A DNA stretch of 64,000 bases from Phycisphaerae bacterium (GTDB taxonomy: Bacteria; Planctomycetota; Phycisphaerae; Sedimentisphaerales; Anaerobacaceae): contig JAUVVQ010000005.1 in the NCBI GenBank assembly GCA_030604525.1, positions 15,162-79,161 of the forward strand. Direction: 5' to 3'. The position numbers and the translations under genes were made by a program. How positions within the stretch are numbered: position 1 is the stretch's first letter; each line of letters begins with the position of its first letter. The notes under the pieces are model-generated. The model was not told where the DNA came from, searched no databases, and saw only the letters and a list, made by a program, of their open reading frames with translations. Of the stretch, positions 1 to 64,000 are shown in pieces.

Positions 1-611
1 GGACAATCATCGCTTACCACTGGTGCGGTTTTGAGAGCATCTTTCAGCATTGCGATTTCTTCTGCAAACCGCCGGGCCTGTTCGCCGCCGATATCCAACG
101 TATCTAACATTTGCTGACAGACATCTCGCAGTTTTGTACTGGGTGTTTCGACAGGGTTATATTTGGCGATAGCATCTTTTGCCTGTTGCAATTCCTCAAC
201 ATCCGCAAGGTTTATTTGGTTGTCTAATCGATAGAGCAAATCTGTCGTGTAAGATATTAATACTTTGCATGCTTCCAGCAAATCCGCCGCCGAACCGGTA
301 ATTCGCCTCGTTATCAATTCATCCGGAAAATCCGAAATACTGTGTAACGTAATTCGTGTTCTTACCCACTCATTGAGCGTGGTTTCCTGGATGCTCTTAA
401 TCTTCAGCCTGATACACCCGCTGATAAATTCAAACTCATCAGGGTTGTTGGTGTTATGGTCCTGCGGCTCATCACCATCATCATACCACCCACTGAAATA
501 ATCTCTGGCTATCTGCCAGGCCTGATTGATGTTTTCAGCAGCTAACAATTTGCTCTGAGAATATTCCTGCTCGCCGTTGTATTCGGTTGCTTGTGCTTCA
601 AATAGCTTCAT
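1..611 (-). CDS. Hypothetical protein; 3' end cut by the window edge
   Basis: The minus-strand frame is open from the ATG at 611 to the left edge. The ATG follows AAGGAAAGTGAGG (SD-like). The ORF is absent from the ORF track because no stop lies in the window. It carries a DIGGEQARRFAEEIAML motif that is also found in the next ORF. Confidence 0.45.
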   Translation of the reverse strand, partial: MKLFEAQATEYNGEQEYSQSKLLAAENINQAWQIARDYFSGWYDDGDEPQDHNTNNPDEFEFISGCIRLKIKSIQETTLNEWVRTRITLHSISDFPDELITRRITGSAADLLEACKVLISYTTDLLYRLDNQINLADVEELQQAKDAIAKYNPVETPSTKLRDVCQQMLDTLDIGGEQARRFAEEIAMLKDALKTAPVVSDDC

Positions 612-650
612 AATTCGCCTCACTTTCCTTTTAAAATTTGGATTTCTGTT

Positions 651-1187
651 TCAGTCTTTTAACCAACCAAGATCTCTTAAGAGCTTATCCATGATTGTTA
701 TTTCATTGGCAAACTGTCTCGACTGTTCACCGCCGACATCGATGCTTGTAATGACATCCCCCAGCCGGTCAATGATCTGGCTGCTGCTTAACAGTGTCAT
801 ATTGAACTGCTGATACTCATGTTCCGGTGCTTCAATTGATTCATCTTTGACGTTTTCAAACTGAACATCATCACCGGCAATAAACTCCTGATAGGTACAC
901 CTGAACTTGCCGGTATTGTTCTTACGGAACTTTTGAACAACGAAGCCTGTTGTCACCTTGTTGAATTCCAGCAAATCTGTTAGATCAAGCTTTGTCTGTT
1001 TGCCGTCGGCATCCAAAACCATAAGGATCGGGTCAAAGGCATCTTTAGCCCGAATCATCTGCCAGGCGGTCTCGGCTGCCTTTCTTTCATCAGTAGCATT
1101 TACATCGATTGCATACACAATCCGAAACAAAGGTTCTTCTCCGGCATCCTTCGGCGGAGGGTTTATTCTGTAATCTTTGCTGCTCAT
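651..1187 (-). CDS. Hypothetical protein (178 aa)
   Basis: ORF overlaps the upstream gene by 4 nt. Its C-terminus, DVGGEQSRQFANEITIM, is paralogous to the motif in ORF 1..611. No recognisable domain. Confidence 0.5.
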   Translation of the reverse strand: MSSKDYRINPPPKDAGEEPLFRIVYAIDVNATDERKAAETAWQMIRAKDAFDPILMVLDADGKQTKLDLTDLLEFNKVTTGFVVQKFRKNNTGKFRCTYQEFIAGDDVQFENVKDESIEAPEHEYQQFNMTLLSSSQIIDRLGDVITSIDVGGEQSRQFANEITIMDKLLRDLGWLKD

Positions 1188-2077
1188 TTCCGTCCCTCCT
1201 TCTTGAACATCTCCGGTGCAATTTCTTCCAATGTCTTGGGCTGGAAGTAAAGATCACGTTCAATTGGCAATCCCATCGGACCTCTGACCTCCTCAAGCTC
1301 GCTTAGTAAAAAGTAGCCAAATTCTTTTTCATGGCCGAAAACCAGACCAAAGAATTTGTAATCGACCTCATTCTGCGATTCATCTAATACAGGCTCGCCC
1401 TCAGTTGCCATCCATGTCCAATTTGAGCTCGGGGTGAAGTACTTCGTGAAAACAACCGCTTTGCCGCCTTTGCCATCTTGTGAATATAGAGGTGGCAGCT
1501 GCTCGCGGATTTCCTTTGTCAGCAGCTTCATGCCGCGGATTTTATTGTTGGTAATAACCTTTTTGGCACGCTCAACAGCTACAGTATTACCTGTTGTAAT
1601 TGCACATTGTTTGGGTATGCCGCAGGCAGAAGCTACTCCATATAAGAAGTTGGCCATGTTTTCTGCCTGTTTTTTTCTATCAAGTGGGTCAGATTCGCAA
1701 GCAGGTATTGGTTGTGTCAGAATCTCAACCTGATCAGGTTCGAGTTCAACAACGACCCTTCCATTTTGGGCATACCATTCCCAATACGGATATGAGACAT
1801 AATCTACAGGTTCTCTTCCTGCCGTCATGTCACCGACACTACCCTTTTGTGTTTGAGCAAAGCCATCCATGTATTTTGCCGCCACTTCCAAATCTGCTGA
1901 TTCACCATCTCCACGAAGCCTTATTTTCGCTCCGCGGATGTCCCTGTGGAAGTTGCCTTCCAGGTCAAAAATAACTCTGTCTTTTATACCGGCAAATCTC
2001 ATCCAACCGGCAACTTTGTTTGGGACTGAATTGTCCAAACACGCTTCAATTAAATACTCTGTTGGTCTCCAAGCCAT
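1184..2077 (-). CDS. DUF2958 domain protein (unknown N-terminal half)
   Basis: The C-terminal half (LPPLYSQDGKGGKAVVFTKYFTPSSNWTWMATEGEP...FGLVFGHEKEFGYFLLSELEEVRGPMGLPIERDLYFQP) matches the DUF2958 signature typical of plasmid and ICE genes. Confidence 0.7.
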   Translation of the reverse strand: MAWRPTEYLIEACLDNSVPNKVAGWMRFAGIKDRVIFDLEGNFHRDIRGAKIRLRGDGESADLEVAAKYMDGFAQTQKGSVGDMTAGREPVDYVSYPYWEWYAQNGRVVVELEPDQVEILTQPIPACESDPLDRKKQAENMANFLYGVASACGIPKQCAITTGNTVAVERAKKVITNNKIRGMKLLTKEIREQLPPLYSQDGKGGKAVVFTKYFTPSSNWTWMATEGEPVLDESQNEVDYKFFGLVFGHEKEFGYFLLSELEEVRGPMGLPIERDLYFQPKTLEEIAPEMFKKEGRK

Positions 2078-2185
2078 TTTAATACCTCCAGTTCGTTAAA
2101 AAGTGATGGTACGCTTGCAATGTATAGAACGTGCCATCTGGTTAATTTGGTTGATTACTTTGAATTGAAAACTACAAAACAATGC

Positions 2186-3820
2186 TTACGTGGCAGTGGA
2201 ATCCTTGTAGGGCGATTCGTATGATTTTACCGTTCCATTTTTGTATATGATCGTAATGGCCTCGTTGTCATCGAAGATTATCTGCTTCCAGTCCTTGACA
2301 ACACCGTAAAGGCAGCTTCGTAGCTTTGACCGCAGATACTCAGCGGGACCGATAATTGTCGCCCAGAATTCCTCCATTTCCTGCTCGAAGTAATACAACT
2401 GCGTATCATAAGTATCACCATCCTCATTCCAGCCGCCAAGATGAAACCATATATCGGTTGAACTCAACTGATTTCTGGCTTCAAGCGTGACATACACATT
2501 CATACAGCACCAGCTTCTTTTCTCAGTAGGCTGTTCGAGTACCGCCATAAGTACATCAGACTTGAAAACCTTGCCATCACTTGTATGCACCGCTATTTGA
2601 AGTGAGTCAGTAGCAATAAGCGTTTCGCTCCAGATGCCTTGCTGGCCGAGTTCTTTGCCTACAGCTACCTCGACTTTATTTACAGTAGGCAAATTGGCCC
2701 AACTGTATCCATCATAAGCAGGCCGAATTCTTACAGGAACAAAAGGCTCTTTGAGTTTTCCGGTTGCAGCTAACAGATGTATATTAGCCTCGTCGGTCTC
2801 ACAGCCATCTTCGCAATCCTTGCCCAGCCGGTAACAACTGCTCAGAGGCAAATCATCCGGCTTCGTCACCTCTATTGGCTCTACAACGTCATCGTAGAGC
2901 AACCCTATATCAAATACAGGCTCGGCCTCCGGCAGATCAATGCCAAGTTCCCTGGCACGTTCGTATTCCTTGAAAGGCAATTTATGTGCGCCTTGTTTCT
3001 GTATAAACCGGAATGCCTCGATCTCAATCGCAGCTTTAAGTTCCTCGAAAGCTTTGTTTTCGATAAGCTGTGTTCGTGCCGGAAGCATCAGACGGATACC
3101 TGTCGGATCCCCGGTCATATCCACCAGAAATGTAAGCTCCTGGTCACTTACCGGCGAATTTGTAAAGGAGATCACCTGGCCATGGAAGTTGACCAGAACA
3201 TCGTTGGAATAGTAGCCGTGCCTGAAATGTGTATGCCATTTATTCAGGGTTTTCTTATGGCGTACTTCAACCTTGCAGCCCAGTGCAGGATAATTGGCAG
3301 CATCCTCAGAGCAAAACGATTCCTTGCTACATTGCTGCCCATCAACTGTAGCTGTCAGACCGCTGAAAACAGCATGCTTTTCAACAGTGCCGAATTCCCA
3401 CGGTTCATCCTTGAACACAAGAATTGTACCTTTTATCGATTCGACGTTCTCCACAACCGCGACCGGCTCACCTGTCCAAGCCTTTTCGGTTATGCACACT
3501 TTCCTGTCTCCGCTGCAGATAGTAACTTCCCGCGGTGCCAGGCAAAAGACACCAACTCCTGCAGGATCTTCTGACTTCTCCGTTGCATCGTCCCAGTCCG
3601 AATCGCCGAGATGCAGCAATTTTGAAAAGTCCTCAATCCCACTGCCGTTGTCGCAAACAGTAATGAAACCGTCCTTGTTGATAATGTTTACATGCGTTGC
3701 ACCCGCTCGTCTTGAATTTTGCAGGATTTCAATAATCCTACCGTCCATTGTACCAGTGAACAACCTACTGGCCTTTGTCAGCAGTCTTTCACTGACTTTC
3801 GCACAAATTGTTTCTTGCAT
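2186..3820 (-). CDS. GHKL (Bergerat-fold) ATP-binding protein, 544 aa
   Basis: N-terminal motifs IIEILQNSRRAGATHV (N-box-like), VCDNGSGI (G1) and DPAGVGVF. It is the first gene of a minus-strand operon that also includes the DUF2958 gene. Confidence 0.6.
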   Translation of the reverse strand: MQETICAKVSERLLTKASRLFTGTMDGRIIEILQNSRRAGATHVNIINKDGFITVCDNGSGIEDFSKLLHLGDSDWDDATEKSEDPAGVGVFCLAPREVTICSGDRKVCITEKAWTGEPVAVVENVESIKGTILVFKDEPWEFGTVEKHAVFSGLTATVDGQQCSKESFCSEDAANYPALGCKVEVRHKKTLNKWHTHFRHGYYSNDVLVNFHGQVISFTNSPVSDQELTFLVDMTGDPTGIRLMLPARTQLIENKAFEELKAAIEIEAFRFIQKQGAHKLPFKEYERARELGIDLPEAEPVFDIGLLYDDVVEPIEVTKPDDLPLSSCYRLGKDCEDGCETDEANIHLLAATGKLKEPFVPVRIRPAYDGYSWANLPTVNKVEVAVGKELGQQGIWSETLIATDSLQIAVHTSDGKVFKSDVLMAVLEQPTEKRSWCCMNVYVTLEARNQLSSTDIWFHLGGWNEDGDTYDTQLYYFEQEMEEFWATIIGPAEYLRSKLRSCLYGVVKDWKQIIFDDNEAITIIYKNGTVKSYESPYKDSTAT

Positions 3821-4340
3821 AAAAACACCTCACTTTCTTGATTAAGATTGATAAAAAAAAGCACGCCTCTCGACCACAAGAGATGTGCCTACAGTTACAT
3901 TGGTATTCCGAGGGTATTTCACATTCGGTTAGAGGTATTCCGCGGCAAAATCTGCCGGAAAACCATAATTTGAAAAACAGTTCCAACTAGAATTAGATTT
4001 TACTGATACTTTTCTTACAGCAGGTCATTTCCTAACCTTGTTGCTGTGTGTTTGAATCGCTGTTTTCGGAGTGTCAATTTTCAGCATATGTTTTTGGTAA
4101 ACATATGGACGTCGTCAATGGTTCAAAAGCACTTAACGTGCTGATGCGATTTTTGCCAAAAGGCGTATTGTTGTTTTAAGTTATAGAATTGCTAAAAGAA
4201 ATGCTTTTAAAACAAATCAACTGATTTGCTGGTTGAGTGAATCAGTTGTTTCTTTATAAAGCAAAATTACGGCTGATTAATGTGGAATTGGTTAAATTGT
4301 AATGTGTAACCTCGGCACAAAAAGATGTGCCGAAAAAAAA

Positions 4341-4371
4341 GCCGCCCGGCAGAATAATTGATCCGGGCGGC
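4341..4371. terminator. Bidirectional rho-independent terminator hairpin
   Basis: GCCGCCCGG...CCGGGCGGC stem, flanked by an A8 run upstream and TTTAATTTTTT downstream. Confidence 0.5.
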
Positions 4372-4636
4372 TTTAATTTTTTATGCGTATAAAACAGTTG
4401 AATTCTTTTAAACAGCGGATGCTTCATTTGTTGGTATGAATCAGAATTTGATTGTTCAGGAAGAAAGCCTGGCAAGTGTGATTGATGCGGTAAAAAAACT
4501 GATAGCGCAGTTAGATGAGAAAATTAATTGTGTTGTTAAAAAAACTGCCGGGCCTCAAGTACATTCGTCCAGTTCTCAAGGGGCCCCGAACCGTCAGACC
4601 CGGCAACACATGCTATAGCCATATTCAATATTCAAT

Positions 4637-5557
4637 TTACGACTTACGTTTTCTAAGAAACAATCCGCCGAGCCCGACAAGTGCTAATGTTGCTGGCTCA
4701 GGAACTACATTTACAGGGATTTGTAAAGAAGTGGTTTCTGTGCCATCAGTAAGATAAAGTGTTGTCAAGTAGTTGCCAGAATCAGAGAAAACATGTTCGA
4801 GTGACAGTGTGCTTGTTTGAATTCCGCTTGTCCAAGTCGAAAGAGAAGGATATTTATCGTGAGGCACAGGTTCCTCATCAAAGGTAGCAGATCCGCTCTG
4901 GTCTGTCTGGCCATCACCGTCCCAGTCGATGTCATATGAGAAAAAAGGGTTGCCATAGTAGTCTCTGTCAACATACCTGGACCACCATGATGAGCTTTTA
5001 TCTTCAAATTCTAGGCCAAGACTGACAGTTAGTCCTGTGGTTGCTGAACTTTGCAAATACGTTCTTGGAGCATAATTTCGCCAGAGAGATACTTGCGAAA
5101 CAGCCGAAAGGGTCGCCACAATGCCTGAGCCGGTGTCAACCATCTCACTATGTCTCACTAAGTCAGCCAGATAGGCATTTCCCCCTGGTTCAGCCGGGCA
5201 ATCCCATACTTGGGGCGATTGAAAATTCATCGTTGCTGTTATGCTTTCTAATGAAGAAAGTTCGCTGCTTTGCCAGTCTATGATCATTGAACCATCTTCG
5301 AGGTATTCAATCCCGTCGGAAGCACTACACCCAACAACTGTTCCGGTCAACCCCAAAGAATCGGAAGCAATGAAACTTGAATATCGTGTACTCGGACGAA
5401 CTAAAGTGTAGCCGATAGTTGAATTAAAACTACAGTTATATTCGGTAATATCATAGGTTGCTCTGGCTGGCGAAATACCAATTCCGCTTACATCAGAAAC
5501 CATACAGAGGGTTGTTAAGAGTATAAAATTAAATGCTAATAATTCTTTTTTCATCAT
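4637..5557 (-). CDS. PEP-CTERM sorting-domain secreted protein
   Basis: N-terminal signal peptide. C-terminal VPEPATLALVGLGGLFLRKRKS (PEP motif, TM segment, basic tail). Confidence 0.8.
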   Translation of the reverse strand: MMKKELLAFNFILLTTLCMVSDVSGIGISPARATYDITEYNCSFNSTIGYTLVRPSTRYSSFIASDSLGLTGTVVGCSASDGIEYLEDGSMIIDWQSSELSSLESITATMNFQSPQVWDCPAEPGGNAYLADLVRHSEMVDTGSGIVATLSAVSQVSLWRNYAPRTYLQSSATTGLTVSLGLEFEDKSSSWWSRYVDRDYYGNPFFSYDIDWDGDGQTDQSGSATFDEEPVPHDKYPSLSTWTSGIQTSTLSLEHVFSDSGNYLTTLYLTDGTETTSLQIPVNVVPEPATLALVGLGGLFLRKRKS

Positions 5558-5571
5558 CTCACTCTATTAAA

Positions 5572-6294
5572 TTAAATTTGTCGTTTTCTAAAAATTAAAC
5601 CGCCTAAACCCAGCAAGAACAATGTTGCCGGTTCCGGGATTGTTGCTAATTCAAAATTACCTACCCGAAAGGTTGTGTCTTGGCAGGAAGGGATATCTAT
5701 TTCTATAAAGAATTTGTCAACTCCACTAGAGGGGACATCCAACATACCAGCCCAAATGATTTCTCTATCGATATAGGCAGCTATATATTCTCCTGAACTG
5801 TCTAAAAGCATAGCGACTTCGTGAGCGGTATCGCCCTTGGATACAGTATGTTGTACGCCATCAAGCATATCGTAAGTGCCTTCAGAATTTCTATATCCTA
5901 TAGAAATATAGTTGTTCCTAATATTTCCCGGTTCAGGAAAAAATCCTATGTAAGCCTCTAAGTTGCTAGAAAGCTGCATGCCGATTACATTTTTGCCCCA
6001 ACTCGTTAGGCTATAATCGTCAGTTTCCAAGGAAATATCTGCCCTTATTCCTCTTATATCTTCCTCTGGAACTGATGCATATTGGTAAAGTGATGCTCCC
6101 CATTGATACGTTGCCATAGAACGCAAATTCCATGCCCCGTCTCTGCTTGTTACCTCTACATTATATGTTGGAACACGGAAATCCCACTTGTTAAAGTTGC
6201 CACAATCATCATACATTGTCCAGATTGTTGCATTTGTTATCGGAGTCAATACTACCAGCAATAACAAAACGCATAGCGTAATCATTTTTCTCAT
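5572..6294 (-). CDS. PEP-CTERM sorting-domain secreted protein
   Basis: N-terminal signal peptide. C-terminal IPEPATLFLLGLGGLIFRKRQI. Confidence 0.8.
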   Translation of the reverse strand: MRKMITLCVLLLLVVLTPITNATIWTMYDDCGNFNKWDFRVPTYNVEVTSRDGAWNLRSMATYQWGASLYQYASVPEEDIRGIRADISLETDDYSLTSWGKNVIGMQLSSNLEAYIGFFPEPGNIRNNYISIGYRNSEGTYDMLDGVQHTVSKGDTAHEVAMLLDSSGEYIAAYIDREIIWAGMLDVPSSGVDKFFIEIDIPSCQDTTFRVGNFELATIPEPATLFLLGLGGLIFRKRQI

Positions 6295-6331
6295 TTATAC
6301 GTTCCCTTCTGATTTTAAGTTGACTATTTTG

Positions 6332-6961
6332 TTATAAATACAACCGGTCTAAGGCCTTTTTAATTTCGGGCAGCATTACATCCGCATAAACCTGGGTTGT
6401 TGTAATTTTTGCGTGTCCCAGTTGTTTCTGTACAAGGCGAAGATTCCAGTTGCTCGCTTTTAACAAAAAGCACGCGTATGTGTGCCTCAGGCAGTGAATC
6501 GAATAATGCAGAGGCAGGTCTGCTCTTTGTGCACATCGCTTAAATGCTTTCTGTATAGCTCTGGTCGTCATGTGTCCTCCGGTATTGCTGGATAACAATA
6601 ATGGCTGAGCGGCTTCTGTCGATTCGCCGATACTTTGTTTCCATGCCAGATATTCCTTACAATGCTGTTTGAATGGGCCGTTAAAAAAGACCCTTCTTTT
6701 TTTATTGCCTTTGCCGTTTTTTACCAGCAGCGACGGGAGCGTGTCATCTGTGCTGAGATCGTCGCAATTCAGTGCCACCATTTCCATTACCCGAAGGCCG
6801 GTTGCCAGGCCCAGATGGATAATAAAGTAATCCCTTACAGCGGTTTTCTTTTCCTTTGGATAGGCAGATTCCGCTCTGTTTTTGGCAACAGCCAGCAGTT
6901 TCTCCGCATCCTTCCTTGGCAGAAACTTCTTGGGATCAAGCTCCCAGGAATTTGATTTCAT
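6332..6961 (-). CDS. Tyrosine recombinase/integrase, short form (catalytic domain only)
   Basis: Catalytic residues in order: GLRVME (Arg), KGNKKR (Lys), HCLRHT (His-x-x-Arg), GHAKI (His), QVYADV (Tyr). Confidence 0.85.
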   Translation of the reverse strand: MKSNSWELDPKKFLPRKDAEKLLAVAKNRAESAYPKEKKTAVRDYFIIHLGLATGLRVMEMVALNCDDLSTDDTLPSLLVKNGKGNKKRRVFFNGPFKQHCKEYLAWKQSIGESTEAAQPLLLSSNTGGHMTTRAIQKAFKRCAQRADLPLHYSIHCLRHTYACFLLKASNWNLRLVQKQLGHAKITTTQVYADVMLPEIKKALDRLYL

Positions 6962-7277
6962 TCTTTTTCAGGCATCATGTCCTCCTTTCATATTTGGTGT
7001 GAAATATGAACTTATTTGACAAGGAAATATGGGCTTAAATACTTTTTGGATAAGGAGATACAACGACAAAGAGCGGGCTTTGTTTGGCGAAAAACTTCTT
7101 CGGGAAAAAGGCATGATTTGACAAATTTGAAACGCAAAATCGCTGAAAAAATGTTTTTATCGACGATTTTTTAGGAAAAAATTTTGAAATGACAATAAAA
7201 AAAGGTTCAGAAAACACACCTTATCTGAACCTTTGACTTTAATTGTAGCATATTTGCTTTTGGATTTCAAGCATTTC

Positions 7278-7306
7278 TTGACAATAACTGCTATCTAATT
7301 ATAATT
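7278..7306 (+). promoter_or_regulatory. Sigma70-like promoter for the HTH/methyltransferase operon
   Basis: TTGACA (7278-7283), 17-nt spacer, ATAATT (7301-7306), about 55 nt upstream of the ATG at 7361. Confidence 0.4.
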
Positions 7307-7360
7307 ACTGGAACTTCCCGTTTTAGGGTAAATATGTTTTATGGCTGGAGATAACGCTGT

Positions 7361-7558
7361 ATGTCAAAAAAACAGGACATTTTAACTATTGACGAGCTTT
7401 CCAAGTATCTGAAAATTCCTAAGTCTACTGTATACAAACTTTGTCAGGAAGGGAAGGTGCCAGGGCAAAAAGTTGGAAGACATTGGCGGTTCCACAAGGA
7501 AGTCATTGATAGTTGGATTAAAGAAGGTAGTTCTGCTTCTGGTAGCAATAAACGATAG
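7361..7558 (+). CDS. Excisionase/MerR-type helix-turn-helix protein (65 aa)
   Basis: LTIDELSKYLKIPKSTVYKLCQEGKVPGQKVGRHWRF matches the HTH_17/Xis-like pattern. The gene is divergent from the integrase. Confidence 0.8.
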   Translation: MSKKQDILTIDELSKYLKIPKSTVYKLCQEGKVPGQKVGRHWRFHKEVIDSWIKEGSSASGSNKR

Positions 7559-7606
7559 CTCTAATTTTGAGTGAAATGATATGATTATATTTGTAGTGAG
7601 ATTGAT

Positions 7607-8806
7607 ATGCCGAAGAGCTTAAAATACATCGATCTGTTTGCGGGGTGCGGCGGGCTATCGTTGGGACTATTCAATTCAAGTTGGCGAGGTATCTTTGCCA
7701 TAGAAAAAGATGCTATGGCTTTTGAAACCTTAAACCACAATCTAGTTGAACAAAAGAACCATTTTGATTGGCCAGATTGGTTACCAAAGACATGTCATGA
7801 TATAGATGAATTGTTGGAAGACTATCGTGAAAATCTTGAAGCCCTAAGCGGAGAGATAGATTTAGTTGTAGGTGGCCCACCTTGCCAGGGCTTTTCTATG
7901 GCTGGAAAGAGAAAAGAAAGTGATGCACGTAACAAACTAATTCACTCATATATTCAATTTGTTGATTATGTCAGACCTCGTGTAATATTATTTGAAAATG
8001 TAAAAGGCTTTACTCTAGGTTTTACCAAGAATGGCAAGCAGGGACAGCCATATTCAGATGTTGTCCTAAGTAGCTTAAAGGAGTTAGGGTATAGTGATGT
8101 TAGGGGTGAGTTAATAAATTTCGCTAAATTTGGAGTGCCCCAAAGAAGGGAGCGTTTTATTATAATAGGTACTCTTGATGGCAATGCAGACCACTTTTTT
8201 AGTAACTTATTGGCAAACCGGCAAAAGTTTTTGTCGGCAAAAAAATTAAAATCAAATATAGGTGTGAGATTAGCGATTTCGGATTTGAAAGAATCAAGTG
8301 GCTTAGTTGATTGTCCCGACACCCCAGGATTCAAATCAGGGCGATATATTTCTCCTAGAAATAATTATCAAAAATTACTTCGTAAATATGTCAATAAGAC
8401 GGCCATTCCCGACAGCCACCGTTTTGTAAATCATCGTCCAAATACTATCGACATTTATAAAAACCTTTTGAGCCGGGCAGAACGAAATATATCTGTAAAT
8501 GATGCTCTGAGGGAGGAACTTGGCATTAGTAAACGAAATGTAACCGTATTAGACAGCACAAAACCATCTCCAACATTGATGAGCATACCCGATGATTATG
8601 TCCATTACTGTGAACCAAGGGTGTTGACGGTTAGGGAATATGCCCGGATACAGTCTTTTCCTGATTGGTATAGATTTAAAGGCAATTATACAACCGGTGG
8701 AAAACGTAGAGCAAATGAGGTACCCCGTTATACCCAGGTTGGTAATGCAATTCCCCCGTTGTTTGCTGAACATGCCGGTAATATTCTAAAGGAGTTGTTA
8801 GATTAG
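7607..8806 (+). CDS. DNA (cytosine-5)-methyltransferase
   Basis: Motif I DLFAGCGGLSLG, motif IV GGPPCQGFS, motif VI LFENVKGF, motif VIII QRRERFII, motif X GNAIPP. Confidence 0.95.
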   Translation: MPKSLKYIDLFAGCGGLSLGLFNSSWRGIFAIEKDAMAFETLNHNLVEQKNHFDWPDWLPKTCHDIDELLEDYRENLEALSGEIDLVVGGPPCQGFSMAGKRKESDARNKLIHSYIQFVDYVRPRVILFENVKGFTLGFTKNGKQGQPYSDVVLSSLKELGYSDVRGELINFAKFGVPQRRERFIIIGTLDGNADHFFSNLLANRQKFLSAKKLKSNIGVRLAISDLKESSGLVDCPDTPGFKSGRYISPRNNYQKLLRKYVNKTAIPDSHRFVNHRPNTIDIYKNLLSRAERNISVNDALREELGISKRNVTVLDSTKPSPTLMSIPDDYVHYCEPRVLTVREYARIQSFPDWYRFKGNYTTGGKRRANEVPRYTQVGNAIPPLFAEHAGNILKELLD

Positions 8807-11098
8807 ATGGCAAAGCTTGATCCAAATAAATTTCGAGTTAGCTCAGCACTAAAAAATATCATTGGCAAAGAGTTAATTACCGATGATTTTATTGCAGTAT
8901 TTGAATTAGTCAAAAATTCTTTTGATGCACATGCAGCACAAGTTGATATCTTTTTTGAAGGTATCCGTGGCGATAATACAAGGCTTATCATATGGGATGA
9001 TGGCAAAGGAATGGATAGGGAGGATATAATAAAAAAATGGCTTTTTGTTGCCTATTCTGCAAAAAAAGAAGGGACGGAAGACTACAGGGATAAGATTAAA
9101 TCCAAACTTATTCATGCAGGGTCTAAGGGAATTGGGCGTTTTTCCTGTGATAGGCTTGGTAGTAACCTTACTTTTTATACGAAGAGAAAGGGAGACAATG
9201 CAAAAATCAATAAGCTTGTAGTCGATTGGGCTGACTTTGAACAAGACTCGCAAGAAGAATTTATTAATATCAAGATTAAACATAGTTATGTCCAAGAAGC
9301 ACCTTACGAAAACTTTAAACATGGTACGATATTGGAGATAACCGGATTACTGGAAAGATGGAATAGAGATAAACTTCTTACGCTAAGACATTCTCTTGAA
9401 AAATTAATTAATCCCAACCAGGAAAATGATCCGCATGGCTTCTCGATATATCTTAATGTTGAAGAGGAAGAAGAAAAAGACAGGGAAGAAAAAGCAAAGG
9501 GTGAGAAAAGAGATATTGTTAATGGTAGGATTGAAAATAAAATATTTGAAAATTTAGAAATTAAAACAACAAAAATCAACACAGTTATTTCTAAAGACGG
9601 CAAAACCATTACTACCCTCCTAGAAGATAGAGGGACCTTGATATATAAAGTTGTTGAAGAAAATTCTTACAAAGAACTACTTAAAAATATTAATATTTAT
9701 CTTTTTGTGCTTAATCGTTCCGCCAAACTTAGTTTTTCAAAAAGGATGGGGATTCGTGCAGTTCAGTATGGTTCTATTTTCCTTTACAAGAATGGCTTTA
9801 GAATCTATCCATTCGGAGAACCAGGGCAAGATACACTTAAAATAGATCATCGTAAACAACAGGGGACAGCACGCTTTTTCGGCACACGTGATTTAATAGG
9901 ACGAATAGAAATTAATGGGAATAACCCTTTGTTTCAGGAGACAAGTAGCAGGGACGGCGGTCTTATCCGCAACTCAGCCTATGAAGTCTTGGAGAAATTT
10001 TTTACTGAGTATGTGCTAAAGAGACTTGAAAAATTCGCTATTGGTGTAATCAAATGGGGTAATGATGGCGATTTGCTAGACCACGAGCAACTTAGCCCCG
10101 CAGAGATGAAGAAAAAAGTTTCCGATATCGTGTACCATCTAACGACATCTGAAAATATTATTGATTTCAACTACAATCCAAAACTTATTGATGTACTGCA
10201 GGATAGGACCGAGAGAAGCCTTAAGAAGATACTCGGCAACCTACAGCACATCGCGGAACAATCAGATAACCAGCTTGTTGCCAAAGAGATTAGGCGAGCT
10301 CAAAGACAATATAACTCTCTCTTAAAAGCTAAAGAGGAAGCTGAAAAAGGAGAACAAGCTGCAAAGGAAGAGACCAGAAAAGGAAAGGATGTTGTAAAAC
10401 AAAAGGAAACTCAAAACTTATTTTTGAAGGCAGCTATACCCCATGACGTGAAGTTCCTGGATAATCTCTGTCACTCTATTGGAATGTACGCAGATGGTAT
10501 GCATGATGACATCAGGGATATATTGTCAGAGGCAAAGAAAAAACAGATGAGTAGGAATGTCATCGTAGGTGCAATTAAAAATATAAGTTACCATTCGAAT
10601 ACAATCGCTTCGTTGGCCAAATTTGTATCAAGGGCTAAATTCAGGTTTGATTGTGCCAAGATGAGAAAGGACTTAATCCTCTTCATGAGAGAGCATTTGT
10701 TGAACGTCTCTTCGGAGATTTACAAAAAGGAGATACGGATCAAGTTTACCAGCGAGATTAAAGGAAAATTCGTTTGTGAATTCAGGCCAATAGAGATAAC
10801 GATACTTCTCGATAACTTAATAAGTAACTCAATAAAAAAGAAGGCACGGAATTTTATCATTGATGTCATGTCTCTGACGCCCGGAATGTTGAAGGTTAGT
10901 TTTTCGGATGATGGTCAGGGTGTGCCCAGTTCGGTTCGTGATTGCCTTTTCGAGGAAGGTATAACCACAACAAGTGGTTCCGGTTTAGGGTTATTTCATG
11001 TGAAAGAGATAATCACCAGCATGAAGGGCAGCATACAGTTCAATCCTGATTACAAAGGTGGAGCTCAATTCGTAGCTACATTTAAGAGGAAACCATGA
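8807..11098 (+). CDS. Fusion protein: N-terminal MORC/HATPase_c_3-like GHKL ATPase plus C-terminal histidine kinase (DHp-like H-box and CA domain)
   Basis: N-terminal motifs ELVKNSFDAHA, IWDDGKGMD, GSKGIGRFS. A Lys/Glu coiled-coil follows, then IPHDVKFLDNL (His546). C-terminal motifs LLDNLISNSIKK (N box), FSDDGQGV (G1), SGSGLGLFHVKEI (G2). The start codon directly abuts the methyltransferase stop. Confidence 0.7.
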   Translation: MAKLDPNKFRVSSALKNIIGKELITDDFIAVFELVKNSFDAHAAQVDIFFEGIRGDNTRLIIWDDGKGMDREDIIKKWLFVAYSAKKEGTEDYRDKIKSKLIHAGSKGIGRFSCDRLGSNLTFYTKRKGDNAKINKLVVDWADFEQDSQEEFINIKIKHSYVQEAPYENFKHGTILEITGLLERWNRDKLLTLRHSLEKLINPNQENDPHGFSIYLNVEEEEEKDREEKAKGEKRDIVNGRIENKIFENLEIKTTKINTVISKDGKTITTLLEDRGTLIYKVVEENSYKELLKNINIYLFVLNRSAKLSFSKRMGIRAVQYGSIFLYKNGFRIYPFGEPGQDTLKIDHRKQQGTARFFGTRDLIGRIEINGNNPLFQETSSRDGGLIRNSAYEVLEKFFTEYVLKRLEKFAIGVIKWGNDGDLLDHEQLSPAEMKKKVSDIVYHLTTSENIIDFNYNPKLIDVLQDRTERSLKKILGNLQHIAEQSDNQLVAKEIRRAQRQYNSLLKAKEEAEKGEQAAKEETRKGKDVVKQKETQNLFLKAAIPHDVKFLDNLCHSIGMYADGMHDDIRDILSEAKKKQMSRNVIVGAIKNISYHSNTIASLAKFVSRAKFRFDCAKMRKDLILFMREHLLNVSSEIYKKEIRIKFTSEIKGKFVCEFRPIEITILLDNLISNSIKKKARNFIIDVMSLTPGMLKVSFSDDGQGVPSSVRDCLFEEGITTTSGSGLGLFHVKEIITSMKGSIQFNPDYKGGAQFVATFKRKP

Positions 11099-11991
11099 GT
11101 CTTAGTTATAGAATTCTCTGGATAGACGATAACCCTACAACCATCAGGAGTAAGGTAAATCAAATCAGAACTTTCTTAGAAAAACAAGGTTTTAGGCCAG
11201 TGATAGATGTAATCGAAAGCGGGAATAATATAGAAAGCCACCTGTTAGACCCGCTTTTGGATTTAATTGTCACTGATTATAGAATACATGATGATTTGAA
11301 TGGAAAAGAGGTGGCTGAAGGAATCCGGGAATCAGATGTGATGGTTGATATTATCCTGTATTCTCAAGTCGCGGGTACGGATTTATACAAAGAGGTAGGT
11401 ACTTTAGATGGTGTTTACATTTCAAACAGGCAAGGATTGGAAGACAAGATTAAGGAAGTTATTGAAATCACCATAAGAAGAACACAAAGAGTGAGCAGTA
11501 TGCGGGGGATTGTAATTTCGGAAGCAATTGATATTGAGAATCAAATTGAAGATATCATCTTGTCTTATTACGACACCAGGGAAAAAGAACTGGCTAAGGT
11601 ACTGTTAAGCGGCGATGGTTGCAATGATCTTGGCCCTAAAATACGGTTTCTCAATTCTACGCTGAAGGATATTATTGCATCTATAAAAAGTAGTGATCAA
11701 GCAACAGAGAAAAAGATGCAACAAAAGATAGAACTGCTACTTAGCACAGCCAAGAAACTTGAAAACGAAGTCTGCAAACCCAGAGATATGCTTGCTCACG
11801 TTGAGCATACGATCGACAACAACACAATATTTTTAAAAAGTCTAAAATCTGGGTATGAAGATATCAAGATAGATACGGGTTGTTGTCAAAAAATGAGGCA
11901 ATCGTTTATGAAACACGCATCAAACCTTGAACAAATCAAAAGTTTTCTCTCCAAGTGGCATGAATATAAGAAAAAAGTACAAAAGAATTAA
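11095..11991 (+). CDS. Receiver (REC) domain protein with a helical C-terminal HEPN-like domain (Rx4H)
   Basis: ILWIDDNP (D11/D12), LIVTD (D61) and ILYS (S90) fit a receiver domain. The C-terminal domain carries KPRDMLAH (R230-x4-H235). An ATGA overlap couples it to the upstream kinase gene. Confidence 0.6.
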   Translation: MSLSYRILWIDDNPTTIRSKVNQIRTFLEKQGFRPVIDVIESGNNIESHLLDPLLDLIVTDYRIHDDLNGKEVAEGIRESDVMVDIILYSQVAGTDLYKEVGTLDGVYISNRQGLEDKIKEVIEITIRRTQRVSSMRGIVISEAIDIENQIEDIILSYYDTREKELAKVLLSGDGCNDLGPKIRFLNSTLKDIIASIKSSDQATEKKMQQKIELLLSTAKKLENEVCKPRDMLAHVEHTIDNNTIFLKSLKSGYEDIKIDTGCCQKMRQSFMKHASNLEQIKSFLSKWHEYKKKVQKN

Positions 11992-12664
11992 TAAACTAAA
12001 AATAAAATGGTTTCAAACTCAGTTAGCCCATTGGTTCGAACTCAATAATCGCAAATTTCCCTGGCGCGAAGGAAATTGCTCAAAATACCAGTTAATAATA
12101 GCTGAGGTTTTGCTTCAAAGAACTAAAGCCGAAACAATCGCAACCTTCTTCCCCTTTTTCATTAAACAATACCCTTCTTGGAAATCATTGTCTTCTGTGA
12201 ATAAAACAAAGTTAAAAAAAGACTTGAAACCAATCGGACTTTGGAAAAGAAGGTCTGATACTTTAAAGAGATTATCAACCGCGATGGCAAAACGTGGAGG
12301 GAGATTTCCAAGAACCAGGGGAGAAATTGAAGAATTACCGGGAGTTGGACAATACATTGCAAATGCAATTCTGATGTTCTGTCAAGATGAACCACAACCG
12401 TTACTCGATATGAATATGGCGAGAGTATTGGAAAGATTTTTCGGACAGCGTCAATTGGCTGATATACGTTATGATCCATATTTGCAAGAATTATCCCGAA
12501 GAGTTCTTCCCAAGAATCATGCGAAGGAATTTAACTGGGCAATCCTTGATTTTGCCTCCTTGATTTGTAAGGCCAGAAAACCTCTATGTTTGAAATGTCC
12601 CCTTAAAATCAGGTGCCAGTATTTCGACCATGATAAAGGAGTTGTGCTTGTCAAGCGGTCGTAG
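11960..12664 (+). CDS. HhH-GPD DNA glycosylase of the EndoIII/MutY family (Mig-like, [4Fe-4S] loop)
   Basis: FPWRE...VLLQRTKAE, HhH motif LPGVGQYIANAI, Asp context LLDMNMARVLERFF, and the cluster loop C-x6-C-x2-C-x5-C (CKARKPLCLKCPLKIRC). The start is uncertain: the ORF track gives 11927, and the second Met is at 11960. Confidence 0.85.
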   Translation: MNIRKKYKRINKLKIKWFQTQLAHWFELNNRKFPWREGNCSKYQLIIAEVLLQRTKAETIATFFPFFIKQYPSWKSLSSVNKTKLKKDLKPIGLWKRRSDTLKRLSTAMAKRGGRFPRTRGEIEELPGVGQYIANAILMFCQDEPQPLLDMNMARVLERFFGQRQLADIRYDPYLQELSRRVLPKNHAKEFNWAILDFASLICKARKPLCLKCPLKIRCQYFDHDKGVVLVKRS

Positions 12665-12960
12665 GGCCATCGCAAAACGGCTGAAATTCCAATGATTGCT
12701 TTTTGAGAAATGAATAAACCTGCAGGTGTCAGTGATCAAAAGTTGTCGTGCATATCAAACTCAATCAAAACACAACAGTGATGCCTTAAAATTTGATATA
12801 TTGACGGATATTCTTTGTGTTAAGAAGTATGAAACTTAAAAATGAATCCGCAAAACTACGCAGCTTTTTTAAGCCGATAACCCATTATCCGTATTTGACG
12901 GAAAAAGTGTTGTTTAATATTACATAGAACTGTTTTGGGGTCACGTTCGGGTCTGGCTGG

Positions 12961-13085
12961 CTCGCGGATTAACTGCTCATTGATAGAGGGCGGTGCATTA
13001 AAGTCAAAAGTATCAAGTGTTTTTATTACAGGAAAGCGAGCGGGTTTTACTCGCCTTTCAGCAGTTCGTCAAAAGTACAGTTTAT
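12961..13085 (-). pseudogene. IS21-family IstB helper ATPase, N-terminal fragment
   Basis: The minus-strand translation AERRVKPARFPVIKTLDTFDFNAPPSINEQLIRE matches the conserved IstB segment upstream of Walker A. It is preceded by a frameshifted TFDELLKGE. No Walker A or later sequence follows. Confidence 0.55.
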
Positions 13086-13150
13086 GGTTAGTTTTTGATT
13101 AGCTGGGCAATAATTGGCTTTTGTTTACATATCCTGTCCCTGAAATCTGC

Positions 13151-13179
13151 TTGCTAATATCCGATTTCGCTGGTATCAT
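13151..13179 (+). promoter_or_regulatory. Possible sigma70-like promoter for the type I R-M operon
   Basis: TTGCTA, 17-nt spacer, TATCAT, about 70 nt upstream of the hsdM ATG. Confidence 0.3.
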
Positions 13180-13251
13180 CTGGAAAAATTGTCTCTGTAA
13201 TTCATTGGAGAGATAGCAATATGGCTGGGAATCCAAGGAAAGGAATTCGTA

Positions 13252-15294
13252 ATGAACAACTTTGGTGATAAGGTCAGTTTTATATGGAGCGTAGCTGACT
13301 TGCTTCGCGGGCCGTATAAGCCAAATCAGTACAGGGACGTAATGTTGCCTCTCACCGTGCTGCGGCGTCTGGACTGTGTACTGGAACCGACTAAAGGCAA
13401 GGTGCTGGCCAAACTAAACGCCCTAAAAGGCGGCTCTGTCAAGAATATCGAGCCGATTCTTAACCGTGCTGCGGGGCAGCAATTTCACAATACCAGTTTG
13501 CTTGATTTTAACAAACTTAAAGGCGATCCCAATAATATCGCAGCTAACCTGGTTAGTTATACTAAAGGCTTTTCTTCAAAGGCACGCGAGGTAATAGAGT
13601 ATTTCGATTTTGAGCCCCATATCGAGAAGCTGGACAATGCCAATCGCCTGTACTTGGTGGTTAAAAAATTTGCAGAAATCGACCTGCATCCTGATGTTGT
13701 TTCCAATACAGAGATGGGTTACATCTTTGAAGAGCTTATTCGCAAGTTTAACGAAGCAGCCAACGAGGAAGCCGGTGACCATTTCACCCCTCGTGAGGTC
13801 ATCCGTCTTATGGTCAACCTGCTTTTTTCTCAGGATAATGCAATCCTGACCACAAAGGGTATCGTAAGAACTCTCTACGACCCTGCGTGTGGTACAGGTG
13901 GTATGTTGTCGGTTTCAGATGAATATCTTCGTGAGCTAAATCCAGATGCTCGACTCGAAGTTTACGGCCAGGAATATAATCGATTTGCATATGCAACCTG
14001 TGGCTCGGATATGATAATTAAAGGCCAAAGCCTTGAAAATATTAAATTCGGCGACACATTCGGCGATGGTAAAACCTCTGACGGTCTGCCACGTCATAAG
14101 TTTGATTATATGCTGGCAAATCCGCCATTTGGTGTTGAATGGAAGCCAGAGGCAGATGAGGTCAGAAAAGAATACGACCAGCAGGGTTTTACCGGCAGAT
14201 TTGGGGCTGGAGTTCCCCGGATTAACGATGGGTCGTTCCTGTTCCTACAGCATATGATATCCAAAATAAAGCCTGTAAAAGATGGCGGCAGCCGTATTGG
14301 AATAGTATTCAATGGCTCACCTTTGTTTACCGGCGATGCGGGTTCTGGCGAATCAAATATTCGCCAATGGATTATAGAACATGATTGGCTTGAAGCCATA
14401 ATCGCTATGCCCGACCAGTTGTTTTACAATACCGGCATATTTACATATATCTGGATAGTTACCAACCGCAAGGAGAAGAAACGTAGAGGTAAAATTCAGC
14501 TTATCAATGCTGTTGAGTTTTATCAGAAAATGCGAAAGAGCCTTGGCAACAAGCGTAATGAGATTGGCGACGGACAAAATGGACGACCGAACCACATTGC
14601 AGAAATTACTCGTATTTATGGCGAATTTAAGGAATCAAAATACAGCAAGATATTCAACAACGATGATTTTGGCTTTCGCAAAATAACTGTTGAAAGGCCG
14701 CTCAAGTTAAGCTTTCAGGCAACTGCTGAGCGCATTAAATCTCTAATGGAGACAAAAGCTTTTGTTAATCTGGCTAAGTCCAAAAGGAAAAAAGGTTCTA
14801 AGATAGCCTTGGCTGAAATAGAAGCAGGACAAAAGTTGCAGGCCGACATTCTTGAAGCTTTGAAAACGCTTGATGCCGACAAGATTTACAAAAACCGTGA
14901 TGCTTTTGATAAAGACCTGGCTGTTGCGATGAAAGCTGCAGATATCAAGCTGCCTGCCCCAGTCAAAAAGGCGATTCTAAACACTCTTTGCGAACGGGAC
15001 GAGACAGCTGATGTTTGCACAGACAAAAAAGGTAACCCTGAGCCGGATACCGAGCTTAGAGACTATGAAAATGTGCCGTTAAAGGAGGATATTTACGAAT
15101 ACTTCAAACGTGAAGTTCTGCAGCACGTACCCGATGCATGGATTGACGAGAGTAAGACCAAGGTTGGCTACGAGATACCTCTAAACCGGCACTTCTATGA
15201 ATATACCCCGCCAAGACCACTTGCAGATATTGAGTCTGATATTAAGGCCCTCGAAGGAGACATCGTAAAAATGCTGGGGGAGGTGACAGGATGA
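13252..15294 (+). CDS. hsdM: Type I restriction-modification methyltransferase subunit
   Basis: N-terminal HsdM-type region, motif I DPACGTGGML, motif IV LANPPFGVEW. Operon context with hsdS and hsdR. Confidence 0.95.
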   Translation: MNNFGDKVSFIWSVADLLRGPYKPNQYRDVMLPLTVLRRLDCVLEPTKGKVLAKLNALKGGSVKNIEPILNRAAGQQFHNTSLLDFNKLKGDPNNIAANLVSYTKGFSSKAREVIEYFDFEPHIEKLDNANRLYLVVKKFAEIDLHPDVVSNTEMGYIFEELIRKFNEAANEEAGDHFTPREVIRLMVNLLFSQDNAILTTKGIVRTLYDPACGTGGMLSVSDEYLRELNPDARLEVYGQEYNRFAYATCGSDMIIKGQSLENIKFGDTFGDGKTSDGLPRHKFDYMLANPPFGVEWKPEADEVRKEYDQQGFTGRFGAGVPRINDGSFLFLQHMISKIKPVKDGGSRIGIVFNGSPLFTGDAGSGESNIRQWIIEHDWLEAIIAMPDQLFYNTGIFTYIWIVTNRKEKKRRGKIQLINAVEFYQKMRKSLGNKRNEIGDGQNGRPNHIAEITRIYGEFKESKYSKIFNNDDFGFRKITVERPLKLSFQATAERIKSLMETKAFVNLAKSKRKKGSKIALAEIEAGQKLQADILEALKTLDADKIYKNRDAFDKDLAVAMKAADIKLPAPVKKAILNTLCERDETADVCTDKKGNPEPDTELRDYENVPLKEDIYEYFKREVLQHVPDAWIDESKTKVGYEIPLNRHFYEYTPPRPLADIESDIKALEGDIVKMLGEVTG

Positions 15295-16658
15295 TAAGCC
15301 CGCTGGATGCAATTACAAAATTTTATTTAGAATCGCATCGATTCAATGGATATCCATTTGTAAATTTAAAGCAAGAACTCGGGATGAATTTTCACGACGC
15401 TTTTAATTTTGTAAGAGAGAATGTTAATAATGGAACTCTTACAGCTGTTTTTGGTGATATGCACCCAAATCCGCATATCAAAGCTTTTTCTGATGAGCCA
15501 CAGAAAAATATTATAACTAAACTGAATCAGCATAAAGATAAAATGAATGAGAGTTTTAATGAATATTCAGCTAATGATCCTGATAACTCTGCTTACAGCA
15601 AAATAGGAAATTGTGCTATCAAATTTGCGACGGGCATAACAGTCTGCCTTTATCCCACGAGGTTACATCTTGAGAGTATTGTCAATCCAGATGGCTACAA
15701 AGATCGTCCTTATACCTATGAAATGGCACTGGGGGCAGGCCAGTTAGAGTTTCGCTACTTTGAATTAACTGTACTTGAATTTTATAGAAACGATCCCAGA
15801 TATTACTATTGGTGTGATGACATTAATGGACGTATTTCTATACACGATGAACACTATCACGGCGAATCAATGGCGGAGAAAGACAAAGTTTTATTAGAGA
15901 CATTTGGTTTTGCTTATGATAATGATACACATCGTGCAGTCACAACTTTAGTCTACTATATTTCCAAGTTATCACCAGAGCATCAGCAGGTATGGAAAAA
16001 TCAGGAATTAGACTCCTCTAAATACAGACCGCATCCGGATTATTATCGTAACAATATCCTTGGAGACTGGGGCGAAAAGATTCCTATTTGCACAGCATTT
16101 TTGATGGAATTGAAAATCATAAATCAAATGTGTGTTGCGATGGGTAAACCAGCTTTGTTTCGTAAAGACTTTGATGGTGACGATAAACCACGTAATTTTT
16201 CTTTTCTCGTTAGACCTACTCATAAAGAGTATTATGATTTTGTTGGTCTTCTGGACAAAATGATGTCTGATAATGTTAATAAAAAGTTTTTTGAAAATGA
16301 CATATCCTGTGAAGACGAGGAAACTCGCCCTGATGGCAAAATTGTAGTTAAACAAAAAGGGACAATCCAATTATTGAAGGAATGGATAAATAAATACTAT
16401 CATCCTCAAGGTCAGAAGCCGATGGATGATATTTTCAAGGCGTTTCGTAAAGTAAGAAAGGAAAGGCAGCGTCCTGCCCATGCTATTGATGACGATAGAT
16501 TCGATCAAAAATATTTCGCAGATCAGCGTCAGATTTTAAAAGAAGCTTATGGTGCAGTCAGGACCATACGTTTGGTTTTCGCCAATCATCCTGCTGTAAA
16601 GGCTGCAAAAATTGATATCCCTCAGAATCTTTTTGAAGGCAAAATATGGACTTGTTGA
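15291..16658 (+). CDS. Hypothetical protein (455 aa) embedded between hsdM and hsdS
   Basis: ATGA overlap with the hsdM stop. No domain recognised. A basic segment near the C-terminus, FRKVRKERQRPAHAIDDDRF, contains an R-x4-H spacing. Confidence 0.6.
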   Translation: MISPLDAITKFYLESHRFNGYPFVNLKQELGMNFHDAFNFVRENVNNGTLTAVFGDMHPNPHIKAFSDEPQKNIITKLNQHKDKMNESFNEYSANDPDNSAYSKIGNCAIKFATGITVCLYPTRLHLESIVNPDGYKDRPYTYEMALGAGQLEFRYFELTVLEFYRNDPRYYYWCDDINGRISIHDEHYHGESMAEKDKVLLETFGFAYDNDTHRAVTTLVYYISKLSPEHQQVWKNQELDSSKYRPHPDYYRNNILGDWGEKIPICTAFLMELKIINQMCVAMGKPALFRKDFDGDDKPRNFSFLVRPTHKEYYDFVGLLDKMMSDNVNKKFFENDISCEDEETRPDGKIVVKQKGTIQLLKEWINKYYHPQGQKPMDDIFKAFRKVRKERQRPAHAIDDDRFDQKYFADQRQILKEAYGAVRTIRLVFANHPAVKAAKIDIPQNLFEGKIWTC

Positions 16659-16675
16659 TCTAACAGGAGAATAAT

Positions 16676-17008
16676 ATGGCAATATTAGACACGGCAAAAA
16701 CAATAGCTGAACTTGCTAAAAAGGGTATGACTGTAGAGCTTCAGGAAAAGATTGTGGAGCTTAGAGAAGAAGTGATAGCTCTTAAAGAAGAAAACGTTCA
16801 ATTGAGAGAGGAAAACCTACAATTAAAGCAACAACTTAATGGCTATGCTAAAGGCAACCTTTGCCCGAAATGCAAGAAAGATACATGGCAGCTTGAAGAA
16901 AGTAAACCGCATCCTATCATGCAAGATATGGGTATTATTTTGAGGACATATAAATGTTCGCAATGCGGTTTCTCTGAAGAATATGATTATACGCCGAAAG
17001 GTCATTAA
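16676..17008 (+). CDS. Coiled-coil plus zinc-ribbon small protein (110 aa)
   Basis: Leucine-zipper-like VELREEVIALKEENVQLREENLQLKQQL, followed by CPKC...CSQC (a four-Cys ribbon). Confidence 0.55.
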   Translation: MAILDTAKTIAELAKKGMTVELQEKIVELREEVIALKEENVQLREENLQLKQQLNGYAKGNLCPKCKKDTWQLEESKPHPIMQDMGIILRTYKCSQCGFSEEYDYTPKGH

Positions 17009-17025
17009 CAAAACCCCTAAAAGCC

Positions 17026-18960
17026 ATGGAAACAAAGCATAAAAAATATGACAAATACAAACCTTCCGGCATTGAGTGGCTGGGTGAAGTGCCTGAGCAT
17101 TGGGATGTTAAACGGCTCAAATATATGACTTCAATTAATGATGAGGCTTTGGCAGAATCAACACCATCTGATTACGAGATTCTATATGTTGACATTGGAA
17201 ATGTTGATTCCGCTAAAGGAATTACAAAAAAAGAACTAATGGTCTTTGAAGAAGCTCCGTCAAGAGCAAGACGTATTGTTCAAAACGGTGATACGATAGT
17301 CTCTACTGTCCGCACCTATTTAAGAGCCATTGCCCCAATTGAAATCGCAGAAGACAACCTAATAGTATCAACGGGCTTTGCCGTTGTCAGACCAAGAGAG
17401 ATCAACAGTAATTATCTTTCCTATGCTCTACGTTCACCCTATTTCGTAGAAACAGTTGTCTCTCGTTCTGTAGGAGTTAGCTACCCCGCGATTAATGCAA
17501 GTGATCTTGCTACTATTGAAATCACATTCCCCAACATCTCTGAACAAGAAGCCATCGCTGATTTTTTAGATCGCAGGATGTGTGAGATTGATGAGTTGAT
17601 TGCCAAAAAGGAGCGGGTGATTGAATTACTCAGGGAAAAACGCACAGCCCTTATCAGCCATGCCGTTACCAAGGGCCTTAATCCAGATGCAAAAATGAGA
17701 GACTCTGGTATCGACTGGCTGGGAGATGTGCCGGAACATTGGGAACTAAAAAAACTAAAGTATCTTGTTAAAGAAAAGCTTAAGTATGGAGCAAACGAAT
17801 CCGCTGAATTGGATGATCCGTTGTTGCCAAGATACATCCGAATTACTGACTTTGGAGATGATGGCAAACTTAGAGACGATACCTTTAAATCTTTACCGCA
17901 AGACAAGGCAAAGGAATATTTGCTTGGGGAAGGAGATATTTTATTTGCCAGAAGCGGAGCTACTGTTGGCAAAACGTTTCAATTTAAGAGTTATGATGGG
18001 ATAGCTTGTTTTGCAGGCTATCTGATTAAAGCCAGTCCTGATAAGGATAAAATACTTTCTGATTTTGCGTATTACTACACAAAATCAAATGCCTATGACA
18101 ATTGGAAAAACAGTATTTTTATTCAGGCTACCATCCAAAATATTGGAGCAGACAAGTACCAAACATTACTTGTTACACAACCCTCATTAAATGAACAAAC
18201 AGAAATCACTGACTATCTTAACCGTGAGACAGCCAAGATTGACGCTTTGATGGCTAAAGTTACAGATGCAATAGAGAAGCTGAAAGAATACCGCACAGCA
18301 TTGATCTCCGTAGCGGTGACGGGAAAGATATGTATTACAGAACAGAAGGTATCTGAACAGAAAAAACCGGCACGTCGGGCAACACCGGAGTTCAAGCGTA
18401 CAGTTCTGGCAGCAGAGATTGTTTGCCAGATGCATACTGACAATACTTTCGGGCGGGTTAAGTTTCAGAAATGCTTGTATCTAACTGAACACATTTTACA
18501 GCTTTCTGAATTCAAAGGACATTATCATAGAGATGCAGCCGGGCCACTTGACAACAGACTGATGCACTCGGTAGAGGGGCAAATGAAGAGACTTAAATGG
18601 TTTGAAGCTCTCAATGTTGCAGGGCGAGTAATATATGTTCCCATGGAGAAGGTAGATGGATACAAACAGTATTTTCAAAGATATTGGGGCAACTTGAGGA
18701 CAAGGGTTCAGGAATTAATTGAAATTCTGCGACCAATGAATACTGAGCAGGCGGAAATTGTTGCTACGCTGTTTGCCGCATGGAATGACCTCATTATAAT
18801 CGGAAAGCCATTAGATGATTCAATAATCCTCGATGAAGTCCTTAATAAATGGCATCCCCAAAAAGCTGATATTACACGTGAAAGATGGTTAATTGCTCTT
18901 GATTGGATGAGAAACAAAGGCCTTGTCCCGCAAGGATATGGAGAGACCACGATAATGTAA
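17026..18960 (+). CDS. hsdS: Type I R-M specificity subunit with an extra C-terminal domain of about 200 aa
   Basis: Duplicated HsdS architecture: WLGEVPEHWDVKRLKY and WLGDVPEHWELKKLKY, plus two conserved coiled regions (ALISHAVTKG and ALISVAVTGK). The protein then continues for about 200 aa beyond the normal end. Confidence 0.9.
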   Translation: METKHKKYDKYKPSGIEWLGEVPEHWDVKRLKYMTSINDEALAESTPSDYEILYVDIGNVDSAKGITKKELMVFEEAPSRARRIVQNGDTIVSTVRTYLRAIAPIEIAEDNLIVSTGFAVVRPREINSNYLSYALRSPYFVETVVSRSVGVSYPAINASDLATIEITFPNISEQEAIADFLDRRMCEIDELIAKKERVIELLREKRTALISHAVTKGLNPDAKMRDSGIDWLGDVPEHWELKKLKYLVKEKLKYGANESAELDDPLLPRYIRITDFGDDGKLRDDTFKSLPQDKAKEYLLGEGDILFARSGATVGKTFQFKSYDGIACFAGYLIKASPDKDKILSDFAYYYTKSNAYDNWKNSIFIQATIQNIGADKYQTLLVTQPSLNEQTEITDYLNRETAKIDALMAKVTDAIEKLKEYRTALISVAVTGKICITEQKVSEQKKPARRATPEFKRTVLAAEIVCQMHTDNTFGRVKFQKCLYLTEHILQLSEFKGHYHRDAAGPLDNRLMHSVEGQMKRLKWFEALNVAGRVIYVPMEKVDGYKQYFQRYWGNLRTRVQELIEILRPMNTEQAEIVATLFAAWNDLIIIGKPLDDSIILDEVLNKWHPQKADITRERWLIALDWMRNKGLVPQGYGETTIM

Positions 18961-18988
18961 AAGATAAAAATTTTTAAGGAAAGTCAAT

Positions 18989-19333
18989 ATGGCAAAAGAA
19001 ATAACGGATATTGATATATTGCAGCAGTATTTGGAAGGTGTTATGGAGCGAAGTGAACATCATGCTGACGAAGTGAATGAGATTATTCTGGCATTGATTG
19101 GGGCAGTTATATGGAAGAAAAACAGCAGACCCATCAAAGTTAAAGAGTATGCTGGCGAACTCGCGAATGTTCTATGGTGGCACAGCAAAGGCGGTAATAA
19201 GTATGCCTTTAGATACAATCATGAACAAAAAAAGATAGAATTGAGGAAAGATACTTTCAAGGGTAATTTGGTTATGGCTTTTGACAACAATACCGAGATA
19301 GATGAAATTATTAATCTGTTCGGAACGCTGTAA
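18989..19333 (+). CDS. Hypothetical protein (114 aa)
   Basis: ORF in operon register between hsdS and hsdR. No domain recognised. Confidence 0.5.
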   Translation: MAKEITDIDILQQYLEGVMERSEHHADEVNEIILALIGAVIWKKNSRPIKVKEYAGELANVLWWHSKGGNKYAFRYNHEQKKIELRKDTFKGNLVMAFDNNTEIDEIINLFGTL

Positions 19334-19379
19334 ATGACTGGTATCGTAACCGGGAAAATTGATGTAAGAGAGAATTAGA

Positions 19380-19739
19380 ATGCTATTAGATGTTCATGGC
19401 AATCGAGTTAATAGAGATCCTCATCGAGAACAGTTCGATGCATGGCGTCACGGGATATCCAACGAAAATTTTCAGGCAATGGAAGATGCAATCAATGATT
19501 TTTGCGACCGAAATGATGAGTTTCGTTCAAGTTTTATGCCCGGGCAGGATGAGGCTATTGGAAGATTATTTCCTATTTTAACGGCTGCCTGCAATGGTAA
19601 CGAGCAAGACGCTGGTTTATTTTTTGGAAATATCGTATGGCGAATTCTGGATGACAGACCCGAAGAATGGCGTTTTGCCCGATCTGAGCAAGATGAGGAA
19701 AATCCGCTTGGAATGTTTTACTGGCGAAGAAATAGCTGA
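19380..19739 (+). CDS. Hypothetical protein (119 aa)
   Basis: ORF in operon register. No domain recognised. Confidence 0.45.
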   Translation: MLLDVHGNRVNRDPHREQFDAWRHGISNENFQAMEDAINDFCDRNDEFRSSFMPGQDEAIGRLFPILTAACNGNEQDAGLFFGNIVWRILDDRPEEWRFARSEQDEENPLGMFYWRRNS

Positions 19740-19781
19740 GATTGATATAAGAATAATGATAATCCGTGAAAAGGAATTAAA

Positions 19782-20720
19782 ATGATTGGTAAAATCAAAA
19801 GAGTTGGTTTACGGGAAGTTTGGAAACATGAAGCCTATGACTTTACCCAGTGGCTGGAAGATAATATTGATGTACTCAATGATGTAATAGATATCAATTT
19901 ATCTAACGCTGAAAGAGAAAGAGCCGCGGGTACTTTCAGTGCGGACCTGGTAGCGGAAGACGAGAAAGGCAATCCAGTTGTCATAGAAAATCAACTCGAA
20001 AAGAGCAACCACGACCATTTGGGTAAACTTATCACGTATTTGACTGCTATAGGGGCTAAGGCGGGTATTTGGATAGTGGCTGATCCACGACCTGAGCATG
20101 TTAGTGCAATCTCCTGGCTTAATGAGTCAAGCTCCGCTTCGTTTTATCTATTGAAGGTAGAGGCAATTAAGATCGGTGAATCCAAACCGGCACCGCTGTT
20201 GACTTTGATTGTGGGCCCGAGTGAGGAAAGCCGTGAAGTGGGTAAGACAAAGAAAAACCTTGCCGAGCGTCACATATTACGAGAAAAGTGGTGGTCAGTC
20301 TTGCTGGATAATGCAAAAGCTAAAACAAAACTACATGCCAAGCGTTCTACAACAAAATATAACTACATTAACGCGAGTTCCGGTAAACGAGGCCTTGGTT
20401 ATATGTACAGCGTTAACCAAAACAACACCACAGTAGAACTATATGTTGACAGAGGTGGGGATTCAAAAGAGGAAAATGAACGCATCTTCGACAACCTGAA
20501 ACAGAATAAAGCTGAGATTGAATCAGCTTTTGGCGAAAAGCTTGAGTGGGAAAAACTGGAAACTAAACGAGCATGCAGAATTATCAAACGTTTTTCTCTT
20601 GGTGGATATAGGTCCGATGAAGAACAATGGCCGGGTATTCATGATAAGATGATAGATGCAATGATAAGATTAGAAAAGGCCCTCGGCCCATATATTAAAA
20701 AGATGAAAATTGGAGCGTAA
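19782..20720 (+). CDS. PD-(D/E)XK-like N-terminal domain plus DUF4268-like C-terminal domain protein
   Basis: FSADLVAEDEKGNPVVIENQLEKSNHDHLGKLITYL is the signature seen in DUF4268-family proteins that are often linked to type I R-M loci. Confidence 0.65.
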   Translation: MIGKIKRVGLREVWKHEAYDFTQWLEDNIDVLNDVIDINLSNAERERAAGTFSADLVAEDEKGNPVVIENQLEKSNHDHLGKLITYLTAIGAKAGIWIVADPRPEHVSAISWLNESSSASFYLLKVEAIKIGESKPAPLLTLIVGPSEESREVGKTKKNLAERHILREKWWSVLLDNAKAKTKLHAKRSTTKYNYINASSGKRGLGYMYSVNQNNTTVELYVDRGGDSKEENERIFDNLKQNKAEIESAFGEKLEWEKLETKRACRIIKRFSLGGYRSDEEQWPGIHDKMIDAMIRLEKALGPYIKKMKIGA

Positions 20721-20723
20721 CCA

Positions 20724-23714
20724 ATGGCCATAGATCACACAGAAAAAGCCTTTGAAACAGCAATTGAAGATTCTCTGTTAAACCAGGGCGGATACAGCAA
20801 AGCTGATCCCAAAAACTTTGACAAGTCTCGATGTTTAGACCCTACGGTATTAGTTCCATTTATTCAGGGGACTCAGCCTAAAGTATGGCAGGCTTTGGAA
20901 GATATTCACGGCGCCGACACAGATACGATTTTGCTGGATGACCTTGTAAAGGCGATGGATTCGCAGGGCAGTTTGAACGTTATCCGACACGGCTTTAAGT
21001 GCTTTGGCAAACTTGTGTGTGTCGCTTATTTTGCTCCGGCCCATAAGATGAATCCTGATATCCAACGACTATACGAAGCTAATCGGCTTACAGTTACCAG
21101 GCAGCTTAAATACAGTACGGCAAATGAAAACAGCCTCGATGTAGTGCTTAGCCTTAATGGGTTGCCGGTAATAACTGCCGAGTTGAAAAATCCCATTACC
21201 GGTCAGACCGTCGAGCACGCCAAACATCAGTATAAAAACGACCGTGACCCGAGAGAAAGGATATTCGAGTTTAAGAAACGGGCTCTTGTGCATTTCGCTG
21301 TTGATCCCGACCTGGTTTTTATGACAACAAGATTGAGTGGGAAAGCAACACACTTTTTGCCTTTTAACCTCGGTGATGGCACAGGAGCAGGCAATCCTCA
21401 ACCCAAAGACCGTTCCAAGTACAAAACTTCGTATCTTTGGGAGTATGTCTGGGCGAGAGAGAGTTTTCTTGACATTCTGGGACGGTTTCTGCATCTACAG
21501 ATTGAGGAAAAAAACATTGGCGCAAAGAAGATTCGCAAAGAAACTATGATTTTCCCGCGTTATCAGCAATTGGACGTGGTACGTAAGCTGGAGGCTGACG
21601 CCAGAGAAACCGGGGCCGGCAAAAACTACCTCATTGAGCATTCGGCTGGTAGCGGCAAGAGTAATTCAATTGCTTGGCTGGCGCATCGTCTGTCGAGTTT
21701 GCATGATGAGCAGGATAAAAGGATTTTTGATTCGGTTGTAGTAATTACTGACCGCCTTGTGCTTGACCAGCAATTGCAGAACACTATCTATCAATTTGAA
21801 CACAAACAAGGCGTGGTTCAAAAAATAGATGAAGATTCAACACAGCTTGCAGACGCCTTAATGACCGGTACGCCAATTGTCATTACTACGCTTCAGAAAT
21901 TTCCCTTTGTAACTGAGAAAGTCGGCACTCTGCCAGATCGCCGGTATGCTGTTATTATTGATGAAGCACACAGCAGCCAATCAGGTGAAAGTGCTACTGA
22001 ACTTAAGGGCGTGTTAGCTTCTGAACACATTCGCCAACAGGCGCAAGCTGAGGCAGAAGAACTTGGGCTGCCCGATTATGAAGAGGAAATCCTGCGTACT
22101 ATGGTAAAGCGAGGCAGGCAGCCAAACATCAGCTTTTTCGCGTTCACAGCGACCCCAAAATTTAAAACACTCAAGGTATTTGGTCAACCTGGTGCCGATG
22201 GCAAGCCGGAGCCATTTCATCTCTATAGTATGCGTCAGGCTATCGAAGAAGGGTTTATTCTTGATGTGTTGAAAAACTATACTACATATAAAACATATTA
22301 CAGGCTCATCAAGTCAATTGAGGATGACCCCGAGGTTGATAAAAGAAAAGCGGCCCGGGCATTGGCCAGGTTTATGAGTCTGCATCCACATAACATTATC
22401 CAAAAGACCGAAGTTATAATTGAGCACTTCCGCCACTTCACACGCCATAAGATAGGTGGTAAGGCCAAGGCAATGGTTGTAACCAGTTCACGTTTACATG
22501 CCGTACGTTATAAAGAAGCTTTTGATAAGTATATTGCGGAAAAGGAATACGCGGATATTCACACGCTGGTAGCGTTCTCAGGTACAGTAGAAGATCCGGA
22601 CGTTAAGGATAAGACTTACACCGAAGTTGGTATGAATCTGGGAATCAGGGAGAAAGAACTGCCGAAGCAATTCGCAACTGCCGAATATCAAGTTTTAATT
22701 GTGGCTGAGAAATACCAGACTGGATTCGACCAGCCATTGTTGCACACTATGTATGTAGATAAGCGTCTCTCCGGTATACAGGCAGTACAGACGCTTTCAC
22801 GTTTGAACCGCACATGTCCTGGGAAAGAAGATACATTTGTGCTGGACTTTTACAATGATACGCAGGAGATTCTTGAGTCATTCCAGCCATATTACGAACA
22901 AACCTGTATTGGCGAAGACTCCGACCCTCGTCAGCTCTATGATATGCAAGCAAAAATGGATGAGCAACATATCTATTACCATGAAGACATTGAAGGCTTC
23001 TGCAGAGTATTCTTTAAAAACAAACTTATTCAATCACACAGCGACCATGCAATGATGAACTCTTTTCTCGACCCTGCGGCGGCAAGATTTTCAGATTTAG
23101 ACGAGGATTCACAGGAAGAATTTAGAAGTCTTTTATACACGTATCGAAATCTCTATTCGTTCCTTTCACAGGTAATTCCCTACCAAGACAGTGATCTGGA
23201 AAAACTGTATACGTATATCAGATTCCTGATTCCTAAGTTACCCAGAAGGATGTCAGGGCCAAAATATAACTTTGACAATGAAATAGCACTAAAATACTAC
23301 CGCCTTCAGAAAATTAGTGAAGGAACTATTCATTTAGAACCTGGTGCCGATACTGAGGTTAGCGGGCCAACTGCAGTGGGGACAAGTAGGGGCGAAAGTC
23401 CACAAGTGGAATTGTCTCAACTGATCGACATTATAAATGAACGGTTCGGAACAAACTTTAAACCTGCAGACCAGTTATTCTTTGACCAGACAAAAGAAGA
23501 AGCGGTTGCTAACGAAGATTTGAGACAGGTGGCTCATGCCAATCCCTATGAAGGATTCCATTTGGTTTTTCGGAAGGTACTTGAGGGGCTTTTCATTGAC
23601 AGAATGGAACAGAATGAAGGTATCTTTGCAAAATTTATGAATGACCCCGAGTTCAAGACAATTGTTGAGGATGGTCTTGGCCGACAGGTCTATGACCAGA
23701 TTCGGTCGAAATGA
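20724..23714 (+). CDS. hsdR: Type I restriction endonuclease R subunit
   Basis: N-terminal nuclease motif DVVLSLNGLPVITAELKNP. Helicase motif I EHSAGSGKSNS, motif II VIIDEAHSSQ, motif III FAFTATP, motif VI QTLSRLNR. Confidence 0.95.
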   Translation: MAIDHTEKAFETAIEDSLLNQGGYSKADPKNFDKSRCLDPTVLVPFIQGTQPKVWQALEDIHGADTDTILLDDLVKAMDSQGSLNVIRHGFKCFGKLVCVAYFAPAHKMNPDIQRLYEANRLTVTRQLKYSTANENSLDVVLSLNGLPVITAELKNPITGQTVEHAKHQYKNDRDPRERIFEFKKRALVHFAVDPDLVFMTTRLSGKATHFLPFNLGDGTGAGNPQPKDRSKYKTSYLWEYVWARESFLDILGRFLHLQIEEKNIGAKKIRKETMIFPRYQQLDVVRKLEADARETGAGKNYLIEHSAGSGKSNSIAWLAHRLSSLHDEQDKRIFDSVVVITDRLVLDQQLQNTIYQFEHKQGVVQKIDEDSTQLADALMTGTPIVITTLQKFPFVTEKVGTLPDRRYAVIIDEAHSSQSGESATELKGVLASEHIRQQAQAEAEELGLPDYEEEILRTMVKRGRQPNISFFAFTATPKFKTLKVFGQPGADGKPEPFHLYSMRQAIEEGFILDVLKNYTTYKTYYRLIKSIEDDPEVDKRKAARALARFMSLHPHNIIQKTEVIIEHFRHFTRHKIGGKAKAMVVTSSRLHAVRYKEAFDKYIAEKEYADIHTLVAFSGTVEDPDVKDKTYTEVGMNLGIREKELPKQFATAEYQVLIVAEKYQTGFDQPLLHTMYVDKRLSGIQAVQTLSRLNRTCPGKEDTFVLDFYNDTQEILESFQPYYEQTCIGEDSDPRQLYDMQAKMDEQHIYYHEDIEGFCRVFFKNKLIQSHSDHAMMNSFLDPAAARFSDLDEDSQEEFRSLLYTYRNLYSFLSQVIPYQDSDLEKLYTYIRFLIPKLPRRMSGPKYNFDNEIALKYYRLQKISEGTIHLEPGADTEVSGPTAVGTSRGESPQVELSQLIDIINERFGTNFKPADQLFFDQTKEEAVANEDLRQVAHANPYEGFHLVFRKVLEGLFIDRMEQNEGIFAKFMNDPEFKTIVEDGLGRQVYDQIRSK

Positions 23715-23828
23715 AGTTCCAAGGTAAATAGTGCCAGTTTAACGCATGAAGCAAATTGATAAGAAAATCGACACCCACGGCGGCTGGCCGATAAAATAAA
23801 AATTGAACTTTTAACAAGATTAAATCTT

Positions 23829-24134
23829 ATGGCACTCATAGCAAATTTAAGGCATTATCTTGGCGATGATCTAAGCCTGGTGAAAATTCCCGCACCCGCA
23901 GCAACATTAAGGGAGTTCATGGGCTGTTTGGTGGAAGCCGTTACCCTAAGAGACCCCGATGACGAAAATTATGTTACATCGCTAAAATGTCGGCATGGCT
24001 GTGATGGCGATATTATTGTTTTTTTTGACCCAAACGATCCTTCGCCTATCAAGTGGTCTTGCTTCTTCTGCAAAGATGAAGGTCAGCTTACCGGATGGGA
24101 AGGAACTGTCTGGGACAAAAGTTCCGGTCAGTAA
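23829..24134 (+). CDS. Hypothetical Cys-containing small protein (101 aa)
   Basis: ORF only. No domain recognised. Confidence 0.3.
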   Translation: MALIANLRHYLGDDLSLVKIPAPAATLREFMGCLVEAVTLRDPDDENYVTSLKCRHGCDGDIIVFFDPNDPSPIKWSCFFCKDEGQLTGWEGTVWDKSSGQ

Positions 24135-24329
24135 GCACATGTGCTACAGAATCTCTCAGAGGTATTTTTGCCCATAAAATCTCGAACTGGTCTTGATGCA
24201 GTGTAACAGTCTATCTTTAAAAATCAGCTATTTACAAAACAAGTCGATTTTCTAGGCCGTCTTTGCTATAATGCTCCCCTCATTAGAATTTATAGGAGAT
24301 GTTAATTATTATGAGGTGATGAAAGAATT

Positions 24330-24607
24330 ATGAAAACTCGACCTTGGACAATGCTGTTAATGATGCTAGTAGGTTGGATGAATCGGCAGCAACAGGAAGT
24401 TATCGAATACTTAAAAGCTGAGAATGGCATACTCAGAGATGAATTATTAAAGGCAAAATATATGAAACTTATGAGGATGGCAAAAAAGATATTTTCAATT
24501 ACACCGAGGTGTTCTATAATCGTAAACGAAGACATGCTTCGCTGGGCTATGTAAGCCCAGTCGTATATGAGGAAATGCATGAAATGAAACAGGGTCGGGC
24601 GGCATAA
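24330..24607 (+). pseudogene. Chimeric transposase remnant: N-terminus of an rve-type transposase joined to the C-terminal tail of an IS3-family OrfB
   Basis: MKTRPWTMLLMMLVGWMNRQQQEVIEYLKAENGILR parallels the N-terminus of the intact transposase at 26945. From about 24464, a different frame reads DIFNYTEVFYNRKRRHASLGYVSPVVYEE, which is the IS3 OrfB tail. Confidence 0.6.
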
Positions 24608-24674
24608 TTGGCAAGTCAAGTGTCCGCCATCTGTTTGGCACCTCATTTTTGTGATTGTATAAACAACAAAAGGG

Positions 24675-26039
24675 TTGCAAGGTATGACAAAACACCACGA
24701 GTATTGGCAAACAGGTATTACCGAGTTGGATAAATTATTATTTGAAGGGCGTGGATTTAGAAGGGGAAGGGGATATATCATATCTGGACCTTCTCAATCA
24801 GGAAAAACTATCCTCGCAATGTGTTTAGTGAGAAATATAATCAAACAGGGTGGTGCAATCACATATATGACAATGGGTAGATCAGCAAAAGACCTTGTGG
24901 AATTGTATCAAGCATTCAATATAGATATTAATAACTATTTGGAGGCGATGTGTTTAGTAATCCTTGATTGGTCCACAATCAAAGCTGGTGGTAATATCAA
25001 GCGAACCAAAAGGGAATTGGAAAAATATCTTTCCAAGAAGGCTATTGCCAACATAAGATTTTGTACCGACCCATGCAGCAAAGAGGAGTTTATTGGCAAA
25101 ATTAATGAAATTCATGAAGAAAAGGCGAGGTTTCATGGCAAGCCAGGAGTTGGAGTTGTAGATGCTATCTCCGAGCAAATAGTGCAACTGAGCAGGAAAG
25201 GACTTCCTGGGGCTATTGTTTCGGAAATATATTTAGCTGCCCGGCAGAGGTTCTCGATGGAAGAACCTGGTACCGCTTTCCATCTATTTTCACCATTGGA
25301 AGAACGTGTGGGCTGTGAATATTCAGTGCTCATAGAGGATCTACATCTCAATGAGGATGGAACAATAAACTTGGCACTTGAATTTAATGATGGAGGTGAA
25401 GTCAAAAATAGGAACATGTGGGTACGCTCTCTATATGGAGGCAAAGCTCCAAGTAAAAAACTTAATTTTGAAATCAATGTTGAAGACATAATTAGAATAA
25501 TAGATCCTGTGAACCAGTCAAATGAAATGGAATGTATGCGAGTTAGTAATTTATCAAAATCTGCGCGGCTTATTGAAATCCATGAAATAGATGAATTTCA
25601 AAATATCAGAAGTATTTCTAAAGCCAACATAACGGAACGTGATATTGCTAATATCAGGTGCCTAGATGAAGCAAGAGAGTTAGAACGGTATATCCGAGAT
25701 ATTTTGAATGATTCAAATGTGACTCCTCATGGGCCTACGGAGATTGCGGATATCTTAACAACATGCGTTCATGTGAAAGGAGAAGGGAGAATCGCTGCTT
25801 TTATTTTAAAAGGAAAAAGTTATAAGAAGGTTACAAGCAGGGATGTAACTCATCAATTCGCCAAGGTTCGACAAATACAGGGTATTGGCCTAATGGTCCT
25901 AGTTGCAGTGGGACATATTCATGATGATGCAAAAAGAGATTTTTTTCAGGCTGCTCAAGATGCAGGATGTGACTATCTTATTATTGATACGAGGAATTGC
26001 TGGCGTCTATTAGTTGCCTATGGAAAAATCAGTCCATAA
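24675..26039 (+). CDS. KaiC/RecA-like P-loop ATPase fused to a C-terminal Mrr-like (PD-(D/E)XK) nuclease domain
   Basis: N-terminus: TGITELDKLLFEGRGFRRGRGYIISGPSQSGKTILAM (RecA/KaiC-type Walker A context). C-terminus: HGPTEIADIL...AAFILKGKSYKKVTSRDVTHQF...LMVLVAVGHIHDDAKRDFFQAAQDAGCDYLIIDTRNCWRLL follows the Mrr_cat pattern. Confidence 0.55.
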   Translation: MQGMTKHHEYWQTGITELDKLLFEGRGFRRGRGYIISGPSQSGKTILAMCLVRNIIKQGGAITYMTMGRSAKDLVELYQAFNIDINNYLEAMCLVILDWSTIKAGGNIKRTKRELEKYLSKKAIANIRFCTDPCSKEEFIGKINEIHEEKARFHGKPGVGVVDAISEQIVQLSRKGLPGAIVSEIYLAARQRFSMEEPGTAFHLFSPLEERVGCEYSVLIEDLHLNEDGTINLALEFNDGGEVKNRNMWVRSLYGGKAPSKKLNFEINVEDIIRIIDPVNQSNEMECMRVSNLSKSARLIEIHEIDEFQNIRSISKANITERDIANIRCLDEARELERYIRDILNDSNVTPHGPTEIADILTTCVHVKGEGRIAAFILKGKSYKKVTSRDVTHQFAKVRQIQGIGLMVLVAVGHIHDDAKRDFFQAAQDAGCDYLIIDTRNCWRLLVAYGKISP

Positions 26040-26108
26040 AACATCAAACTATAAAAAAATCTCAGCTAACAACAAAACCTTTATATATGTTGAAAGGAAA
26101 ATTTTATT

Positions 26109-26753
26109 ATGAGCAATGATAAAGAAATATTTGAAAAAATATATGAACAAGGAGCAGTCTGGACAGAATCCGAGCCACCTAAAGAATTGGTAAATTTAAT
26201 TCAGAGTGGAAAAGTTAAACCATGCAAGGTTCTTGATGTTGGATGTGGCGAAGGATTCTATGCTATTTATTTGGCTTCAAAAGGTTTTGAGGTAACAGGA
26301 ATAGACATATCAGAAAATGCTATAAAACTAGCAAAAGGAAATGCGGCGACACAAGGCGTAAAAATCAAATTTATGCCTCTTGATGTTGCAAATTTAGATA
26401 AAATAAATGACAAATTTGATTTTGTATTTGAATGGGCAATTTTGCATCATATAATCCCCGAGCAAAGACAAAAATATGTAGAGAACATTAAGGGGATTTT
26501 GAATAAAGATGGGAAGTATCTATCTGTTTGTTTTAATGATCAAAACCCTGACTTTGGACAGAAAGGCAAAAAATTAAGAATAATTCCTGAAGGTGCAAAA
26601 ATGCCTGCTGGCACAAGATTATATTATTCATCCCTTGAAGAAATGAAAATCTTATTTGAAACACATTTTCGTACAATTGATTCCAAACTGATTAAGATGA
26701 CAGCTGGTGGAAAAGAACATATTGGCAACTATTTTTTTATAGAAAAATACTAG
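26109..26753 (+). CDS. Class I SAM-dependent methyltransferase (small-molecule type)
   Basis: Motif I VLDVGCGEGFYAIYLASKG, then EVTGIDISENAI. Size and layout fit a Methyltransf_11/25-like enzyme. Confidence 0.8.
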   Translation: MSNDKEIFEKIYEQGAVWTESEPPKELVNLIQSGKVKPCKVLDVGCGEGFYAIYLASKGFEVTGIDISENAIKLAKGNAATQGVKIKFMPLDVANLDKINDKFDFVFEWAILHHIIPEQRQKYVENIKGILNKDGKYLSVCFNDQNPDFGQKGKKLRIIPEGAKMPAGTRLYYSSLEEMKILFETHFRTIDSKLIKMTAGGKEHIGNYFFIEKY

Positions 26754-26944
26754 CTTTTAAGTGGTTTGTAAATATGGTTAATGAGATTACATCAGAAGCA
26801 TGAATTAATGGCGAACTGAAAATTTTATTTCCTTAATTGAAGTAAGTGGAATTAACACATCAGTGTACCCATACAAAATCATAAGCATAATAAAATAAAA
26901 AGAGTAATTCAACCAATATACAATTTACAAATATAGGCGTTTAC

Positions 26945-28006
26945 ATGAAAATAAAACCTTACACAATGCTGTTGGTGATGATGGCAGGATGGCTAAACAG
27001 ACATCAGCAGGATGTGATTGAGTACCTCAAAGAAGAAAACAAGATTCTACGGGAAAAACTTGGTAACAAGCGAATACTTCTCAATGATAGTCAAAAAATG
27101 CATTTGTCTCGCTTGGGCAAGCGTTTAGGCAGAAAAGTATTAGAAGACGCCTGCTGTATATTTTCCCCAGACACAGTTCTCCGCTGGCATAGGTCCTTGG
27201 TTGCCCGGAAGTATGATGGATCAAAAAACCGTAAGCCCGGCAGAAAACGAATCACCTTGGAACTGGAACAACTCATCATCATGTTGGCCCGAAAGAATAA
27301 GACATGGGGTTCCCGTAGAATTAAGGGTGCGTTAAAGTATCTGGGCTACAAGATTTGCCATACTACGATTGATAACGTCCTTAAGCGGAATGGTTATGAT
27401 CCCAGTCCAGACCGAGGTAGAAAAACAAGATGGTCGGAATTCCTGAAATCCCATTGGGAGTCCCTTGCAGCTATCGATTTTTTCACGGTCGAAATTTATA
27501 CGTTGGCTGGCTTAACACGATATTATGTCCTTGTCTGTATTGATTATGCTACTCGTAAAGTTGAAATTGTAGGAATATCTCAGCAGCCATACGGTGATTG
27601 GATGAACCAAATGGCTCGCAATCTGACAGACCCATTTGAAGGATTTCTAAAGGGCAAGAAATACATTATCCACGATAGAGACCCTTTGTTCAGTAAAGAG
27701 TTTCGTCAGATATTGAAGTCCTCTGGGGTTAGACCAATCCGAACGCTCCCTATGTCACCTCATTTAAATTGTCTGATTGAAAGGTTCGTCCGGACCATAA
27801 AAAGTGAGTGTCTAAATCGGATGCTCATCTTCGGAGAACGTCATTTAGAATATTTGACCAATGAATTCGTTCAGCATTATCATAAAGAGCGAGCACATCA
27901 AGGTCTTGACAATGAAATCATCGAACCTCCTCCCCAGGGAACAGGAGAAATAGTCTGTCAGGAGCGGCTTGGCGGGCTGTTGAAATTCTACAGGAGGGCC
28001 GCTTAA
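26945..28006 (+). CDS. DDE (rve/integrase-core) transposase, IS481/IS3-like, apparently intact
   Basis: N-terminal HTH region, then D (AAIDFF), D (IHDRDPLF) and E (LIERFVRTIK), with a C-terminal YHKERAHQGL. Terminal inverted repeats were not identified. Confidence 0.8.
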   Translation: MKIKPYTMLLVMMAGWLNRHQQDVIEYLKEENKILREKLGNKRILLNDSQKMHLSRLGKRLGRKVLEDACCIFSPDTVLRWHRSLVARKYDGSKNRKPGRKRITLELEQLIIMLARKNKTWGSRRIKGALKYLGYKICHTTIDNVLKRNGYDPSPDRGRKTRWSEFLKSHWESLAAIDFFTVEIYTLAGLTRYYVLVCIDYATRKVEIVGISQQPYGDWMNQMARNLTDPFEGFLKGKKYIIHDRDPLFSKEFRQILKSSGVRPIRTLPMSPHLNCLIERFVRTIKSECLNRMLIFGERHLEYLTNEFVQHYHKERAHQGLDNEIIEPPPQGTGEIVCQERLGGLLKFYRRAA

Positions 28007-28347
28007 TGGGTAGGATGAGTAAATTTACATTACTCAGAGCAGGGATAGCAATATCTTCCTCGAAGATTTATCCTATAAAAGAAAAGCTTTTGGATTTTGA
28101 AAAAAAGCTTGATAAACTTCTTTACTACTTCACCCCACGGTGCTATCTGACCACAACCTTTTCAAAACGAAGCATCATTTTAAGTTATTCAAACACAAAT
28201 CAGGTTAATCCGAGTCTTGAATCTGCAACAGAATTTGCAACAAGTTGGCGCCTTTAGGCTACTATTGCGGTACTGTTGCGATTCGGTCACCATCATAAGT
28301 CGTTATTTGACAGTTATTAATCGTTTATTCACAAGCACTTACAAAAC

Positions 28348-28387
28348 CCCTGAACGGACTGAAAATCCGTGTGTCGGCGGTTCAGGG
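28348..28387 (-). terminator. Hairpin downstream of tRNA-Thr (probable terminator)
   Basis: 8-bp stem CCCTGAAC/GTTCAGGG. On the minus strand it is followed by GTTTTGT. Confidence 0.35.
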
Positions 28388-28392
28388 TAAAA

Positions 28393-28464
28393 AGCCAACG
28401 GTCGGATTCGAACCGACAACCCCTGGTTTACAAAACCAGAGCTCTACCATTGAGCTACGTTGGC
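28393..28464 (-). tRNA. tRNA-Thr (anticodon UGU), 72 nt, no encoded CCA
   Basis: Cloverleaf read by hand. Acceptor stem GCCAACG/CGTTGGC. D arm GCTC-AATGGTA-GAGC. Anticodon arm CTGGT-TTTGTAA-ACCAG. T arm GTCGG-TTCGAAT-CCGAC. Discriminator U. Confidence 0.85.
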
Positions 28465-28762
28465 GTAAGAGTTTTCTGTTTGAGCAACAAACAGGAAATG
28501 TCTTGACGTTAGCTATTGATGATTATAAATAGATGTGCAGGACAATCAAGGGCAAAAAACCGGTTGAAGGAAGTTGTGTTTAACGAGGCAGGCAAGCTTG
28601 ATTTTAAAATGAAAGGGGAAGGAGAATGAATACCGGATAATGAAGGAGCGGTTCGTAGATGTACGAGGTGGTAGTTTGAAGGAATCGGTGGAAGAATTAC
28701 TTTTTGATACAAAAGAGGCGACAAATTGAAGCTGTGCTGTTAGTGCGGCTGATTTTTCGAGT

Positions 28763-30121
28763 TTAGATTTCAGAGTATGAGGATGGGTTGTAGCTGAGGA
28801 CTCGCCATAAGTCGAAGCCGGCCGGCACCTCGACGGTGGTTGCTCTATCGAAAATCATTGTGGGATTGCCGATGACACTCAGAGGTTCATCGGAATAGTT
28901 AATGATGGTACCGTTTATTTCTGCGTTTACGTTTCCAGAAAATTTTGCTCCGTTAACAGCGACGATACCGTCCAAGGTATTGAAGTTTCCTTCGAAGAAA
29001 GTGAAGAATGTAGGGGTAAGGATAGATGAGCCGGTTTCATCGCGGATAGCATCGAATTCGCTTCCGGCAGGACATGAACCGGTGGCGAAATTTCCGACGA
29101 ATGTTATAGAGTTATACTCCTTGTAATCAGTATTTCCATCACCAACGATGATTCCATTTTGCTGAACGTTGCCGTCGAATTGTACTATATTCGGTGATTC
29201 AATAAGCAGGATTCCATTTATCGTGACGTTGCTTTCGAAGATGGGGTTTGTGCCGGCTTTTATAGTTGCGTTTGTAAGTATCATACTTTTTGTTGTATCG
29301 GTGGAGGCGTTGATAATGTCTCCTGTGGCGTATTGGGTAAATTGCTGTGTATCAGCAATAGGGAATTCGACGGGGTCGACACCTGTGAAAATGTGGTTAT
29401 CGATAGCGGTTTGTCCCCAGTCTCCTGCTATTAGTACGTCGCCGTCGAAATCGACGCTGGCATTTGGATTGTAGATATTTATATCGCCGTCGAGGTTTAT
29501 GTTTCCGCCTGCATAAAGAGCGACAAGGTCATTTGGGCATTCTATATAGATGTCACCTTCCCAGTTGTAGGTATCTCCTCTTATGGTGGGATTTCCCGGG
29601 AACCAGAGCGCTCCTTTAGTAGCCAGGCCGTAATTGAAGATGGGGAATTTATATGGGTCTATCTGGAAAGCGACTCTGATGTTTTTTTTGTAATCTCCGG
29701 CATAGCCGGTTATATCAGTTTTCAGGTTAGTAGGATTATTCGGGTCGATTTGCAGTTGAACTGAGAAATTTTGTTGCGTATTTGAATTTAGAGTTACTTG
29801 TTCAATAAAGCCGTTATCATCCAGGTTGATATTTGTGATTTGATTATCGGCTAAATCGGATTGCAAGTGGTCGATTATCGTATCGAAGTATTCAGAGGTA
29901 GGCGTGGAGCTTGGGAGCATAATGTGACTTAGCCAGAAGTGGATAATCTGTAGTCCGGATTCGGCTGAGGCCCTTGCATGATTTGCATTTCTCTGGTTTT
30001 GAGCGATTTTAAGGTTGGTATTACATATCGCCGCTACACCGACCGAGAGGGCGGAGAAGATTAGTATAAACATCAACGATATGATAAGGACAGAAGCTTT
30101 TGAATTTTTACGAAACTTCAT
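28763..30121 (-). CDS. PilX-N-like pseudopilin/pilus-associated protein with a beta-helix-like body
   Basis: The start at 30121 has an AGGAGG SD. An N-terminal hydrophobic segment (VLIISLMFILIFSAL) is followed by IAQNQRNANHARASAESGL, which resembles the PilX_N pattern. The rest is rich in G/N/D repeats. Confidence 0.5.
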   Translation of the reverse strand: MKFRKNSKASVLIISLMFILIFSALSVGVAAICNTNLKIAQNQRNANHARASAESGLQIIHFWLSHIMLPSSTPTSEYFDTIIDHLQSDLADNQITNINLDDNGFIEQVTLNSNTQQNFSVQLQIDPNNPTNLKTDITGYAGDYKKNIRVAFQIDPYKFPIFNYGLATKGALWFPGNPTIRGDTYNWEGDIYIECPNDLVALYAGGNINLDGDINIYNPNASVDFDGDVLIAGDWGQTAIDNHIFTGVDPVEFPIADTQQFTQYATGDIINASTDTTKSMILTNATIKAGTNPIFESNVTINGILLIESPNIVQFDGNVQQNGIIVGDGNTDYKEYNSITFVGNFATGSCPAGSEFDAIRDETGSSILTPTFFTFFEGNFNTLDGIVAVNGAKFSGNVNAEINGTIINYSDEPLSVIGNPTMIFDRATTVEVPAGFDLWRVLSYNPSSYSEI

Positions 30122-30511
30122 TTTATTCCTCCTGATTGATTTTTCGTGAGAATATTTGCATATATCCAAAACGGCTTCTATGAAAAGTATAAAAAATAAC
30201 GTGGACTACACCAAAAGTGACGTCTCAGTTTTTGAAATTTACAAGAGGGATAAAGTTTTGTTGTCAGAAGATGAAGTGTATTGCTGGTTTATTTTTCAGG
30301 GATTTTATTGGACCATAATAGAGATGGTTAAAAGGAGAGGAATAAAAACTTTTATCAAATTTAATTTTGCGCTCTGGTTATGAAGCAATTGCAAATTTCG
30401 GGATATTGGTTACAATGTTTTTATCTGCTGATTGTAAGGTCAGGGGTTTTTGAAGGTGGTTTTGAATTAAGGCCTGATTTTCTCGGAAACAGGTGCATTA
30501 AGGATATTTGG

Positions 30512-31600
30512 ATGGCGGAAGCAGTTAGATTACAACGGTTCGGCGAGACGATGGATAGCGGGGTCATTGTGGATTGTAAAATTGCCCTCGGTGATGAAGT
30601 TGAAAAGGGGGATGTGATATTTGAGATAGAGACGGATAAGGTAACACTTGAGATTGAGTCAACGGGTTCAGGGTTTGTGAAAGCCGTTTTGGCGAAGCCG
30701 GAGCAGAGCGTATCGGTGGGGGATGCGTTAGTGCTATTGGGTAAGAAAGATGAGGAGGTTGCGCAGGATTTTATCGATTCTTTGAAGGCCGAAGCAGGAA
30801 AAGAGGAGCTGAAAAGTCAAACTTCACAATCAGTTCAGAGCGGGAAAGGTATGGCGGAGATAACGAGAGCAGATTTGAAGGAAAGTTCAGGGGATGAATC
30901 GGATGTAGGCGAGATAAGGCCCGGCGGTAAAGTCCGGCTTACGAAGATGCAGCAACTTACAGCCGAGCGCATGCTTGAATCGAAACGTCAGATACCCTGT
31001 TTTTATTTGAATGTTGAAGTGGATGTTACTGAGCTTGTTGCAGTTCGCAAGCGGCTGAATGAGAAGAGGGAAGCGAAAATTTCCTATAACGATTTTCTGA
31101 TTAAAGCGGCTGCGATGGGCATTGAGAAGATTCCGATTATGAGCGGTCAGGTGGAGGATGAATTTATTCGGTTAGCGGATAGTATTAACGTTGGTCTGGC
31201 AGTATCTGGGCCGAGAGGTTTGGTGGTTCCGGTAGTAAAGGATGTACCCAAAAAGACTATAGAACAGATAGCTAAGCAGGCCGATGAGCTTATAGAAAAG
31301 GCAAAGGAAGGGAAATTAGAGCTTACTGATATTGAGGGAGCTTGTATAACCATCAGCAATCTGGGCGGTTTCGGCGTGGATTCGTTCATCCCCATAGTTA
31401 TTCCGGGCCAGTGTAGTATAGTTGGTGTCGGCCACATAAGGGAGGTCTTCGAAGCGGAAAGAGAGGAAGAGTCGCATCGGAAAAAGATGACTATTAACCT
31501 TTCTGTGGACCATAAAGTTGCCAACGGTTCTCAGGCGTCTCAGTTTCTTGATTTTGTAAGGAGATTTCTGGAAGAGCCCGAAACTCTGCTGCAAAGTTAG
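30512..31600 (+). CDS. 2-oxoacid dehydrogenase E2 component (dihydrolipoamide acyltransferase)
   Basis: Lipoyl domain EIETDKVTLEIES. Catalytic domain ending in LSVDHKVANGSQASQFL. The start was chosen at the internal Met with an AAGGA SD; the ORF track gives 30380. Confidence 0.85.
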   Translation: MAEAVRLQRFGETMDSGVIVDCKIALGDEVEKGDVIFEIETDKVTLEIESTGSGFVKAVLAKPEQSVSVGDALVLLGKKDEEVAQDFIDSLKAEAGKEELKSQTSQSVQSGKGMAEITRADLKESSGDESDVGEIRPGGKVRLTKMQQLTAERMLESKRQIPCFYLNVEVDVTELVAVRKRLNEKREAKISYNDFLIKAAAMGIEKIPIMSGQVEDEFIRLADSINVGLAVSGPRGLVVPVVKDVPKKTIEQIAKQADELIEKAKEGKLELTDIEGACITISNLGGFGVDSFIPIVIPGQCSIVGVGHIREVFEAEREEESHRKKMTINLSVDHKVANGSQASQFLDFVRRFLEEPETLLQS

Positions 31601-31613
31601 GAGTCCGTCAAGA

Positions 31614-33461
31614 TTAAGGTGTGGTTGGTTTTAATATTTTGAATTTTCCAAAGTAACCTTCTGGCTGACTGATGATATAATCTACGAATATGCCGAAATA
31701 TTTTTTTACTTTTTCGAATTCCGGCAGCTTTGAGGTATCGAACAAATCCTGAGAAAACATCATTTTCGGGAAGGTTCCAGCAGTAGATGTCATGCCGAGT
31801 TTCATTGCGTTTTCGTCTTTATTTTTTGCGATTTCTGCACTTTTTTTCATCATTGCCCAGAAGGTTTGCATTGCAGTTCTGGTATTTTCCACACCAGAGA
31901 AGCCGGCGACTGAAGGCAGGGCGGACAAAGCATCTCTGAGCCATTTTGTCGAGGATATTGAAGTGTCATCTGAACTGTTAATGGTGCGGATAGCTTTTTC
32001 GATGACATTTTCCGTAGAGAAGATGAAGTGTGTATCGGTAACGGTAAAGGCGAATTTTGGGAATTGCAAAGGAGTTACATTTTCAGGTGTTGCCATTGGT
32101 GTTTTTCCCATCGGCAGGAAAGGTATGGCTGGTAGGTCAATGAGATAAATAGTATGGCCCAGGAGCTGGCGTTTCGCATCGGCGTTGTTCGGAGCGATTA
32201 TATTCGAGTGCAGCAGCGACAGGGATTTTTCGAGTAGCTGCGGGTTTGCTGCTGAGAAGGCGACGAGAGTTTCTGTTCTGGCTGGTTGTGAGGCGTCGGC
32301 GTTTTCTTCGACACCTGAAGCGAAGACAATTTGTGAACCTAAGTGGCTGATAAAATCTTTTTTCAGCTCGAGGGTTGTCCGGCCTGCAGAGGGAGGAAGC
32401 GGTATTGGTGTGAAAAGTAAAGAAGCATATTGCGGGGAGAAGCTGGTCAGGATGTTTGTCAGCTCGTTGAATGCTTTGTTGATATCGAGATTCCAAAAAG
32501 AGACTGAAGAGAAAGACGAAGGGATGAAAGCGGGTGGTTCAAAAGTTGCAGATTCGGGTTCGAGCATCTTGCAGATACCTTTTTTTTCTCCATTGATTCT
32601 AAGCAGGGCATTCCCCTGCCAGGTATATTGCGGCCCTCTTGCGATACCGACAGAGCCGGAGAGGGAGGCGAGATTGTCCAGACCGAGACTTTCGATTGCA
32701 GTTTTGCTATCGGGTCTTTGTCGGAGGAGGATTTTGTAAATCTCTTTTAAGTTCAGGTACAGGTTGATATCCGGAAAGGTGGTTATTTGTTCGAGGCAGT
32801 TGTGATAATTTGTTTGGTCAGCTAATGTTGGGCTTGCTGCGCCCTGGCTGTGTGCGATGGCGAATTTGAGCAATTCGATGTCTTCAGAGCCGAGCAGAAA
32901 ATCTTCGATGAAGCAATAATGGATAGGCGAAGAAAAGCCGTAGCCGAACCTTTCTCCTGCTGCGATGATTGTGTTAATCTCTACATCCCGAAATCGCTCT
33001 TGTTTTTTGTGTGCCCCCTTGTCGATTAGTTTGTTTACGGTTTCGTCAGCGGCCAGTTTTATTTTATCGATTTCACCGCCCCATTGAATCAGGAAGAAAG
33101 CCATAGGTTCACTTTCTTTTTCGGCTTTTTTGTTATGAACCAGGGCAAAAGAGATTCTTCCCTGGGGTAGGATTTTGTCCTCGAAGATAGTGGTTAAGAT
33201 TTTGTTTTGTTTTTGTTTGATTTTGTTGAGCCATTTTTCTTTTGCATCGTCGATGAATTCGGCCATTGCCGGGTCTTTGTAGAGTTTGTACAGGTTTGTT
33301 TGCTGGAATTGCCCTTTGAGCTTGGTGAAATCCGCTGCATTTACCAACAATATAGTTTCAGTAGGGAGAAGCTTTTCCGTTTTCGGTAAAGGATTGGCTT
33401 TGGCGGTTGGTGTAAGGGCTGCAATTAGAATAAGTAGAGCAGTTTGCAAAAGGTTATTCAT
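31614..33461 (-). CDS. Secreted hypothetical protein (615 aa)
   Basis: Signal peptide MNNLLQTALLILIAALTPTAKA. No domain recognised. Confidence 0.6.
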   Translation of the reverse strand: MNNLLQTALLILIAALTPTAKANPLPKTEKLLPTETILLVNAADFTKLKGQFQQTNLYKLYKDPAMAEFIDDAKEKWLNKIKQKQNKILTTIFEDKILPQGRISFALVHNKKAEKESEPMAFFLIQWGGEIDKIKLAADETVNKLIDKGAHKKQERFRDVEINTIIAAGERFGYGFSSPIHYCFIEDFLLGSEDIELLKFAIAHSQGAASPTLADQTNYHNCLEQITTFPDINLYLNLKEIYKILLRQRPDSKTAIESLGLDNLASLSGSVGIARGPQYTWQGNALLRINGEKKGICKMLEPESATFEPPAFIPSSFSSVSFWNLDINKAFNELTNILTSFSPQYASLLFTPIPLPPSAGRTTLELKKDFISHLGSQIVFASGVEENADASQPARTETLVAFSAANPQLLEKSLSLLHSNIIAPNNADAKRQLLGHTIYLIDLPAIPFLPMGKTPMATPENVTPLQFPKFAFTVTDTHFIFSTENVIEKAIRTINSSDDTSISSTKWLRDALSALPSVAGFSGVENTRTAMQTFWAMMKKSAEIAKNKDENAMKLGMTSTAGTFPKMMFSQDLFDTSKLPEFEKVKKYFGIFVDYIISQPEGYFGKFKILKPTTP

Positions 33462-33501
33462 TTGTTTCCTTTTTTTGATTTGCTTATTGGCTTTTGGAAT
33501 T

Positions 33502-34521
33502 TTATTTTTTCTTTTCTTTCAGGAAATTTGGTTTATTCGGATTTTTTCTTCTGTCCGGCTGGAGATATCTGAATCCCGTATTTGGATTGTCTTTGTCATA
33601 TACGAAGGCGTCTCTGTTTTCGATAAAGTTTTTGACGTAGTTTACAGGTATAGCAAACCCGAGTCCTCCGTAGAAAATATATCCCATATTTGTAACGCCG
33701 ATAACTTCTCCTGCGAGATTAAACAATGGCCCGCCGGAATTACCGGGATTGATATCTGCGTTGGTCTGGACGTAAACCAGTCCTTTAAAGGCGCGGTTGG
33801 TTGTGCTGATAACGCCGTTTGTAATAGTCCTTTCCAGGCCGAGGGGATTACCGATGGCGAAGGTCTTTTGACCTATCTGAATGTCCCGGATGTCCCCGAG
33901 ATAAGCGAACTTGATTTTTTCGCTGCCGGGGTCTTCGAGTTTTAGCAAAGCTAAATCGATGAAAGGGTTGATTGCGACGATTTTTACTTTTTTGAATTTC
34001 TTCTTCTCGAAGCCGTCTTTTACTTTTTTGAACGCTGTTACTTCAATTTTTGTTTCTTTCTCTATGACGTGATAATTTGTTATCAGGAAACCTTGTTCGT
34101 TGATAAAAAATCCCGAGCCGGTTCCTGCGGGGCTTGAGATTTTCACGACGGCTTCTGAAAACCTTTTCACGCAGTTTTCGATAGTTGTTTTTTGAAGGTT
34201 TGCAGTTCGATATAACTGGTTGGTCGGATTGTTTGCGTGTGGCGCATCAGTTTGCCGGGCGGGCGTGTTAACGTCTGGCTGATTGGCCTCGGCGGTCTGT
34301 GCGGCTGTTTTGAGAGCATACTCATATTTTAGTATTTCGTTTTTCGGTATGCTTAAGATGTCTATGCCGATATCGAGGACTAATTTTTTTTCTTTTTCAG
34401 CAAGTATATCTCCGCTGAGGCGGTTTCCGTTTTTCAGGACGATGGTATCAGCCAGGGAAGGCGTGATGGATGCTATGAGCAAAAAGAAAAAGAAGTTCCT
34501 GATTTTTATACTTTTGTACAT
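33502..34521 (-). CDS. Trypsin-like serine protease (S1C, HtrA-like, no PDZ domain evident)
   Basis: Catalytic triad contexts ITNYHVIE (His), DLALLKL (Asp), GNSGGPLFN (Ser). Signal peptide present. Confidence 0.85.
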   Translation of the reverse strand: MYKSIKIRNFFFFLLIASITPSLADTIVLKNGNRLSGDILAEKEKKLVLDIGIDILSIPKNEILKYEYALKTAAQTAEANQPDVNTPARQTDAPHANNPTNQLYRTANLQKTTIENCVKRFSEAVVKISSPAGTGSGFFINEQGFLITNYHVIEKETKIEVTAFKKVKDGFEKKKFKKVKIVAINPFIDLALLKLEDPGSEKIKFAYLGDIRDIQIGQKTFAIGNPLGLERTITNGVISTTNRAFKGLVYVQTNADINPGNSGGPLFNLAGEVIGVTNMGYIFYGGLGFAIPVNYVKNFIENRDAFVYDKDNPNTGFRYLQPDRRKNPNKPNFLKEKKK

Positions 34522-34788
34522 TTAGCTGCTCCCGAAACGGGTGGAATTATACTTTTTAAAGCCGGGTTAATTTTAGGATATTTTTGTTCTTTAAGCAAAT
34601 AGAAAACGAGGAACTTTGTGGTTCTGCATTCCTCGGTTGATAATGAGCGTGAGGATAGCTGTTTGTTTTTTGTGATATTGCTTTTAAAGACCGGTGTATC
34701 GGCATTGTAGAATTTTGTTGCAAAGTGATTGTTATTATAGAAAAATGGTGGATTAAATAATTCAGCTTTTAAAGGGCGTCATTTTAAA

Positions 34789-36390
34789 ATGGTTTTTACA
34801 CTGCACAGGTATATATTTCGGGAGCTTTTTAAGGTATTTTTACTGACGGCAGTTGCACTTACCCTGATATTGAGTCTGGGCAGCATATTAAGGCCTGTTC
34901 AGGAATACGGAGTTGGTCCTCGGCAGATTGTCTATCTTATGGGGTATTTTCTTCCGATTATTCTGACCTTTGTTTTACCGATGGCTGCCCTTTTTGCATC
35001 GACGCTGGTTTATGGACGTTTTGCCAGCGATAATGAGCTTAATGCGTGCAGGGCCAGCGGCGTATGGACGCTGACACTGGTTTATCCCGGTGTGGCACTT
35101 GCGATTATCGTTGCGATAGCCAATTTGCTTTTAAGCTTTCATGTGATGCCGGAATTTGTCCATCGCGCGGAAAAAGCTTTGAAGGCGGATGCCAAGCAGA
35201 TACTTTTTCGCAATATCCAAAGACGAGGATTTTATGAGCTTCCAGAAAGTCAATATCTTATTTATGCCGACCGTGCGAATCAGGAAACCAATATGCTTTC
35301 CGGTGTTATTGTTACGAAAGTGAAGGATAATCGAGTCAAGGAAATGATTATAGCCGAGAAAGCTAAAATTGATTTTGACCCTCACAAGAATTTCAACGAG
35401 GTTCGTATCACCGCTTATGACACTTATCAAATGGCTCCGGATAAACAAGGAGGGTTTTATATAAAGCGTGTTCCTATCAGGGCTTCGGTCCCTTCGCTGC
35501 TTGCTGATGATATAAAGTTCAAGAAGATAGAGGAGATGAAGCGGATTCGTGTTGATTTGATGAGATTTTATCCTATTGAGAAAATGGCCCGTGATGTATA
35601 TGCCCAGTATGTCACGGAGTTACTTGCTCAGAGTATTTGTGGGAAGCTGAATTCAGAAGAGAAAGCATCATACGAATTACTTGGTGAGCCAAACTCGGTT
35701 AGTTTTACTGCTGATGAGTGTTCGCTGAAGGAGGAGGAACAGATTTTGCTCAATGGAAATGTTTTAGTCGCTGAATTCAATACGGACAGCAGGAAAACGA
35801 CTCGCACCTTTACTGCCGATAGAGCGATACTTCATATAGAGGGCGACAAGCTGTCTCCTACTTTAACTCTTGACGTATATTCCCCGATGTGGCGGCGCGC
35901 TGACGGAGCGGAAGGGTATGCACAGCGCAGGATTATCAGAGGATTGCTTTTGCCGGTTGCGGTTACGAGGCATTTTCAAACGAGAGATGTTCTTGATTCG
36001 ATTAGCCGGGACAAAATTTCCAAAGCGCTGGTAAACGGCCCCACCCCAGGGCTTAAAGATTTGCAAAGGAAACTAACTCAAAAGATAAGAATGACCTTAG
36101 CGGATATTAAGGCCGAGATGCATACTCGACTGGTTTTCGGAATTGGTTGTGTGCCGATGATACTTATAGGTATAGGACTTGGAGTTTTCCTTCGAGGCGG
36201 ACATCCTCTTACCGCTTTTGGAGTGAGCTGTATTCCTGCTGCGCTGCTGATAGTGGGGGTGTTGGCTGGCAAGAATATCACGAAGAATTTAGGCTCGGAG
36301 GGTGTCTCTGGTGTTGTGGTGATGTGGTCTGCTTTCGCTTTTTTGGTTTTTTTAGTGTTGATAATATATCGGAAATTGCTGAAGAGTTAG
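34789..36390 (+). CDS. LptF/LptG-family LPS export permease
   Basis: Typical N-terminus LHRYIFRELFKVFLLTAVALTLIL, a large periplasmic insert and C-terminal TM helices. It is paired with a second family member. Confidence 0.8.
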   Translation: MVFTLHRYIFRELFKVFLLTAVALTLILSLGSILRPVQEYGVGPRQIVYLMGYFLPIILTFVLPMAALFASTLVYGRFASDNELNACRASGVWTLTLVYPGVALAIIVAIANLLLSFHVMPEFVHRAEKALKADAKQILFRNIQRRGFYELPESQYLIYADRANQETNMLSGVIVTKVKDNRVKEMIIAEKAKIDFDPHKNFNEVRITAYDTYQMAPDKQGGFYIKRVPIRASVPSLLADDIKFKKIEEMKRIRVDLMRFYPIEKMARDVYAQYVTELLAQSICGKLNSEEKASYELLGEPNSVSFTADECSLKEEEQILLNGNVLVAEFNTDSRKTTRTFTADRAILHIEGDKLSPTLTLDVYSPMWRRADGAEGYAQRRIIRGLLLPVAVTRHFQTRDVLDSISRDKISKALVNGPTPGLKDLQRKLTQKIRMTLADIKAEMHTRLVFGIGCVPMILIGIGLGVFLRGGHPLTAFGVSCIPAALLIVGVLAGKNITKNLGSEGVSGVVVMWSAFAFLVFLVLIIYRKLLKS

Positions 36391-36420
36391 TCAGCTGAGG
36401 CGGAATTATAAGGTTGATTT

Positions 36421-37518
36421 ATGAAGATACTGGATAAATACGTAGCAAAGAACTTTTTAATCGGTTACCTGATTGCCTTTTGCGTTCTGATAGGGCTTCG
36501 GGTGGTGATTGATTTGTTTTTGAACCTTGATGAGTTTGCTGAGCATGCAAATTTGGGGACGGTAGCTGTTTTGAAGAATATCGTGGTTTTTTACGGCATT
36601 CGCTGCACACTGTATTTTCGTGATTTTGCCGGCGTGATAACAGTGGTAGCTGCGGTGTTTTCCTTAAGCAAGATGGTTCGCAGCGGCGAGCTGATAGCTG
36701 TAACCGCTTCCGGTGTTAGTCTAAAACGAGTCATCAGCCCTATAATTATTTTGGCACTGTTCTTGACGGTGCTACTGGTTGTTGACCAGGAATTTATTAT
36801 TCCTCCGTTGAGCGATGAGCTTATGCGTAGCCAGGATTACATACCTGGAGATGAACAGTTTGACGTGCAGTTTATTATGGATGGTAAGGGGTCATTAATT
36901 CATTCGCCGAGATTTGACGTTAAGACATCTACATTTCATAATGTTGATATAATTACTCGTCGGCCAACGTCAAAAGAGGGGATATGGGTACCTGCCGGCT
37001 GGATATATGCCGAGAAAGCTGTCTTTGATAAGGGAAAAGGCGACTGGGACCTTGAGAATGGGCGATTTGTCGAGATGGCCGCTCGCAAAGGTTCCCTGCC
37101 GATATCTGAATATGAAAGCGACCTTACTCCTGAGCAGATTCCTATAAAACGTAGATCCAAATATAAATCGCTTTTGAGTTTCAGGCAGTTAGGCGAGCTT
37201 GCTCGTCAGGGGACGAAGCTTAACGACCTTGCAGAGCTTTACAGTCAGAAGCACTTTCGTATAACCGAGCCGATTATCAATCTTATTATGCTTTTGATAT
37301 CGCTGCCTATACTTGTCTGTCGTGACCCGAGGGCGATGAAGTCGGCGATTGCCATCAGTTTTGGGGCGACGGCCGCCTGTCATATTACCGCATTTATTTG
37401 CAGAATGTTTGCCACCGAAGTTATCTTCGATAAAATCAGGCCGGAATTATGGGCGTGGATTCCGGTGATTATCTTTTTGCCGATTGCTTTTTTCGAAATC
37501 GATTCTATGAAGACCTGA
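36421..37518 (+). CDS. LptF/LptG-family LPS export permease
   Basis: N-terminus ILDKYVAKNFLIGYLIAFCVLIGL, six-TM layout, adjacent to its paralog. Confidence 0.8.
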   Translation: MKILDKYVAKNFLIGYLIAFCVLIGLRVVIDLFLNLDEFAEHANLGTVAVLKNIVVFYGIRCTLYFRDFAGVITVVAAVFSLSKMVRSGELIAVTASGVSLKRVISPIIILALFLTVLLVVDQEFIIPPLSDELMRSQDYIPGDEQFDVQFIMDGKGSLIHSPRFDVKTSTFHNVDIITRRPTSKEGIWVPAGWIYAEKAVFDKGKGDWDLENGRFVEMAARKGSLPISEYESDLTPEQIPIKRRSKYKSLLSFRQLGELARQGTKLNDLAELYSQKHFRITEPIINLIMLLISLPILVCRDPRAMKSAIAISFGATAACHITAFICRMFATEVIFDKIRPELWAWIPVIIFLPIAFFEIDSMKT

Positions 37519-37528
37519 CGAGTCGGCT

Positions 37529-40150
37529 TTATTTGTTTATAATCTGAAAGTTTGTTGGTGCATCGGCCTGTAATTCCACCCAGATGACTAATTTTGGATT
37601 GCCGTCGGTGTTACGAGTTATGCCCTGACGGATGTCTTCATTCGGGATTTTTCTGCCGTTAATTTTCAGAGTGGCTTCGGCTTTGCCGCTTCCCCAGTTT
37701 TTGATTACAAAGCAGGGGTTGTAAATTGGTGATTCATCAGAGGCATCAATAGAGAAAGCTAACATTTGATTCTGAGCGCTTAAATGGTAGGCCCGTTCGG
37801 ATTTTTGGTATCCCTGGGAGGTGCATCCTTTTGTATTTTCAATTTTCGGCGGACGATTCCAGGAGCGTGCCAGTGGAAGCAGTGTTTTAATCGGCTTGTT
37901 GGTAAAGCCGTAGATGGCTTTGTCTTTTGGTCCGACACCGCCTAATGCGGCGTGTCTTACTCGGCCGGTATCCAGGGCAAATCTGCCGTCATTGGGGATT
38001 TGTGAAACCGGCCAGTGGTTCCAGGGTCCGGCGAATAATGTATTTTCTGTTGCTCTTTCGCGATCGCCCCAGGCGCCGATACGTCCGCCTTCAGGGAAGA
38101 TGACGACGACTTTGTAATCGGATTTAAGGTTTACTGTTTCTATGTTCGAGTCCTTCAGAGGATTGCGTGGGATGCCGTCTGACCAGTCCATTTTATAGGT
38201 TTGGCCTTTCATATTTGCGACGGTGACGGCCTGTGCACTGATGACGTCCTCTTCTTTTTTCCCCGGCGGGATAAAGAACTGCACGTCCTGCCATCCTGCA
38301 AGACCGTCATGATAAGTTACATAGCGGACTGCATAGCTGTCAGGATAAATTGTATGATATTCATCAGCCCAGCACCATTCGTTCGGGAAGTTATACATAA
38401 TATCAATTGATGCATATCGCCAATGGATAACTACTCGTGCATCTGTATTTTCAATCATTCTAACGTGACTGTGGCGACACTGTTTGTCGGACATATGCTC
38501 GCTGCAGCCGTATTCGGTTCCGACTTCGCAACTCTGGTCGGACATCCAGTTGTTATTTTCGGTGACCCAGCCGGGGCCGTAATTGCTGCCACGCCAGTAG
38601 ATGACACTTACCGGTTTTTTGTCGAATTTCACGACGATGTCCGGCCAATCGCTTGTTCTGAACATATTGTCCCAGAGGTCGTGGTATTTGAGCTTTGTGT
38701 AATAAGCTACGAAGTTTTTCGACGGTCCCGGCTCGCCTGGAAGAATCCGTTTTTGCAGGTCAGGGTTGTTGCGTGAGGAAACATCCGGTTTGAAGCTGTT
38801 GTAAGACCGTTTTATTTCGTCAGCGTTTAAAGAAACGTCGTATATTTGAACTTCGTCTATCAATCCTTCTATGCCGTATATTACCGGCTGACTGCCCTGC
38901 GGTGTCCTCCGAATTTTTTCAGAGACGTGATGAGTTGCCTTCCTGGGTGTATTATTCAAACCAATCAGGATGTCTGTCTTGGCGGGTGAGATATTTCCTT
39001 TACCGACCGAGAGCAGTCCCCGCTGGACACCGTCTATGTAGAGACATATTGTTCCGCTTGATTTATCATAGGTGCCTGCAATATGATACCACTTATAGAG
39101 GTCAAGCGATTGCGAAGATGTGATGACTTTCCATTTTCCGTCCAGACTTATCATAAACATCGGATGTCCCTGGTCGTCGACAGCCAGTGAATATCCTTTT
39201 CTTTCGCGTTCGCCCGAGGTAGATTGATGTACTACGGCAGCAGTGTTCCAGGGATATGCATCGAGTGCAACCCAGGCCTGGAGGGTCAGGTCGTTTTTGA
39301 TTTCCGGCGTTTTGGGAGCGGGCAGAGAAACTTTTGAATGGTAACCGTCGAAGGCCAGGGCGGTGCCGGAGACGCCCTTTTCCCAGAGTGTTTTGTCTCC
39401 GCTGATAATGCAATCCGTCTTGCTTATATTTTCTTTGGTAATGTCACCTTTGAGTTCGATACCTTTATCAAATTTCCACCAGGCGATAGGTGCGCCAACG
39501 AGACCGGTTTTTACGGGGGAGCTTTTCGTTTCGACGGCTTCCTGAATATCTGTTAAAGCCGGCGGTGTAAAAGAAAGACGTTTGATTCCGTTTGGCTGTA
39601 ATTGTAATGATTCGGTTGCGATGGACCAGATGTCGGTTTTTCCCGTGGCTTTTTTGATTTCCCGCGTTACCCTGCCTTCGGGAGTGATTGTAAATATTTC
39701 GTGGGCTGCGCCTGAGAATCCGACGTTATCGAGGTCGGGCATATAGCGCCAGTGCACGATGATTTTATCCGGCTTGCTTTCAATTAAGCGGACATAGGAA
39801 TACAGGCATTTTGTGTCAATTTGCCGGTGTATAATTTCTTTAACCGGCCATTTTCCTTCCGTGGTTTTCCAGTACGGCAGGTAGCTTGTTTCTCTGCTGA
39901 AGACAAACTGGCTGTTTTCGCCTAAGTTTACAACGATGTCGGGATATTTGCCGGTTATCACGGTATCGTCTTCGGTGAAAAATCCTTTTTCTTCCCTTTC
40001 CTGCTCAAATACTCTTTCCGGCATTGGGATGTCATAGTCCAGCCTGGTATAGTATGCATAAAACGCTGCTGAATCCGCTTTTGAAATTGATGCTGGAATT
40101 AATAATGAGCACAGAAAAATTACAGCAAATAACACTTCTTGCATTTTCAT
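37529..40150 (-). CDS. Secreted LamG/concanavalin-A-like lectin domain protein
   Basis: The start at 40150 has an AAGGAG SD and a signal peptide follows. LamG-like core LTLQAWVALDAYPWNTAAVV...YHIAGTYDKSSGTICLYIDGV. Confidence 0.7.
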   Translation of the reverse strand: MKMQEVLFAVIFLCSLLIPASISKADSAAFYAYYTRLDYDIPMPERVFEQEREEKGFFTEDDTVITGKYPDIVVNLGENSQFVFSRETSYLPYWKTTEGKWPVKEIIHRQIDTKCLYSYVRLIESKPDKIIVHWRYMPDLDNVGFSGAAHEIFTITPEGRVTREIKKATGKTDIWSIATESLQLQPNGIKRLSFTPPALTDIQEAVETKSSPVKTGLVGAPIAWWKFDKGIELKGDITKENISKTDCIISGDKTLWEKGVSGTALAFDGYHSKVSLPAPKTPEIKNDLTLQAWVALDAYPWNTAAVVHQSTSGERERKGYSLAVDDQGHPMFMISLDGKWKVITSSQSLDLYKWYHIAGTYDKSSGTICLYIDGVQRGLLSVGKGNISPAKTDILIGLNNTPRKATHHVSEKIRRTPQGSQPVIYGIEGLIDEVQIYDVSLNADEIKRSYNSFKPDVSSRNNPDLQKRILPGEPGPSKNFVAYYTKLKYHDLWDNMFRTSDWPDIVVKFDKKPVSVIYWRGSNYGPGWVTENNNWMSDQSCEVGTEYGCSEHMSDKQCRHSHVRMIENTDARVVIHWRYASIDIMYNFPNEWCWADEYHTIYPDSYAVRYVTYHDGLAGWQDVQFFIPPGKKEEDVISAQAVTVANMKGQTYKMDWSDGIPRNPLKDSNIETVNLKSDYKVVVIFPEGGRIGAWGDRERATENTLFAGPWNHWPVSQIPNDGRFALDTGRVRHAALGGVGPKDKAIYGFTNKPIKTLLPLARSWNRPPKIENTKGCTSQGYQKSERAYHLSAQNQMLAFSIDASDESPIYNPCFVIKNWGSGKAEATLKINGRKIPNEDIRQGITRNTDGNPKLVIWVELQADAPTNFQIINK

Positions 40151-40238
40151 TTCATTCACTCCTTCTAATAATTCACAGTTAATATTTTGGCCGAATTTAT
40201 TATTTCGCAATCTTTTTCAAACTCAGAATTATACTTTA

Positions 40239-41546
40239 TTATTTGTTTTTTAGAAGATTTTTTAATTCTTTATTTATTCTGACGGAGCACCATTTTTTTC
40301 CGCACATTGAGCAGTAATCGGCTGTGGGAAATTCTTCGGCTCCGATTTCCTTGCAGGCATCCTTGTGCATTCTTTCGGCGGTTTGCGGGTCGAGAGCTTC
40401 TTTGAGATGAGTTTTCCAGTCGAGGTTTGCCCTTGCGGTGCTCAGTTTTTTGTCTTTTTTGTCGGCGTTTTTCAAGCCCTTTGCTATATCAGCGGCGTGT
40501 GCGGCTATTTTGACGGCGATGACGCCGGCTCTGACATCATCGGAGTTAGGCAGTCCGAGGTGCTCTTTCGGGGTAACATAACAGAGGAATGAGGCCCCGT
40601 AGAAAGCGGCGGCGGTGCCGCCGATTGCAGAGGTTATATGGTCGTAGCCGGGGGCAATGTCGGTAACGACCGGGCCGAGGACGTAAAAGGGCGCTCCATT
40701 GCAGATTTTCTGCTGTATTTCGATGTTATATTGTATCTGGTCAAACGGGATATGTCCGGGTCCTTCGACCATAACCTGACAGCCCTTTTGCTGCGCTCTT
40801 TCAGTCAGCTCGCCGAGGGTATTAAGCTCTGCGATTTGCGCTTCGTCTGTTGCGTCGGCTATTGCACCCGGCCGAAGTCCGTCGCCAAGAGAGAAACAGA
40901 TATCATACTTGGCCAGGATGCCGCAAAGCTCGTCGAACATTTCATAAAGCGGATTTTGTTTATTGTGATATAGCATCCATTTGGCGAGCAGTGCGCCGCC
41001 TCGGCTTACGATACCGCCTACTCGTCTCTCAAGCAGGGGCAGGTGTTCTTTCAGGACGCCTGCGTGGATGGTGAAGAAATCCACGCCCTGTTTTGCTTGT
41101 TTTTCGATAGTCTGGAGGATGCTTTTCCTATCGATATCTTCGACATTTCTTCCTTCTATTACCTGATAGATGGGGACCGTTCCGAATGGGAGAGGACAGT
41201 TTCCAAGCAGCTCGACTCTGGTTGCATCGAGATTAGCGCCGGTGCTTAGGTCCATAACGGCGTCGGCGCCTGCGTCGATGGCGGTTTGCATCTTTTCTAT
41301 TTCTTCTTCGACCGAAGAGCTGATACTGCTGGTTCCGATGTTTGCATTTATCTTTGTTGTAAGCGCCTTGCCGATACCGATTGGTTTCAGGTTGGAGTTT
41401 AAGTGTATTTTATTTGCGGGTATTACGATATGGCCGGCAGCTACCTCGGCGCGTATAAATTCGGCGTTGAGATGTTCGGTTTCGGCGACCGATTTGATTT
41501 CGTTGGTGATTTTGCCGTTTTTTGCTTCTTGCAGTTGTGTTGACAT
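40239..41546 (-). CDS. thiC: Phosphomethylpyrimidine synthase
   Basis: Full-length similarity to short-form ThiC (NANIGTS, HIPFDQIQ and others) with a C-terminal CSMCGKKWCS cluster motif. A TPP riboswitch lies upstream. Confidence 0.95.
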   Translation of the reverse strand: MSTQLQEAKNGKITNEIKSVAETEHLNAEFIRAEVAAGHIVIPANKIHLNSNLKPIGIGKALTTKINANIGTSSISSSVEEEIEKMQTAIDAGADAVMDLSTGANLDATRVELLGNCPLPFGTVPIYQVIEGRNVEDIDRKSILQTIEKQAKQGVDFFTIHAGVLKEHLPLLERRVGGIVSRGGALLAKWMLYHNKQNPLYEMFDELCGILAKYDICFSLGDGLRPGAIADATDEAQIAELNTLGELTERAQQKGCQVMVEGPGHIPFDQIQYNIEIQQKICNGAPFYVLGPVVTDIAPGYDHITSAIGGTAAAFYGASFLCYVTPKEHLGLPNSDDVRAGVIAVKIAAHAADIAKGLKNADKKDKKLSTARANLDWKTHLKEALDPQTAERMHKDACKEIGAEEFPTADYCSMCGKKWCSVRINKELKNLLKNK

Positions 41547-41619
41547 TTTTATCTCAATTAAAAAATAGAAAAAGTTTTCGAGGGCAGCGAAATGAAGGGC
41601 TTGTGTATTTTTTATTACA

Positions 41620-41722
41620 CTTCACTTCCCTACGCAGGTAACACCGCCTTTAATGCGGCTTCCTGATCAGGTTCCAAGGGTTTTTCTCAGGCCCGTTTTC
41701 AGCGAGCCACCCCTAGCAGACT
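41620..41722 (-). promoter_or_regulatory. TPP (THI-box) riboswitch
   Basis: The minus strand reads CTAGGGGTGGCTCGCTGAAAACGGGCCTGAGAAAAACCCTTGGAACCTGATCAGG...CCTGCGTAGGGAAGTG. This contains the conserved GGGGTG, CTGAGA, ACCCTT, GAACCTGATC and GCGTAGGGAAG blocks, directly 5' of thiC. Confidence 0.8.
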
Positions 41723-41868
41723 GAATGTTATTATAGCTTATTAGTTTTTGCAGTCAAATATAAACCCCGTCAGAAAGCTCAGATGGGGCGATAAAGCCCA
41801 CCCTCGCTACCTGTTTTTTACCCCGCCCAAAGGGCGAATCCTTCTTTCTAACGAGGCAAAGGGGATAC

Positions 41869-41919
41869 ATCTACCGGTCGTTATTTTGGACAAGCTTTGC
41901 TCAGGACTTTACAGCCGGT
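41869..41919. repeat. 51-bp direct repeat, copy 1 (duplicate of the 3' end of the M24 peptidase gene plus 13 nt downstream)
   Basis: Identical to 44192..44242 except for one mismatch (a/g at the fifth base). Confidence 0.9.
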
Positions 41920-42189
41920 GAAGAGGAAGGAATTTAATACGGTCTGGTTGGTTTCGCTTTCAAATAATTTCCCGAATGGGTCATAGCTGTAGAAATTGTT
42001 CACATCCCCGGCTGTATCAATTACCTGCCGGACGCTTCCCAGCCGGTCGTGCAGGTAGAAGTATTTGTCGTTATCATAATCGCCATCATACTGGGCGATA
42101 ATCTGACTATTTGCGTACATATAAGTCTTCCCTATAGAGTCATCCGCTGTGCCGAACAAACCATCCCCTCCCGGCTCTATTTCTAACAA
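41881..42189 (-). pseudogene. Orphan RHS core fragment fused in frame to a duplicated peptidase C-terminal tail
   Basis: The protein LEIEPGGDGLFGTADDSIGKTYMYANSQIIAQYDGDYD...FYSYDPFGKLF is nearly identical to part of ORF 42961..44124. The last 12 aa (TGCKVLSKACPK) equal the C-terminus of ORF 44204..45268. Confidence 0.7.
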
Positions 42190-42228
42190 TATGGTCAGTA
42201 GCTTGCCGACGACATCGACAATATATTT
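41961..42228. repeat. RHS core repeat, copy 1 (about 268 bp near-identical; a diverged extension runs to 41915)
   Basis: Aligns with 43695..43962 at a constant offset of 1734 nt. About ten mismatches by eye. Confidence 0.85.
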
Positions 42229-42233
42229 ATGTG

Positions 42234-42860
42234 TTATTTTTGGCTCTGTAAATCATACCATAGTATGTATCCATAATTTTTCACTTCATATTCGTCTCGG
42301 AATTTATCCAGAAGATACAGTTTCCCTGCTTCTTTAAAGGTATGTCGATAGCCGGGGTAATTCAGGAAATATCTAATTTCACAGTTTATCTTCGGATTCT
42401 TAGAATAATAAATCACATCTATTGTATCCCCTTTTGGTAAATCAGCGTAGTAAGGCTTCGGTCCCCAAACCATGCTATAATATGTCTTCTCCTCTTGGGT
42501 TTCAGGCTTTTTTGCTTTAAATTGATACATAAGTTTCCAGCCCAGTGGTGCATCTTCTGAATACCAGCTTTTGATAACCTCTCCTTCAATAATTTTACCT
42601 TTTTCTAATAACATGATAACATTTTCATCTTTTCTCATAATACTTGTGTCTGGAAAGGTACAACTATAAAGAGCGATAATTATCGTCGCAACTCCCACAA
42701 CTCGGCCTGTCCAGACAATAAATATCTCATTAATAATCGGAATACTAAGGAAACTATTCGGATACTTCTTAATTTGCAAATTGCCAAGCCACCTTGAAAA
42801 AAGTAACCAAAAAATTCCCATAATAAAAGGGATGATCATAAATGAATCGAAAAAAAACAT
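42234..42860 (-). CDS. Membrane protein, candidate RHS immunity protein (DUF3592-like layout)
   Basis: Lies immediately downstream of the RHS toxin tip. N-terminal TM helices are followed by a beta-rich domain. Visibly AT-rich. Confidence 0.5.
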   Translation of the reverse strand: MFFFDSFMIIPFIMGIFWLLFSRWLGNLQIKKYPNSFLSIPIINEIFIVWTGRVVGVATIIIALYSCTFPDTSIMRKDENVIMLLEKGKIIEGEVIKSWYSEDAPLGWKLMYQFKAKKPETQEEKTYYSMVWGPKPYYADLPKGDTIDVIYYSKNPKINCEIRYFLNYPGYRHTFKEAGKLYLLDKFRDEYEVKNYGYILWYDLQSQK

Positions 42861-42960
42861 TATCTTTATCCTACATTAACTTATTATTACCAACAAAATC
42901 AAATGAGATACATCTGTTATTTTAAATGTCAAAACCCTTTATTGCTACAACTTCTATATC

Positions 42961-44124
42961 TTACTGTAAAACATCCAAATTTACATCTGTCATTAACATG
43001 AATTTTAATACAAACCGTGCCTCACCATAGGTGGTAGATTTATAAAAAGCTTCTGCTGCTGCCGTCCCCATAACTTCTTCGAAGGTCATACCCTCGATAT
43101 GTGCTGGGTCCACATAAGTTTGCGTTTTGTGTATATGTGCCTCAACCGGTGAAGATATACCTACGCCAATATTAAACTTTATTCCCCTGTAAGGTTCTTC
43201 TTCACCTCCCCAAATAATTTCTGCACCAACGCCAAAAAAGCCAGAACTCACACCTGCTCCAAGACCCCAACCCAGACCGCGTAATTGAAATATATCAGAA
43301 GCGTTTGTTATGCCTATTTGGATGCCCATTGATGCCGATAAGGAACCGACACCATATTGTGATATGCCAATAACACCCCACTGTCCTTTGTCGTCCCAAA
43401 CTATACCGGTTTGACCTGCAAGACTATAGCCAAGAGATGCCATAAAGCCACCGGTAATGTAATAAGCGTCGAGGCCTATAATATCAATCATATTTATAGG
43501 GTCATTTTGGCAGTACAGATACTTATGCAGTGTCATCGGCTCGGTGAATTTACCTGTTACCGGGTCGCGGCCGGTAAAACGCATAACTACCGGGTCATAC
43601 ATCCTCGCCCGCAGATAATACTGGCCAATTTCGGAATCAAACCACTGCCCGGTGAACATAAACGGATTGGTTACGGTCTCTTCTGTCTCGCTGTCAAATA
43701 ATTTCCCGAATGGGTCATAGCTGTAAAAATTGTTCACATTCCCGGCTGTATCGATTACCTGCCGGACGCTTCCCAGCCGGTCGTGCAGGTAGAAGTATTT
43801 GGCGTCATCATAATCGCCATCATACTGGGCTATAATCTGACTATTTGCGTACATATAAGTCTTCCCTATAGAGTCATCCGCTGTGCCGAACAAACCATCC
43901 CCTCCCGGCTCTATTTCTAACAATATGGTCGGCAGTTTGCCGACGACATCGACGATATATTTCCTCTTTGTTGTCTGACCCGAAACGCTCGACTCTTTGT
44001 ATATCCGGTTCCCGAACGCATCGTATTTTAAGTTAATGGTATTAGTAGAGTCATATGTTGCCTCTCTCAATTTATCATTCCAATTATACTCTAAATCCAA
44101 ACCAGCCGCAACACCTTCTTTCAT
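42961..44124 (-). CDS. RHS repeat-associated core plus C-terminal toxin tip; 5'-truncated (no N-terminal region)
   Basis: YD repeats (YDENGNM upstream of the listed Met, then YDAFGNRIY). Core end motif YYLRARMYDPVVMRFTGRDP...HKYLYCQNDPINMIDIIGL, followed by a Gly-rich tip of about 170 aa. The frame is open only back to about 44225, inside the peptidase gene tail. Confidence 0.8.
   Translation of the reverse strand: MKEGVAAGLDLEYNWNDKLREATYDSTNTINLKYDAFGNRIYKESSVSGQTTKRKYIVDVVGKLPTILLEIEPGGDGLFGTADDSIGKTYMYANSQIIAQYDGDYDDAKYFYLHDRLGSVRQVIDTAGNVNNFYSYDPFGKLFDSETEETVTNPFMFTGQWFDSEIGQYYLRARMYDPVVMRFTGRDPVTGKFTEPMTLHKYLYCQNDPINMIDIIGLDAYYITGGFMASLGYSLAGQTGIVWDDKGQWGVIGISQYGVGSLSASMGIQIGITNASDIFQLRGLGWGLGAGVSSGFFGVGAEIIWGGEEEPYRGIKFNIGVGISSPVEAHIHKTQTYVDPAHIEGMTFEEVMGTAAAEAFYKSTTYGEARFVLKFMLMTDVNLDVLQ
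43695..43962. repeat. RHS core repeat, copy 2
   Basis: See copy 1 at 41961..42228. Confidence 0.85.
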
Positions 44125-44191
44125 ATTCCCATTTTCGTCGTAACCCAGCGAAAAGCTTTCTTCGCCCGCAGCGGTTCATCGACCTCTATCA

Positions 44192-44242
44192 ATCTGCCGG
44201 TCGTTATTTTGGACAAGCTTTGCTCAGGACTTTACAGCCGGT
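44192..44242. repeat. 51-bp direct repeat, copy 2 (the native 3' end of the M24 peptidase gene)
   Basis: See copy 1 at 41869..41919. Confidence 0.9.
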
Positions 44243-45268
44243 TTTGGTTACTAACACGTCGTCCTCGATTCTGATACCGATTTGGGAGGGTATGTAAATA
44301 CCCGGTTCGATGGTGAAGATCATACCGGTTTTTATTTTGGTTTTGGTTTTTTTGGATATGAATGGTTTTTCGTGGACTTCCAGTCCGAGCCCGTGTCCGG
44401 TGCCGTGTTTATATACGGGTAAATCATATCCGGCGATGATTCCCCTGGCGGCGGTATCGACATCTGAAAGTTCTACGCCCGGTTTTATTGAATTAATTGC
44501 AGCGGCTTGAGATTCTTTTACTGCCTGGTACACTTGCTTGAAGAGTGAGCTTGCTTTCCCGACTGCAAAACATCTTGTAATGTCACAACAGTAGCTTTTG
44601 AATTTGACACCGAAATCGATGAGGATGGTATCGTTTTTTTTCAGCGTCCTTTTCCCCGGCTGGTGGTGAGGTCTGGAGCCGTTTGGGCCGAAAGCTGCGA
44701 TGGTCTCGAAACAATTTTTGGCGCCGAGTTTTCTTATCTCGAAGTCGAGTCTGCCTGCGAACTGGTTTTCGGTTATATTCGGCTTGAAATATTTCTTGGT
44801 TTCGTTAAGTGCTTTTGCAGCAATTTCTGCTGCTGCTTCGATATGTTTTATTTCCTGTTTGTCTTTGATGGTGCGTATGTTTTCGATGAGGTCGGCTTCG
44901 GTTTTTATTTTCGCTTTGATATTATTTTTTAATCTTCGAAATACTCCGAGCTTGACGGCGATTTCCAGGCCGGCGGTTTTGACGGATTTACCGGAATTTA
45001 TAATCTTGGCGGCAGCTTCAGGGAGGGATTTCTTCCGTTCGATTATTTTGCAGGCGGGACACTGTTTTTGCGCCTGTTCGGTATATCGGCTGTCCGTCAA
45101 GAGGTAAGCGCTTCTTTCAGTAATTATTACCCAGCTATCATCGCCTGTAAAGCCGGTTAAGTAGGTTATATTTGCCGGTTGTGTGACGAGCAGGCAGTTC
45201 AAATTCTTTTTGTCGAGCTTTTGCCGAAGCAGCTTTAGCCGGGTTTTTATAGTTTGCTCTTTGGGCAT
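44204..45268 (-). CDS. Xaa-Pro aminopeptidase / M24 family metallopeptidase
   Basis: N-terminal creatinase-like domain. Metal ligand contexts DFGVKFKSYCCDITR, HGTGHGLGLEVHE, EPGIY, IRIEDDVLVT. Confidence 0.9.
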   Translation of the reverse strand: MPKEQTIKTRLKLLRQKLDKKNLNCLLVTQPANITYLTGFTGDDSWVIITERSAYLLTDSRYTEQAQKQCPACKIIERKKSLPEAAAKIINSGKSVKTAGLEIAVKLGVFRRLKNNIKAKIKTEADLIENIRTIKDKQEIKHIEAAAEIAAKALNETKKYFKPNITENQFAGRLDFEIRKLGAKNCFETIAAFGPNGSRPHHQPGKRTLKKNDTILIDFGVKFKSYCCDITRCFAVGKASSLFKQVYQAVKESQAAAINSIKPGVELSDVDTAARGIIAGYDLPVYKHGTGHGLGLEVHEKPFISKKTKTKIKTGMIFTIEPGIYIPSQIGIRIEDDVLVTKTGCKVLSKACPK

Positions 45269-45542
45269 TATACCGAGTCCTTTAAAAAGTCTTATTAAAC
45301 TTATTAACCCTGCAGCTGCAAAAGATAAAGGAATTTTTTGTTAGAAATTCTTGAATTTGTCTTAGTATCGTTCATATTTTTTTAGGCGAGCAGTAACTTT
45401 TTTGCCGGTATTTTCTGCGGTAGGGATTTTTTAGGCCCTGTCTTAGGTTTATGTGTTCGGCTGTCTTTTTTTATATCTTGTCCTGGGGGTTTTCTCCTGT
45501 TAGAATACCTGTTTTTGAAAATTAAAAGCAGGAAACAGGTTT

Positions 45543-46754
45543 ATGATATTACCAATCCGAACAAGTATTCGCCCCTGGCGGACGCCATATGCGAATTATA
45601 GCTTGATAGTTATTAATGTGTTGATATTTTTTTTGACCTACGGCCCTCACTCTACGATGGTGCCCGGGTATGGTATCGTAAAAGAGCCGCTTAGAGAGTG
45701 GGCAAGTCAATTTATGCTGCACCCGTCTGACCCGACGCTCTGGCAGTTCGTGAGTTATGCGTTCCTCCACGGCGGTCTTTTGCATATTGGCGGGAACATG
45801 TTTTTCTTATATTTATTCGGCAACAATGTGAACGACAGGTTAGGTCATCTGAATTACATTTTACTTTATCTTGCCGGTGCGGTTTTCAGCGCTTTGGGTC
45901 ATATCGCTATCGGCAGTTTGTTTGGCTCGGAGGGTTTGAGTGCCCCCCTTTTGGGTGCCAGCGGTGCGGTTGCTGCAGTAATAGGTGCGTATCTTGTTCT
46001 CTTTCCCCAGACAGTTATTACCGTTGCTTACTGGTTTATCTTTATCGGCACTATAGATGTACCGGCTCTCTATTTCATCGCATTTAAGCTGATTGTGATT
46101 GATAATATACTAACGAGATATGCATCTAATATCGGCTATGACGCTCACCTTGCGGGCTATGCCTTTGGCGCTTCTGCTATGCTTTTAATGCTTGGGACGG
46201 GATTGCTTTCGAGCAGCGGTTATGATTTGTGGGCTATGCTAAGGCAATGGAATCGTCGTCGGCAATATCGGGATGTTGTCTCCGACGGCTATAATCCCTT
46301 CAGCGGCAGGACGGCTTCCAAGCATGTCAAAGCCAAAGAGGTTAAAGAAAGTCCCGAAGAGAAAGCACATACGGAGAAAGTAAAAAAGCTTCGTATGGAA
46401 ATAGCCGACTGTATTGCCCAGCGCAACTTATCCGCCGCTGCTCGGGCTTATCTGGAGCTGATAGATACGGATGCCAGGCAGGTAATACCAAGGCAGTATC
46501 TGCTCGATATATCCAATCAGCTTGCCAGTGAAAATAAATATGAAGAGGCGGCACAGGCCTATGAGCAGTTTCTCGAGCATTACCGCAACTATGAATATTC
46601 CGAACAGGTGGAATTGATGTTAGGCATCATTTATTCTCGTTACCTGCACAAACAGGAGTCAGCTATCCGGTATCTTGCCAGGGCAGTTGAAAAGCTTTCT
46701 GACCCGATGCAGATAAAGATGTGCAAGGACGAGCTTTCTAAATTGAGAGGGTAA
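45543..46754 (+). CDS. Rhomboid-family intramembrane serine protease with a C-terminal TPR-like domain
   Basis: GASGAVAAVIGAY (catalytic Ser), HLAGYAFG (catalytic His), multiple TM helices, and a helical repeat tail. Confidence 0.85.
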   Translation: MILPIRTSIRPWRTPYANYSLIVINVLIFFLTYGPHSTMVPGYGIVKEPLREWASQFMLHPSDPTLWQFVSYAFLHGGLLHIGGNMFFLYLFGNNVNDRLGHLNYILLYLAGAVFSALGHIAIGSLFGSEGLSAPLLGASGAVAAVIGAYLVLFPQTVITVAYWFIFIGTIDVPALYFIAFKLIVIDNILTRYASNIGYDAHLAGYAFGASAMLLMLGTGLLSSSGYDLWAMLRQWNRRRQYRDVVSDGYNPFSGRTASKHVKAKEVKESPEEKAHTEKVKKLRMEIADCIAQRNLSAAARAYLELIDTDARQVIPRQYLLDISNQLASENKYEEAAQAYEQFLEHYRNYEYSEQVELMLGIIYSRYLHKQESAIRYLARAVEKLSDPMQIKMCKDELSKLRG

Positions 46755-46918
46755 GGATGTTTTCTTCAATTACGCCGGTTTTGCCACTGTAAAAGCTGCT
46801 GGATTTTGCGGATTGCCGGTGCTTTGCTGTGATAAAAGGGTTGACAACTTTCCATACTACCGCTAATCTGAAATACGACAGGTTTAAGAAGTTCGTTAAC
46901 AACCCATATTTGGGAGAT

Positions 46919-48085
46919 ATGAAAATGCAATCACGTATAAGCTTATCGATTTTGTTAATTGTATCACTTTTTGCAGGGACATTATGTGCCCAGGAAAACG
47001 CTGTTTTGCCCGAAGGCGAGGGCGGCTTGGGGAATGATATTCGCAGCTTTCCGTATTCTGCGGAGTTGACAGGAGGTGGTGTATATATTCGTTCAGGGCC
47101 CGGGACCAACTTTTATGAGTGCGGTCAATTAGATGAAGGTTATAAAGTCAAGGTAGTCAGTGCCCAGCATGGCTGGTCGTGTATCGTTCCTGTTGAGGGC
47201 AGTTTCTCGTGGATTTCGAAACAGTATGTGACAGTTGACCCCAACAAGCCGAAGACAGGTGTTATAACCGGTGATTCCGTCAGCGTTTATACCGGTTCTG
47301 AAAATGTTCAACCTCTTTATTCCACGACCAGACAGGGGAAACTTGACAGCGGCGATAAAGTTAGTCTGCTCGGCGAAGAGAAGGATGGTTATTATAAGAT
47401 TGCTCCGCCGGAATTTGCTTATCTTTGGATAAGCTCTCGATATTTAAAACCACTGGATAGTTCTGTTGAAACTCTCAAGAGCGTGAAAACTAAAAGCAAA
47501 CCCGAGGTGACAGTCCTCCTCGAACAGGGCGGCGCCAAAGAAAACAAGAAACTTGAGGAATATTACACTTTGGAAAAGCAGGTTAAGGCAGAGGCAAAAA
47601 AACCGATAGGACTGCAGGATTACAGCAAGGTAAAGGAACAGATGCAGAAACTGGCCGGTGACAAAGGAGCCGGCAAGGCCAGTAGATATGCCGAGTTTAC
47701 TCTCAAGCGGATAGAATGTTGCGAACTGGCTTTGAAGGTAGAGAAACAACTGCAGATGCAGGATAAGAAGCTTCAGAATATCGAAAATCGCATAGCCAGA
47801 GCACACGCCGAGAAGCTTTCCCAGGTGCAGGACCTTGGTAAGTTTGCTGTCGTCGGAACTCTGAGGACTTCGGAGGTTTACGGTTCAGAAGAAGCGCTCA
47901 GGCACTATCGAATTGTTGAGCAGACAGGCAGTACCGTCTGTTATGCGTTGCCGACAGGTCGGGCGAAGAATATGGATTTGGAAAAATTCATCGGCAAAAA
48001 GGTCGGTCTTGTTGGAACTATATTGCCCCACCAGCAAACCAACGAGGCACTGGTTAAATTCACGGACATTCAGGTAATACGGTAA
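46919..48085 (+). CDS. Secreted bacterial SH3-domain protein with a coiled-coil C-terminus
   Basis: The start at 46919 has a GGGAG SD. Signal peptide present. Two SH3_3-like segments (GGVYIRSGPGTNFYECGQLDEGYKVKVV and DKVSLLGEEKDGYYKI). Confidence 0.6.
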   Translation: MKMQSRISLSILLIVSLFAGTLCAQENAVLPEGEGGLGNDIRSFPYSAELTGGGVYIRSGPGTNFYECGQLDEGYKVKVVSAQHGWSCIVPVEGSFSWISKQYVTVDPNKPKTGVITGDSVSVYTGSENVQPLYSTTRQGKLDSGDKVSLLGEEKDGYYKIAPPEFAYLWISSRYLKPLDSSVETLKSVKTKSKPEVTVLLEQGGAKENKKLEEYYTLEKQVKAEAKKPIGLQDYSKVKEQMQKLAGDKGAGKASRYAEFTLKRIECCELALKVEKQLQMQDKKLQNIENRIARAHAEKLSQVQDLGKFAVVGTLRTSEVYGSEEALRHYRIVEQTGSTVCYALPTGRAKNMDLEKFIGKKVGLVGTILPHQQTNEALVKFTDIQVIR

Positions 48086-48116
48086 AGTAGAAGCAAGATA
48101 TCGGGCTTTGGGTTTT

Positions 48117-49565
48117 TCAACCTGTGCGGAGTTGCCTTAGTATATCCCAGTACGCTCCCTGAGCGCCTTTTTTGATTGCTTTTATTAACTCTGTATTTTG
48201 ATTGTAGTTGTAGTCGGCTTTTTTGCTTTCTTCGTTGTTTTTTTCCGGGGGGACGGCGGAGAAAAAGAATCTTTTATCGCCGTCGATAATATCCTTAATA
48301 AGCTGCGCCGGTTGTGGACCTAATGTTTCTGATATATAAAAGGTGGGTTTGAAAAGGTTAACCGGTCCGTCGTAATTTCGGTAAATGTTATGGTTATCAT
48401 CCAGCGGGGTTTGAGCGGCGGCCATCTTAGCCATAGAGGTATTTGGATAAAGACGTATTCCTAAAGCGGCACCCGCACAATCAGGATTGATTTTTTTAAC
48501 GAAGTCAATCGTCTCTTTTGCGGTTTGTGCTGTTTCGCCGGGCCCGCCGATGAGCAGGTCCAGCATAACCTTTATATCGTTTTCTTTACAAAGAGTAACT
48601 GCTTTTGCTATATCCTGTTTTGTATGCTGCTGGCGGTATGTTCGAAGCATTTTGGTATTTGCGGAATCTGCGGTAAAGTCGATTCCGGCGCATCCTGCCT
48701 TGCTCATTGCTTCAGCCATTTGGGCGTTGAAGGGGACGGTAGCCATATAGGTGAACCATTTCAGCCGATTTGCGAAGTTACGTCGGATAAATTCCCGACA
48801 TACAGCGAGTGCGTGTTCGGGAGGCACATTGAATTCCGAATCGCAGATATGCAGGACATCAATGCCTCTATCGAGCAGGTTTTGAACTTCGTCGGCTACT
48901 TCTTTCGGTTTTCTTGTTCTAACTTTCGTGCCTTTAGCAAGCGGGTCGGCACAATAGATACACTTTCGATTGCAGCCACGTTTTGTTTCCAGTCCGCATT
49001 GGCCTGCTTTTTTGAAATAGGTTAAATTGTCAACAAAGCTTCGGTCGGTGGTCAGGGAGAGATTTTCAGGCCAGGCGGGAGGATTGCAGCGAATTTCCCC
49101 ATTTTTCCGCCAGGTCAGGCCGGCTATCCTGTCGAAATTTTCTTTACCACGCAGCTCCTGCAGAAGAAGCAGGATTGCTTTTTCGCCGTCACCCCGGATG
49201 CCGAATTCGACATCGGCATATCTTACAAGCTGCTCGGCAAATATGGAGAAGCCCACACCGCCGAGGACTATGGGGGCAAAGCTGAGATTGCGAACGGCAT
49301 TTACTGTTTTTTTCAGGTCAGGAGCGAACCATTGAGCGCTCGGCCAAAAACAGTCATCCACATTGCGAAACGAGAGCCCAATCAATTCCGGGTTGTGAGT
49401 GGCGAAATAGCTTCTAAGTTCTGTATTGCTGTCATCGCAGAGGCATAAATCCAGGATATCTACATCGATACCTTCCTTGCGGAGAGCACCTGCGATGTAG
49501 TCGAGTCCAACCGGAGCGATTGGAGGCTGCATTTGATTTGTATTTATTAAGGTTAACATTATCAA
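48117..49565 (-). CDS. B12-binding-domain radical SAM protein
   Basis: N-terminal Rossmann-like B12-binding-type region. CNRKCIYCAD (CxxxCxxC) radical SAM cluster motif. Confidence 0.85.
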   Translation of the reverse strand: MIMLTLINTNQMQPPIAPVGLDYIAGALRKEGIDVDILDLCLCDDSNTELRSYFATHNPELIGLSFRNVDDCFWPSAQWFAPDLKKTVNAVRNLSFAPIVLGGVGFSIFAEQLVRYADVEFGIRGDGEKAILLLLQELRGKENFDRIAGLTWRKNGEIRCNPPAWPENLSLTTDRSFVDNLTYFKKAGQCGLETKRGCNRKCIYCADPLAKGTKVRTRKPKEVADEVQNLLDRGIDVLHICDSEFNVPPEHALAVCREFIRRNFANRLKWFTYMATVPFNAQMAEAMSKAGCAGIDFTADSANTKMLRTYRQQHTKQDIAKAVTLCKENDIKVMLDLLIGGPGETAQTAKETIDFVKKINPDCAGAALGIRLYPNTSMAKMAAAQTPLDDNHNIYRNYDGPVNLFKPTFYISETLGPQPAQLIKDIIDGDKRFFFSAVPPEKNNEESKKADYNYNQNTELIKAIKKGAQGAYWDILRQLRTG

Positions 49566-49636
49566 AGAATATATATCAGTTATTTTTCCGTGTCAATTTG
49601 CCTTTTTTTTCGGGCTGCAGTTGTTGTTTTTCCGGC

Positions 49637-49776
49637 CATAGGGGCTGAGTTTGAAATTGGGTTCTATTGGCTTTGTTTTTGTGGCTGTTGCGAAGGGGAA
49701 TATTGATGTAAGGTTTTATCAAGACAGGAGTTATGTTCGTTGCGGCTTTTCGGAAATTGGGTTTGTTTTGCATAAA
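49637..49776 (+). repeat. Dispersed intergenic repeat family, copy A
   Basis: CATAGGGGCTGAGTTTGAAATTGGGTT...GATGTAAGGTTTTAT...CGGAAATTGGGTTTGTTTTGCATAA. About 80% identical by eye to the reverse complement of 61635..61770. Shares its 5' end with 63941..64000. Confidence 0.75.
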
Positions 49777-50353
49777 AAAGTTTGGTTTGTAGAGTTCTCT
49801 CTACAGATGTAGAGCAAAATCGTCGCTTGTCGCTGGTATTTAGTCGCCAGTTGCCAGTTGTTAGTTGACAGACGATAGGGGGCAGAAGACAGATGACAGT
49901 TGCTAGTTGATTATTCATCATAAACCATTTCCCAACAATTAAATATGGTTTGGCCTGTTTTCGGCCGGGGGCAAAAAAGAAAGCCCTCTATATTAGGGGG
50001 GACCCGTGCATTTGGTACGAAAAAGATGGATTTTTTGCGGTTCAAGAAAACGGAAGTGATTGTGTGATAAGGAGATAAAAATTTTGAAAAAATGGATTTT
50101 TGTTCTTAATCCCCTGCGCGTTTGGTCGAATTTAAGTAAAAAATTAGACGCGGATTAACGCGGATTTTATATATCAAAAATAATTTATTGTATAATTAAA
50201 AAAACTGCGGTAAATTGAGGTTTTAGGAAAAAGAAGTATAATTGTAAATTACACCTACGGAAGTGGAAATTTCATTGGATTATTTGAAAAAATAGGTGAC
50301 TGTCCCTAGTTTTTCTAGTTTTTCCGTGAAAATTTGAAAAGGAAAGTTTTCAA

Positions 50354-51178
50354 ATGATATATGAGATATTGCTTCTTGTCCTCTCCTTGTTTTCGTTAGT
50401 ATGTATTTTTATTTGCCTTTACTGGTGTACGGGTACAGTGATCTTGAAGCCTGACTTTTATTCGAGGCAAGTGTGGAGGGCGAATCATAGAATACTAACT
50501 AATATAATAGGTGTTGGCGGGCTTCTCGGTTCGTGCCTTGTCATCGCAATAGGCACCTTTAAATTGATAGGGGTCTTATCATTCTTGCCATGGCCTGCCA
50601 TAGAATCTTTTCTTTCGTATTTGCCAGGGGTTTCCTTAGAAACTGATAGAGAACTTCCCCTGTGGGAAAGTGTGAGGTTCTTTTGTTCGTTTGTATTTGG
50701 GTTTATTGTTACATTTACACTTTGGAATATACTTGATGAGTTTATTGGCATTAAGACAAATCAAGACAGAGAAAAGAACATTCAACACCGATTAAAACGG
50801 TTAAGGAGACATTACTTATATGTCCCTTACGAGTGGACCAAAGAGGAATATGAAGCGGATGATGACGAAGATACTTCAGTTGATATAGAAACTCATATAG
50901 CTTTCTTAAAAGGTGAGCTTGTTGATGAGGCTGAAAGGGAAAAAATTGAACGTTCGCATGCTGCTATGGAGGAAATAGATAAACGCAACGAAGCTGAGTG
51001 GGAAGAAATCAAACGTGCTGCTACTGATAAAGTGAAAGCTGAAATTGATGAATCCAAAAAGAAAATAAATTTTGCAAAGAAAAATGGTTTTTTGATGGTC
51101 AAGGAAGACGAACTGGAAGCGTTACACAGGCTTCTGGATGAAGTTTCAGATGAGGATAAAGAAACAAAATCCACTTAA
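50354..51178 (+). CDS. Hypothetical membrane protein with an acidic coiled-coil tail (274 aa)
   Basis: ORF with four predicted TM helices followed by a Glu/Lys-rich C-terminus. No domain recognised. Confidence 0.5.
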   Translation: MIYEILLLVLSLFSLVCIFICLYWCTGTVILKPDFYSRQVWRANHRILTNIIGVGGLLGSCLVIAIGTFKLIGVLSFLPWPAIESFLSYLPGVSLETDRELPLWESVRFFCSFVFGFIVTFTLWNILDEFIGIKTNQDREKNIQHRLKRLRRHYLYVPYEWTKEEYEADDDEDTSVDIETHIAFLKGELVDEAEREKIERSHAAMEEIDKRNEAEWEEIKRAATDKVKAEIDESKKKINFAKKNGFLMVKEDELEALHRLLDEVSDEDKETKST

Positions 51179-51257
51179 ATCACATAGGCTCTTACTTCTC
51201 GGTCTCGGTGTGGTGGTGCCTAAGAAGGAAACGATAAAGTTTTTTGAAAGAATTCTT

Positions 51258-52070
51258 ATGGAAATCGTTGGATGGATTATATGGGGGATTGCATGTTTGT
51301 TTTGTTGTGGTACGGGATTTGGTGCCTTATATGTAGAGGTTTTTAAACTCAACCCCTTTCCATACGGACCTGAGCGTAGGTTATCACCTAATGCACGGAA
51401 GGTATTCGCTTGTCTAACTATTTTGGTTGATATCGCTGGATTGACTATAACTGCTGTTACGGATATTTCTAAGTTACATTTGTTATGGTTCATCCCATTG
51501 AATATGCTTCTTTCAAGTGTATGGTATCAATGGAAGTATGTACAACCCCAAACAGCACAAGCGCACCGAAACACGAAAATCAGCTTACGTCCTAAGAAGG
51601 TTATTGGCCCGGATTCTCGGCTTAAAAAATATCCGTTCCTGTACTTATATTTTGATAACTTTAGTGAGATTGCCATCGCTTGGAAAGAAGAAGCTATTTG
51701 CTTATTACTATTGGCCGACAATTATCCTGAAAGACGTGAGCAAATATATGAAATTACAGGTTTCTTTGACCATCCTTCTGATAAAGAAATGCTAAATCCA
51801 ATGAATAATGAAAATCTTGATAAAATAATGGCCGATGAAGATGTTTTTCTTCAATTATATGAAGCTGAGCTTTTAAAACTTAAGCTGTGGAATGGTGAAA
51901 CTTTGTGCCGGACTGACGGCAACTATTATTGGGACAGAATAATTCATCCCGACGAATATACAGATAAATCACCATCTACCCGCTATAACAACCCATATTT
52001 TAACGACTTTGCCACAAGAACAAATGATAAATTGACAGCTATCAAATTACGATATGGCTTAACTGGATAA
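51258..52070 (+). CDS. Hypothetical membrane-anchored protein
   Basis: ORF. The start was chosen at the internal Met that precedes the hydrophobic N-terminus MEIVGWIIWGIACLFCCG. No domain recognised. Confidence 0.45.
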   Translation: MEIVGWIIWGIACLFCCGTGFGALYVEVFKLNPFPYGPERRLSPNARKVFACLTILVDIAGLTITAVTDISKLHLLWFIPLNMLLSSVWYQWKYVQPQTAQAHRNTKISLRPKKVIGPDSRLKKYPFLYLYFDNFSEIAIAWKEEAICLLLLADNYPERREQIYEITGFFDHPSDKEMLNPMNNENLDKIMADEDVFLQLYEAELLKLKLWNGETLCRTDGNYYWDRIIHPDEYTDKSPSTRYNNPYFNDFATRTNDKLTAIKLRYGLTG

Positions 52071-52150
52071 AAATATTTTCAGAAACAAAATTTTTAAACT
52101 GAATATTTGTTCAGCTTAAATGTGGTAATGTTGGGAAGGAGTGATGACTG

Positions 52151-52309
52151 ATGAATAAAAAACAAACAATTTGTATGTGGATAGGAATTGTGCTTTTTGT
52201 TTTTTTCACAATAGCAACACCTAACTTTTTTAGAGACAAAGAATCTTACCAAGGCTGGTTACGTTATGGGCGCTTATATATTTATAAAGAATATAGTACG
52301 AATAACTAA
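52151..52309 (+). CDS. Possible small membrane protein (52 aa; below the ORF-track length cutoff)
   Basis: A strong SD (GGAAGGAG) lies about 10 nt upstream of the ATG. One hydrophobic helix (ICMWIGIVLFVFFTIA). Overlaps the annotated start of the next ORF. Confidence 0.25.
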   Translation: MNKKQTICMWIGIVLFVFFTIATPNFFRDKESYQGWLRYGRLYIYKEYSTNN

Positions 52310-52991
52310 TGCTATAAGAAAGAAAGGTGGCCTTGAAGTCAATTTAGCTGCCATCGACCCAGACTTGCAGGAAGACTTTATAGTTTATTTTCATTCTGTT
52401 ATATCACAAAGAAAAGCCATTAATAAAACACTTTTAGGGCGAATTGCTAAAGGATATGCTGATATAGATGAAGCAATGCGACTCTATACATGGAATTGCA
52501 CTTATATTGCGGTAAAGGAAGCAGCTAATGATTATCTATCAGAAAAAATAAACGCAAAGAAATTCTTAGCTATAACTAAGATAGATACTATGATGTATAA
52601 TTCTCAAATAAGTACTGCTATTGGTTTGTTAGAAGCAGGTAGAGTTAGGGAGCTTGCTAATTATGTTGCTTACAACAATACGTTAGACATGCATAGAGCT
52701 TATAAAATAACAGAGCTTTCATGTATTGAGCGAGAACCGGGGCATAGGTTCCTAAAGGTTTATGCCCGTGCTATTGTTAGGCCTGAAGTGATTTATAGAC
52801 GAGGCATAAGACATCTTTTGGGAGGGCTGAGAGATGGTGGTCGAGCAAAAAGAGGCTTAATTAATATAGCAGAGTACTCAGTAGTTTCTATGGTAACTGG
52901 CAGTGTAAAGATAATCTGTATTGCGATAGGGTGGTTAATAGTTCCAATAGTGTACTGGACGGTAAACCATTTTCGCAAAGGTATTGATTAA
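52266..52991 (+). CDS. Hypothetical protein with a C-terminal TM helix (241 aa)
   Basis: ORF only. The start is uncertain. Confidence 0.4.
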   Translation: MGAYIFIKNIVRITNAIRKKGGLEVNLAAIDPDLQEDFIVYFHSVISQRKAINKTLLGRIAKGYADIDEAMRLYTWNCTYIAVKEAANDYLSEKINAKKFLAITKIDTMMYNSQISTAIGLLEAGRVRELANYVAYNNTLDMHRAYKITELSCIEREPGHRFLKVYARAIVRPEVIYRRGIRHLLGGLRDGGRAKRGLINIAEYSVVSMVTGSVKIICIAIGWLIVPIVYWTVNHFRKGID

Positions 52992-53087
52992 CCTCGCAAA
53001 AATCAACTTCCATGCTTTTACTCCTTGGGTTGGGTGAGATATTTTTGCGAAAAAGACAATGTAATAACAAATAAAGATGCAAATTGA

Positions 53088-53588
53088 ATGACACAATATT
53101 GGGCAGAAATATTAAAAATGTTTGCTGAAATCCTACCCGTGCTGATTGGAGGTCTATGCGCCATCGCAGGCAGTTTTTTAAGCACATGGTATCTGGTAAA
53201 AAAAGCACGCAATATACGCATGGAAGAAACCATAGCTGAAAAGCAAGTTGAGATATGCAGGGAGGCACTGTCAGCAATTGGCTATCTACGTTCTTTATTG
53301 CTACAGGGAACCCTTAAGGACTCTCTGGACTTTATGCTAAAACACGATAAATGGTTCTGGGATAGCCGAGCTTTCCTACCACATAAGTTTTTAGACAACT
53401 GGCTGTCAATCAAGTTGAATTTACAAAAGGTTGTACGAACGCAAAAAAATCGTACAGGCGAGAATGCCGTCGAGAAGGTAGATAAATATGAGGAATTTAT
53501 CAATAAATTAGCCTGCGATGCAGAAACGGAAATTCTTAGTGTGTTAAGTTTGCCGCCTATAACAATACATCATTTGCCGAAGACTTAG
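53088..53588 (+). CDS. Hypothetical protein with an N-terminal TM helix (166 aa)
   Basis: ORF only. Confidence 0.45.
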   Translation: MTQYWAEILKMFAEILPVLIGGLCAIAGSFLSTWYLVKKARNIRMEETIAEKQVEICREALSAIGYLRSLLLQGTLKDSLDFMLKHDKWFWDSRAFLPHKFLDNWLSIKLNLQKVVRTQKNRTGENAVEKVDKYEEFINKLACDAETEILSVLSLPPITIHHLPKT

Positions 53589-53668
53589 AATCAGTTGAAT
53601 TTGTGACGTAGGTGGTTTACTGTTATCCTCTTTTTCTTATTCTTTCCCCGTTGAATCGCTTCTGCCTC

Positions 53669-53700
53669 GCCGTGGCCGGGGCACGGCTGGCGTTTTATTT
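53669..53700 (+). terminator. Hairpin plus T-run terminator
   Basis: GCCGTG-gccggg-CACGGC, followed by TGGCGTTTTATTT. Confidence 0.4.
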
Positions 53701-54324
53701 GGGGGAATTCAGATGTGCTTTACAGGATTGAATTGCCTGCGATAAGCCGGAGGTAACGGCGGCGATGCTGTTTATCTGCTGTAAAGATATTTCTTCTTGA
53801 GACGGCAGATAAATTAGAACGAAGCCCGCTGTCTGGCCGTTTTGTCCAAGCGGCACGGTTGCCGCAGATAAGCGAGCTAATATTTGGGGATTGAGATGAA
53901 GGCCAAGTGGTAAAAGCTCCTGGAGCGTACAGATTTTATTTGCCTTGTTGATGTTGTCTATTACTTCCGGCGTGAAGGAATCGAGGAAATTATTCTGCCG
54001 GTCTGTGTCCTGGTTTGTGTTTTCGAGTAAATGCGATTCGAGGAGCTGTCCGGTCTTTATAAAAAAAACAACGTTCGAGTCGGGGATTCTCGTTTGAATA
54101 ATTTTGCCTGTTTTGTTTAAAAGGGAAGAAAGCTCTGTAGTCCCGATGATGGTTTCGTAGAAGTCCGCTGCAAAAGCGATGGTCTCTAATCTTTTGATAA
54201 AGTTTCTTTGAGCTTCCACGAAGTCATTACAGAGTATGTCAATTTTTTTGGCCTGCCGTTTGCGTTCTTTATTAAGCGTCTTGACCAGTTTTCTAACTCT
54301 TTTATTTCGTTTTGAGATGTTCAT
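53695..54324 (-). CDS. Hypothetical protein (209 aa, basic N-terminus, possible GAF-like body)
   Basis: ORF lying downstream of the histidine kinase gene on the same strand. The domain call is tentative. Confidence 0.45.
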   Translation of the reverse strand: MNISKRNKRVRKLVKTLNKERKRQAKKIDILCNDFVEAQRNFIKRLETIAFAADFYETIIGTTELSSLLNKTGKIIQTRIPDSNVVFFIKTGQLLESHLLENTNQDTDRQNNFLDSFTPEVIDNINKANKICTLQELLPLGLHLNPQILARLSAATVPLGQNGQTAGFVLIYLPSQEEISLQQINSIAAVTSGLSQAIQSCKAHLNSPK

Positions 54325-54536
54325 AAAGCCCCCGGTTGGAGAGTATTACATTTATAATGACTTGTCCGTATTTGTAGTCGGCTTAGAAGCAGGCGTGCTT
54401 TAGCGTAATGACGATATTAAGCCGGGCTTTGAGTGAGACCTATAAATATTCGAGTAACAGGTTTGCTGGTTATGCAGATTTGCCTGTGGGGAGATTTTAT
54501 TTTTTTGGGTGGGTGGATAGGGTTATTTTTTCGGAC

Positions 54537-56774
54537 TTATTCGGTGGGCAAAGTGATGGTGACGGTCGTGCCGCTTTCGGGTTTGCTTTCCATTTCGATG
54601 GTCCCGTTATTGAGCTGTATCAGCCGGGCGGCGTAGGCAAGCCCCATACCGCGTTTCCTGCCTGCTGGTTTTGCGCTGAAGAACGGCTGGGCGGCTTTTT
54701 GAAGCGTCTGTGCATCCATACCGCAACCCCGGTCGGTGATATTGAATGTTACGAAGTCGCCGCTTGAGTCTGTTTGTGCGGAGACTTCAATAGGCCCTGA
54801 CTGGTCGGGATAGGATTCCAGTGCGTTCGAGAAGATATGTGCGATGGAGGATACGATTTGAGCAGAGTCTATGAAAACCTGGCCGGCGTCTTCTGCCAGG
54901 TTGGTTTGTATATCTAATTTATCAATTCCGGCTCTTTGAGCGGCCAGCTCAGTTGCTTCATCGAGTACCTGCTTAATATCTGTTTTGGCTGCTCTTGGTT
55001 GCGAAGGTTCGGCGAAGCTCATAAGGTCCTGGATGATTTGTGAGATTTTCTCGGTGTTTTCCTGTATTTGCTTGAGGATGTTTTTTTTCTGTTCCTCATC
55101 TTCGGCGTCAGCGAGCATTTGAGCTCTTCCGGAGATTACGGACAGCGGGTTATTTAGTTCGTGTGCTGCCCCGGAGGCCATTTCAGCCAGGGCGATGATT
55201 AACGGTAACTCTTGTGGTTGATATGGTTTCGGCGTTTTTGCTTCGGTTAATATTTGTGCGAATTTCTCAGCGAACCGCTGTCTGGAATCGGAAGTACCGG
55301 CCAGGTTCAATATAGCTGCCGTGATAGAAGCCGCAGCTTTGAATTTTTCCTTAAATAATTCAATGTCTTTTGGATAACGGATTTCGAAGACTATTGCACC
55401 GATTGCTTTTTTCTGTGATAACAGAGGGAGTAATTTGGTGCTTTCGACGGCAAATTCCGTGTCAATTTGTTCAAGGAGCCAGTCGAGGTGGTCGTGAGCG
55501 TTTAGTATTTGAAATTCATCTGCGATTTCCGGAGGTATCGGCGGTGACTCGGAAGGCGGATTCAGGAAAGTTTTCTTAATACTCAAAGGACTTTCTACCA
55601 CGACGGCAGGTAACTGCTTTGACTCCGATGCTATGGTAAGATAGCAGCATACCGGTCCGGTCTGGTAGAATTTTTGCCAAGCCAGTGCGAAGCTTTCTGT
55701 TATATCCATCAGTGACCAGCCGGGTTTTAAATTTCCGAGGAGCTCTTTTATGAAATCAAAATGGCTGGAATCTGTTTTCAGTTTTTGATTTTCAAGTGAC
55801 AGCTTTGTTTTATCAATTGCTAATTGAGTAGCCGTTTTCCGGGCGATTTTGTAATAAACTTCAGGCGTGTCCAGGATGTTCAGCCCGAGATTCCGGAATT
55901 TTTGTTGGGCCATTTCGGGAAGCTCTTTTGTTATTTTTTGCAGCTGCTCGTTTTTTAGGCCGAGTGATTCGGCTATCTGCTTTGGAGACCCCGGGTTGTC
56001 ATAATTGCCGGAGTCTCCTATATCTGAATTTCGGGCGATTAAATCAGCCAGCTGGACTACCTGTGCTATTTTTGTCCCCGGGATGTTTTGTGAGATTATC
56101 TCTGTATTGCTGTGATGGAGCCAGATAGCCAGGACGACAGGTTCCGGGAAGTTCCATTTTTGCCCAAGTCGTTTGCCAATTACGGCGTGGTCAAGGCCAA
56201 GGTATTTTTGTTCGATTTTGTAAAAGGGCATCTGTTCGGATTTTGCTTCAGAGACAATACGAGCGAAGCTTTTCGGCATCGCTTTATCCAGCGCCAGCTT
56301 TCCTATATCGTGGAGCAGCCCGCTGATATATGCGAGCTGGTAATCGAGCGGTTCCGGTAAACTTTTTGCTATATTACCGGCGGCACAGGCAACCGCAAGA
56401 TTGTGGAGTGCGAAGCTGCTTTTGGATAAAATATTTTCTGTGTCGTTAGTTTGACTGGCGGAGTAATCCGAGATGTCGGCAGAGAACAGCTCATTGACTA
56501 CCAGCTCAGCCGGCAGTTTATCCAGCAACTGCCTTAGAGGCAATATTGCTTCAGGGAAAGTCATCCCCTGCTGATTAACAAGGCGGAGAGTTTTAGCGGC
56601 GAGTGCGGGGTCCGATTCGATTATTTCAGCCAGCATAGACGGCCGGAACTGTTTTTCCGATAGTAATTGCAGAAGCTTTATGTTAACCGACGGCAGAGTG
56701 GGAAGTGAATCAAGCTCAGATATCGCTAATTCAACCTGCCGGGATTTTGCTATCTCCTCGCTTTTGTCCGACAT
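54537..56774 (-). CDS. HDOD-domain sensor histidine kinase
   Basis: N-terminal HDOD region (LPTLPSVNIKLLQLL...DPALAAKTLRLVN, HHS...). H-box AAHELNNPLSVISGRAQML. CA domain DRGCGMD...GMGLAYAARL. Confidence 0.85.
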   Translation of the reverse strand: MSDKSEEIAKSRQVELAISELDSLPTLPSVNIKLLQLLSEKQFRPSMLAEIIESDPALAAKTLRLVNQQGMTFPEAILPLRQLLDKLPAELVVNELFSADISDYSASQTNDTENILSKSSFALHNLAVACAAGNIAKSLPEPLDYQLAYISGLLHDIGKLALDKAMPKSFARIVSEAKSEQMPFYKIEQKYLGLDHAVIGKRLGQKWNFPEPVVLAIWLHHSNTEIISQNIPGTKIAQVVQLADLIARNSDIGDSGNYDNPGSPKQIAESLGLKNEQLQKITKELPEMAQQKFRNLGLNILDTPEVYYKIARKTATQLAIDKTKLSLENQKLKTDSSHFDFIKELLGNLKPGWSLMDITESFALAWQKFYQTGPVCCYLTIASESKQLPAVVVESPLSIKKTFLNPPSESPPIPPEIADEFQILNAHDHLDWLLEQIDTEFAVESTKLLPLLSQKKAIGAIVFEIRYPKDIELFKEKFKAAASITAAILNLAGTSDSRQRFAEKFAQILTEAKTPKPYQPQELPLIIALAEMASGAAHELNNPLSVISGRAQMLADAEDEEQKKNILKQIQENTEKISQIIQDLMSFAEPSQPRAAKTDIKQVLDEATELAAQRAGIDKLDIQTNLAEDAGQVFIDSAQIVSSIAHIFSNALESYPDQSGPIEVSAQTDSSGDFVTFNITDRGCGMDAQTLQKAAQPFFSAKPAGRKRGMGLAYAARLIQLNNGTIEMESKPESGTTVTITLPTE

Positions 56775-56903
56775 TTAATCCCGCTCCGCTTCTGTATCTG
56801 AATTTGCGTTAACAGTTAGTGCAAAGCTTATAAGAAAATAAATCACCCTGACCTCCTTGTAAATGTATGATATAAGTTGCCGAATTTCGAACTTTTTATT
56901 CTT

Positions 56904-57482
56904 TTATTGTTTTAGCTGCAGAACGTCTCCGATTTTGTTTATAAGCTCGGAGATATCAAACGGTTTTTTGACGAAATCCTCTGCACCGGCTTTTAGCATG
57001 TGGTCAATCTCGTCCTGTTTTATGACACCGCTTACGATGATTATCTTTATGTTTTCAAATTCCGGATTTTTCTTTATCGTCTCACAGACTACATCCCCGT
57101 TAACATCCGGAAGCATATAATCAAGCAGGATAAGATGCGGTCTGAATTTTTCAGTTGCCATTCCTGCATCGTACCCGCTTGAGGCAGTCCTGGTATCGAA
57201 TCTTCCATCTCTGGCGAGTACATCGACGAGCAGCTCTACGATTTCAGCATCATCATCAACGATTAGAACCTTCTTTTTCCCCGACTCCATTTTCCCCATC
57301 GGAATCTCGTTTTCTTTCATAAACCGGATGAGATTCTCTCTTGGAATTCTGCGAAATCGTGAGCCGGGAACTCTGAATCCTTTCACTTTGCCGGAATCGA
57401 AACATCTGATAATTGTTTGCTGACTTACCTTGCAAACTTCTGCGGCTTCACCCGTTGTGTATAATTCCTTCATTTTACCCAT
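56904..57482 (-). CDS. Response regulator with an N-terminal excisionase-type HTH and a C-terminal receiver domain
   Basis: N-terminal YTTGEAAEVCKVSQQTIIRCFDSGKVKGFRVPGSRFRRI (HTH_17-like), followed by KVLIVDDDAEIVELL...LILLDYMLPDVNG...IIIVSG...KPF. Confidence 0.8.
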   Translation of the reverse strand: MGKMKELYTTGEAAEVCKVSQQTIIRCFDSGKVKGFRVPGSRFRRIPRENLIRFMKENEIPMGKMESGKKKVLIVDDDAEIVELLVDVLARDGRFDTRTASSGYDAGMATEKFRPHLILLDYMLPDVNGDVVCETIKKNPEFENIKIIIVSGVIKQDEIDHMLKAGAEDFVKKPFDISELINKIGDVLQLKQ

Positions 57483-57790
57483 TCCCCTTTTCTAACCAAA
57501 TCCTTTTAGTAACAGGGCTTCCCATATTACCTTTTTGTCCTAATTTAACTATCGGACGTGGCCTTTGTCAAGGATTAAAAAAAATAAAAGGTATTTTTAG
57601 CTTATAAGCCGGCTTTTTGGCATAACATATCTTTGACTTACTGCTTCGCTGCTTCGGTTTTGTGACAAGAATTGTCAAAAAGAGACCGGTTTTTGTACTT
57701 GAGAATTTGTAAATAGGGAGCCAATTTAGGACAAGAGATATCAAAATCGCAAAGTAGTAAGATTCGCCGAAGGCGAACGGAGTCGAACGG

Positions 57791-58215
57791 CTCTGACCTC
57801 CTCCTGTCATCCTGAGCGCAGCCGAAGGCTCTGGCCTCCTCCTGTCATCCTGAGCGCAGCCGAAGGATCTGGCCTGAGAACATAATTTACCTCTACATTC
57901 GACATCCACCCCACCTGCCCTTGAACGTTTCTGTCGCGGGTCATTCCTGCGCAAGATTGTCACCCCTGCGAAAGCAGGGGCAGGAATCCACATTTTTGCA
58001 TTTTGCATTTTAACTTCGCTTGCGTCCGCCTTCGGAGGATTGCTTTCCTGCAGAATGTCATTGCGAGGAGCGAAGCGACGCGGCAATCTCAAAAATCGCT
58101 TACACCAACATGGTAACCTTCCATTGCTTTATAAAGAGCATTTTCAAAATAAACATCAAGCTGCGCGAAGGTTTTTGTCATTCTGAGCGCAACGAAGTGA
58201 AGCGAAGAATCTCAA
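57791..58215. repeat. Cluster of short GC-rich palindromic intergenic repeats, including a 38-bp tandem duplication
   Basis: The 38-bp unit CTCTGRCCTCCTCCTGTCATCCTGAGCGCAGCCGAAGG occurs twice (57791-57866). Related units are GTCATTCCTGCGC...CCCCTGCGAAAGCAGGGGCAGGAAT (about 57940-57990), GTCATTGCGAGGAGCGAAGCGACGCGGCAATCTC (about 58058-58090) and TGTCATTCTGAGCGCAACGAAGTGAAGCGAAGAATCTC (about 58176-58213). Confidence 0.7.
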
Positions 58216-58559
58216 TACTGTTTAGCCTCCAAATTTATTTGGGGGTCAATTAAAAAACAAGCACTTGCACAGCAAGGGCTTCTCGAAAACAAAGAAACAA
58301 GAATTAACCGCAGGACTCATTAAGTGAGTTTACACTGAGGAGTAAAACAACGAAGTGAGCCTTACTTGGAAAGCTTCTAACATTTTGCTGCTGGTAAGGC
58401 TCGAACAATACAAGAAAGTTAACATTTTATCTTCGGTAGAAAAATCGTTTCTTGATGAACTGCCGCCATAGGCGGATAAATATCGAAGAACCAACGGGAA
58501 CTTCTTATACAGAAAGAAACAGTCTGTCTTTCGGAGTGTACGAATATGAGTAATGGAAC

Positions 58560-58817
58560 TGACATAAATAGAAAAACTGTTTACAAGGTTTTAAGTGACA
58601 TGGCAGACAATGCTTCGGAAATAGCAAACCATCGCTTTTATTGCTATCTCGTTGCGAACTCAATTCTTGCCGTTGCTTGGGTCGGAATCTACAAAATGTT
58701 CTGTGATTTATCCACTACCGAACTGGTCAAGTTGGATATAGTGCCAGCCTTGCTAAACGGAACATAGCCAAGCTCATCGAGGATCAGCAGATCCTGCTTT
58801 TCAAACTGCTTCTGCAA
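58560..58817 (-). pseudogene. IS21-family IstB fragment (Walker B onward, degraded)
   Basis: The minus strand reads LQKQFEKQDLLILDELGYVPFSKAG, the IstB/DnaC Walker B block. The sequence downstream is frameshifted and degenerate. Confidence 0.5.
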
Positions 58818-58950
58818 TCATATCGAACCTGGCCTGGTCATCATAAATCCCGCACGGTATCTTACAGTGTGAATAAGCTATTGAAACCAGAAGCCCGGCT
58901 AAAATTGTTAAACCGATTATGAACGGCTTTTTTCTAATACTTTTTTTCAT
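58801..58950 (-). pseudogene. sodN: Nickel superoxide dismutase, 5' fragment (leader plus Ni-hook), truncated
   Basis: MKKSIRKKPFIIGLTILAGLLVSIAYS|HCKIPCGIYDDQARFDMIAEAV carries the H-C-x-x-P-C-G-x-Y Ni-hook motif of NiSOD right after a leader peptide. The frame ends after 49 codons at the junction with the IstB remnant. Confidence 0.65.
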
Positions 58951-59011
58951 TTCTGTTCTCCCTTAAAAGCGGCCCCGAACACCAGATTTCACCAGCTTAA
59001 AGGAACCTTTT

Positions 59012-59584
59012 TTAGTAGTTAGCCGCTTCGATTTCGTAGTAGCTTTGTGGATGCGCACAGGCAGGACACACATCCGGAGCTTCCAGCCCTTCGTGTACAT
59101 AACCGCAGTTCCTGCATACCCATCGGACGGGTTTTTCTCTTTTGAAAACCTTTCCTTGTTTGATATTATTTTCGAGGGCAAGGTATCTGTCTCTATGCCG
59201 AGCTTCGGCTACGGCAATTTCCTTAAAGACAGCGGCAATTTCTTTGAAACCTTCCTGTTCGGCTGTGTTTGCAAAGTCGGGGTACATTTCAGTTGTTTCG
59301 TAGTTTTCACCGTCGGCGGCGGCCTTTAGATTTTCAACAGTTGCACCGATGATGCCAGCGGGAAAACCGGCTGCAATCTCAACCTCGCCGCCCTCTAAAA
59401 ACTTAAATAACCTCTCGGCGTGCTCTTTCTCCTGATTCGCTGTCTCTTCAAATATTGCCCTTATCTGCTCATACCCTTCTTTTTTTGCTTTGCTTGCAAA
59501 ATAGGTATATCTGTTTCTTGCCTGCGATTCGCCTGCGAACGCAGTTAATAAATTCTTTTCCGTCTGACTACCTTTAAGCTCCAT
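59012..59584 (-). CDS. rbr: Rubrerythrin
   Basis: Ferritin-like di-iron domain ([25 protein letters not shown]). C-terminal rubredoxin-like CRNCGY...CPACAHP. Confidence 0.9.
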
Positions 59585-59621
59585 AATGCACTTGCCTTTC
59601 TTGAAATGATTAATCTTAAAA

Positions 59622-60350
59622 TTATTTATTGATAGTTTCAGTTTTAATCACATTGCCCCGCAAATCAATGGTGACATCTTCGAATGATAATTTTACCCCG
59701 CTGCCGGCAATAACTTTTTGTGCAATATACCTCAGGCCCGAACAACAAGGTACTTCCATATGAATCACAGTTAAGCCATTAAGCTCATTTATCTTAATGA
59801 TTTCTGCCAGCTTTTCAATATAAAACCGGGCATCGTCCAGTTTCGGACAGCCCACAACAATACTGCGGCCTTTCAGGAACTTATTATGGAAATCACCCAT
59901 CGCAAAAGGCACACAATCAGCTACCAGTAACAAATCAGCGTTGGCAAAATATGGTGCCTGCGGTGAAACCAGCTTTAACTGAACAGGCCAATGGCTTAGT
60001 TGTGATGGAACCTCTGCTTGAGCCGTTTCAGTATTACTTGCCTTTCTTCTCAATTCTTTTGCCATCATTCCGGGGCATACAAAGTCAGGCTGCTGCTGCG
60101 GACTTTTCTTCTCAGCAAGATGAGCTTTGGTTGCTTCTTCGTCAAATTCAGATACCTCTCGCTGCTCCACTGTTATCGCATCCTGGGGGCAGTGGCCGAT
60201 ACATGCCCCTAAGCCGTCGCAATAAACCTCACTAACCAATTTTGCCTTGCCGTCAATTATTCCAATAGCACCTTCAGCACAGGCATCAACGCACTGGCCG
60301 CAGCCATTACATTTTTCCTCATCTATTTTTACAATGTTTCGCAAAACCAT
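59622..60350 (-). CDS. 4Fe-4S dicluster domain protein with an uncharacterised C-terminal domain
   Basis: [11 protein letters not shown] and [12 protein letters not shown] ferredoxin-type motifs at the N-terminus. Confidence 0.7.
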
Positions 60351-60417
60351 TTTGAAATCCTCTATTGAGCGGAGTTCTTTGATTGAGTTGTCTACACCCC
60401 AGAAAATTGCTTTTAGT

Positions 60418-60768
60418 TTACGCTCGAATCATCGTCAGCAGCATTTTAAATTTTTCCTCGGCAACAACAGCGTGTGGTACATTAGCCGGCATTATGATAA
60501 TTTCACCCGCTGAAACTTTTTTCTCATCGCCGCCTATTGTTAACTGAGCTGCCCCATCGATAACCTGAACAACCGCATCGTAGGGAGCTGTATGTTCGCT
60601 TAATTTTTGCCCTTTATCAAAAGCAAATAAGGTAATCGTGCCGACCGGTTTATCCAATATTGTCTTGCTGACTATCGAATCAGCAGCATAGTCCGCCAAA
60701 AAAGCCAACTTTTGATTCTTTGCCATGCAGGCATCTAATACATTTTTGTTTTCGCTGCAACTGTCCAT
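60418..60768 (-). CDS. Cupin-domain protein
   Basis: Small beta-barrel pattern (KLSEHTAPYDAVVQVIDG...GEIIIMPANVPHAV). Confidence 0.65.
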   Translation of the reverse strand: MDSCSENKNVLDACMAKNQKLAFLADYAADSIVSKTILDKPVGTITLFAFDKGQKLSEHTAPYDAVVQVIDGAAQLTIGGDEKKVSAGEIIIMPANVPHAVVAEEKFKMLLTMIRA

Positions 60769-60789
60769 TTTTCCTCCTTCAAAATCTTT

Positions 60790-61221
60790 TTATCGCTTCT
60801 TACCTTTTTTGCTTCGACTTCGTACCATTTCTTCGAGGGTAATCCCCCCCAGATAACCCTCGATGTATAGTTGAAGGCAGGCCAGCTTCGTCCTGACCTC
60901 ACAGTCGCCTTGAAATTCGCATCCTTCCCCGCCTGGCAAACACCTGTTTAGCCGAATTCCGCCTTGGAGAACAGTTATAATTTCCACAAGACTTATCTCT
61001 GATGGTTTCTTGTGTAAGGTAAACCCCCCTTCGGGTCCCATTCTACTGTTCACCAATCCTGCCTTATGCAGCTTCTGCAGTACTTTGCATCCAAGTTGGT
61101 ATGAAAAATGACCTTCTTGAGACAGCTTCCTAGCAGATATTAGTTTCCCATTATTAAAATGTTTTGCCAGATTAACCATCATACGCACTCCATAATCTGT
61201 ATTTCTTCGCAACACGTCCAT
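60790..61221 (-). CDS. Rrf2-family transcriptional regulator
   Basis: N-terminal winged HTH (TDYGVRMMVNLAKH...ISARKLSQE) and a C-terminal three-Cys cluster (RCLPGGEGCEFQGDC). Confidence 0.85.
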   Translation of the reverse strand: MDVLRRNTDYGVRMMVNLAKHFNNGKLISARKLSQEGHFSYQLGCKVLQKLHKAGLVNSRMGPEGGFTLHKKPSEISLVEIITVLQGGIRLNRCLPGGEGCEFQGDCEVRTKLACLQLYIEGYLGGITLEEMVRSRSKKGKKR

Positions 61222-61382
61222 TTTCGGGTACCTCTCAAAATGTACATTGTTTCATATAAGACTATTATAGTCCTACTAATCAATTTGTTCAACCAAAAAA
61301 TTATTTTTTTTTAGAAAAATTCCATAGAGGGAGAAAAATCGGCTTTTTCTATCGTTCAAGGCTGTTTTTTGAGGCATTCATT

Positions 61383-61640
61383 TCAGTTTATTTCAGGCAT
61401 AACAGCAGGTTTAAACCATGTTTGCGTTCGCAGGCAGATTTTTACAAGCATTAACATAACCGGTACTTCTATAAGCACGCCGACAACAGTGGCTAAAGCC
61501 GCACCTGAGGAAAGACCAAAAAGCATCGTGGCTGTAGCAATGGCAACTTCAAAATGATTTGATGCGCCAATCATTGCAGCAGGAGCGGGGATGTCCTCTG
61601 TGACTAAGAAAATAGTGCGATCAAAAATAACTTTTTATGC
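61383..61640 (-). pseudogene. acr3: ACR3-family arsenite efflux transporter, C-terminal fragment only
   Basis: [41 protein letters not shown] matches the conserved last two TM helices of ACR3. The frame is open only about 80 codons upstream, where it meets repeat copy B. Confidence 0.6.
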
Positions 61641-61770
61641 AAAACAAAACCAATTTATGGAAAACCGAAATGAACATAACTTCTGTTACAATAAAACCTT
61701 ACATCAATATCCCCTTTCGCAGAGACCACAAAAACAAAGCCAATTCCAACCCAATCGAACCCAATTTCCG
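61635..61770 (-). repeat. Dispersed intergenic repeat family, copy B (inverted relative to copy A)
   Basis: Its reverse complement aligns with 49637..49776. A degenerate GAACCCAA-rich extension runs to about 61870. Confidence 0.75.
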
Positions 61771-62065
61771 AAAAACTAAAATGAACGCAACTCATTATCT
61801 AACAAACAGTTACGCCGAAAAACCCAAACCCCGCTCCACCACCGAAACGAACCCAAACGAACCCAACTTTTCGCTTCGGATTTCGACTTTCTCCGGTTCC
61901 AGCGGAGCGCGACCAAATGCGCAAGCGCACTTCACTTGACTTGTTAAAAAGTGCGGATTTTTGACTACTTTTTACAATTTTCTGTGATTTTTGGAGATTT
62001 TTGGGGATTTTTTACAATTTTTCCCCTTGCCTATTTTAACACTTGCGCATTTGAGCGCTCATTTT

Positions 62066-62141
62066 GACCATTTTCCCACCCCACCAGGTGTCCATTTTCA
62101 CTGAATTAAAGCTCGCCGATATCCAAAAACCCTTAGCCGTT
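62066..62141. repeat. Left arm of a 76-bp perfect inverted repeat
   Basis: GACCATTTTCCCACCCCACCAGGTGTCCATTTTCACTGAATTAAAGCTCGCCGATATCCAAAAACCCTTAGCCGTT is the exact reverse complement of 63853..63928. An imperfect extension runs to about 62153. Confidence 0.95.
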
Positions 62142-62246
62142 TCTCGGAATTCCAGGCATTGTTATCAGCGCATAAAAAAAATCCTATCTGAGAAACTACC
62201 CGGATAAGATTATCTGCAAATCGTTTCTTGATTTTAGCTTATCAAG

Positions 62247-62477
62247 TTATTGTTCCCTGGACTCGCTGTTGTCCTGTTTTTCCTGCTTCTCTTGTTTTTC
62301 CCGCTTCTCCTGTTTTTCCCGCTGGATTGCCTCATACACCTCTCTGCGATGAACCGGTATCTTTTTCGGCGCATTGATACCAAGGCGCACCTTATCTCCG
62401 CGCACATCGACAATGGTTATTTCCACATCATCGCCTATCATAATCGATTCATCTCTTTGCCTGCTCAAAACCAGCAT
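62247..62477 (-). CDS. csrA: Carbon storage regulator CsrA with a Glu/Lys/Gln-repeat C-terminal tail
   Basis: [54 protein letters not shown] is canonical CsrA. The tail reads [22 protein letters not shown]. Confidence 0.9.
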
Positions 62478-62797
62478 TTACAACTCCTTTTGTACACAGA
62501 CCTTCAATTTAATACTACGTCAAAACTTACCGCCTGTTCGCAAACACAGCTAATGTTTGTCTTCATAGGCCTTTAGAAGATAAGAACTTACACTCAATCG
62601 CAGCATATTGTTTTTAAGGCCACTATTATATTTTCGGCTATTTTTTAGGACGAAAACAATCATTTTTACTCTCATCCAGCCAATAAACTTTATTTGTAGA
62701 ACGAACTTTATACAACCCCTTTGCAGATAAGGGGTTACATAACTAATGGATAGAAAATAAGATGAGAGAAATTTGTAAAATCGGGGATGGGGGGAGA

Positions 62798-63703
62798 CTA
62801 CTCGCTTTCGTACCTTTGCCAGTATTCATACCTCACGGCGAGCCAATAACCGACAATTGCACCTATGGTTCCGAAACTGACCAGTTGTATGGGCAATACC
62901 GCCACAACAGTATCAGGGAAGAAATTGCCGGGCCAGAAATCCACCAGCCGTTCTAAAACGCCTTTCTTAAAGGAAGTAACTACCACAAAAGGAATTACCA
63001 AAGCCCCTGCTGAAATTGTCCAGATATAACTGCAGCCGAGCCATTTTCTTACGGCGAAGGCGGCAATTCCAAAAGCGACAAAGACGCCGAAGGCGAGCTG
63101 GGCATTGGTCGGTTGAGCGGTAATGGAGCCGATTAGGCCATCATAAAACGTTACATTTTGAGCGAAAATTCCGATGCAGACTTCCGCTATTAACATCGAT
63201 GCGGCAATGGAAAATATTATTGGCAGGTAGCCTTTCTGTTTTGAGCTGTCTTTTAATTTCTCATCCGGATAAGTTACCTTTGCTTTGTAAAAGCGTTGCG
63301 CGAGATATACTCCGGCAAAGCCCAAGGCAACAATGGCGAGCCAGAAAATCGGTTCCCAGCAGAAGTTTGCAAAGAGTGACTTTCGGTATGCTAAGGCGGG
63401 ATTCGACTGTATTAGATTTGCGATAGTTCCGGTTTTCAATGACCATAGGGCCAGGCCTGCCGGTGCTGCGAGGACGGCGATTTCTCTGCCATAAGGCCAG
63501 GATATATAATAACTTACGAAGCCGGCCAGGAATGCCAGGACGGCTAAAATGAAAGCACCGATGACAGTTATTGAGCCGGCGGAGATGGAGACGACGCCGA
63601 AAGGTTCCGGCTGGGCGAGCGGCCAGGCGAGAAGACCTATCAAAAGGATGCCGACGGCAAAGACAGCAGCTATTCTGAATCTTGTCAGTATTGATAATTC
63701 CAT
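62798..63703 (-). CDS. Polytopic membrane protein, unknown function (301 aa)
   Basis: ORF with about 8 hydrophobic helices. No domain recognised. Confidence 0.55.
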   Translation of the reverse strand: MELSILTRFRIAAVFAVGILLIGLLAWPLAQPEPFGVVSISAGSITVIGAFILAVLAFLAGFVSYYISWPYGREIAVLAAPAGLALWSLKTGTIANLIQSNPALAYRKSLFANFCWEPIFWLAIVALGFAGVYLAQRFYKAKVTYPDEKLKDSSKQKGYLPIIFSIAASMLIAEVCIGIFAQNVTFYDGLIGSITAQPTNAQLAFGVFVAFGIAAFAVRKWLGCSYIWTISAGALVIPFVVVTSFKKGVLERLVDFWPGNFFPDTVVAVLPIQLVSFGTIGAIVGYWLAVRYEYWQRYESE

Positions 63704-63852
63704 AGGTTAAAACCTTTTATAAGTTTAAATGAGGGTAACATTCAGGTGCTAAAAGTCAAATGAATATTTTGTTTTTGGGTGTTGGGGCAAGGGGTTTCGG
63801 CAGGATTTTTTCGGGTGCGAATAAGCTGACAACGGTAGTTGCAATCCTGAGG

Positions 63853-63928
63853 AACGGCTAAGGGTTTTTGGATATCGGCGAGCTTTAATTCAGTGAAAAT
63901 GGACACCTGGTGGGGTGGGAAAATGGTC
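63853..63928. repeat. Right arm of the 76-bp perfect inverted repeat
   Basis: Exact reverse complement of 62066..62141. Confidence 0.95.
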
Positions 63929-63940
63929 TGATTCCACAGA

Positions 63941-64000
63941 CATAGGGGCTGGGTTTGAAATTGGGTTTGAATTGGGTTTGTTTTTGAAGCGGTTATATAC
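63941..64000 (+). repeat. Dispersed intergenic repeat family, copy C (cut by the window edge)
   Basis: CATAGGGGCTGGGTTTGAAATTGGGTTTGAATTGGGTTTGTTTTTG parallels the 5' end of copy A. Confidence 0.7.

Follow-up and report, generated by a model that had tools for sequence, protein, structure and literature searches.

A 64,000-nucleotide stretch of DNA from a Phycisphaerae bacterium (the window; contig JAUVVQ010000005.1) contains a single compact cassette that has a consensus promoter of its own and encodes an m5C methyltransferase together with a GHKL-histidine kinase fusion, a response regulator (REC protein) and an HhH-GPD DNA glycosylase. We consider it fairly probable that this cassette represents a horizontally mobile, self-contained methylation-linked module composed of the methylase, a Mig-like repair enzyme and a kinase/REC effector arm. 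The features of the locus are:

7275..12625, + strand: conserved mobile cassette, from the promoter through nearly all of the glycosylase gene, delimited by alignment with contig L001
7278..7305, + strand: sigma-70 consensus promoter TTGACA-16-TATAAT, 12/12 matches, located right at the beginning of the conserved cassette
7361..7558, + strand: 65-aa HTH_17/excisionase-family DNA-binding protein, MAD1-like (PF12728, E 6.6e-17)
7607..8806, + strand: 399-aa DNA (cytosine-5) methyltransferase with motifs I, IV, VI, VIII and X (PF00145, 182 bits)
8807..11098, + strand: 763-aa paraMORC-type GHKL-histidine kinase fusion (PF13589, PF02518; alignment and AF2 model)
11095..11991, + strand: 298-aa response regulator, REC plus helical C-terminal domain (PF00072, 27 bits, a weak match; alignments and AF2 model)
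11960..12664, + strand: 234-aa Mig-like HhH-GPD DNA glycosylase, ATG at 11960 (PDB, PADLOC and NCBIfam matches)

Cassette organization and conservation

All five ORFs lie on the + strand at these coordinates, as reported in the preliminary description, which had read the locus as a single tightly packed operon. The junctions bear this out: the ATG at 8807 directly follows the methyltransferase stop codon TAG, the GHKL and REC genes overlap by 4 bases (ATGA) and the REC and glycosylase genes by 32 bases, while a 48-bp gap separates the HTH and methyltransferase genes. No terminator-like site was found on the + strand inside the operon. The cassette aligns with positions 5316-10666 of a Desulfobacteraceae MAG contig (L001) at 92.8% nucleotide identity and with identical gene order, flanked by unrelated sequence on either side. 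The same four genes are found at 62% identity in L003 and L004 and, overall, the gene order recurs on unrelated contigs at protein identities of 62-94%. Based on this recurrence, the promoter and the lack of an internal terminator, the operon goes beyond a chance arrangement.

The small HTH protein is additionally matched by the excisionase domain TIGR01764, by PADLOC mad1 (E 2.9e-12) and by NCBIfam MAD1 (66.7 bits, under the cut-off of 80). Its gene is part of the cassette conserved with L001 and missing from L003, and it probably encodes the operon regulator (controller). The methyltransferase scores 152 bits against TIGR00675, above the cut-off, and is recognized by PADLOC as MTase_II (E 2e-81); the canonical motifs previously ascribed to it could all be located (FAGCGG, PPCQ, ENV, QRRER and GNAIPP).

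The glycosylase and its genomic company

The last gene of the operon had been proposed to encode a Mig-like antimutator in place of Vsr, and this assignment is well supported by sequence comparison. Its ORF also contains an in-frame TTG at 11927, upstream of the ATG. The motifs quoted earlier are present exactly, namely the HhH motif LPGVGQYIANAI (aa 126-137, including Tyr132), LLDMNMARVL (aa 148-157) with the catalytic Asp150 and the four-Cys iron-sulfur loop CKARKPLCLKCPLKIRC (C-x6-C-x2-C-x5-C, aa 203-219), and the C-terminal NUDIX-like domain of MutY is absent, as had been anticipated. Among solved relatives, Mig.MthI (1KEA), a T/G mismatch glycosylase encoded on the m5C R-M plasmid pFV1 of Methanothermobacter, ranks first with 132 bits for the single sequence and 171 bits for the family profile, followed by MutY (116 and 145 bits) and EndoIII (57 and 75 bits). 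The two proteins align over their full length (aa 12-223 versus 7-217), with Phe33, Arg54, Ala57, Tyr132 and Asp150 corresponding to F27, R47, A50, Y126 and D144 of Mig. They have in common the HhH-GPD fold, the 4-Cys cluster, the catalytic Asp, a Tyr at the lyase-Lys position and the lack of a NUDIX domain, and both genes are located beside an m5C methyltransferase. A50 and L187 of Mig versus V45 and Q182 of MutY are specificity determinants (PMC2714593), and a Tyr at the position of the EndoIII lysine implies that lyase activity is lacking (PMC9945173). For the window enzyme we predict monofunctional glycosylase activity on T/U:G mismatches. The similarity to Mig.MthI is moderate, however, and the window protein is bacterial and mesophilic, its family carries an invariant Trp at the position of Mig Leu187, and the genes encoded with it specify a kinase/REC pair, not a classical Type II endonuclease. 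The Trp could indicate a substrate preference different from that of Mig.

The glycosylase family is large and distributed across many phyla, with 2913 database matches and 236 genome loci; in source annotations many of its members carry the name 'A/G-specific adenine glycosylase'. An m5C methyltransferase is encoded within 10 kb of the glycosylase homolog at 60 of 80 genome loci, again from many phyla. These methylase-linked loci include five unrelated architectures: GHKL-HK/REC, GHKL-HK with two unknown proteins, DndH/SspF-like, MORC with an Mrr-helicase, and an MvaI/BcnI REase. Beside a few homologs in defence-type neighbourhoods (L005/L014, L012, L013 and L016), an m5C methylase was not detectable. 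That the gene is a housekeeping MutY or Nth ortholog adjoining the operon by chance is scarcely credible and was rejected. Such annotations and the top NCBIfam match, mutY, would fit this idea, but the protein scores only 156 bits against the mutY cut-off of 286 and 78 bits against the nth cut-off of 212, lacks the NUDIX domain, and has MutY Val45 and Gln182 replaced by Ala and Trp (PMC2714593). Further, its gene overlaps the upstream gene, moves with the cassette and belongs to a family with the methylase linkage described above.

The position of the gene is equally informative. In modules identified via the kinase, the slot after the response regulator gene is occupied by an HhH-GPD gene in L086 and by Vsr in L091, and is empty in L087, L088 and L092. 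The kinase of L091 is 47% identical to that of the window and Vsr follows the response regulator gene immediately, exactly where the window encodes its glycosylase; no Vsr domain was detected in the operon proteins using Pfam. Vsr is also most often found directly downstream of the response regulator-like gene in a published survey (PMC8011034). The logic, dealing with T:G mismatches that arise from 5mC deamination, and the gene slot are therefore shared with Dcm-Vsr very-short-patch repair, although Vsr is a nicking endonuclease and the window enzyme a base-excision glycosylase of unrelated fold. We infer that the glycosylase is an optional accessory travelling with m5C methylases in general.

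PADLOC assigns the glycosylase to PDLC03398 (REase_II, 'Type II nicking endonuclease', E 4e-38), a label that presumably stems from REBASE filing Vsr-type V genes as nicking enzymes. Taken at face value, the label would suggest a restriction glycosylase or nicking enzyme attacking unmethylated sites, in line with the few homologs mentioned above whose defence-type neighbourhoods show no m5C methylase. We regard this as very improbable given the Mig-type mismatch-glycosylase residues, with Tyr and not the lyase Lys, the dispensability of the glycosylase in sister modules and its interchangeability with Vsr, and its occurrence alongside systems that have their own nucleases (MvaI/BcnI, Mrr-helicase, DndH-like). 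The novelty of the glycosylase is limited, its kind being already known and recognized by this REBASE-derived model.

The kinase/REC pair and the search for a nuclease

Three regions can be distinguished in the 763-aa protein. A GHKL ATPase occupies the N-terminus (aa 29-174) and a kinase core the C-terminus; the domain between them is transducer-like and carries an invariant RKQQG loop, which we take to resemble the lysine loop that contacts ATP in GHKL transducer domains. The kinase core comprises a DHp helix, on which His556 lies, and a CA domain (aa 663-761) containing the N, G1 and G2 boxes; H556, N670/N674, D701/G703/G705 and G724/G726/G728 are invariant in 38 kinase homologs. When the AF2 model (pLDDT 72, with low-confidence parts) was compared by Foldseek, HK853, WalK and CpxA matched its C-terminal 230 aa (E about 1e-12), and GRP94 matched its N-terminal part.

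In agreement with the preliminary description, which had noted no recognizable restriction nuclease, Pfam, NCBIfam, PADLOC and PHROGs returned no PD-(D/E)XK, HNH, GIY-YIG or other nuclease family for any operon protein, Foldseek returned no nuclease fold for the models of the 763-aa and REC proteins, and PADLOC did not match either of these two middle proteins. We consider it improbable that a DNA nuclease is concealed in the poorly annotated central region of the 763-aa protein, making it an ATP-dependent restriction enzyme similar to BbrUII/HgiDII, with the phosphorelay as an add-on. Like those GHKL-containing, m5C-methylase-paired enzymes, the protein is encoded directly after the methylase; its GHKL domain scores best against the BbrUII/HgiDII family in NCBIfam (67 bits) and phrog_6203 in PHROGs, many charged residues of the middle region are invariant, and parts of the model have low confidence. 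The BbrUII/HgiDII match, however, covers the ATPase domain only (profile positions 25-213 of 659) and is far under the cut-off of 550, the RKQQG loop would fit a GHKL transducer domain, and the C-terminal third, past the end of the similarity, forms a complete kinase core.

The REC domain of the response regulator (aa 1-130) contains the acidic pair D11-D12 and the acceptor Asp61, with the REC fold and Asp61 being invariant in the family. The C-terminal domain (aa 133-297) is helical and contains the invariant residues R137-G138, E143, R230-N/D-x-L-A-H235 and R268; R...RNxxAH is invariant across 136 family representatives clustered at 50% identity. Apart from REC-type families and what is probably a coiled-coil artefact, the only recurrent matches of these representatives are HEPN families (HEPN_Apea, HEPN_Swt1 and Abi_2), all sub-threshold, with no HEPN Pfam model reaching threshold for the family. 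Using hhalign, RNxLAH was aligned with RNrwAH of a Swt1-like HEPN domain. A Foldseek search with the whole AF2 model (pLDDT 82.8) returned REC matches only, and RNxxAH is located at a helix end in this model; in HEPN domains the motif lies at the helix start. Based on the invariant motif, the helical model and the sub-threshold Pfam matches, we tentatively propose the output domain as a candidate HEPN RNase.

The methylase/GHKL-kinase/REC triad recurs alone, without any nuclease gene, and travels as a block into unrelated surroundings with no consistent partner nuclease, often lacking both Vsr and the glycosylase. Some sister modules do adjoin an HNH_2 nuclease (L090; also PMC8011034), and the kinase/REC pair could regulate a separate nuclease of this type. 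It is conceivable, if rather doubtful, that the pair is a regulatory two-component system tuning the expression or activity of the methylase or controlling an unlinked restriction enzyme, which would leave the methylase functionally orphan or epigenetic. The one study devoted to this architecture offers this speculation (PMC8011034), and the output domain is no more than a candidate enzyme. Against it stand the lack of any detected DNA-binding family match for the output domain, its invariant residues of catalytic R...RNxxAH type, the changing contexts of the triad without a consistent nuclease and the HTH regulator already encoded upstream.

A dedicated 5mC-deamination repair machine without a defence role, formed by a MutL-like GHKL protein and the glycosylase (or Vsr), appears quite improbable. 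In E. coli, MutL stimulates Vsr. The MutL-Vsr parallel has been stressed for MORC/paraMORC neighbourhoods with Dcm and Vsr (Iyer et al. 2008, PMC2292703), and Vsr or the glycosylase immediately follows the kinase/REC pair. Yet the triad often occurs without either repair gene, the glycosylase is often found with methylases that lack a GHKL protein, and a kinase core with a HEPN-like output would be unexpected in a repair helper.

Because no DNA nuclease is encoded in the module, the kinase/REC pair is taken as its effector ('restriction') arm. Two options had initially been put forward, an orphan methylase or a kinase/REC-HEPN effector; the conserved, self-contained and nuclease-free triad favours the effector, while the RNA-targeting HEPN part of that proposal is tentative, drawing on the motif, the helical model and sub-threshold Pfam matches.

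Related systems and proposed function

A module of C5 methylase, HATPase_c_3/HK-like and response regulator-like proteins has been described computationally (Bellieny-Rabelo et al. 2021, PMC8011034), and the novelty of the triad was thus overestimated in the preliminary description. Both modules are soluble, and in both the methylase is followed by a protein combining HATPase_c_3, a DHp-His and HATPase_c, then by a response regulator-like protein without known output domain, often with a T:G repair gene downstream and in R-M-rich islands. None of the window proteins matched PF19191 (HEF_HK) or PF19192 (Response_reg_2), the latter being touched, weakly, by 2 of 136 response regulator relatives, and the window REC domain matches the canonical PF00072. 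HEF_HK proteins have Glu/Asp after the His, whereas the window kinase has Ser and its family consensus Ile, and no HEPN-like output or HhH-GPD partner was discussed (PMC8011034). Judged by sequence, the link is architectural only.

Combinations of a GHKL/S5 ATPase with a HEPN-type RNase in R-M neighbourhoods are known from paraMORC-HEPN (Ymh) fusions (PMC3710099) and from the PrrC/RloC anticodon nucleases of R-M loci, and have been proposed to act as second-line RNA-targeting effectors (Anantharaman et al. 2013, PMC3710099; Iyer et al. 2008, PMC2292703). In the window, the ATPase and the putative HEPN domain would instead belong to two different proteins, with a His-Asp phosphorelay connecting them. 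In Detocs (defensive two-component system), phosphate passes from an infection-sensing kinase to a receiver that is fused with an effector enzyme; the sensor and effector of this system differ from those of the window module and it has no methyltransferase.

From its sequence, the Dcm-type methyltransferase marks host DNA with 5-methylcytosine. At T:G mismatches resulting from deamination, the Mig.MthI-like glycosylase would remove T (and U), making it the base-excision counterpart of Vsr, a role suggested by homology, specificity residues and gene context. The two middle genes would form a cytoplasmic phosphorelay in which the histidine-kinase core phosphorylates Asp61 of the response regulator with its HEPN-type RNxxAH output domain; the MORC/MutL-like GHKL module fused with this core is probably a sensor bound to DNA. 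Upon sensing invading or unmethylated DNA, the kinase may activate the RNase and thereby arrest the cell or phage. Such a phosphorelay-driven RNase is a plausible candidate and, if correct, would constitute the restriction arm of an m5C system without a DNA nuclease.

A five-gene cassette in a low-GC stretch

The methyltransferase operon consists of five ORFs on the + strand that follow a consensus promoter. The preliminary description had placed all five correctly, and each of the motifs quoted there was found at residue level.

Features of the cassette (window numbering)
7278-7305, + strand, sigma-70 consensus promoter with 12/12 matches (promoter scan)
7361-7558, + strand, HTH ORF
7607-8806, + strand, m5C methyltransferase ORF
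8807-11098, + strand, GHKL/kinase fusion ORF, 763 aa
11095-11991, + strand, REC protein ORF, 298 aa
11960 (ATG) to 12664 (end), + strand, HhH-GPD glycosylase ORF, 234 aa

The methylase stop codon directly abuts the ATG of the kinase gene, an ATGA is common to the kinase and REC genes, and the REC and glycosylase genes share 32 bases. No terminator-like sites are found on the + strand inside the operon, and scanning 6000-14000 for Rfam families, tRNAs and repeats returned nothing attributable to it. The region 7275-12625 is 92.8% identical at the nucleotide level to L001, a contig of a Desulfobacteraceae MAG, with homology ending abruptly on either side. As homology is limited to this stretch and broken on both sides, the five-gene unit is a mobile cassette that begins at its own promoter. 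The L001 match ends at 12625, 40 bases short of the glycosylase stop codon (12664), resulting in differing C-terminal tails (234 aa in the window, 224 aa in L001) and placing the insertion boundary within the 3' end of the glycosylase gene. A second comparison, to a Pirellulales MAG (L006), revealed 87% nucleotide identity between 12056-12567 of the glycosylase gene and L006 4947-5458, as opposed to only about 67% for the remainder of the operon. This mosaicism suggests that the glycosylase gene may be swapped between operons as a separate module.

The cassette is located in a low-GC stretch between a tyrosine recombinase and a Type I R-M system, within an apparent ~22-kb defence or genomic island (6332-28464). 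Over most of 7-27 kb, GC content ranges from 0.31 to 0.46 and is largely under 0.43.

Features surrounding the cassette (window numbering)
4637-6294, - strand, two neighbouring secreted proteins with PEP-CTERM signals
6332-6961, - strand, short tyrosine recombinase, 209 aa
13252-15294, hsdM (Type I R-M)
15291-16658, 455-aa protein without family match
16676-17008, 110-aa protein without family match
17026-18960, hsdS (Type I R-M)
19782-20720, DUF4268 protein, just before hsdR
20724-23714, hsdR (Type I R-M)
24675-26039, KaiC-like ATPase
26109-26753, SAM methyltransferase
26945-28006, rve-family IS transposase
28393-28464, - strand, tRNA-Thr

The genes interrupting the Type I R-M operon may represent extra embedded defence genes. 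The terminal sorting signals of the PEP-CTERM pair read …PEPATLALVGLGGLFLRKRKS and …PEPATLFLLGLGGLIFRKRQI; the pair marks normal chromosome on the upstream side of the recombinase.

The methyltransferase matches PF00145 (182 bits) and contains motifs I, IV, VI, VIII and X (FAGCGG, PPCQ, ENV, QRRER and GNAIPP, respectively). The absence of a recognisable restriction nuclease, noted initially from sequence inspection, was borne out by Pfam, NCBIfam, PADLOC, PHROGs and Foldseek, none of which detected a restriction endonuclease domain (PD-(D/E)XK, HNH, GIY-YIG, PLD or similar) in the operon. With no cognate endonuclease domain found by these searches, the operon does not qualify as a classical Type II R-M system. 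Likewise, no operon protein matches Vsr (PF03852). MADS (methylation-associated defence system), a mad1-mad8 gene set in which mad6-8 are mandatory, was also rejected: only the HTH protein resembles MAD1 (66.7 compared with an NCBIfam cut-off of 80), and the other operon proteins have no PADLOC mad matches.

The HhH-GPD glycosylase and its genome context

Pfam identifies HhH-GPD (PF00730) and HhH (PF00633) domains in the glycosylase, and the HhH, the Gly/Pro-rich loop and the catalytic Asp could all be located. Its segments LPGVGQYIANAI and LLDMNMARVL align with LPGVGKYTCAAV and MVDANFVRVI of Mig, making Asp150 the equivalent of Mig Asp144. Further aligned pairs are Phe33, Arg54, Ala57 and Tyr132 with Mig F27, R47, A50 and Y126. 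The C-terminal four-Cys [4Fe-4S] loop (C203-x6-C210-x2-C213-x5-C219) aligns to the Mig cysteines, with C203, C213 and C219 invariant and C210 nearly invariant among 20 homologs. Tyr132, invariant in the family, occupies the position of EndoIII Lys120, which is thus neither Lys nor Ser. The significance of Y126K is given in PMC9945173, and a Tyr at this position predicts a monofunctional glycosylase. Mig A50 and L187 have been described as specificity determinants, corresponding to V45 and Q182 in E. coli MutY (PMC2714593). While the first position is conserved as Ala57, the Mig 187 position is an invariant Trp193 in the window family, neither Leu nor the Gln of MutY.

Among all solved structures, Mig.MthI (1KEA), a T/G mismatch glycosylase, gives the best match, over the full length. 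With the single sequence, Mig.MthI scored 132 bits, the best MutY 116 and EndoIII 57, and a 20-member family profile widened the gap (171, 145 and 75 bits). NCBIfam ranks mutY (TIGR01084) highest at 156.5 bits with a cut-off of 286.5; nth (TIGR01083) scores 77.9 bits (cut-off 211.7). The glycosylase might be read as a housekeeping MutY or Nth enzyme; however, it falls under both curated cut-offs, ruling out a MutY or Nth equivalog, and its best solved match is Mig.MthI. The MutY-type C-terminal NUDIX-like domain is absent as well, as already anticipated from protein length: the protein totals 234 aa and the MutY alignment stops at the catalytic domain. Together with the m5C methylase encoded in the same operon, these features identify the enzyme as a probable Mig.MthI-like V-gene analog of an already known type, in line with the antimutator assignment first proposed. 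It would excise T (and U) mispaired with G where methylated sites have deaminated. This repair interpretation is supported, yet unsurprising to a specialist. PHROGs gave no informative match for the glycosylase. The REBASE-derived PADLOC model PDLC03398, labelled 'Type II nicking endonuclease', does match it (E 4e-38), indicating that curated R-M resources already contain family members.

Database searches yielded 2913 family matches, mostly of 215-240 aa, and scanning a single genome for each species identified 236 glycosylase loci. The best 80 of these 236 are found in Planctomycetota, Bacteroidota, Chloroflexota, Acidobacteriota, Desulfobacterota, Gemmatimonadota, Nitrospirota and Proteobacteria as well as in one Methanolinea archaeon. 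The family is broader than the searched literature indicates. Based on an m5C-methylase profile, 60 of the best 80 loci encode a methylase within 10 kb of the glycosylase homolog, the other 20 being mostly short contigs or contigs ending near the glycosylase gene. Five kinds of surroundings recur among the best 80 of 236: a GHKL-kinase with a REC-X protein (REC plus a helical C-terminal output domain) as in the window (14 loci), a GHKL-kinase with two ~230-aa proteins (10 loci), DndH-like and/or SspF-like genes (20 loci), a MORC-like ATPase with an Mrr-helicase and sometimes an MzaA-like protein (about a dozen loci), and an MvaI/BcnI-type endonuclease, in most cases accompanied by a 740-aa methylase (12 loci). 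A restriction glycosylase would be an alternative, unlikely reading. The partners vary and only the cytosine methylase is constant, unlike what a system-specific effector would show. With the methylase as sole shared partner, the glycosylase behaves as expected for a Vsr-like accessory of cytosine methylases.

Operons of the DndH/SspF type (~20 loci, including L019, L021, L023, L025, L029, L035, L053, L054, L072, L073 and L081) encode an m5C methylase, an SspF-like protein of ~680 aa, a ~520-aa protein and a DndH-like protein of ~1750-1870 aa, with the glycosylase last. DndFGH/SspFGH-type restriction genes normally go with phosphorothioation, making the pairing with cytosine methylation unusual. 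The two-protein sister system (L033, L042, L056, L057, L071, L077, L080, L082, L084 and one more) combines the methylase with a longer GHKL-kinase (complete copies have about 770-885 aa) and does not contain a REC-X gene. Its two conserved proteins of ~220-245 aa have no Pfam or PADLOC match and show no similarity to REC-X profiles, which speaks against a split REC-X. A few loci (L005/L014 on a Caldilineaceae chromosome, L012, L013 and L016) lack a nearby m5C methylase and thus break the simple 'companion of Dcm' rule. There, the glycosylase homolog follows a HerA-like ATPase or has a Swt1-HEPN-SNF2 helicase or an HNH protein beside it. L005 additionally encodes an N6/N4 methylase 1.5 kb downstream.

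The histidine kinase and the REC-X protein

The 763-aa protein contains an N-terminal HATPase_c_3 and a C-terminal HATPase_c domain (Pfam). Among 38 homologs, His556, located inside helix 547-577 of the AF2 model (pLDDT 72), is invariant, as are N670/N674, D701-G703-G705 and G724-G726-G728 of the N, G1 and G2 boxes. A long middle block is invariant too, including an RKQQG loop which we take to resemble the lysine loops with which GHKL transducer domains contact ATP. In Foldseek, the final ~230 residues find HK853, WalK and CpxA (E about 1e-12), and GRP94 is the match for the N-terminal part. By conserved residues and fold, the protein contains a complete histidine kinase core (DHp His and N/G1/G2 boxes). 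It might still conceal a nuclease; however, Pfam, PADLOC, PHROGs and Foldseek found no nuclease fold or family in it. The sole link to restriction enzymes is the ATPase domain, which scores best to NCBIfam BbrUII/HgiDII at 67 bits (cut-off 550), a match confined to the ATPase part of that profile. A further alternative would make the GHKL protein a MutL-like helper of a repair enzyme. Plasmid searches with the kinase yielded only partial matches at ≤32% identity, for example a Stenotrophomonas plasmid encoding Dcm next to a 'GHKL domain-containing protein'. PADLOC has no models for either the kinase or the response regulator (RR) protein.

The AF2 model of the 298-aa protein (pLDDT 82.8) shows a receiver domain followed by an all-alpha domain with one beta-hairpin. 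The (beta-alpha)5 receiver fold is indicated by Foldseek REC matches and by PF00072 (Response_reg) in 121 of 136 relatives. The window protein has a D11-D12 acidic pair of which D12 is nearly invariant, acceptor Asp61 is invariant and Ser90 after beta4 nearly so, which makes it a complete receiver. A C-terminal-domain profile searched against 1.84 billion representatives retrieved 633 proteins. The best 150 of these are nearly all 270-350 aa long with the domain at one position, so the REC-X architecture is fixed. A 'response regulator' of 298 aa from a phage contig (Myoviridae sp. ctrnx29; A0A8S5LY51 in BFVD) also aligns end to end with the REC-X model (E 3.9e-5), based on which REC-X relatives may be carried by phages or prophages.

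The 136 relatives all share R134, G135, R238 and H243, while N239, A242 and R277 are nearly invariant. The Rx4-6H motif of the window protein reads R230-D-M-L-A-H235, with R, N, A and H invariant or nearly so across the 136 diverged representatives. RNxxAH is the HEPN signature. Pfam analysis of the relatives returned Response_reg and two further receiver-type families; the only recurrent non-receiver matches were a likely coiled-coil artefact and sub-threshold HEPN families (HEPN_Apea 4/136, HEPN_Swt1 3/136, Abi_2 2/136 and HEPN_RES_NTD1 1/136). Using hhalign, the REC-X motif falls on RNrwAH of the Swt1-like HEPN domain in L013 (E 0.045, probability only 1.2%). A PDB profile search with the RR alignment gave no HEPN match, PHROGs gave no informative match for the RR, and Foldseek of the full REC-X model against PDB and BFVD recovered only receiver domains. 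We consider the output domain a candidate HEPN with a chance of about one in two, perhaps slightly above.

Sister modules and possible roles of the triad

The closest known architecture is the HEF_HK / Response_reg_2 module (PMC8011034), which likewise combines HATPase_c_3, a His-helix and HATPase_c with an RR-like neighbour and an upstream C5 methylase. However, the window proteins miss both Pfam models (PF19191 and PF19192) even at E = 10, with PF19192 touched weakly by 2 of 136 RR relatives, and are therefore not filed as members. In PMC8011034 there is no mention of a HEPN-like output or of an HhH-GPD partner. A literature search found no experimental work on the methylase-kinase-REC triad; one 2026 figure legend includes HATPase and REC in a list of defence domains that are predicted but unvalidated.

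Sister modules sampled via the kinase (L086-L088 and L090-L092) are unbiased with respect to the glycosylase. The slot after the RR gene holds an HhH-GPD gene in L086 and Vsr in L091, and is empty in L087, L088 and L092. According to Bellieny-Rabelo et al., Vsr directly downstream of the RR-like gene is the commonest arrangement in the related module (PMC8011034). The phrase 'glycosylase in place of Vsr' used in the preliminary description is hence literally true at the operon-slot level: where L091 has Vsr, the window has the glycosylase. In L090, the module ends at a contig edge and an HNH_2 nuclease gene (L090 3013-3783) lies immediately upstream of the triad, in agreement with the HNH_2 enrichment reported in PMC8011034. 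Some triad versions may thus keep a classical nuclease.

As judged by sequence and context, the operon combines a cytosine-5 methylase and a Mig-type mismatch glycosylase, the companion of such methylases, with a complete kinase core and a complete receiver encoded by overlapping genes. In the mechanism we consider most likely, the GHKL/transducer module would be a DNA-associated sensor, a role already suggested for the MORC and paraMORC proteins of R-M loci (PMC2292703), and would govern kinase autophosphorylation. The phosphoryl group would then pass to Asp61, freeing an RNase activity of the output domain. The kinase/RR pair would be what the methylase protects against, a restriction arm acting on RNA, similar to the RNA-level action proposed for paraMORC-HEPN fusions, PrrC and RloC (PMC3710099). 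A bolder phosphorelay hypothesis, held with more doubt than confidence, is that the triad is an R-M-like immune system in which a phosphorelay replaces the DNA nuclease: a MORC/MutL-like ATPase would read DNA without the methylase's mark, autophosphorylate on His556 and turn on a REC-gated HEPN RNase. The strongest rival is that kinase and RR form a purely regulatory two-component system, as speculated in the 2021 paper (PMC8011034) and as favoured by the HNH_2 nuclease adjoining some sister modules (L090). Of the original proposal that the restriction arm is missing or replaced by the kinase/REC-HEPN pair, the lack of a nuclease domain stands and the effector role is unproven. The nuclease-free effector idea is nevertheless interesting and testable.

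The cassette itself is a solid observation. Mig as an answer to 5mC deamination, familiar from a single archaeal plasmid, would be widespread in bacteria, with a glycosylase that swaps with Vsr at one operon slot and goes along with five or more kinds of defence system bearing m5C. This aids the understanding of the mutational cost of cytosine methylation and, as many homologs are labelled 'A/G-specific adenine glycosylase', also genome annotation. The two middle genes are the larger prize: a common, mobile and nuclease-free partner of cytosine methylases with a complete His-Asp phosphorelay and a candidate HEPN-like output that is not in PADLOC. If the phosphorelay hypothesis is true, methylation-based self/non-self discrimination would be linked to abortive infection or RNA cleavage rather than to the cutting of DNA, and either Vsr or a Mig-like glycosylase would serve as an optional extra covering the mutational cost of 5mC. 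Should the middle pair prove to be an effector, it would represent a new coupling of epigenetic self-marking to immunity.

Follow-up and report, generated by a model that had tools for sequence, protein, structure and literature searches.

A widespread, mobile cassette that opens with a cytosine DNA methylase gene carries a GHKL-ATPase histidine kinase and a receiver protein

The kinase and receiver genes in the window (the whole stretch of 64,000 nucleotides that was analysed) are real and form a histidine-kinase/receiver pair, and the functional unit to which they belong is larger than that pair: a widespread, mobile cassette of three to four genes led by a cytosine DNA methylase. It comprises an obligatory m5C methyltransferase (C-5 cytosine DNA methyltransferase; 7607..8806, 399 aa), a cytoplasmic GHKL-ATPase/histidine-kinase fusion (8807..11098, 763 aa), a receiver protein, REC-X (11095..11991, 298 aa), and an optional fourth gene, an HhH-GPD (MutY/Mig-like) DNA glycosylase (11927..12664), all on the + strand, as are the cassette features described below. 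We tentatively read the cassette as RM-like, with a phosphorylation-switched, RNase-like killer domain in place of the restriction enzyme, and give this reading slightly less than an even chance.

Both ORFs named in the preliminary description, 8807-11098 and 11095-11991, were recovered on the + strand, and they share ATGA at 11095-11098. The methyltransferase stop TAG (8804-8806) directly abuts the kinase ATG at 8807, and the likely start of the HhH-GPD gene is the ATG at 11960, with which an overlap with the end of the REC-X gene remains. More than 5,700 kinase homologues and 717 cluster representatives of the REC-X C-terminal domain were found, numbers large enough to argue that the ORF pair is not a product of chance. 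We surveyed linkage in 80 species-representative genome loci, 79 of which have the kinase ORF. A methyltransferase homologue lies upstream on the same strand at all 79, immediately adjacent at about 73; in four Flavobacteriia loci of this set, an MvaI/BcnI gene sits between methyltransferase and kinase. REC-X stands directly 3' of the kinase at about 75 loci, mostly with a 4-bp overlap, and metagenome contigs keep the gene order of the genome loci. Pairwise identities of kinase and REC-X also co-vary (Spearman 0.66). The methyltransferase is the obligatory, translationally coupled first gene of the cassette. The pair had been placed between an m5C methyltransferase and a glycosylase; the positions are correct, but with a methyltransferase upstream at every kinase locus these are not unrelated flanking genes.

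The methyltransferase matches Pfam DNA_methylase (E=2e-53) and PADLOC MTase_II (E=2e-81), and its counterparts across loci are orthologues whose TRDs are all about equally long (139-147 aa). The glycosylase matches Pfam HhH-GPD (E=3e-11) and the PADLOC 'Type II nicking endonuclease' model (PDLC03398, E=4e-38), together with a MutY match (E=1e-45) that falls below the cut-off. Non-homologous T:G repair genes alternate at the 3' end of the cassette, with HhH-GPD in fourth position at loci L001, L007 and L093/94 and Vsr at L095. The methyltransferase presumably marks host DNA, a role supported by the recurrent co-inheritance of a gene for repairing 5-methylcytosine deamination. Such co-inheritance could also point to a dedicated repair or maintenance module for 5-methylcytosine damage, in which a MutL-like ATPase assists the T:G glycosylase or Vsr; the kinase N-terminal domain resembles MutL, a T:G repair gene is often fourth in the cassette, and MutL and Vsr are functionally linked, MutL stimulating Vsr in E. 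coli (PMC2292703). We regard this as very improbable: homologues of the window HhH-GPD gene occur at only about 10 of 79 loci (a count that does not include Vsr), whereas the kinase core and REC-X do not come and go in this way, and the kinase core and receiver-effector would be left without a role.

The setting is a mobile or defence-like one. GC content is low over 8-20 kb of the window, a tRNA-Thr lies at 28393-28464, and the window also holds a type I R-M system and, adjoining the cassette, a tyrosine recombinase (integrase; 6332..6961, - strand; Phage_integrase E=1e-28), a flanking gene taken as context only. Pfam labels were used to examine nine distinct contexts of relatives: seven were mobile or defence-like and two were plain housekeeping neighbourhoods. 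With the integrase and type I R-M system of the window, they support a mobile or defence-like setting. The cassette might nonetheless serve chiefly for selfish addiction, through post-segregational killing, and less for protection against phage: once the element was lost, methylation would be diluted, the kinase would fire and the effector would kill the segregant. Classical R-M systems serve both defence and addiction, and the two are inseparable here on sequence data, addiction drawing on the same parts as the RM-like relay. The methylase is strictly retained, and the cassette is compact and mobile, has integrases and transposases as neighbours and turns up in housekeeping surroundings as well; all this would suit a selfish element, and R-M systems have been discussed as such (PMC8011034). 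Frequent co-location with other defence genes, however, suggests selection for immunity, and we hold addiction as the main role to be improbable.

The kinase was described as carrying two Bergerat-fold modules, and Pfam matches both: residues 29-174 fit HATPase_c_3 (E=5e-23) and residues 663-761 fit HATPase_c (E=8e-21). All of the motifs listed for them (ELVKNSFDAHA, IWDDGKGMD, GSKGIGRFS, LLDNLISNSIKK, FSDDGQGV and SGSGLGLFHVKEI) are present, and in the homologue alignment neither ATP-binding domain shows any variation in its Bergerat motifs. The first module is a MutL/MORC-type (paraMORC-like) GHKL ATPase domain (residues 1-185; 8807..9361) that weakly matches MutL and the N-terminus of the BbrUII/HgiDII restriction enzymes (E=1e-18) and has invariant E33, N37, D64, G66, G68, G105, K107, G108, G110 and T174. 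A beta-rich, transducer-like middle domain follows (residues ~186-465; 9362..10201), highly conserved at 0.6-0.83 per 20-residue block and containing an invariant loop, R349-K350-x-Q352. GRP94 (Hsp90) aligns with the kinase over 519 columns, and we infer an ATP-lid/transducer role for the middle domain. Next comes a long Lys/Glu-rich helix, or coiled-coil linker (residues ~469-530; 10211..10396), modelled by AF2 as helices 469-485 and 489-530 and differing in length among homologues. In agreement with the preliminary description, Pfam and a further profile search found no PAS, GAF or TM-associated domain in the kinase; no DNA-recognition domain is evident in it either. Sensing may fall to the MutL/MORC-like ATPase and transducer module of the kinase, which would most likely form an ATP-dependent dimeric clamp that closes around unmarked DNA and might rely on the methyltransferase as a partner for specificity; of the steps we propose, this one is the weakest.

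The long coiled coil could then relay clamp closure to a HisKA-type core made up of a DHp helical hairpin (residues 545-609; 10439..10633) and a catalytic (CA) domain with N, G1, F and G2 boxes (residues 619-763; 10661..11095). In the CA domain, N670/N674/K677, D701-x-G-x-G705, F715 and G724-x-G-x-G728-L are invariant, and DHp plus CA match the solved HisKA kinases WalK, HK853, CpxA and ZraS at E ~3e-12. The H-box histidine had been assigned to H546 (IPHDV), which we reject: this position is R or Q in relatives. H556 (LCHSIG; 10472-10474, codon checked), by comparison, is invariant and aligns in the profile alignment with His260, the phospho-acceptor of HK853, and is our predicted phospho-acceptor. 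Residues and fold are in place for H556 to autophosphorylate, an activity we would expect to follow from clamp closure.

The phosphoryl group would pass from H556 to D61 of REC-X, a step favoured by the conservation of the pocket, the strict linkage of the two genes and their co-evolution. A receiver domain with its aspartate in LIVTD had been recognised in the 298-aa protein (residues 1-125, 11095..11469; D61 at 11275-11277). The window copy falls just under the Pfam threshold (27.0 vs 30.2 bits, E=5e-6), while Response_reg is matched in 123 of 139 homologues, with a best E of 5e-12, in support of that assignment. Neither D61 nor Y89 varies, S90 is kept by at least 90% of the 38 closer homologues and by at least 90% of the 139 sequences, and D12 by at least 90% of the closer set, where R112 is invariant; Arg112, to judge from its inferred position, apparently replaces the canonical receiver Lys. 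The 298-aa protein was also said to have no DNA-binding output domain, and Pfam and further profile searches of REC-X likewise matched neither a DNA-binding nor another known regulatory output domain.

What follows the receiver is a helical domain, 'X' (residues ~130-298; 11482..11988), which probably belongs to the HEPN group on the evidence of its motif, the place of that motif in the model and sub-threshold profile matches. The KPRDMLAH stretch noted earlier, with R230 and H235, is present (RDMLAH at 11782-11799), and none of 139 sequences at <=50% identity departs from its Rx4H signature. Outside the receiver only R137, G138, R230 and H235 are invariant in this set; at least 90% of it keeps N231, A234 and R268, and the motif reads RN..AH in 133 of 139. 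In the AF2 model (pLDDT 84.7) it lies at the end of the penultimate helix, before a beta-hairpin; this position and the polar residue after R agree with the definition of HEPN (PMC3710099). Four HEPN-clan families, HEPN_Swt1 (8 members), HEPN_Apea (6), Abi_2 (4) and RiboL-PSP (2), are among the commonest non-REC Pfam matches, all of them sub-threshold (best E 0.0024-0.011). Two such domains could be brought together when the phosphorylated receiver dimerises, and their paired R-N-x-x-A-H motifs may form a HEPN-type, metal-independent RNase site, with RNA cleavage arresting an infected cell or one that has lost methylation.

Alternatively, the phosphorelay may be real and domain X an effector of a different kind, a new enzymatic or binding domain acting on DNA, the methyltransferase or another target. 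The domain has no significant match in Pfam, NCBIfam or, by profile search, the PDB sequences, and Foldseek with its confident model against PDB and BFVD returned neither a HEPN protein nor any other significant match (best E=0.1, generic helical bundles), which leaves HEPN membership probable rather than proven. Variant operons, moreover, fill the equivalent slot with DNases (MvaI/BcnI, HNH) and not with RNases. A non-HEPN effector nevertheless seems unlikely to us given the HEPN-like placing of the invariant motif and the recurrence of four different HEPN-clan families among weak matches. There is also no invariant acidic residue in the domain among the 139 sequences, which fits a metal-independent RNase better than a metal-dependent DNase.

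The variant operons suggest that domain X fills an effector slot. At seven loci the protein is receiver-only, and an MvaI/BcnI restriction enzyme (four of seven) or an HNH nuclease (one of seven) is encoded within the operon; queries with these two nucleases had no match at any surveyed REC-X locus. With the relay and RNase steps proposed above, the kinase/REC-X pair would occupy the place of the restriction endonuclease. The pair might instead be a regulatory two-component system that tunes a linked R-M or methylation function. It would then govern how active the methyltransferase is, when methylation takes place or what a nuclease encoded elsewhere does, and would have no killing role. Standalone receivers exist, some of them beside conventional nucleases, and locus L096, with an HNH_2 gene alongside REC-X, leaves room for a role beside such an enzyme; a signalling or regulatory role linked to R-M was also what the authors of PMC8011034 proposed. 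We consider pure regulation distinctly unlikely, since REC-X has no known regulatory output domain, most loci, the window included, have no nuclease gene to regulate, and a catalytic-looking invariant R/N/H/R set is atypical of a pure adaptor.

The preliminary description recognised no named defence system here, and PADLOC indeed has no match for the kinase/receiver pair; the architecture and neighbourhood, however, match the class of paraMORC kinases with RR-like partners that Bellieny-Rabelo et al. described computationally in 2021 (PMC8011034). Its members combine a HATPase_c_3, HEF_HK and HATPase_c kinase with a Response_reg_2 RR-like partner to whose C-terminus no function was assigned. 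As in the window system, the cytoplasmic kinase runs from HATPase_c_3 at its N-terminus through a DHp-like region to HATPase_c at its C-terminus, and its gene has an adjoining receiver-like gene, a C5 DNA methylase upstream, a Vsr or V gene downstream, and MvaI_BcnI and HNH_2 in some neighbourhoods. The Pfam models of that class nonetheless fail on the window proteins and their relatives (HEF_HK 0 matches; Response_reg_2 2 of 139, weak). The window-type receiver fits the classical Response_reg, and the H-box His of the kinase is followed by H/S where an acidic residue is reported for HEF_HK.

Other systems share parts of the design. Pairs of the Dcm-Vsr and M.MthTI-Mig type also co-inherit an m5C methylase with a T:G mismatch repair enzyme, but have no kinase or receiver-effector between their two genes. 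BbrUII/HgiDII Type II restriction enzymes and R-M paraMORC families (PMC2292703) have a MutL/MORC-like GHKL N-terminus and adjoining genes for an m5C methyltransferase and Vsr-type repair; the NCBIfam match of the kinase to BbrUII/HgiDII is confined to the GHKL domain (residues 31-231, 67 bits vs a cut-off of 550), and a coiled coil and kinase core stand where those enzymes have a C-terminal nuclease/recognition part. The paraMORC-HEPN (Ymh) fusions and PrrC/RloC-type HEPN RNases (PMC3710099) also join a GHKL or other ATPase to a HEPN RNase and, lying within R-M neighbourhoods, provide a suicidal second line; there the two share one polypeptide, whereas the window system has separate proteins joined by a His-Asp phosphorelay, and its HEPN membership is probable. 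Detocs (DtcA/DtcB/DtcC) resembles it in what its histidine kinase phosphorylates, a receiver that carries a toxic, swappable effector domain in place of a DNA-binding one. The Detocs sensor is a TPR module, DtcB is a separate buffer receiver, the effector is mostly a PNP ATP-nucleosidase, and there is no methyltransferase. In the window system the proposed sensor is a GHKL ATPase and the effector a helical domain with RNxxAH; the m5C methylase is obligatory, and a buffer receiver is absent. Detocs is, all the same, the experimental precedent for a His-Asp relay that can gate an immune effector.

The two reading frames lie where the preliminary description had placed them on the + strand, one of 763 aa at 8807-11098 and one of 298 aa at 11095-11991, joined by an ATGA overlap, and all of the motifs quoted from them are found in the two proteins. 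We refer to the first as the kinase and to the second, a receiver followed by a C-terminal domain X, as REC-X. Directly before the kinase ATG is the TAG stop of an m5C methyltransferase ORF (7607-8806, +). The fourth gene is MutY/Mig-like and matches the PADLOC model 'Type II nicking endonuclease' (E = 4e-38). No endonuclease gene was recognisable in the window cassette by ORF calls, Pfam or PADLOC, and the cassette therefore falls outside the definition of a Type II restriction-modification (R-M) system, having the methyltransferase but not the DNA endonuclease.

The kinase carries Pfam matches to HATPase_c_3 (residues 29-174, E = 5e-23) and HATPase_c (663-761, E = 8e-21), with no PAS, GAF or other sensor domain in the Pfam scan, as had been noted. 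The phospho-acceptor was previously assigned to H546 in the motif IPHDV, an assignment we reject because this position is R or Q in relatives (23 kinases, 47-93% identity); in its place, H556 (LCHSIG; family consensus LHHHIGIAAG) is invariant in the 23 aligned kinases. When a profile of this alignment was compared with PDB sequences, H556 coincided exactly with the phospho-acceptor of Thermotoga HK853, His260. The CA boxes are also invariant in the 23 kinases, comprising N670/N674 (N), D701xGxG705 (G1), F715 (F) and G724xGxG728 (G2). The AF2 model of the kinase (mean pLDDT 69.7) has a helical hairpin (545-609) and, after it, an alpha/beta domain, and about 230 columns of it match the DHp+CA portions of WalK, HK853, CpxA and ZraS in Foldseek, with E about 3e-12. 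With a DHp histidine, CA boxes and a modelled DHp+CA fold, the protein is predicted to be active as a HisKA-type kinase.

At the other end of the protein, the N-terminal Bergerat motifs E33xxxN37, D64xGxG68, G105xxGxG110 and G173-T174 are invariant in the 23 kinases, including a catalytic-type Glu33 ahead of Asn37, and by these motifs the module is a GHKL ATPase of the MutL/MORC/paraMORC type. NCBIfam gave a weak MutL match here and a stronger one to the BbrUII/HgiDII restriction enzymes (E = 1e-18, residues 31-231), with a score well short of the cut-off for that family. Conserved, beta-rich and without a Pfam match, the middle domain has an invariant R349-K350-x-Q352 loop and is modelled by AF2 with moderate confidence; a long helix (469-530) follows it in the model, and Foldseek aligned GRP94 with the kinase model over 519 columns. 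We considered a hypervariable target-recognition domain within the kinase and rejected it, as none is present in the conservation profile. A Desulfobacteraceae MAG contig carries the closest relatives (91-93% identity).

The receiver domain proposed for the 298-aa protein is well supported, with Response_reg detected in 123 of 139 diverse homologues (best E 5e-12) and the window protein scoring 27.0 bits, just under the cut-off of 30.2. D61 is invariant, S90 is kept by 90% of sequences or more and D12 reaches the same level in a closer homologue set; judged by its sequence, the domain has the acceptor Asp, the acidic pair and the Thr/Ser of a receiver. There is no conserved Lys after beta5 in a 38-sequence alignment, in which R112 is invariant and appears to sit where the receiver's conserved Lys belongs.

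One of the central questions is whether domain X is a HEPN RNase, as was first suggested. A profile of residues 120-298 retrieved 717 cluster representatives at E <= 0.001, and the best 150 of these all consist of a REC of about 120 aa followed by a domain X of about 175 aa. In an alignment of 139 of the best 150, which are 21-40% identical to the window REC-X, the residues outside REC that never vary are limited to R137, G138, R230 and H235, with N231, A234 and R268 reaching 90% conservation or more. At position 231, N is found in 136 sequences and D in three, and the motif R-N-x-x-A-H is present in 133 of the 139, the window protein having the rarer R-D. No acidic residue outside REC is invariant in these sequences, which speaks against a metal-dependent DNase. 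AF2 models domain X confidently (pLDDT 84.7) as all-helical save for one beta-hairpin, with the RxxxxH motif ending a helix (103-115 in fragment numbering) that is followed by the hairpin and then by the last long helix. A survey of HEPN proteins locates Rx4-6H, within an all-alpha domain, where helix 3 ends and the loop leading to helix 4 begins, requires a polar N, D or H directly after the Arg, and reports a post-motif hairpin in Csx1 (PMC3710099). Domain X agrees with this description both in its motif, Rx4-6H with a polar residue after the Arg, and, in the predicted structure, in the position of that motif.

Fold and profile comparisons were less favorable. No member among the 139 has a significant match to a HEPN family in Pfam. 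The commonest families after receivers at E <= 1 are nonetheless HEPN_Swt1 (8 members, best 0.004), HEPN_Apea (6, 0.011) and Abi_2 (4, 0.0024), plus one coiled-coil family, with RiboL-PSP in two (0.0086), all of them below threshold; ten members picked by motif variant included none of those that carry these weak matches. A Foldseek search of the model against the PDB returned nothing at E <= 0.001, the best match being at E = 0.1 to designed or generic bundles, with no HEPN entry in the top 50, and BFVD was likewise without a significant match; the model was thus not seen to superpose, as a four-helix bundle, on HEPN proteins of solved structure. Because Foldseek performs poorly on helical bundles, this null lowers the HEPN claim without excluding it. 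PDB sequence searches with REC-X and with the X-domain profile gave only coiled-coil noise, and a Pfam scan of X-domain HMM consensus sequences was swamped by Lys/Glu-rich low-complexity matches. An AbiJ-NTD4 protein from a plasmid locus of Enterobacter mori (L011) was dropped as a HEPN reference, its C-terminus having no clear Rx4-6H. The HEPN proposal is therefore borne out in its Rx4H motif and the position of that motif (139 sequences; AF2), and not in fold or profile match (Foldseek, Pfam). Weighing motif, position and weak Pfam matches against the Foldseek and PDB nulls, we rate membership of domain X in the HEPN superfamily as probable; a metal-independent RNase activity would then be predicted.

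Linkage among the genes is strict. A scan of one genome per GTDB species gave at least 517 loci, the best 80 of which were analysed. Among these, REC-X is immediately 3' of the kinase in about 75 loci, usually with a 4-bp overlap, and the co-occurrence put forward as a check on the pair is confirmed. The methylase is upstream on the same strand in all 79 loci with an intact kinase ORF, at a gap of -43 to +61 bp in about 73 of them, and on this ground we reject the view of the pair as independent of its neighboring methylase: kinase and REC-X are linked as proposed, but the unit must include the methylase. On homologue contigs the order is always DNA_methylase, kinase and a 275-320-aa protein, often with HhH-GPD or Vsr next, and the flanks are unrelated from contig to contig. 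Kinase clusters number more than 5,700 in metagenomic protein space, and the cassette is found in hundreds of bacterial species from more than 10 phyla, including Planctomycetota, Bacteroidota, Bacillota, Pseudomonadota and Patescibacteria.

The three core genes also bear signs of a shared history. Over 65 complete triplets, mean pairwise identity is 0.49 for the methylase, 0.47 for the kinase and 0.28 for REC-X, and the distances of kinase and REC-X are correlated (Spearman 0.66). The target-recognition region of the methylase hardly varies in length (139-147 aa), and its identities are distributed unimodally. This points to orthologous methylases, in contrast to ordinary Type II systems, whose methylases are swappable; cassette methylases probably share the same or a similar specificity. 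Vsr and HhH-GPD enzymes are unrelated proteins that both repair the T:G mismatches arising from 5-methylcytosine deamination. The 3'-terminal slot of the cassette is filled by Vsr in a verrucomicrobial locus (L095, 13272-13694) and by HhH-GPD in the window (11927-12664) and other lineages, an alternation that is a non-orthologous displacement and provides good indirect evidence, from gene content, that the methylase is active in vivo.

Variant operons bear on the role of domain X. In seven Flavobacteriia/Cytophagia loci, REC-X is represented by a receiver-only protein of 124-141 aa. Four of the seven (L061, L075, L076 and L083) have an MvaI/BcnI-family endonuclease between methylase and kinase, and one (L078, 8268-9541) has an HNH endonuclease after the receiver; neither the MvaI/BcnI nor the HNH query matched any locus with a full REC-X. 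Distant plasmid-borne clades keep the double-GHKL kinase with receiver partners whose C-termini are unrelated. This substitution pattern is evidence for domain X as the effector. Recognisable endonucleases across the loci are the MvaI/BcnI or HNH enzymes of the receiver-only variants and an HNH_2 in an acidobacterial locus (L096), where the HNH_2 gene (8013-8783) is immediately upstream of the methylase, a NERD-domain gene adjoins and a full REC-X is present, so some cassettes may combine a DNase with an RNase-like effector.

These variants have features of their own. In the four loci with an inserted MvaI/BcnI endonuclease the variant cassette lies at about 2500-8650 and the enzyme has a 160-aa N-terminal extension, and the methylase of the Flavobacteriia/Cytophagia variants is enlarged to 735-760 aa by an N-terminal Arm-DNA-binding domain. 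On plasmids, tblastn with the kinase found only distant relatives (25-31% identity, N-terminal half) and tblastn with REC-X found no match. The E. mori locus (L011, 4947-8169) and one on a Stenotrophomonas plasmid (L012, 3655-8450) encode HATPase_c_3 + HATPase_c kinases with receiver proteins of 357 aa and 212 aa, respectively, whose C-terminal regions are unrelated to domain X; L011 has no methylase ORF immediately upstream of the kinase.

The surroundings of the cassette in the window suggest an integrated island. A tyrosine-recombinase (integrase) ORF of 209 aa (6332-6961, -) is directly upstream of the methylase, a tRNA-Thr(TGT) gene (28393-28464, -) is about 16 kb downstream of the cassette, and GC falls to 0.37-0.41 between 8 and 20 kb, compared with about 0.45 on either side. 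The cassette is also followed by a type I R-M operon. Nine distinct contexts of relatives had Pfam labels, seven being of mobile or defence type, with integrases, transposases, type I/IIG R-M, PIN/PhdYeFM, HicB, PemK, Fic, SIR2, NERD, HNH_2 and deaminase genes across them, and two being ordinary housekeeping neighborhoods into which a block of three to four genes was inserted.

Several other genes in the window deserve mention. Between hsdM and hsdR, the type I R-M operon (13252-23714, +) carries unusual insertions, comprising a 455-aa ORF (15291-16658) without a Pfam, NCBIfam or PADLOC match, a coiled-coil/Zn-ribbon-like ORF of 110 aa, an HsdS of 644 aa that matches, over its last 190 residues, the C-terminal part of a PADLOC type I methyltransferase model, a VCH_CASS14 integron-cassette protein and a DUF4268 protein. 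A second GHKL-type protein of 544 aa (2186-3820, -), with a sub-threshold HATPase_c_3 match (residues 28-101, E = 1.3e-4), adjoins a DUF2958 protein (1184-2077, -). A phmmer search of the 80 related loci returned no homologue of the 544-aa protein, which is accordingly not related in sequence to the kinase family. Just outside the island, two adjacent proteins (4637-5557, - and 5572-6294, -) end in PEP-CTERM sorting motifs.

Taken as a whole, the cassette looks like an R-M-type module for telling self from non-self in which the kinase/REC-X pair replaces the restriction enzyme. The methylase would mark self DNA, and the MutL/MORC-like ATPase module would dimerise on DNA without the mark, a step that may need the methylase to lend specificity, since the kinase itself lacks a variable recognition domain. 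The coiled coil might then relay closure of the ATPase to the DHp, leading to autophosphorylation of H556 and transfer of the phosphoryl group to D61 of REC-X, where REC dimerisation would build a composite HEPN RNase site and arrest the cell. The reading of methylation status, which we infer, is the weakest link of this chain. Directly established are the parts and the conservation of their catalytic residues, together with the strict order of the genes, the co-evolution and the pattern of effector substitution. It seems to us quite likely that, in this methylase-led cassette, a functional His-Asp relay controls a C-terminal effector that is catalytic, and a little less likely than even that the full chain runs from methylase mark to HEPN-driven arrest. 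The boldest formulation, R-M without a restriction endonuclease, with a methylase mark, a MORC/MutL-like clamp-kinase as reader, a His-to-Asp switch and shutdown by a HEPN RNase, is rather unlikely and offered tentatively. The original idea of a phosphorelay-gated effector is reasonable and better founded than before, with its HEPN part unproven.

If true, R-M without a restriction endonuclease would here be the first case of epigenetic discrimination of self and non-self DNA turned by a phosphorelay into RNA-targeting abortive infection. The proposed mechanism, if it holds, would provide a clean link, open to testing by mutation, from DNA methylation status to cell suicide at the RNA level. 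It would also show how a MORC-type ATPase, a kind of enzyme of which little is understood even in eukaryotes, can serve as a signalling sensor. For thousands of genes that now carry the label 'ATP-binding protein' or 'response regulator', the annotation is also corrected. The cassette is absent from PADLOC, and its class, known since 2021, is widespread and experimentally untouched.

The pair had been described as matching no named system, and PADLOC indeed has no model for either protein and gave no hit for the kinase or REC-X, but the class itself was described in 2021. Bellieny-Rabelo et al. reported cytoplasmic kinases of HATPase_c_3 + HEF_HK + HATPase_c architecture with 91.6% linkage to an RR-like gene, C5 methylases upstream, Vsr downstream and MvaI_BcnI or HNH_2 nearby; they proposed a paraMORC ancestry and a regulatory function for them, and left the RR C-terminus uninterpreted (PMC8011034). 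The window system shares the HATPase_c_3 + DHp + HATPase_c layout, the adjacent RR-like gene, the upstream C5 methylase and the frequent Vsr, whereas its receiver is nearer to classical Response_reg and its H-box is different. HEF_HK (PF19191) has no match in the window kinase, 23 homologues or two plasmid relatives, and Response_reg_2 (PF19192) matches only two of 139 REC-X members (E = 0.035); the system is therefore either a divergent branch of the 2021 class or beyond the reach of narrowly built models.

Detocs provides an experimental precedent for a phosphorelay that gates an immune effector, and swappable effectors have been reported for it. The functional logic is similar, and the unrelated receiver C-termini of the plasmid clades recall its swappable-effector pattern, whereas sensor, effector and methylase are all unshared. 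Detocs consists of DtcA (a TPR kinase), DtcB (a buffer REC) and DtcC (REC-PNP); the window cassette has no TPR or PNP domains in Pfam and no standalone buffer REC gene, and with no PADLOC hit for the pair we reject membership. If the proposed mechanism is true, the cassette would be a second, independent family of immune two-component systems beside Detocs. Aravind and colleagues described paraMORC-HEPN (Ymh) fusions in R-M loci and likened them to PrrC/RloC (PMC3710099), and the window system would reach the same coupling by way of two proteins.

Follow-up and report, generated by a model that had tools for sequence, protein, structure and literature searches.

Why a Type I restriction-modification (R-M) operon should hold five further genes between its subunit genes, and whether those genes serve immunity, is the question raised by a locus on contig JAUVVQ010000005.1 of a Phycisphaerae bacterium. 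The window, meaning the whole stretch of DNA that was analysed, is 64,000 nt long. The ORF listing of the window showed eight ORFs spanning 13252-23714, all on the + strand (Table 1). As the initial annotation had described, the coordinates place five co-directional ORFs among the hsd genes, with two in the gap from hsdM to hsdS and the other three in that from hsdS to hsdR. The inter-ORF gaps computed from these coordinates reproduced its values exactly (-4, 17, 17, 28, 46, 42 and 3 nt). We numbered the passengers P1 to P5 in operon order, with P1 and P2 in the hsdM-hsdS slot (M-S) and P3 to P5 in the hsdS-hsdR slot (S-R).

Table 1. Positions of the operon's ORFs and other features in the window.
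Feature	Position	Strand	Length	Basis
Promoter-like site TTGCTA-17-TATCAT with upstream TG, 5' of hsdM	13151..13179	+		consensus scan only, 9/12 matches
hsdM ORF	13252-15294	+	680 aa	
P1 ORF	15291-16658	+	455 aa	
P2 ORF	16676-17008	+	110 aa	
hsdS fusion ORF	17026-18960	+	644 aa	
hsdS core, two target-recognition domains	17026..18360	+	aa 1-445	Methylase_S E=6e-20
HsdS C-terminal extension, in frame	18361..18960	+	199 aa	AF2 model and Foldseek
P3 ORF	18989-19333	+	114 aa	
P4 ORF	19380-19739	+	119 aa	
P5 ORF	19782-20720	+	312 aa	
hsdR ORF	20724-23714	+	996 aa	

Searches against Pfam and PADLOC bore out the identities given earlier to hsdM, hsdS and hsdR. HsdM matched HsdM_N (PF12161, E=7e-26), N6_Mtase (PF02384, E=1e-53) and, at full length, the PADLOC model MTase_I PDLC03029 (E=7e-294). 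Its translation contains 'LANPPFG' (NPPF motif), and it is 92-93% identical to the HsdM of loci L081, L088 and L092. HsdR carried HSDR_N, SWI2_SNF2, ResIII, DEAD and T1R_D3-like domains and matched PADLOC REase_I and TIGR00348 (E=1.5e-57). HsdS matched PF01420 (Methylase_S) in two stretches and PADLOC Specificity_I over residues 4-444 (E=6e-120; model of 448 positions). The earlier hsdS call holds for the specificity subunit but had overlooked the additional C-terminal domain, which is in effect a sixth passenger. On these matches the locus is apparently an intact Type I R-M operon with all three subunit genes present; the activities of all the operon's proteins, here and below, are those that we infer.

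A single transcript had also been proposed. The tight spacing speaks for it, as do the purine-rich SD-like motifs ahead of seven of the eight starts and the terminator scan, which found no terminator-like site on the + strand within the operon, all 17 sites in 12500-24700 being on the - strand. These observations fit one transcript for the whole operon and stop short of proof. The promoter of hsdM would probably drive the accessory modules together with the R-M genes. The GC content was 0.365-0.377 in P1 to P3 (P1 0.365) versus 0.44 in hsdM and hsdR (hsdM 0.444).

We consider it likely that the locus is an intact Type I operon with two cassette slots that carry stacked accessory modules of the kinds described below. 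Among at least 600 pattern-matched metagenome stretches, at least 533 HsdR relatives were confirmed, the best 80 being 68-94% identical, and the operon comparison covered 57 non-redundant orthologous operons (HsdR 68-94% identical). Nineteen of the 57 operons had no passenger and 38 carried one to five, with only one matching the window's count of five. The M-S slot was occupied in 22 operons and the S-R slot in 30. The passengers of the orthologous operons fell into 36 families, 13 of them recurrent. The cargo included SoFic/Fic, DUF1016 (PDC-S02), DUF5655 with NucS (PDC-S18), PIN_4, ImmA/IrrE with DUF4411, a PycTM-like protein, RhuM, Schlafen-AlbA_2, AAA with subtilase (AAA+S8), a FokI cleavage domain protein and an ion channel. 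Judged by its sequence matches, this cargo is of defence or toxin type, and most of it belongs to families already catalogued as defence systems or candidates.

The mosaic architecture was also seen in the DNA itself. In blastn comparisons with L081, L088, L089 and L092, homology started on the 5' side near 13093-13215, stopped at 15294-15300 (at most 6 nt from the hsdM stop codon) and resumed at 20697-20723 (hsdR start). Between the hsdM stop and the hsdR start, the only DNA common to the closest operons was that of the HsdS conserved helices and P4, and within hsdS the DNA homology with orthologues was restricted to the conserved central and C-terminal helices. Homology ends at the hsdM stop and restarts at the hsdR start, and the M-S and S-R junctions are therefore exchangeable cassette slots. 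Recombination would probably swap the cargo, using the conserved hsdM and hsdR genes and the conserved HsdS helices as anchors. With breakpoints at gene boundaries and 36 cargo families sharing two slots, one R-M lineage shows how Type I operons act as racks in which further immune genes are exchanged.

The initial annotation had noted Type I operons as hosts of embedded immunity genes, which agrees both with the orthologue cargo and with Payne et al. 2024 (bioRxiv 10.1101/2024.01.29.577857), who described defence genes nested in Type I R-M, BREX, DISARM and Hma systems under the heading of 'guilt-by-embedding'. Our operons resemble those systems in their highly variable, co-directional cargo nested among subunit genes, and PDC-S11 (P5), PDC-S02, PDC-S18 and SoFic are each present in the slots of this lineage. 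However, the window operon is among the most heavily loaded, carrying five ORFs and a fused domain, and P1 to P4 and the fused domain are absent from PADLOC-DB v2.0.0. The initial annotation had proposed that some or all of the passengers are accessory immunity genes; this stood for P5, through its full-length match to PDC-S11, and gained nothing for P1 to P4 from the same database. As Payne et al. 2024 had already reported embedding in Type I operons, the window operon is a rich new case of a known phenomenon. It offers as candidates the P1 family, which is large, strongly conserved and without known fold or annotation, the P4 family, which accompanies two unrelated nuclease types, and an antitoxin-like domain that recurs as a fusion to HsdS.

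P5 matched PADLOC PDC-S11 (PDLC04914) at residues 2-309 of 312 (E=5.9e-142) and no other PADLOC model. DUF4268 (PF14088) was matched at residues 166-305 (E=4e-31), and the N-terminus matched NCBIfam NucS at residues 34-92, below the family cut-off (E=5.7e-5). A homologue 87% identical to P5 sits at the same position in L090. In E. coli ECOR34, a protein assigned by PADLOC to PDC-S11 ('Madara') is reported to have modification-dependent anti-phage activity; it is a NucS-like nuclease with catalytic D63 and is reported to restrict only phages with modified cytosines (bioRxiv 10.64898/2026.09.05.749240). P5 resembles Madara in matching PDC-S11 end to end, with a putative NucS-like N-terminus and a DUF4268 C-terminal domain, and in lying next to a defence based on methylation, which it could complement. 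It differs in lying inside a Type I operon, whereas the ECOR34 gene is divergent to BREX, and in having the small P4 gene directly ahead of it. P5 has acidic residues in 'ADLVAEDE...VVIENQLEK', candidate equivalents of ECOR34 D63. By homology to this tested family, P5 would most likely restrict phages whose hypermodified DNA evades Type I restriction.

P4 is an acidic protein with a pI of 4.6. An exhaustive HMMER search of cluster representatives at 50% identity showed 239 relatives, most of which are stand-alone proteins of ~120 aa, and the family has 22 invariant columns. P4 had no family match in Pfam or PADLOC, and the PDB was empty for it both by sequence and by profile. A P4 homologue lies directly 5' of a FokI-like 470-aa gene in L081/L087, L088, L089, L091 and L083-86, and 5' of the DUF4268 gene in the window and in L090. 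Its usual place is thus just ahead of a nuclease gene. P4 was the sole passenger kept across the closest R-M relatives. From these neighbours, P4 may be a small acidic partner of such nucleases, acting as regulator, inhibitor or adaptor. In L084, the gene that follows P4 (313 aa) was considered as a third nuclease type but proved to be the FokI-like gene, cut short by the end of its contig. A P4 match in a NACHT-LRR protein was judged likely spurious, the protein being repeat-rich.

The HsdS extension gave a confident AF2 model (pLDDT 93.7, pTM 0.90). The top Foldseek matches were chains B and D of 7YK3, the DarT-DarG complex, with probability 1.00, TM 0.55-0.58, E=1e-3 to 3e-3 and 196-203 aligned columns. 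We take these chains to be the DarG C-terminal domain on the basis of their length and helical fold, together with a statement in PMC13621843. On this structural comparison, the extension most likely resembles the DarG C-terminal antitoxin domain, with a Panacea-like fold. The invariant G61-P62 of the extension stands where Panacea has the functional GPV motif, and some relatives of the extension adjoin varied toxins (Zeta, TIR and Fic). The extension matched no Pfam family at E<=5, including DUF4065 (PF13274), and it is fused to a DNA-specificity subunit, whereas Panacea and DarG-CTD are free antitoxins or macrodomain fusions. A PDB sequence search with a 36-sequence profile gave no match.

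Stand-alone copies of the extension within Type I operons lie before a Zeta toxin (L175) and TIR (L170), and relatives precede Fic (L165) and Schlafen-AlbA_2 (L128). The next gene after the extension is hsdR in L154, and in the window it is P3, not a known toxin; L154 and L100 have no effector gene after it. For a physical tie between the R-M complex and the cargo, the fused domain is the leading candidate. It would probably bind and hold an embedded effector, or otherwise couple cargo to the M2S methylase core.

P1 belongs to a family of 420-455 aa proteins, with over 1,240 homologues in both bacteria and archaea. An alignment of 115 sequences showed 38 invariant columns, including R392, P395 and H397, with Q393 more than 90% conserved. 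The resulting Rx4H motif (R392-x4-H397) falls in a C-terminal helical domain, where it is flanked by helices predicted at 375-392 and 406-431, and the N-terminus is a probable wHTH. P1 had no match in Pfam, NCBIfam, PADLOC or PHROGs, and nothing was found in the PDB by sequence or profile search. Its AF2 model (pLDDT 79) likewise gave nothing at E<0.4 by Foldseek against the PDB and BFVD. A Pfam scan of the 115 members showed scattered sub-threshold wHTH matches only, and no HEPN family was among the matches listed for them at E<=5; the best fold hint for HEPN was the sacsin HEPN domain (E=5.8, TM 0.37). The helical domain is thus weakly HEPN-like, by its motif and not by profile or fold, and we did not file it as HEPN. 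Several homologues carry the NCBI name 'AAA family ATPase', which we rejected for P1, as it has no Walker A and no AAA profile match.

In 78 of 80 genome loci the P1 homologue stands as a solo gene, with mixed neighbours, few of them of defence type. A conserved multi-gene system around P1 was rejected, as no neighbour family recurred in the 80 loci. P2 has a coiled coil and CxxC at residues 63 and 94, a putative zinc ribbon, and showed sub-threshold coiled-coil matches only (e.g. ZapB, YabA). Homologues of P2 follow a P1 homologue in L169/L002 (68%) and lie directly after hsdM in L129 (61%). P1, with or without P2, might be a candidate stand-alone defence gene, perhaps a wHTH with an Rx4H helical domain; this suggestion is a weak one.

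The idea of accessory immunity genes tied to the R-M complex also calls for linkage of the passengers to hsd genes in other genomes. The comparison of orthologues showed such linkage for P4, which goes with both the R-M lineage and nuclease genes. P1 and P2 each recur once in the M-S slot (L168 and L129, respectively). P3 was found in the window operon only and in none of the best 80 orthologous operons. It is a member of the Vch_cass14 family (PF18315, E=1.1e-27, residues 11-104), is similar in sequence to the crystal structure entry 3IMO_A over residues 1-112 (E=2.9e-30) and matched phrog_5959 (E=9e-29). A tblastn search of 50,697 phage records gave no match to P3. Its homologues on plasmids adjoin integrases and tyrosine recombinases. 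Being confined to the window operon and found elsewhere beside integrases, P3 could therefore be plain mobile cargo. Given the usual length of the attC sites of integron cassettes, we judged the gaps of 28 and 46 nt around it too short for such a site, and no integron integrase lies nearby.

P3 opens the question of whether the passengers are all hitch-hikers in permissive junctions, as addiction (TA) modules or mobile-element cargo that are stabilising or neutral, with only R-M and perhaps P5 defending. The integron-cassette family of P3 and its plasmid homologues fit this account, and so do the scattered solo homologues of P1, some of which adjoin IS elements and integrases. An antitoxin-like HsdS extension whose relatives are paired with Zeta toxin is classic addiction biology, and an integrase fragment, an IS transposase and a tRNA gene flank the island. 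However, the operon interior contains no transposase or integrase gene, the same-strand order and tight gaps point to selected co-expression, and the cargo of the orthologues is mostly of known or candidate defence families. TA and defence roles are, moreover, compatible with each other. We regard the hitch-hiker account as unlikely, and prefer to read the passengers as accessory modules in exchangeable slots.

A second account, which we rate as equally improbable, makes the small passengers and the HsdS extension accessories of the R-M machine itself, as alleviation regulators, assembly factors or anti-restriction sensors that release an effector by the logic of PrrC/EcoprrI. No fewer than four diverged operons, those of the window, L100, L128 and L165, encode the antitoxin-like domain as a covalent part of HsdS, and the domain aligns to the C-terminus of the PADLOC HsdM model PDLC03039 (positions 510-700). 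P4 is retained in the closest R-M relatives, can directly precede hsdR (L123) and has one relative fused to a sigma70_r4 HTH. Against such a role, a third of the orthologous operons (19 of 57) are passenger-free, and the extension also has homologues well away from any R-M genes, next to Bil-like ubiquitin-type operons. Apart from P5, the passengers match no PADLOC model, PrrC included.

In PrrC/EcoprrI, and in TgvAB of V. cholerae VPI-2 as a published precedent, one or more effector genes are nested among hsd genes and back up R-M against phages that evade it. The stacked modules of the window resemble both in having extra genes nested between hsd genes. They differ in that no passenger matches PrrC or GmrSD-like models in PADLOC, and in that a physical tie to the R-M proteins is suggested solely by the HsdS-fused domain. 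A PrrC-type anticodon nuclease among the passengers was rejected on the lack of a PrrC-model match and of a Walker A in P1.

Somewhat more doubtful than either account above is a bolder proposal in which the domain fused to HsdS, and elsewhere seemingly to HsdM, serves as a guard hub, and in which P1, independently, founds a structurally new and widespread single-gene defence family. The fused domain may keep one or more operon-encoded effectors inactive on the M2S complex, and the effectors may be freed once M2S is attacked by an anti-restriction protein from a phage or suffers some other insult. If true, this would extend the PrrC/EcoprrI logic to interchangeable cargo. Tethering of effectors to the R-M complex by the fused domain would then be a general mechanism for 'guarded' back-up defences, which are familiar today mainly through PrrC.

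That P2, P3 and P4 are chance open frames in long intergenic spacers is highly improbable: they are short (110-119 aa) and P2 matches only low-complexity coiled coils, but all three have protein homologues in unrelated contigs (those of P2 at 61-68%), P3 has a Pfam family and a crystal structure, P4 has its 239 cluster representatives and 22 invariant columns, and an SD-like motif precedes each of the three.

Eight plus-strand ORFs stand in a row in the order hsdM-P1-P2-hsdS-P3-P4-P5-hsdR, where P1 to P5 denote the passengers between the core hsd genes. The gaps in the ORF listing (-4, 17, 17, 28, 46, 42, and 3 nt) agreed exactly with the initial annotation, and the hsdM, hsdS, and hsdR genes that it had called clear were firmly identified by domain and PADLOC profile matches. 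On sequence evidence, all five passengers can be taken as real genes, because P1 to P4 have homologues and P3 and P5 have profile matches. A single transcript for the whole operon is plausible, since all 17 terminator-like matches in 12500-24700 lay on the minus strand, a promoter-like site was found at 13151-13179, and SD-like purine-rich motifs preceded seven of the eight starts. HsdM runs about 200 residues past its methyltransferase domain. Since PADLOC's model PDLC03029 for the family spans the entire protein, this long C-terminus is a lineage trait rather than a local fusion.

Features of the hsd operon and its flanks, in window coordinates
Feature	Position	Strand	Remarks
Integrase fragment	6332-6961	-	truncated tyrosine integrase; precedes upstream module
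hsdM	13252-15294	+	680 aa; HsdM_N + N6_Mtase; PADLOC MTase_I E=7e-294
P1	15291-16658	+	455 aa
P2	16676-17008	+	110 aa
hsdS	17026-18960	+	644 aa; Methylase_S; PADLOC Specificity_I E=6e-120, residues 4-444
P3	18989-19333	+	114 aa
P4	19380-19739	+	119 aa
P5	19782-20720	+	312 aa
hsdR	20724-23714	+	996 aa; HSDR_N, SWI2_SNF2/ResIII, T1R_D3-like; TIGR00348 E=1.5e-57
KaiC-like ATPase	24675-26039		
IS transposase	26945-28006		rve-family
tRNA-Thr	28393-28464	-	

From a metagenome scan with HsdR we took the best 80 of at least 533 relatives (68-94% identical), identified the three hsd genes of every locus, and grouped the intervening ORFs into clusters. Of the 57 non-redundant operons whose contig included hsdM as well as hsdR, 19 were compact M-S-R operons with no passenger and 38 carried one to five. 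Cargo occupied the hsdM-hsdS slot in 22 operons and the hsdS-hsdR slot in 30, with 16 operons filled at both; five passengers were found in only one other operon (L112). The passengers fell into 36 families, 13 of them recurrent, including Fic (PADLOC SoFic, E=4e-52 for the family representative), DUF1016/YhcG PDDEXK nuclease (PADLOC candidate system PDC-S02), DUF5655 with a NucS-like domain (PDC-S18), PIN_4, Peptidase_M78 (ImmA/IrrE) followed by DUF4411, a PycTM-like membrane protein, RhuM, Schlafen AlbA_2 with HATPase_c_4, AAA with subtilase, DUF3644, an ion channel, and a 470-aa protein with a FokI cleavage domain. DNA homology to the closest relatives (L081, L088, L089, and L092) stopped at 15294-15300, no more than 6 nt from the hsdM stop codon, and restarted at 20697-20723, the start of hsdR. 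Between these breakpoints the common DNA comprised only P4 and the conserved HsdS helices (~17540-17773 and ~18191-18330). The GC content of P1, P2, and P3 was 0.365-0.377, against 0.44 for hsdM and hsdR. On our reading, the operon's frame is conserved and offers two slots for exchangeable cassettes, and cargo would likely be exchanged by recombination within the conserved flanks.

Defence genes embedded in Type I operons, such as PrrC, have long been known. The window operon is a further, well-loaded case of the same phenomenon as the known embedding systems: P5 belongs to a tested family, P1, P2, and P4 are unannotated, P3 is a structural-genomics orphan, and HsdS carries a fused antitoxin-like domain. 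The proposal that the passengers are accessory immunity genes is partly supported: it holds as a general claim, guarding by the R-M complex would be a hypothetical addition, and only P4 and P5 show strong linkage to hsd. Specialists will find the phenomenon as such unsurprising; the specific testable leads are the P1 family, the pairing of P4 with nucleases, and the HsdS fusion. TgvAB of V. cholerae is a tested example of defence genes embedded in a Type I operon. Embedding was made systematic by Payne et al. (2024; bioRxiv 10.1101/2024.01.29.577857), who defined the PDC systems using genes nested within Type I R-M, BREX, and DISARM systems.

P5 matched PDC-S11 over its full length (E=6e-142) and DUF4268 (E=4e-31), with a weak NucS match at residues 34-92. 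An E. coli ECOR34 gene, PDC-S11 according to PADLOC, was renamed Madara in a 2026 preprint; it restricted T4 with glucosyl-hmC and not T4 with plain cytosine, and has a NucS-like PD-(D/E)XK domain, inactivated by D63A, and an EVE-like C-terminal domain (bioRxiv 10.64898/2026.09.05.749240). By this relationship, P5 likely serves as back-up restriction of modified-DNA phages that escape Type I restriction.

P4 is small and acidic (pI 4.6) and gave no match in family or structure searches; it has six close homologues and 239 relatives at E<=1e-3, counted as 50%-identity cluster representatives. It was the sole passenger retained among the closest R-M relatives. P4 lies directly 5' of the FokI-like 470-aa gene in L081/L087, L088, L089, L091, and L083-86, and 5' of a DUF4268 gene in the window and L090, and is therefore a companion of two unrelated nuclease types; in L123 it immediately precedes hsdR. 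Our guess is that P4 is an inhibitor, adaptor, or regulator. The FokI-like protein (463-470 aa), located between the P4 homologue and hsdR (L081 4427-5839; L088, L089, L091; L084 1151-2089), has 300 unannotated N-terminal residues before its C-terminal cleavage domain. It had no PADLOC match and is thus a candidate embedded nuclease system.

HsdS usually ends near residue 445 ('...AVTGKI'), and the window frame runs 199 residues further (18361-18960). This extension was fused to HsdS in L100, L128, and L165 (51-55% identical) with differing specificity domains, and in L154 a copy (48%) lay directly before hsdR, its upstream end cut by the contig. Homologues also occurred as stand-alone proteins of 194-243 aa. 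The extension had no Pfam match and aligned to positions 510-700 of a PADLOC HsdM model. Its AF2 model (pLDDT 93.7, pTM 0.90) gave as top Foldseek matches chains B and D of 7YK3, the M. tuberculosis DarT-DarG complex (probability 1.00, TM 0.55-0.58, near-full coverage, E only 1e-3), and the N-terminal half resembled winged-helix proteins. From chain length and helical fold, we infer that these chains are the DarG C-terminal domain. This helical antitoxin domain in 7YK3 has homologues in the DUF4065 (Panacea) proteins (PMC13621843), and a GPV motif close to residue 62 matters for the function of Panacea antitoxins (PMC8832971); G61-P62 was invariant in the extension alignment. A DarG-CTD/Panacea-like fold is fairly likely. 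An antitoxin-like role fits, because relatives adjoin Zeta, TIR, Fic, and Schlafen genes and Bil-like operons: in L175 (231-4701) a stand-alone copy and a Zeta-toxin gene overlap shortly before hsdR, another lies between hsdS and a CAP12-PCTIR TIR gene that precedes hsdR in L170 (3689-11510), fused copies are followed by Fic in L165 and Schlafen in L128, and other relatives adjoin Bil-like ubiquitin-type operons. Counting against these readings are the lack of a Pfam match, the modest Foldseek E-value, the indirect identification of the 7YK3 chains, and the finding that no effector gene followed the extension in L154 or L100. We consider it rather unlikely that the extension neutralises or tethers an operon-encoded effector. 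In L171-L174, L176, L177, and L183, stand-alone copies overlap an upstream gene (~203-254 aa) as a conserved pair, adjoining Bil-like E1/E2/JAB or multiubiquitin operons and Pycsar-like genes.

Homologues of P1 number over 1,240. When a single genome was searched for each species, 167 stretches were confirmed as matches, and 80 loci from many bacterial and several archaeal phyla were retained. P1 was solo in 78 of the 80 and had no conserved neighbour; the commonest Pfam families among 150 neighbouring genes were integrases (4) and transposases, HEPN_Apea, Peptidase_U49, and PIN (2 each). P1 occupies the hsdM-hsdS slot again in L168, also with a 4-nt overlap with the upstream gene (P1 and HsdR each 67% identical to the window). 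The typical length is ~423 aa, with a 27-aa insertion in the window copy. Across 115 sequences 38 columns were invariant, including an ExYRxDPRY block and R389/R392-x-x-P395-x-H397; an HPNPH block was invariant only in a smaller 20-sequence alignment. None of the profile libraries searched recognised P1, and its AF2 model (pLDDT 79) did not significantly resemble any PDB or BFVD fold. P1 might be a HEPN protein, given the invariant Rx4H motif of its helical C-terminal domain, but this identity is improbable and received no backing from profile or fold searches. An AAA ATPase was rejected, as the family lacked both a Walker A motif and any match to an AAA profile. NCBI labels P0043, P0069, P0083, P0090, and L178 6806-8032 of this family 'AAA family ATPase'; without a Walker A motif in P1 the name is unsupported and is probably a propagated annotation error.

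P2 has a predicted coiled coil and two CxxC pairs, and its homologues in L129 and L169 were 61-68% identical. The copy in L169 follows a P1 homologue, and that in L129 follows hsdM without P1, so P2 is separable from P1. P3 matched PF18315 (E=1e-27) and the 3IMO sequence (E=3e-30) of the Vch_cass14 family, whose crystal structure shows a dimer that has a deep hydrophobic pocket and a beta-sheet with a basic face (PMC3548836). P3 was missing from all 80 other operons compared (the best 80 of at least 533 relatives), and its plasmid-borne relatives adjoin tyrosine recombinases. Of the five passengers, P3 is the likeliest candidate for mere mobile cargo.

The operon lies within a defence/mobile island. 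Upstream, 7607-12664 (+) holds co-directional, overlapping genes for a Dcm-type C5 methylase (399 aa), a 763-aa HATPase_c_3 + HATPase_c protein, a receiver-like 298-aa protein, and an HhH-GPD glycosylase-like ORF, possibly a second defence module. Downstream of hsdR, 23829-28464 holds a 101-aa ORF, the KaiC-like ATPase, a SAM methyltransferase, the IS transposase, and tRNA-Thr, and looks like an island boundary. Two adjacent PEP-CTERM-anchored proteins of 306 and 240 aa at 4637-6294 (-) hint at an exosortase system in the host.
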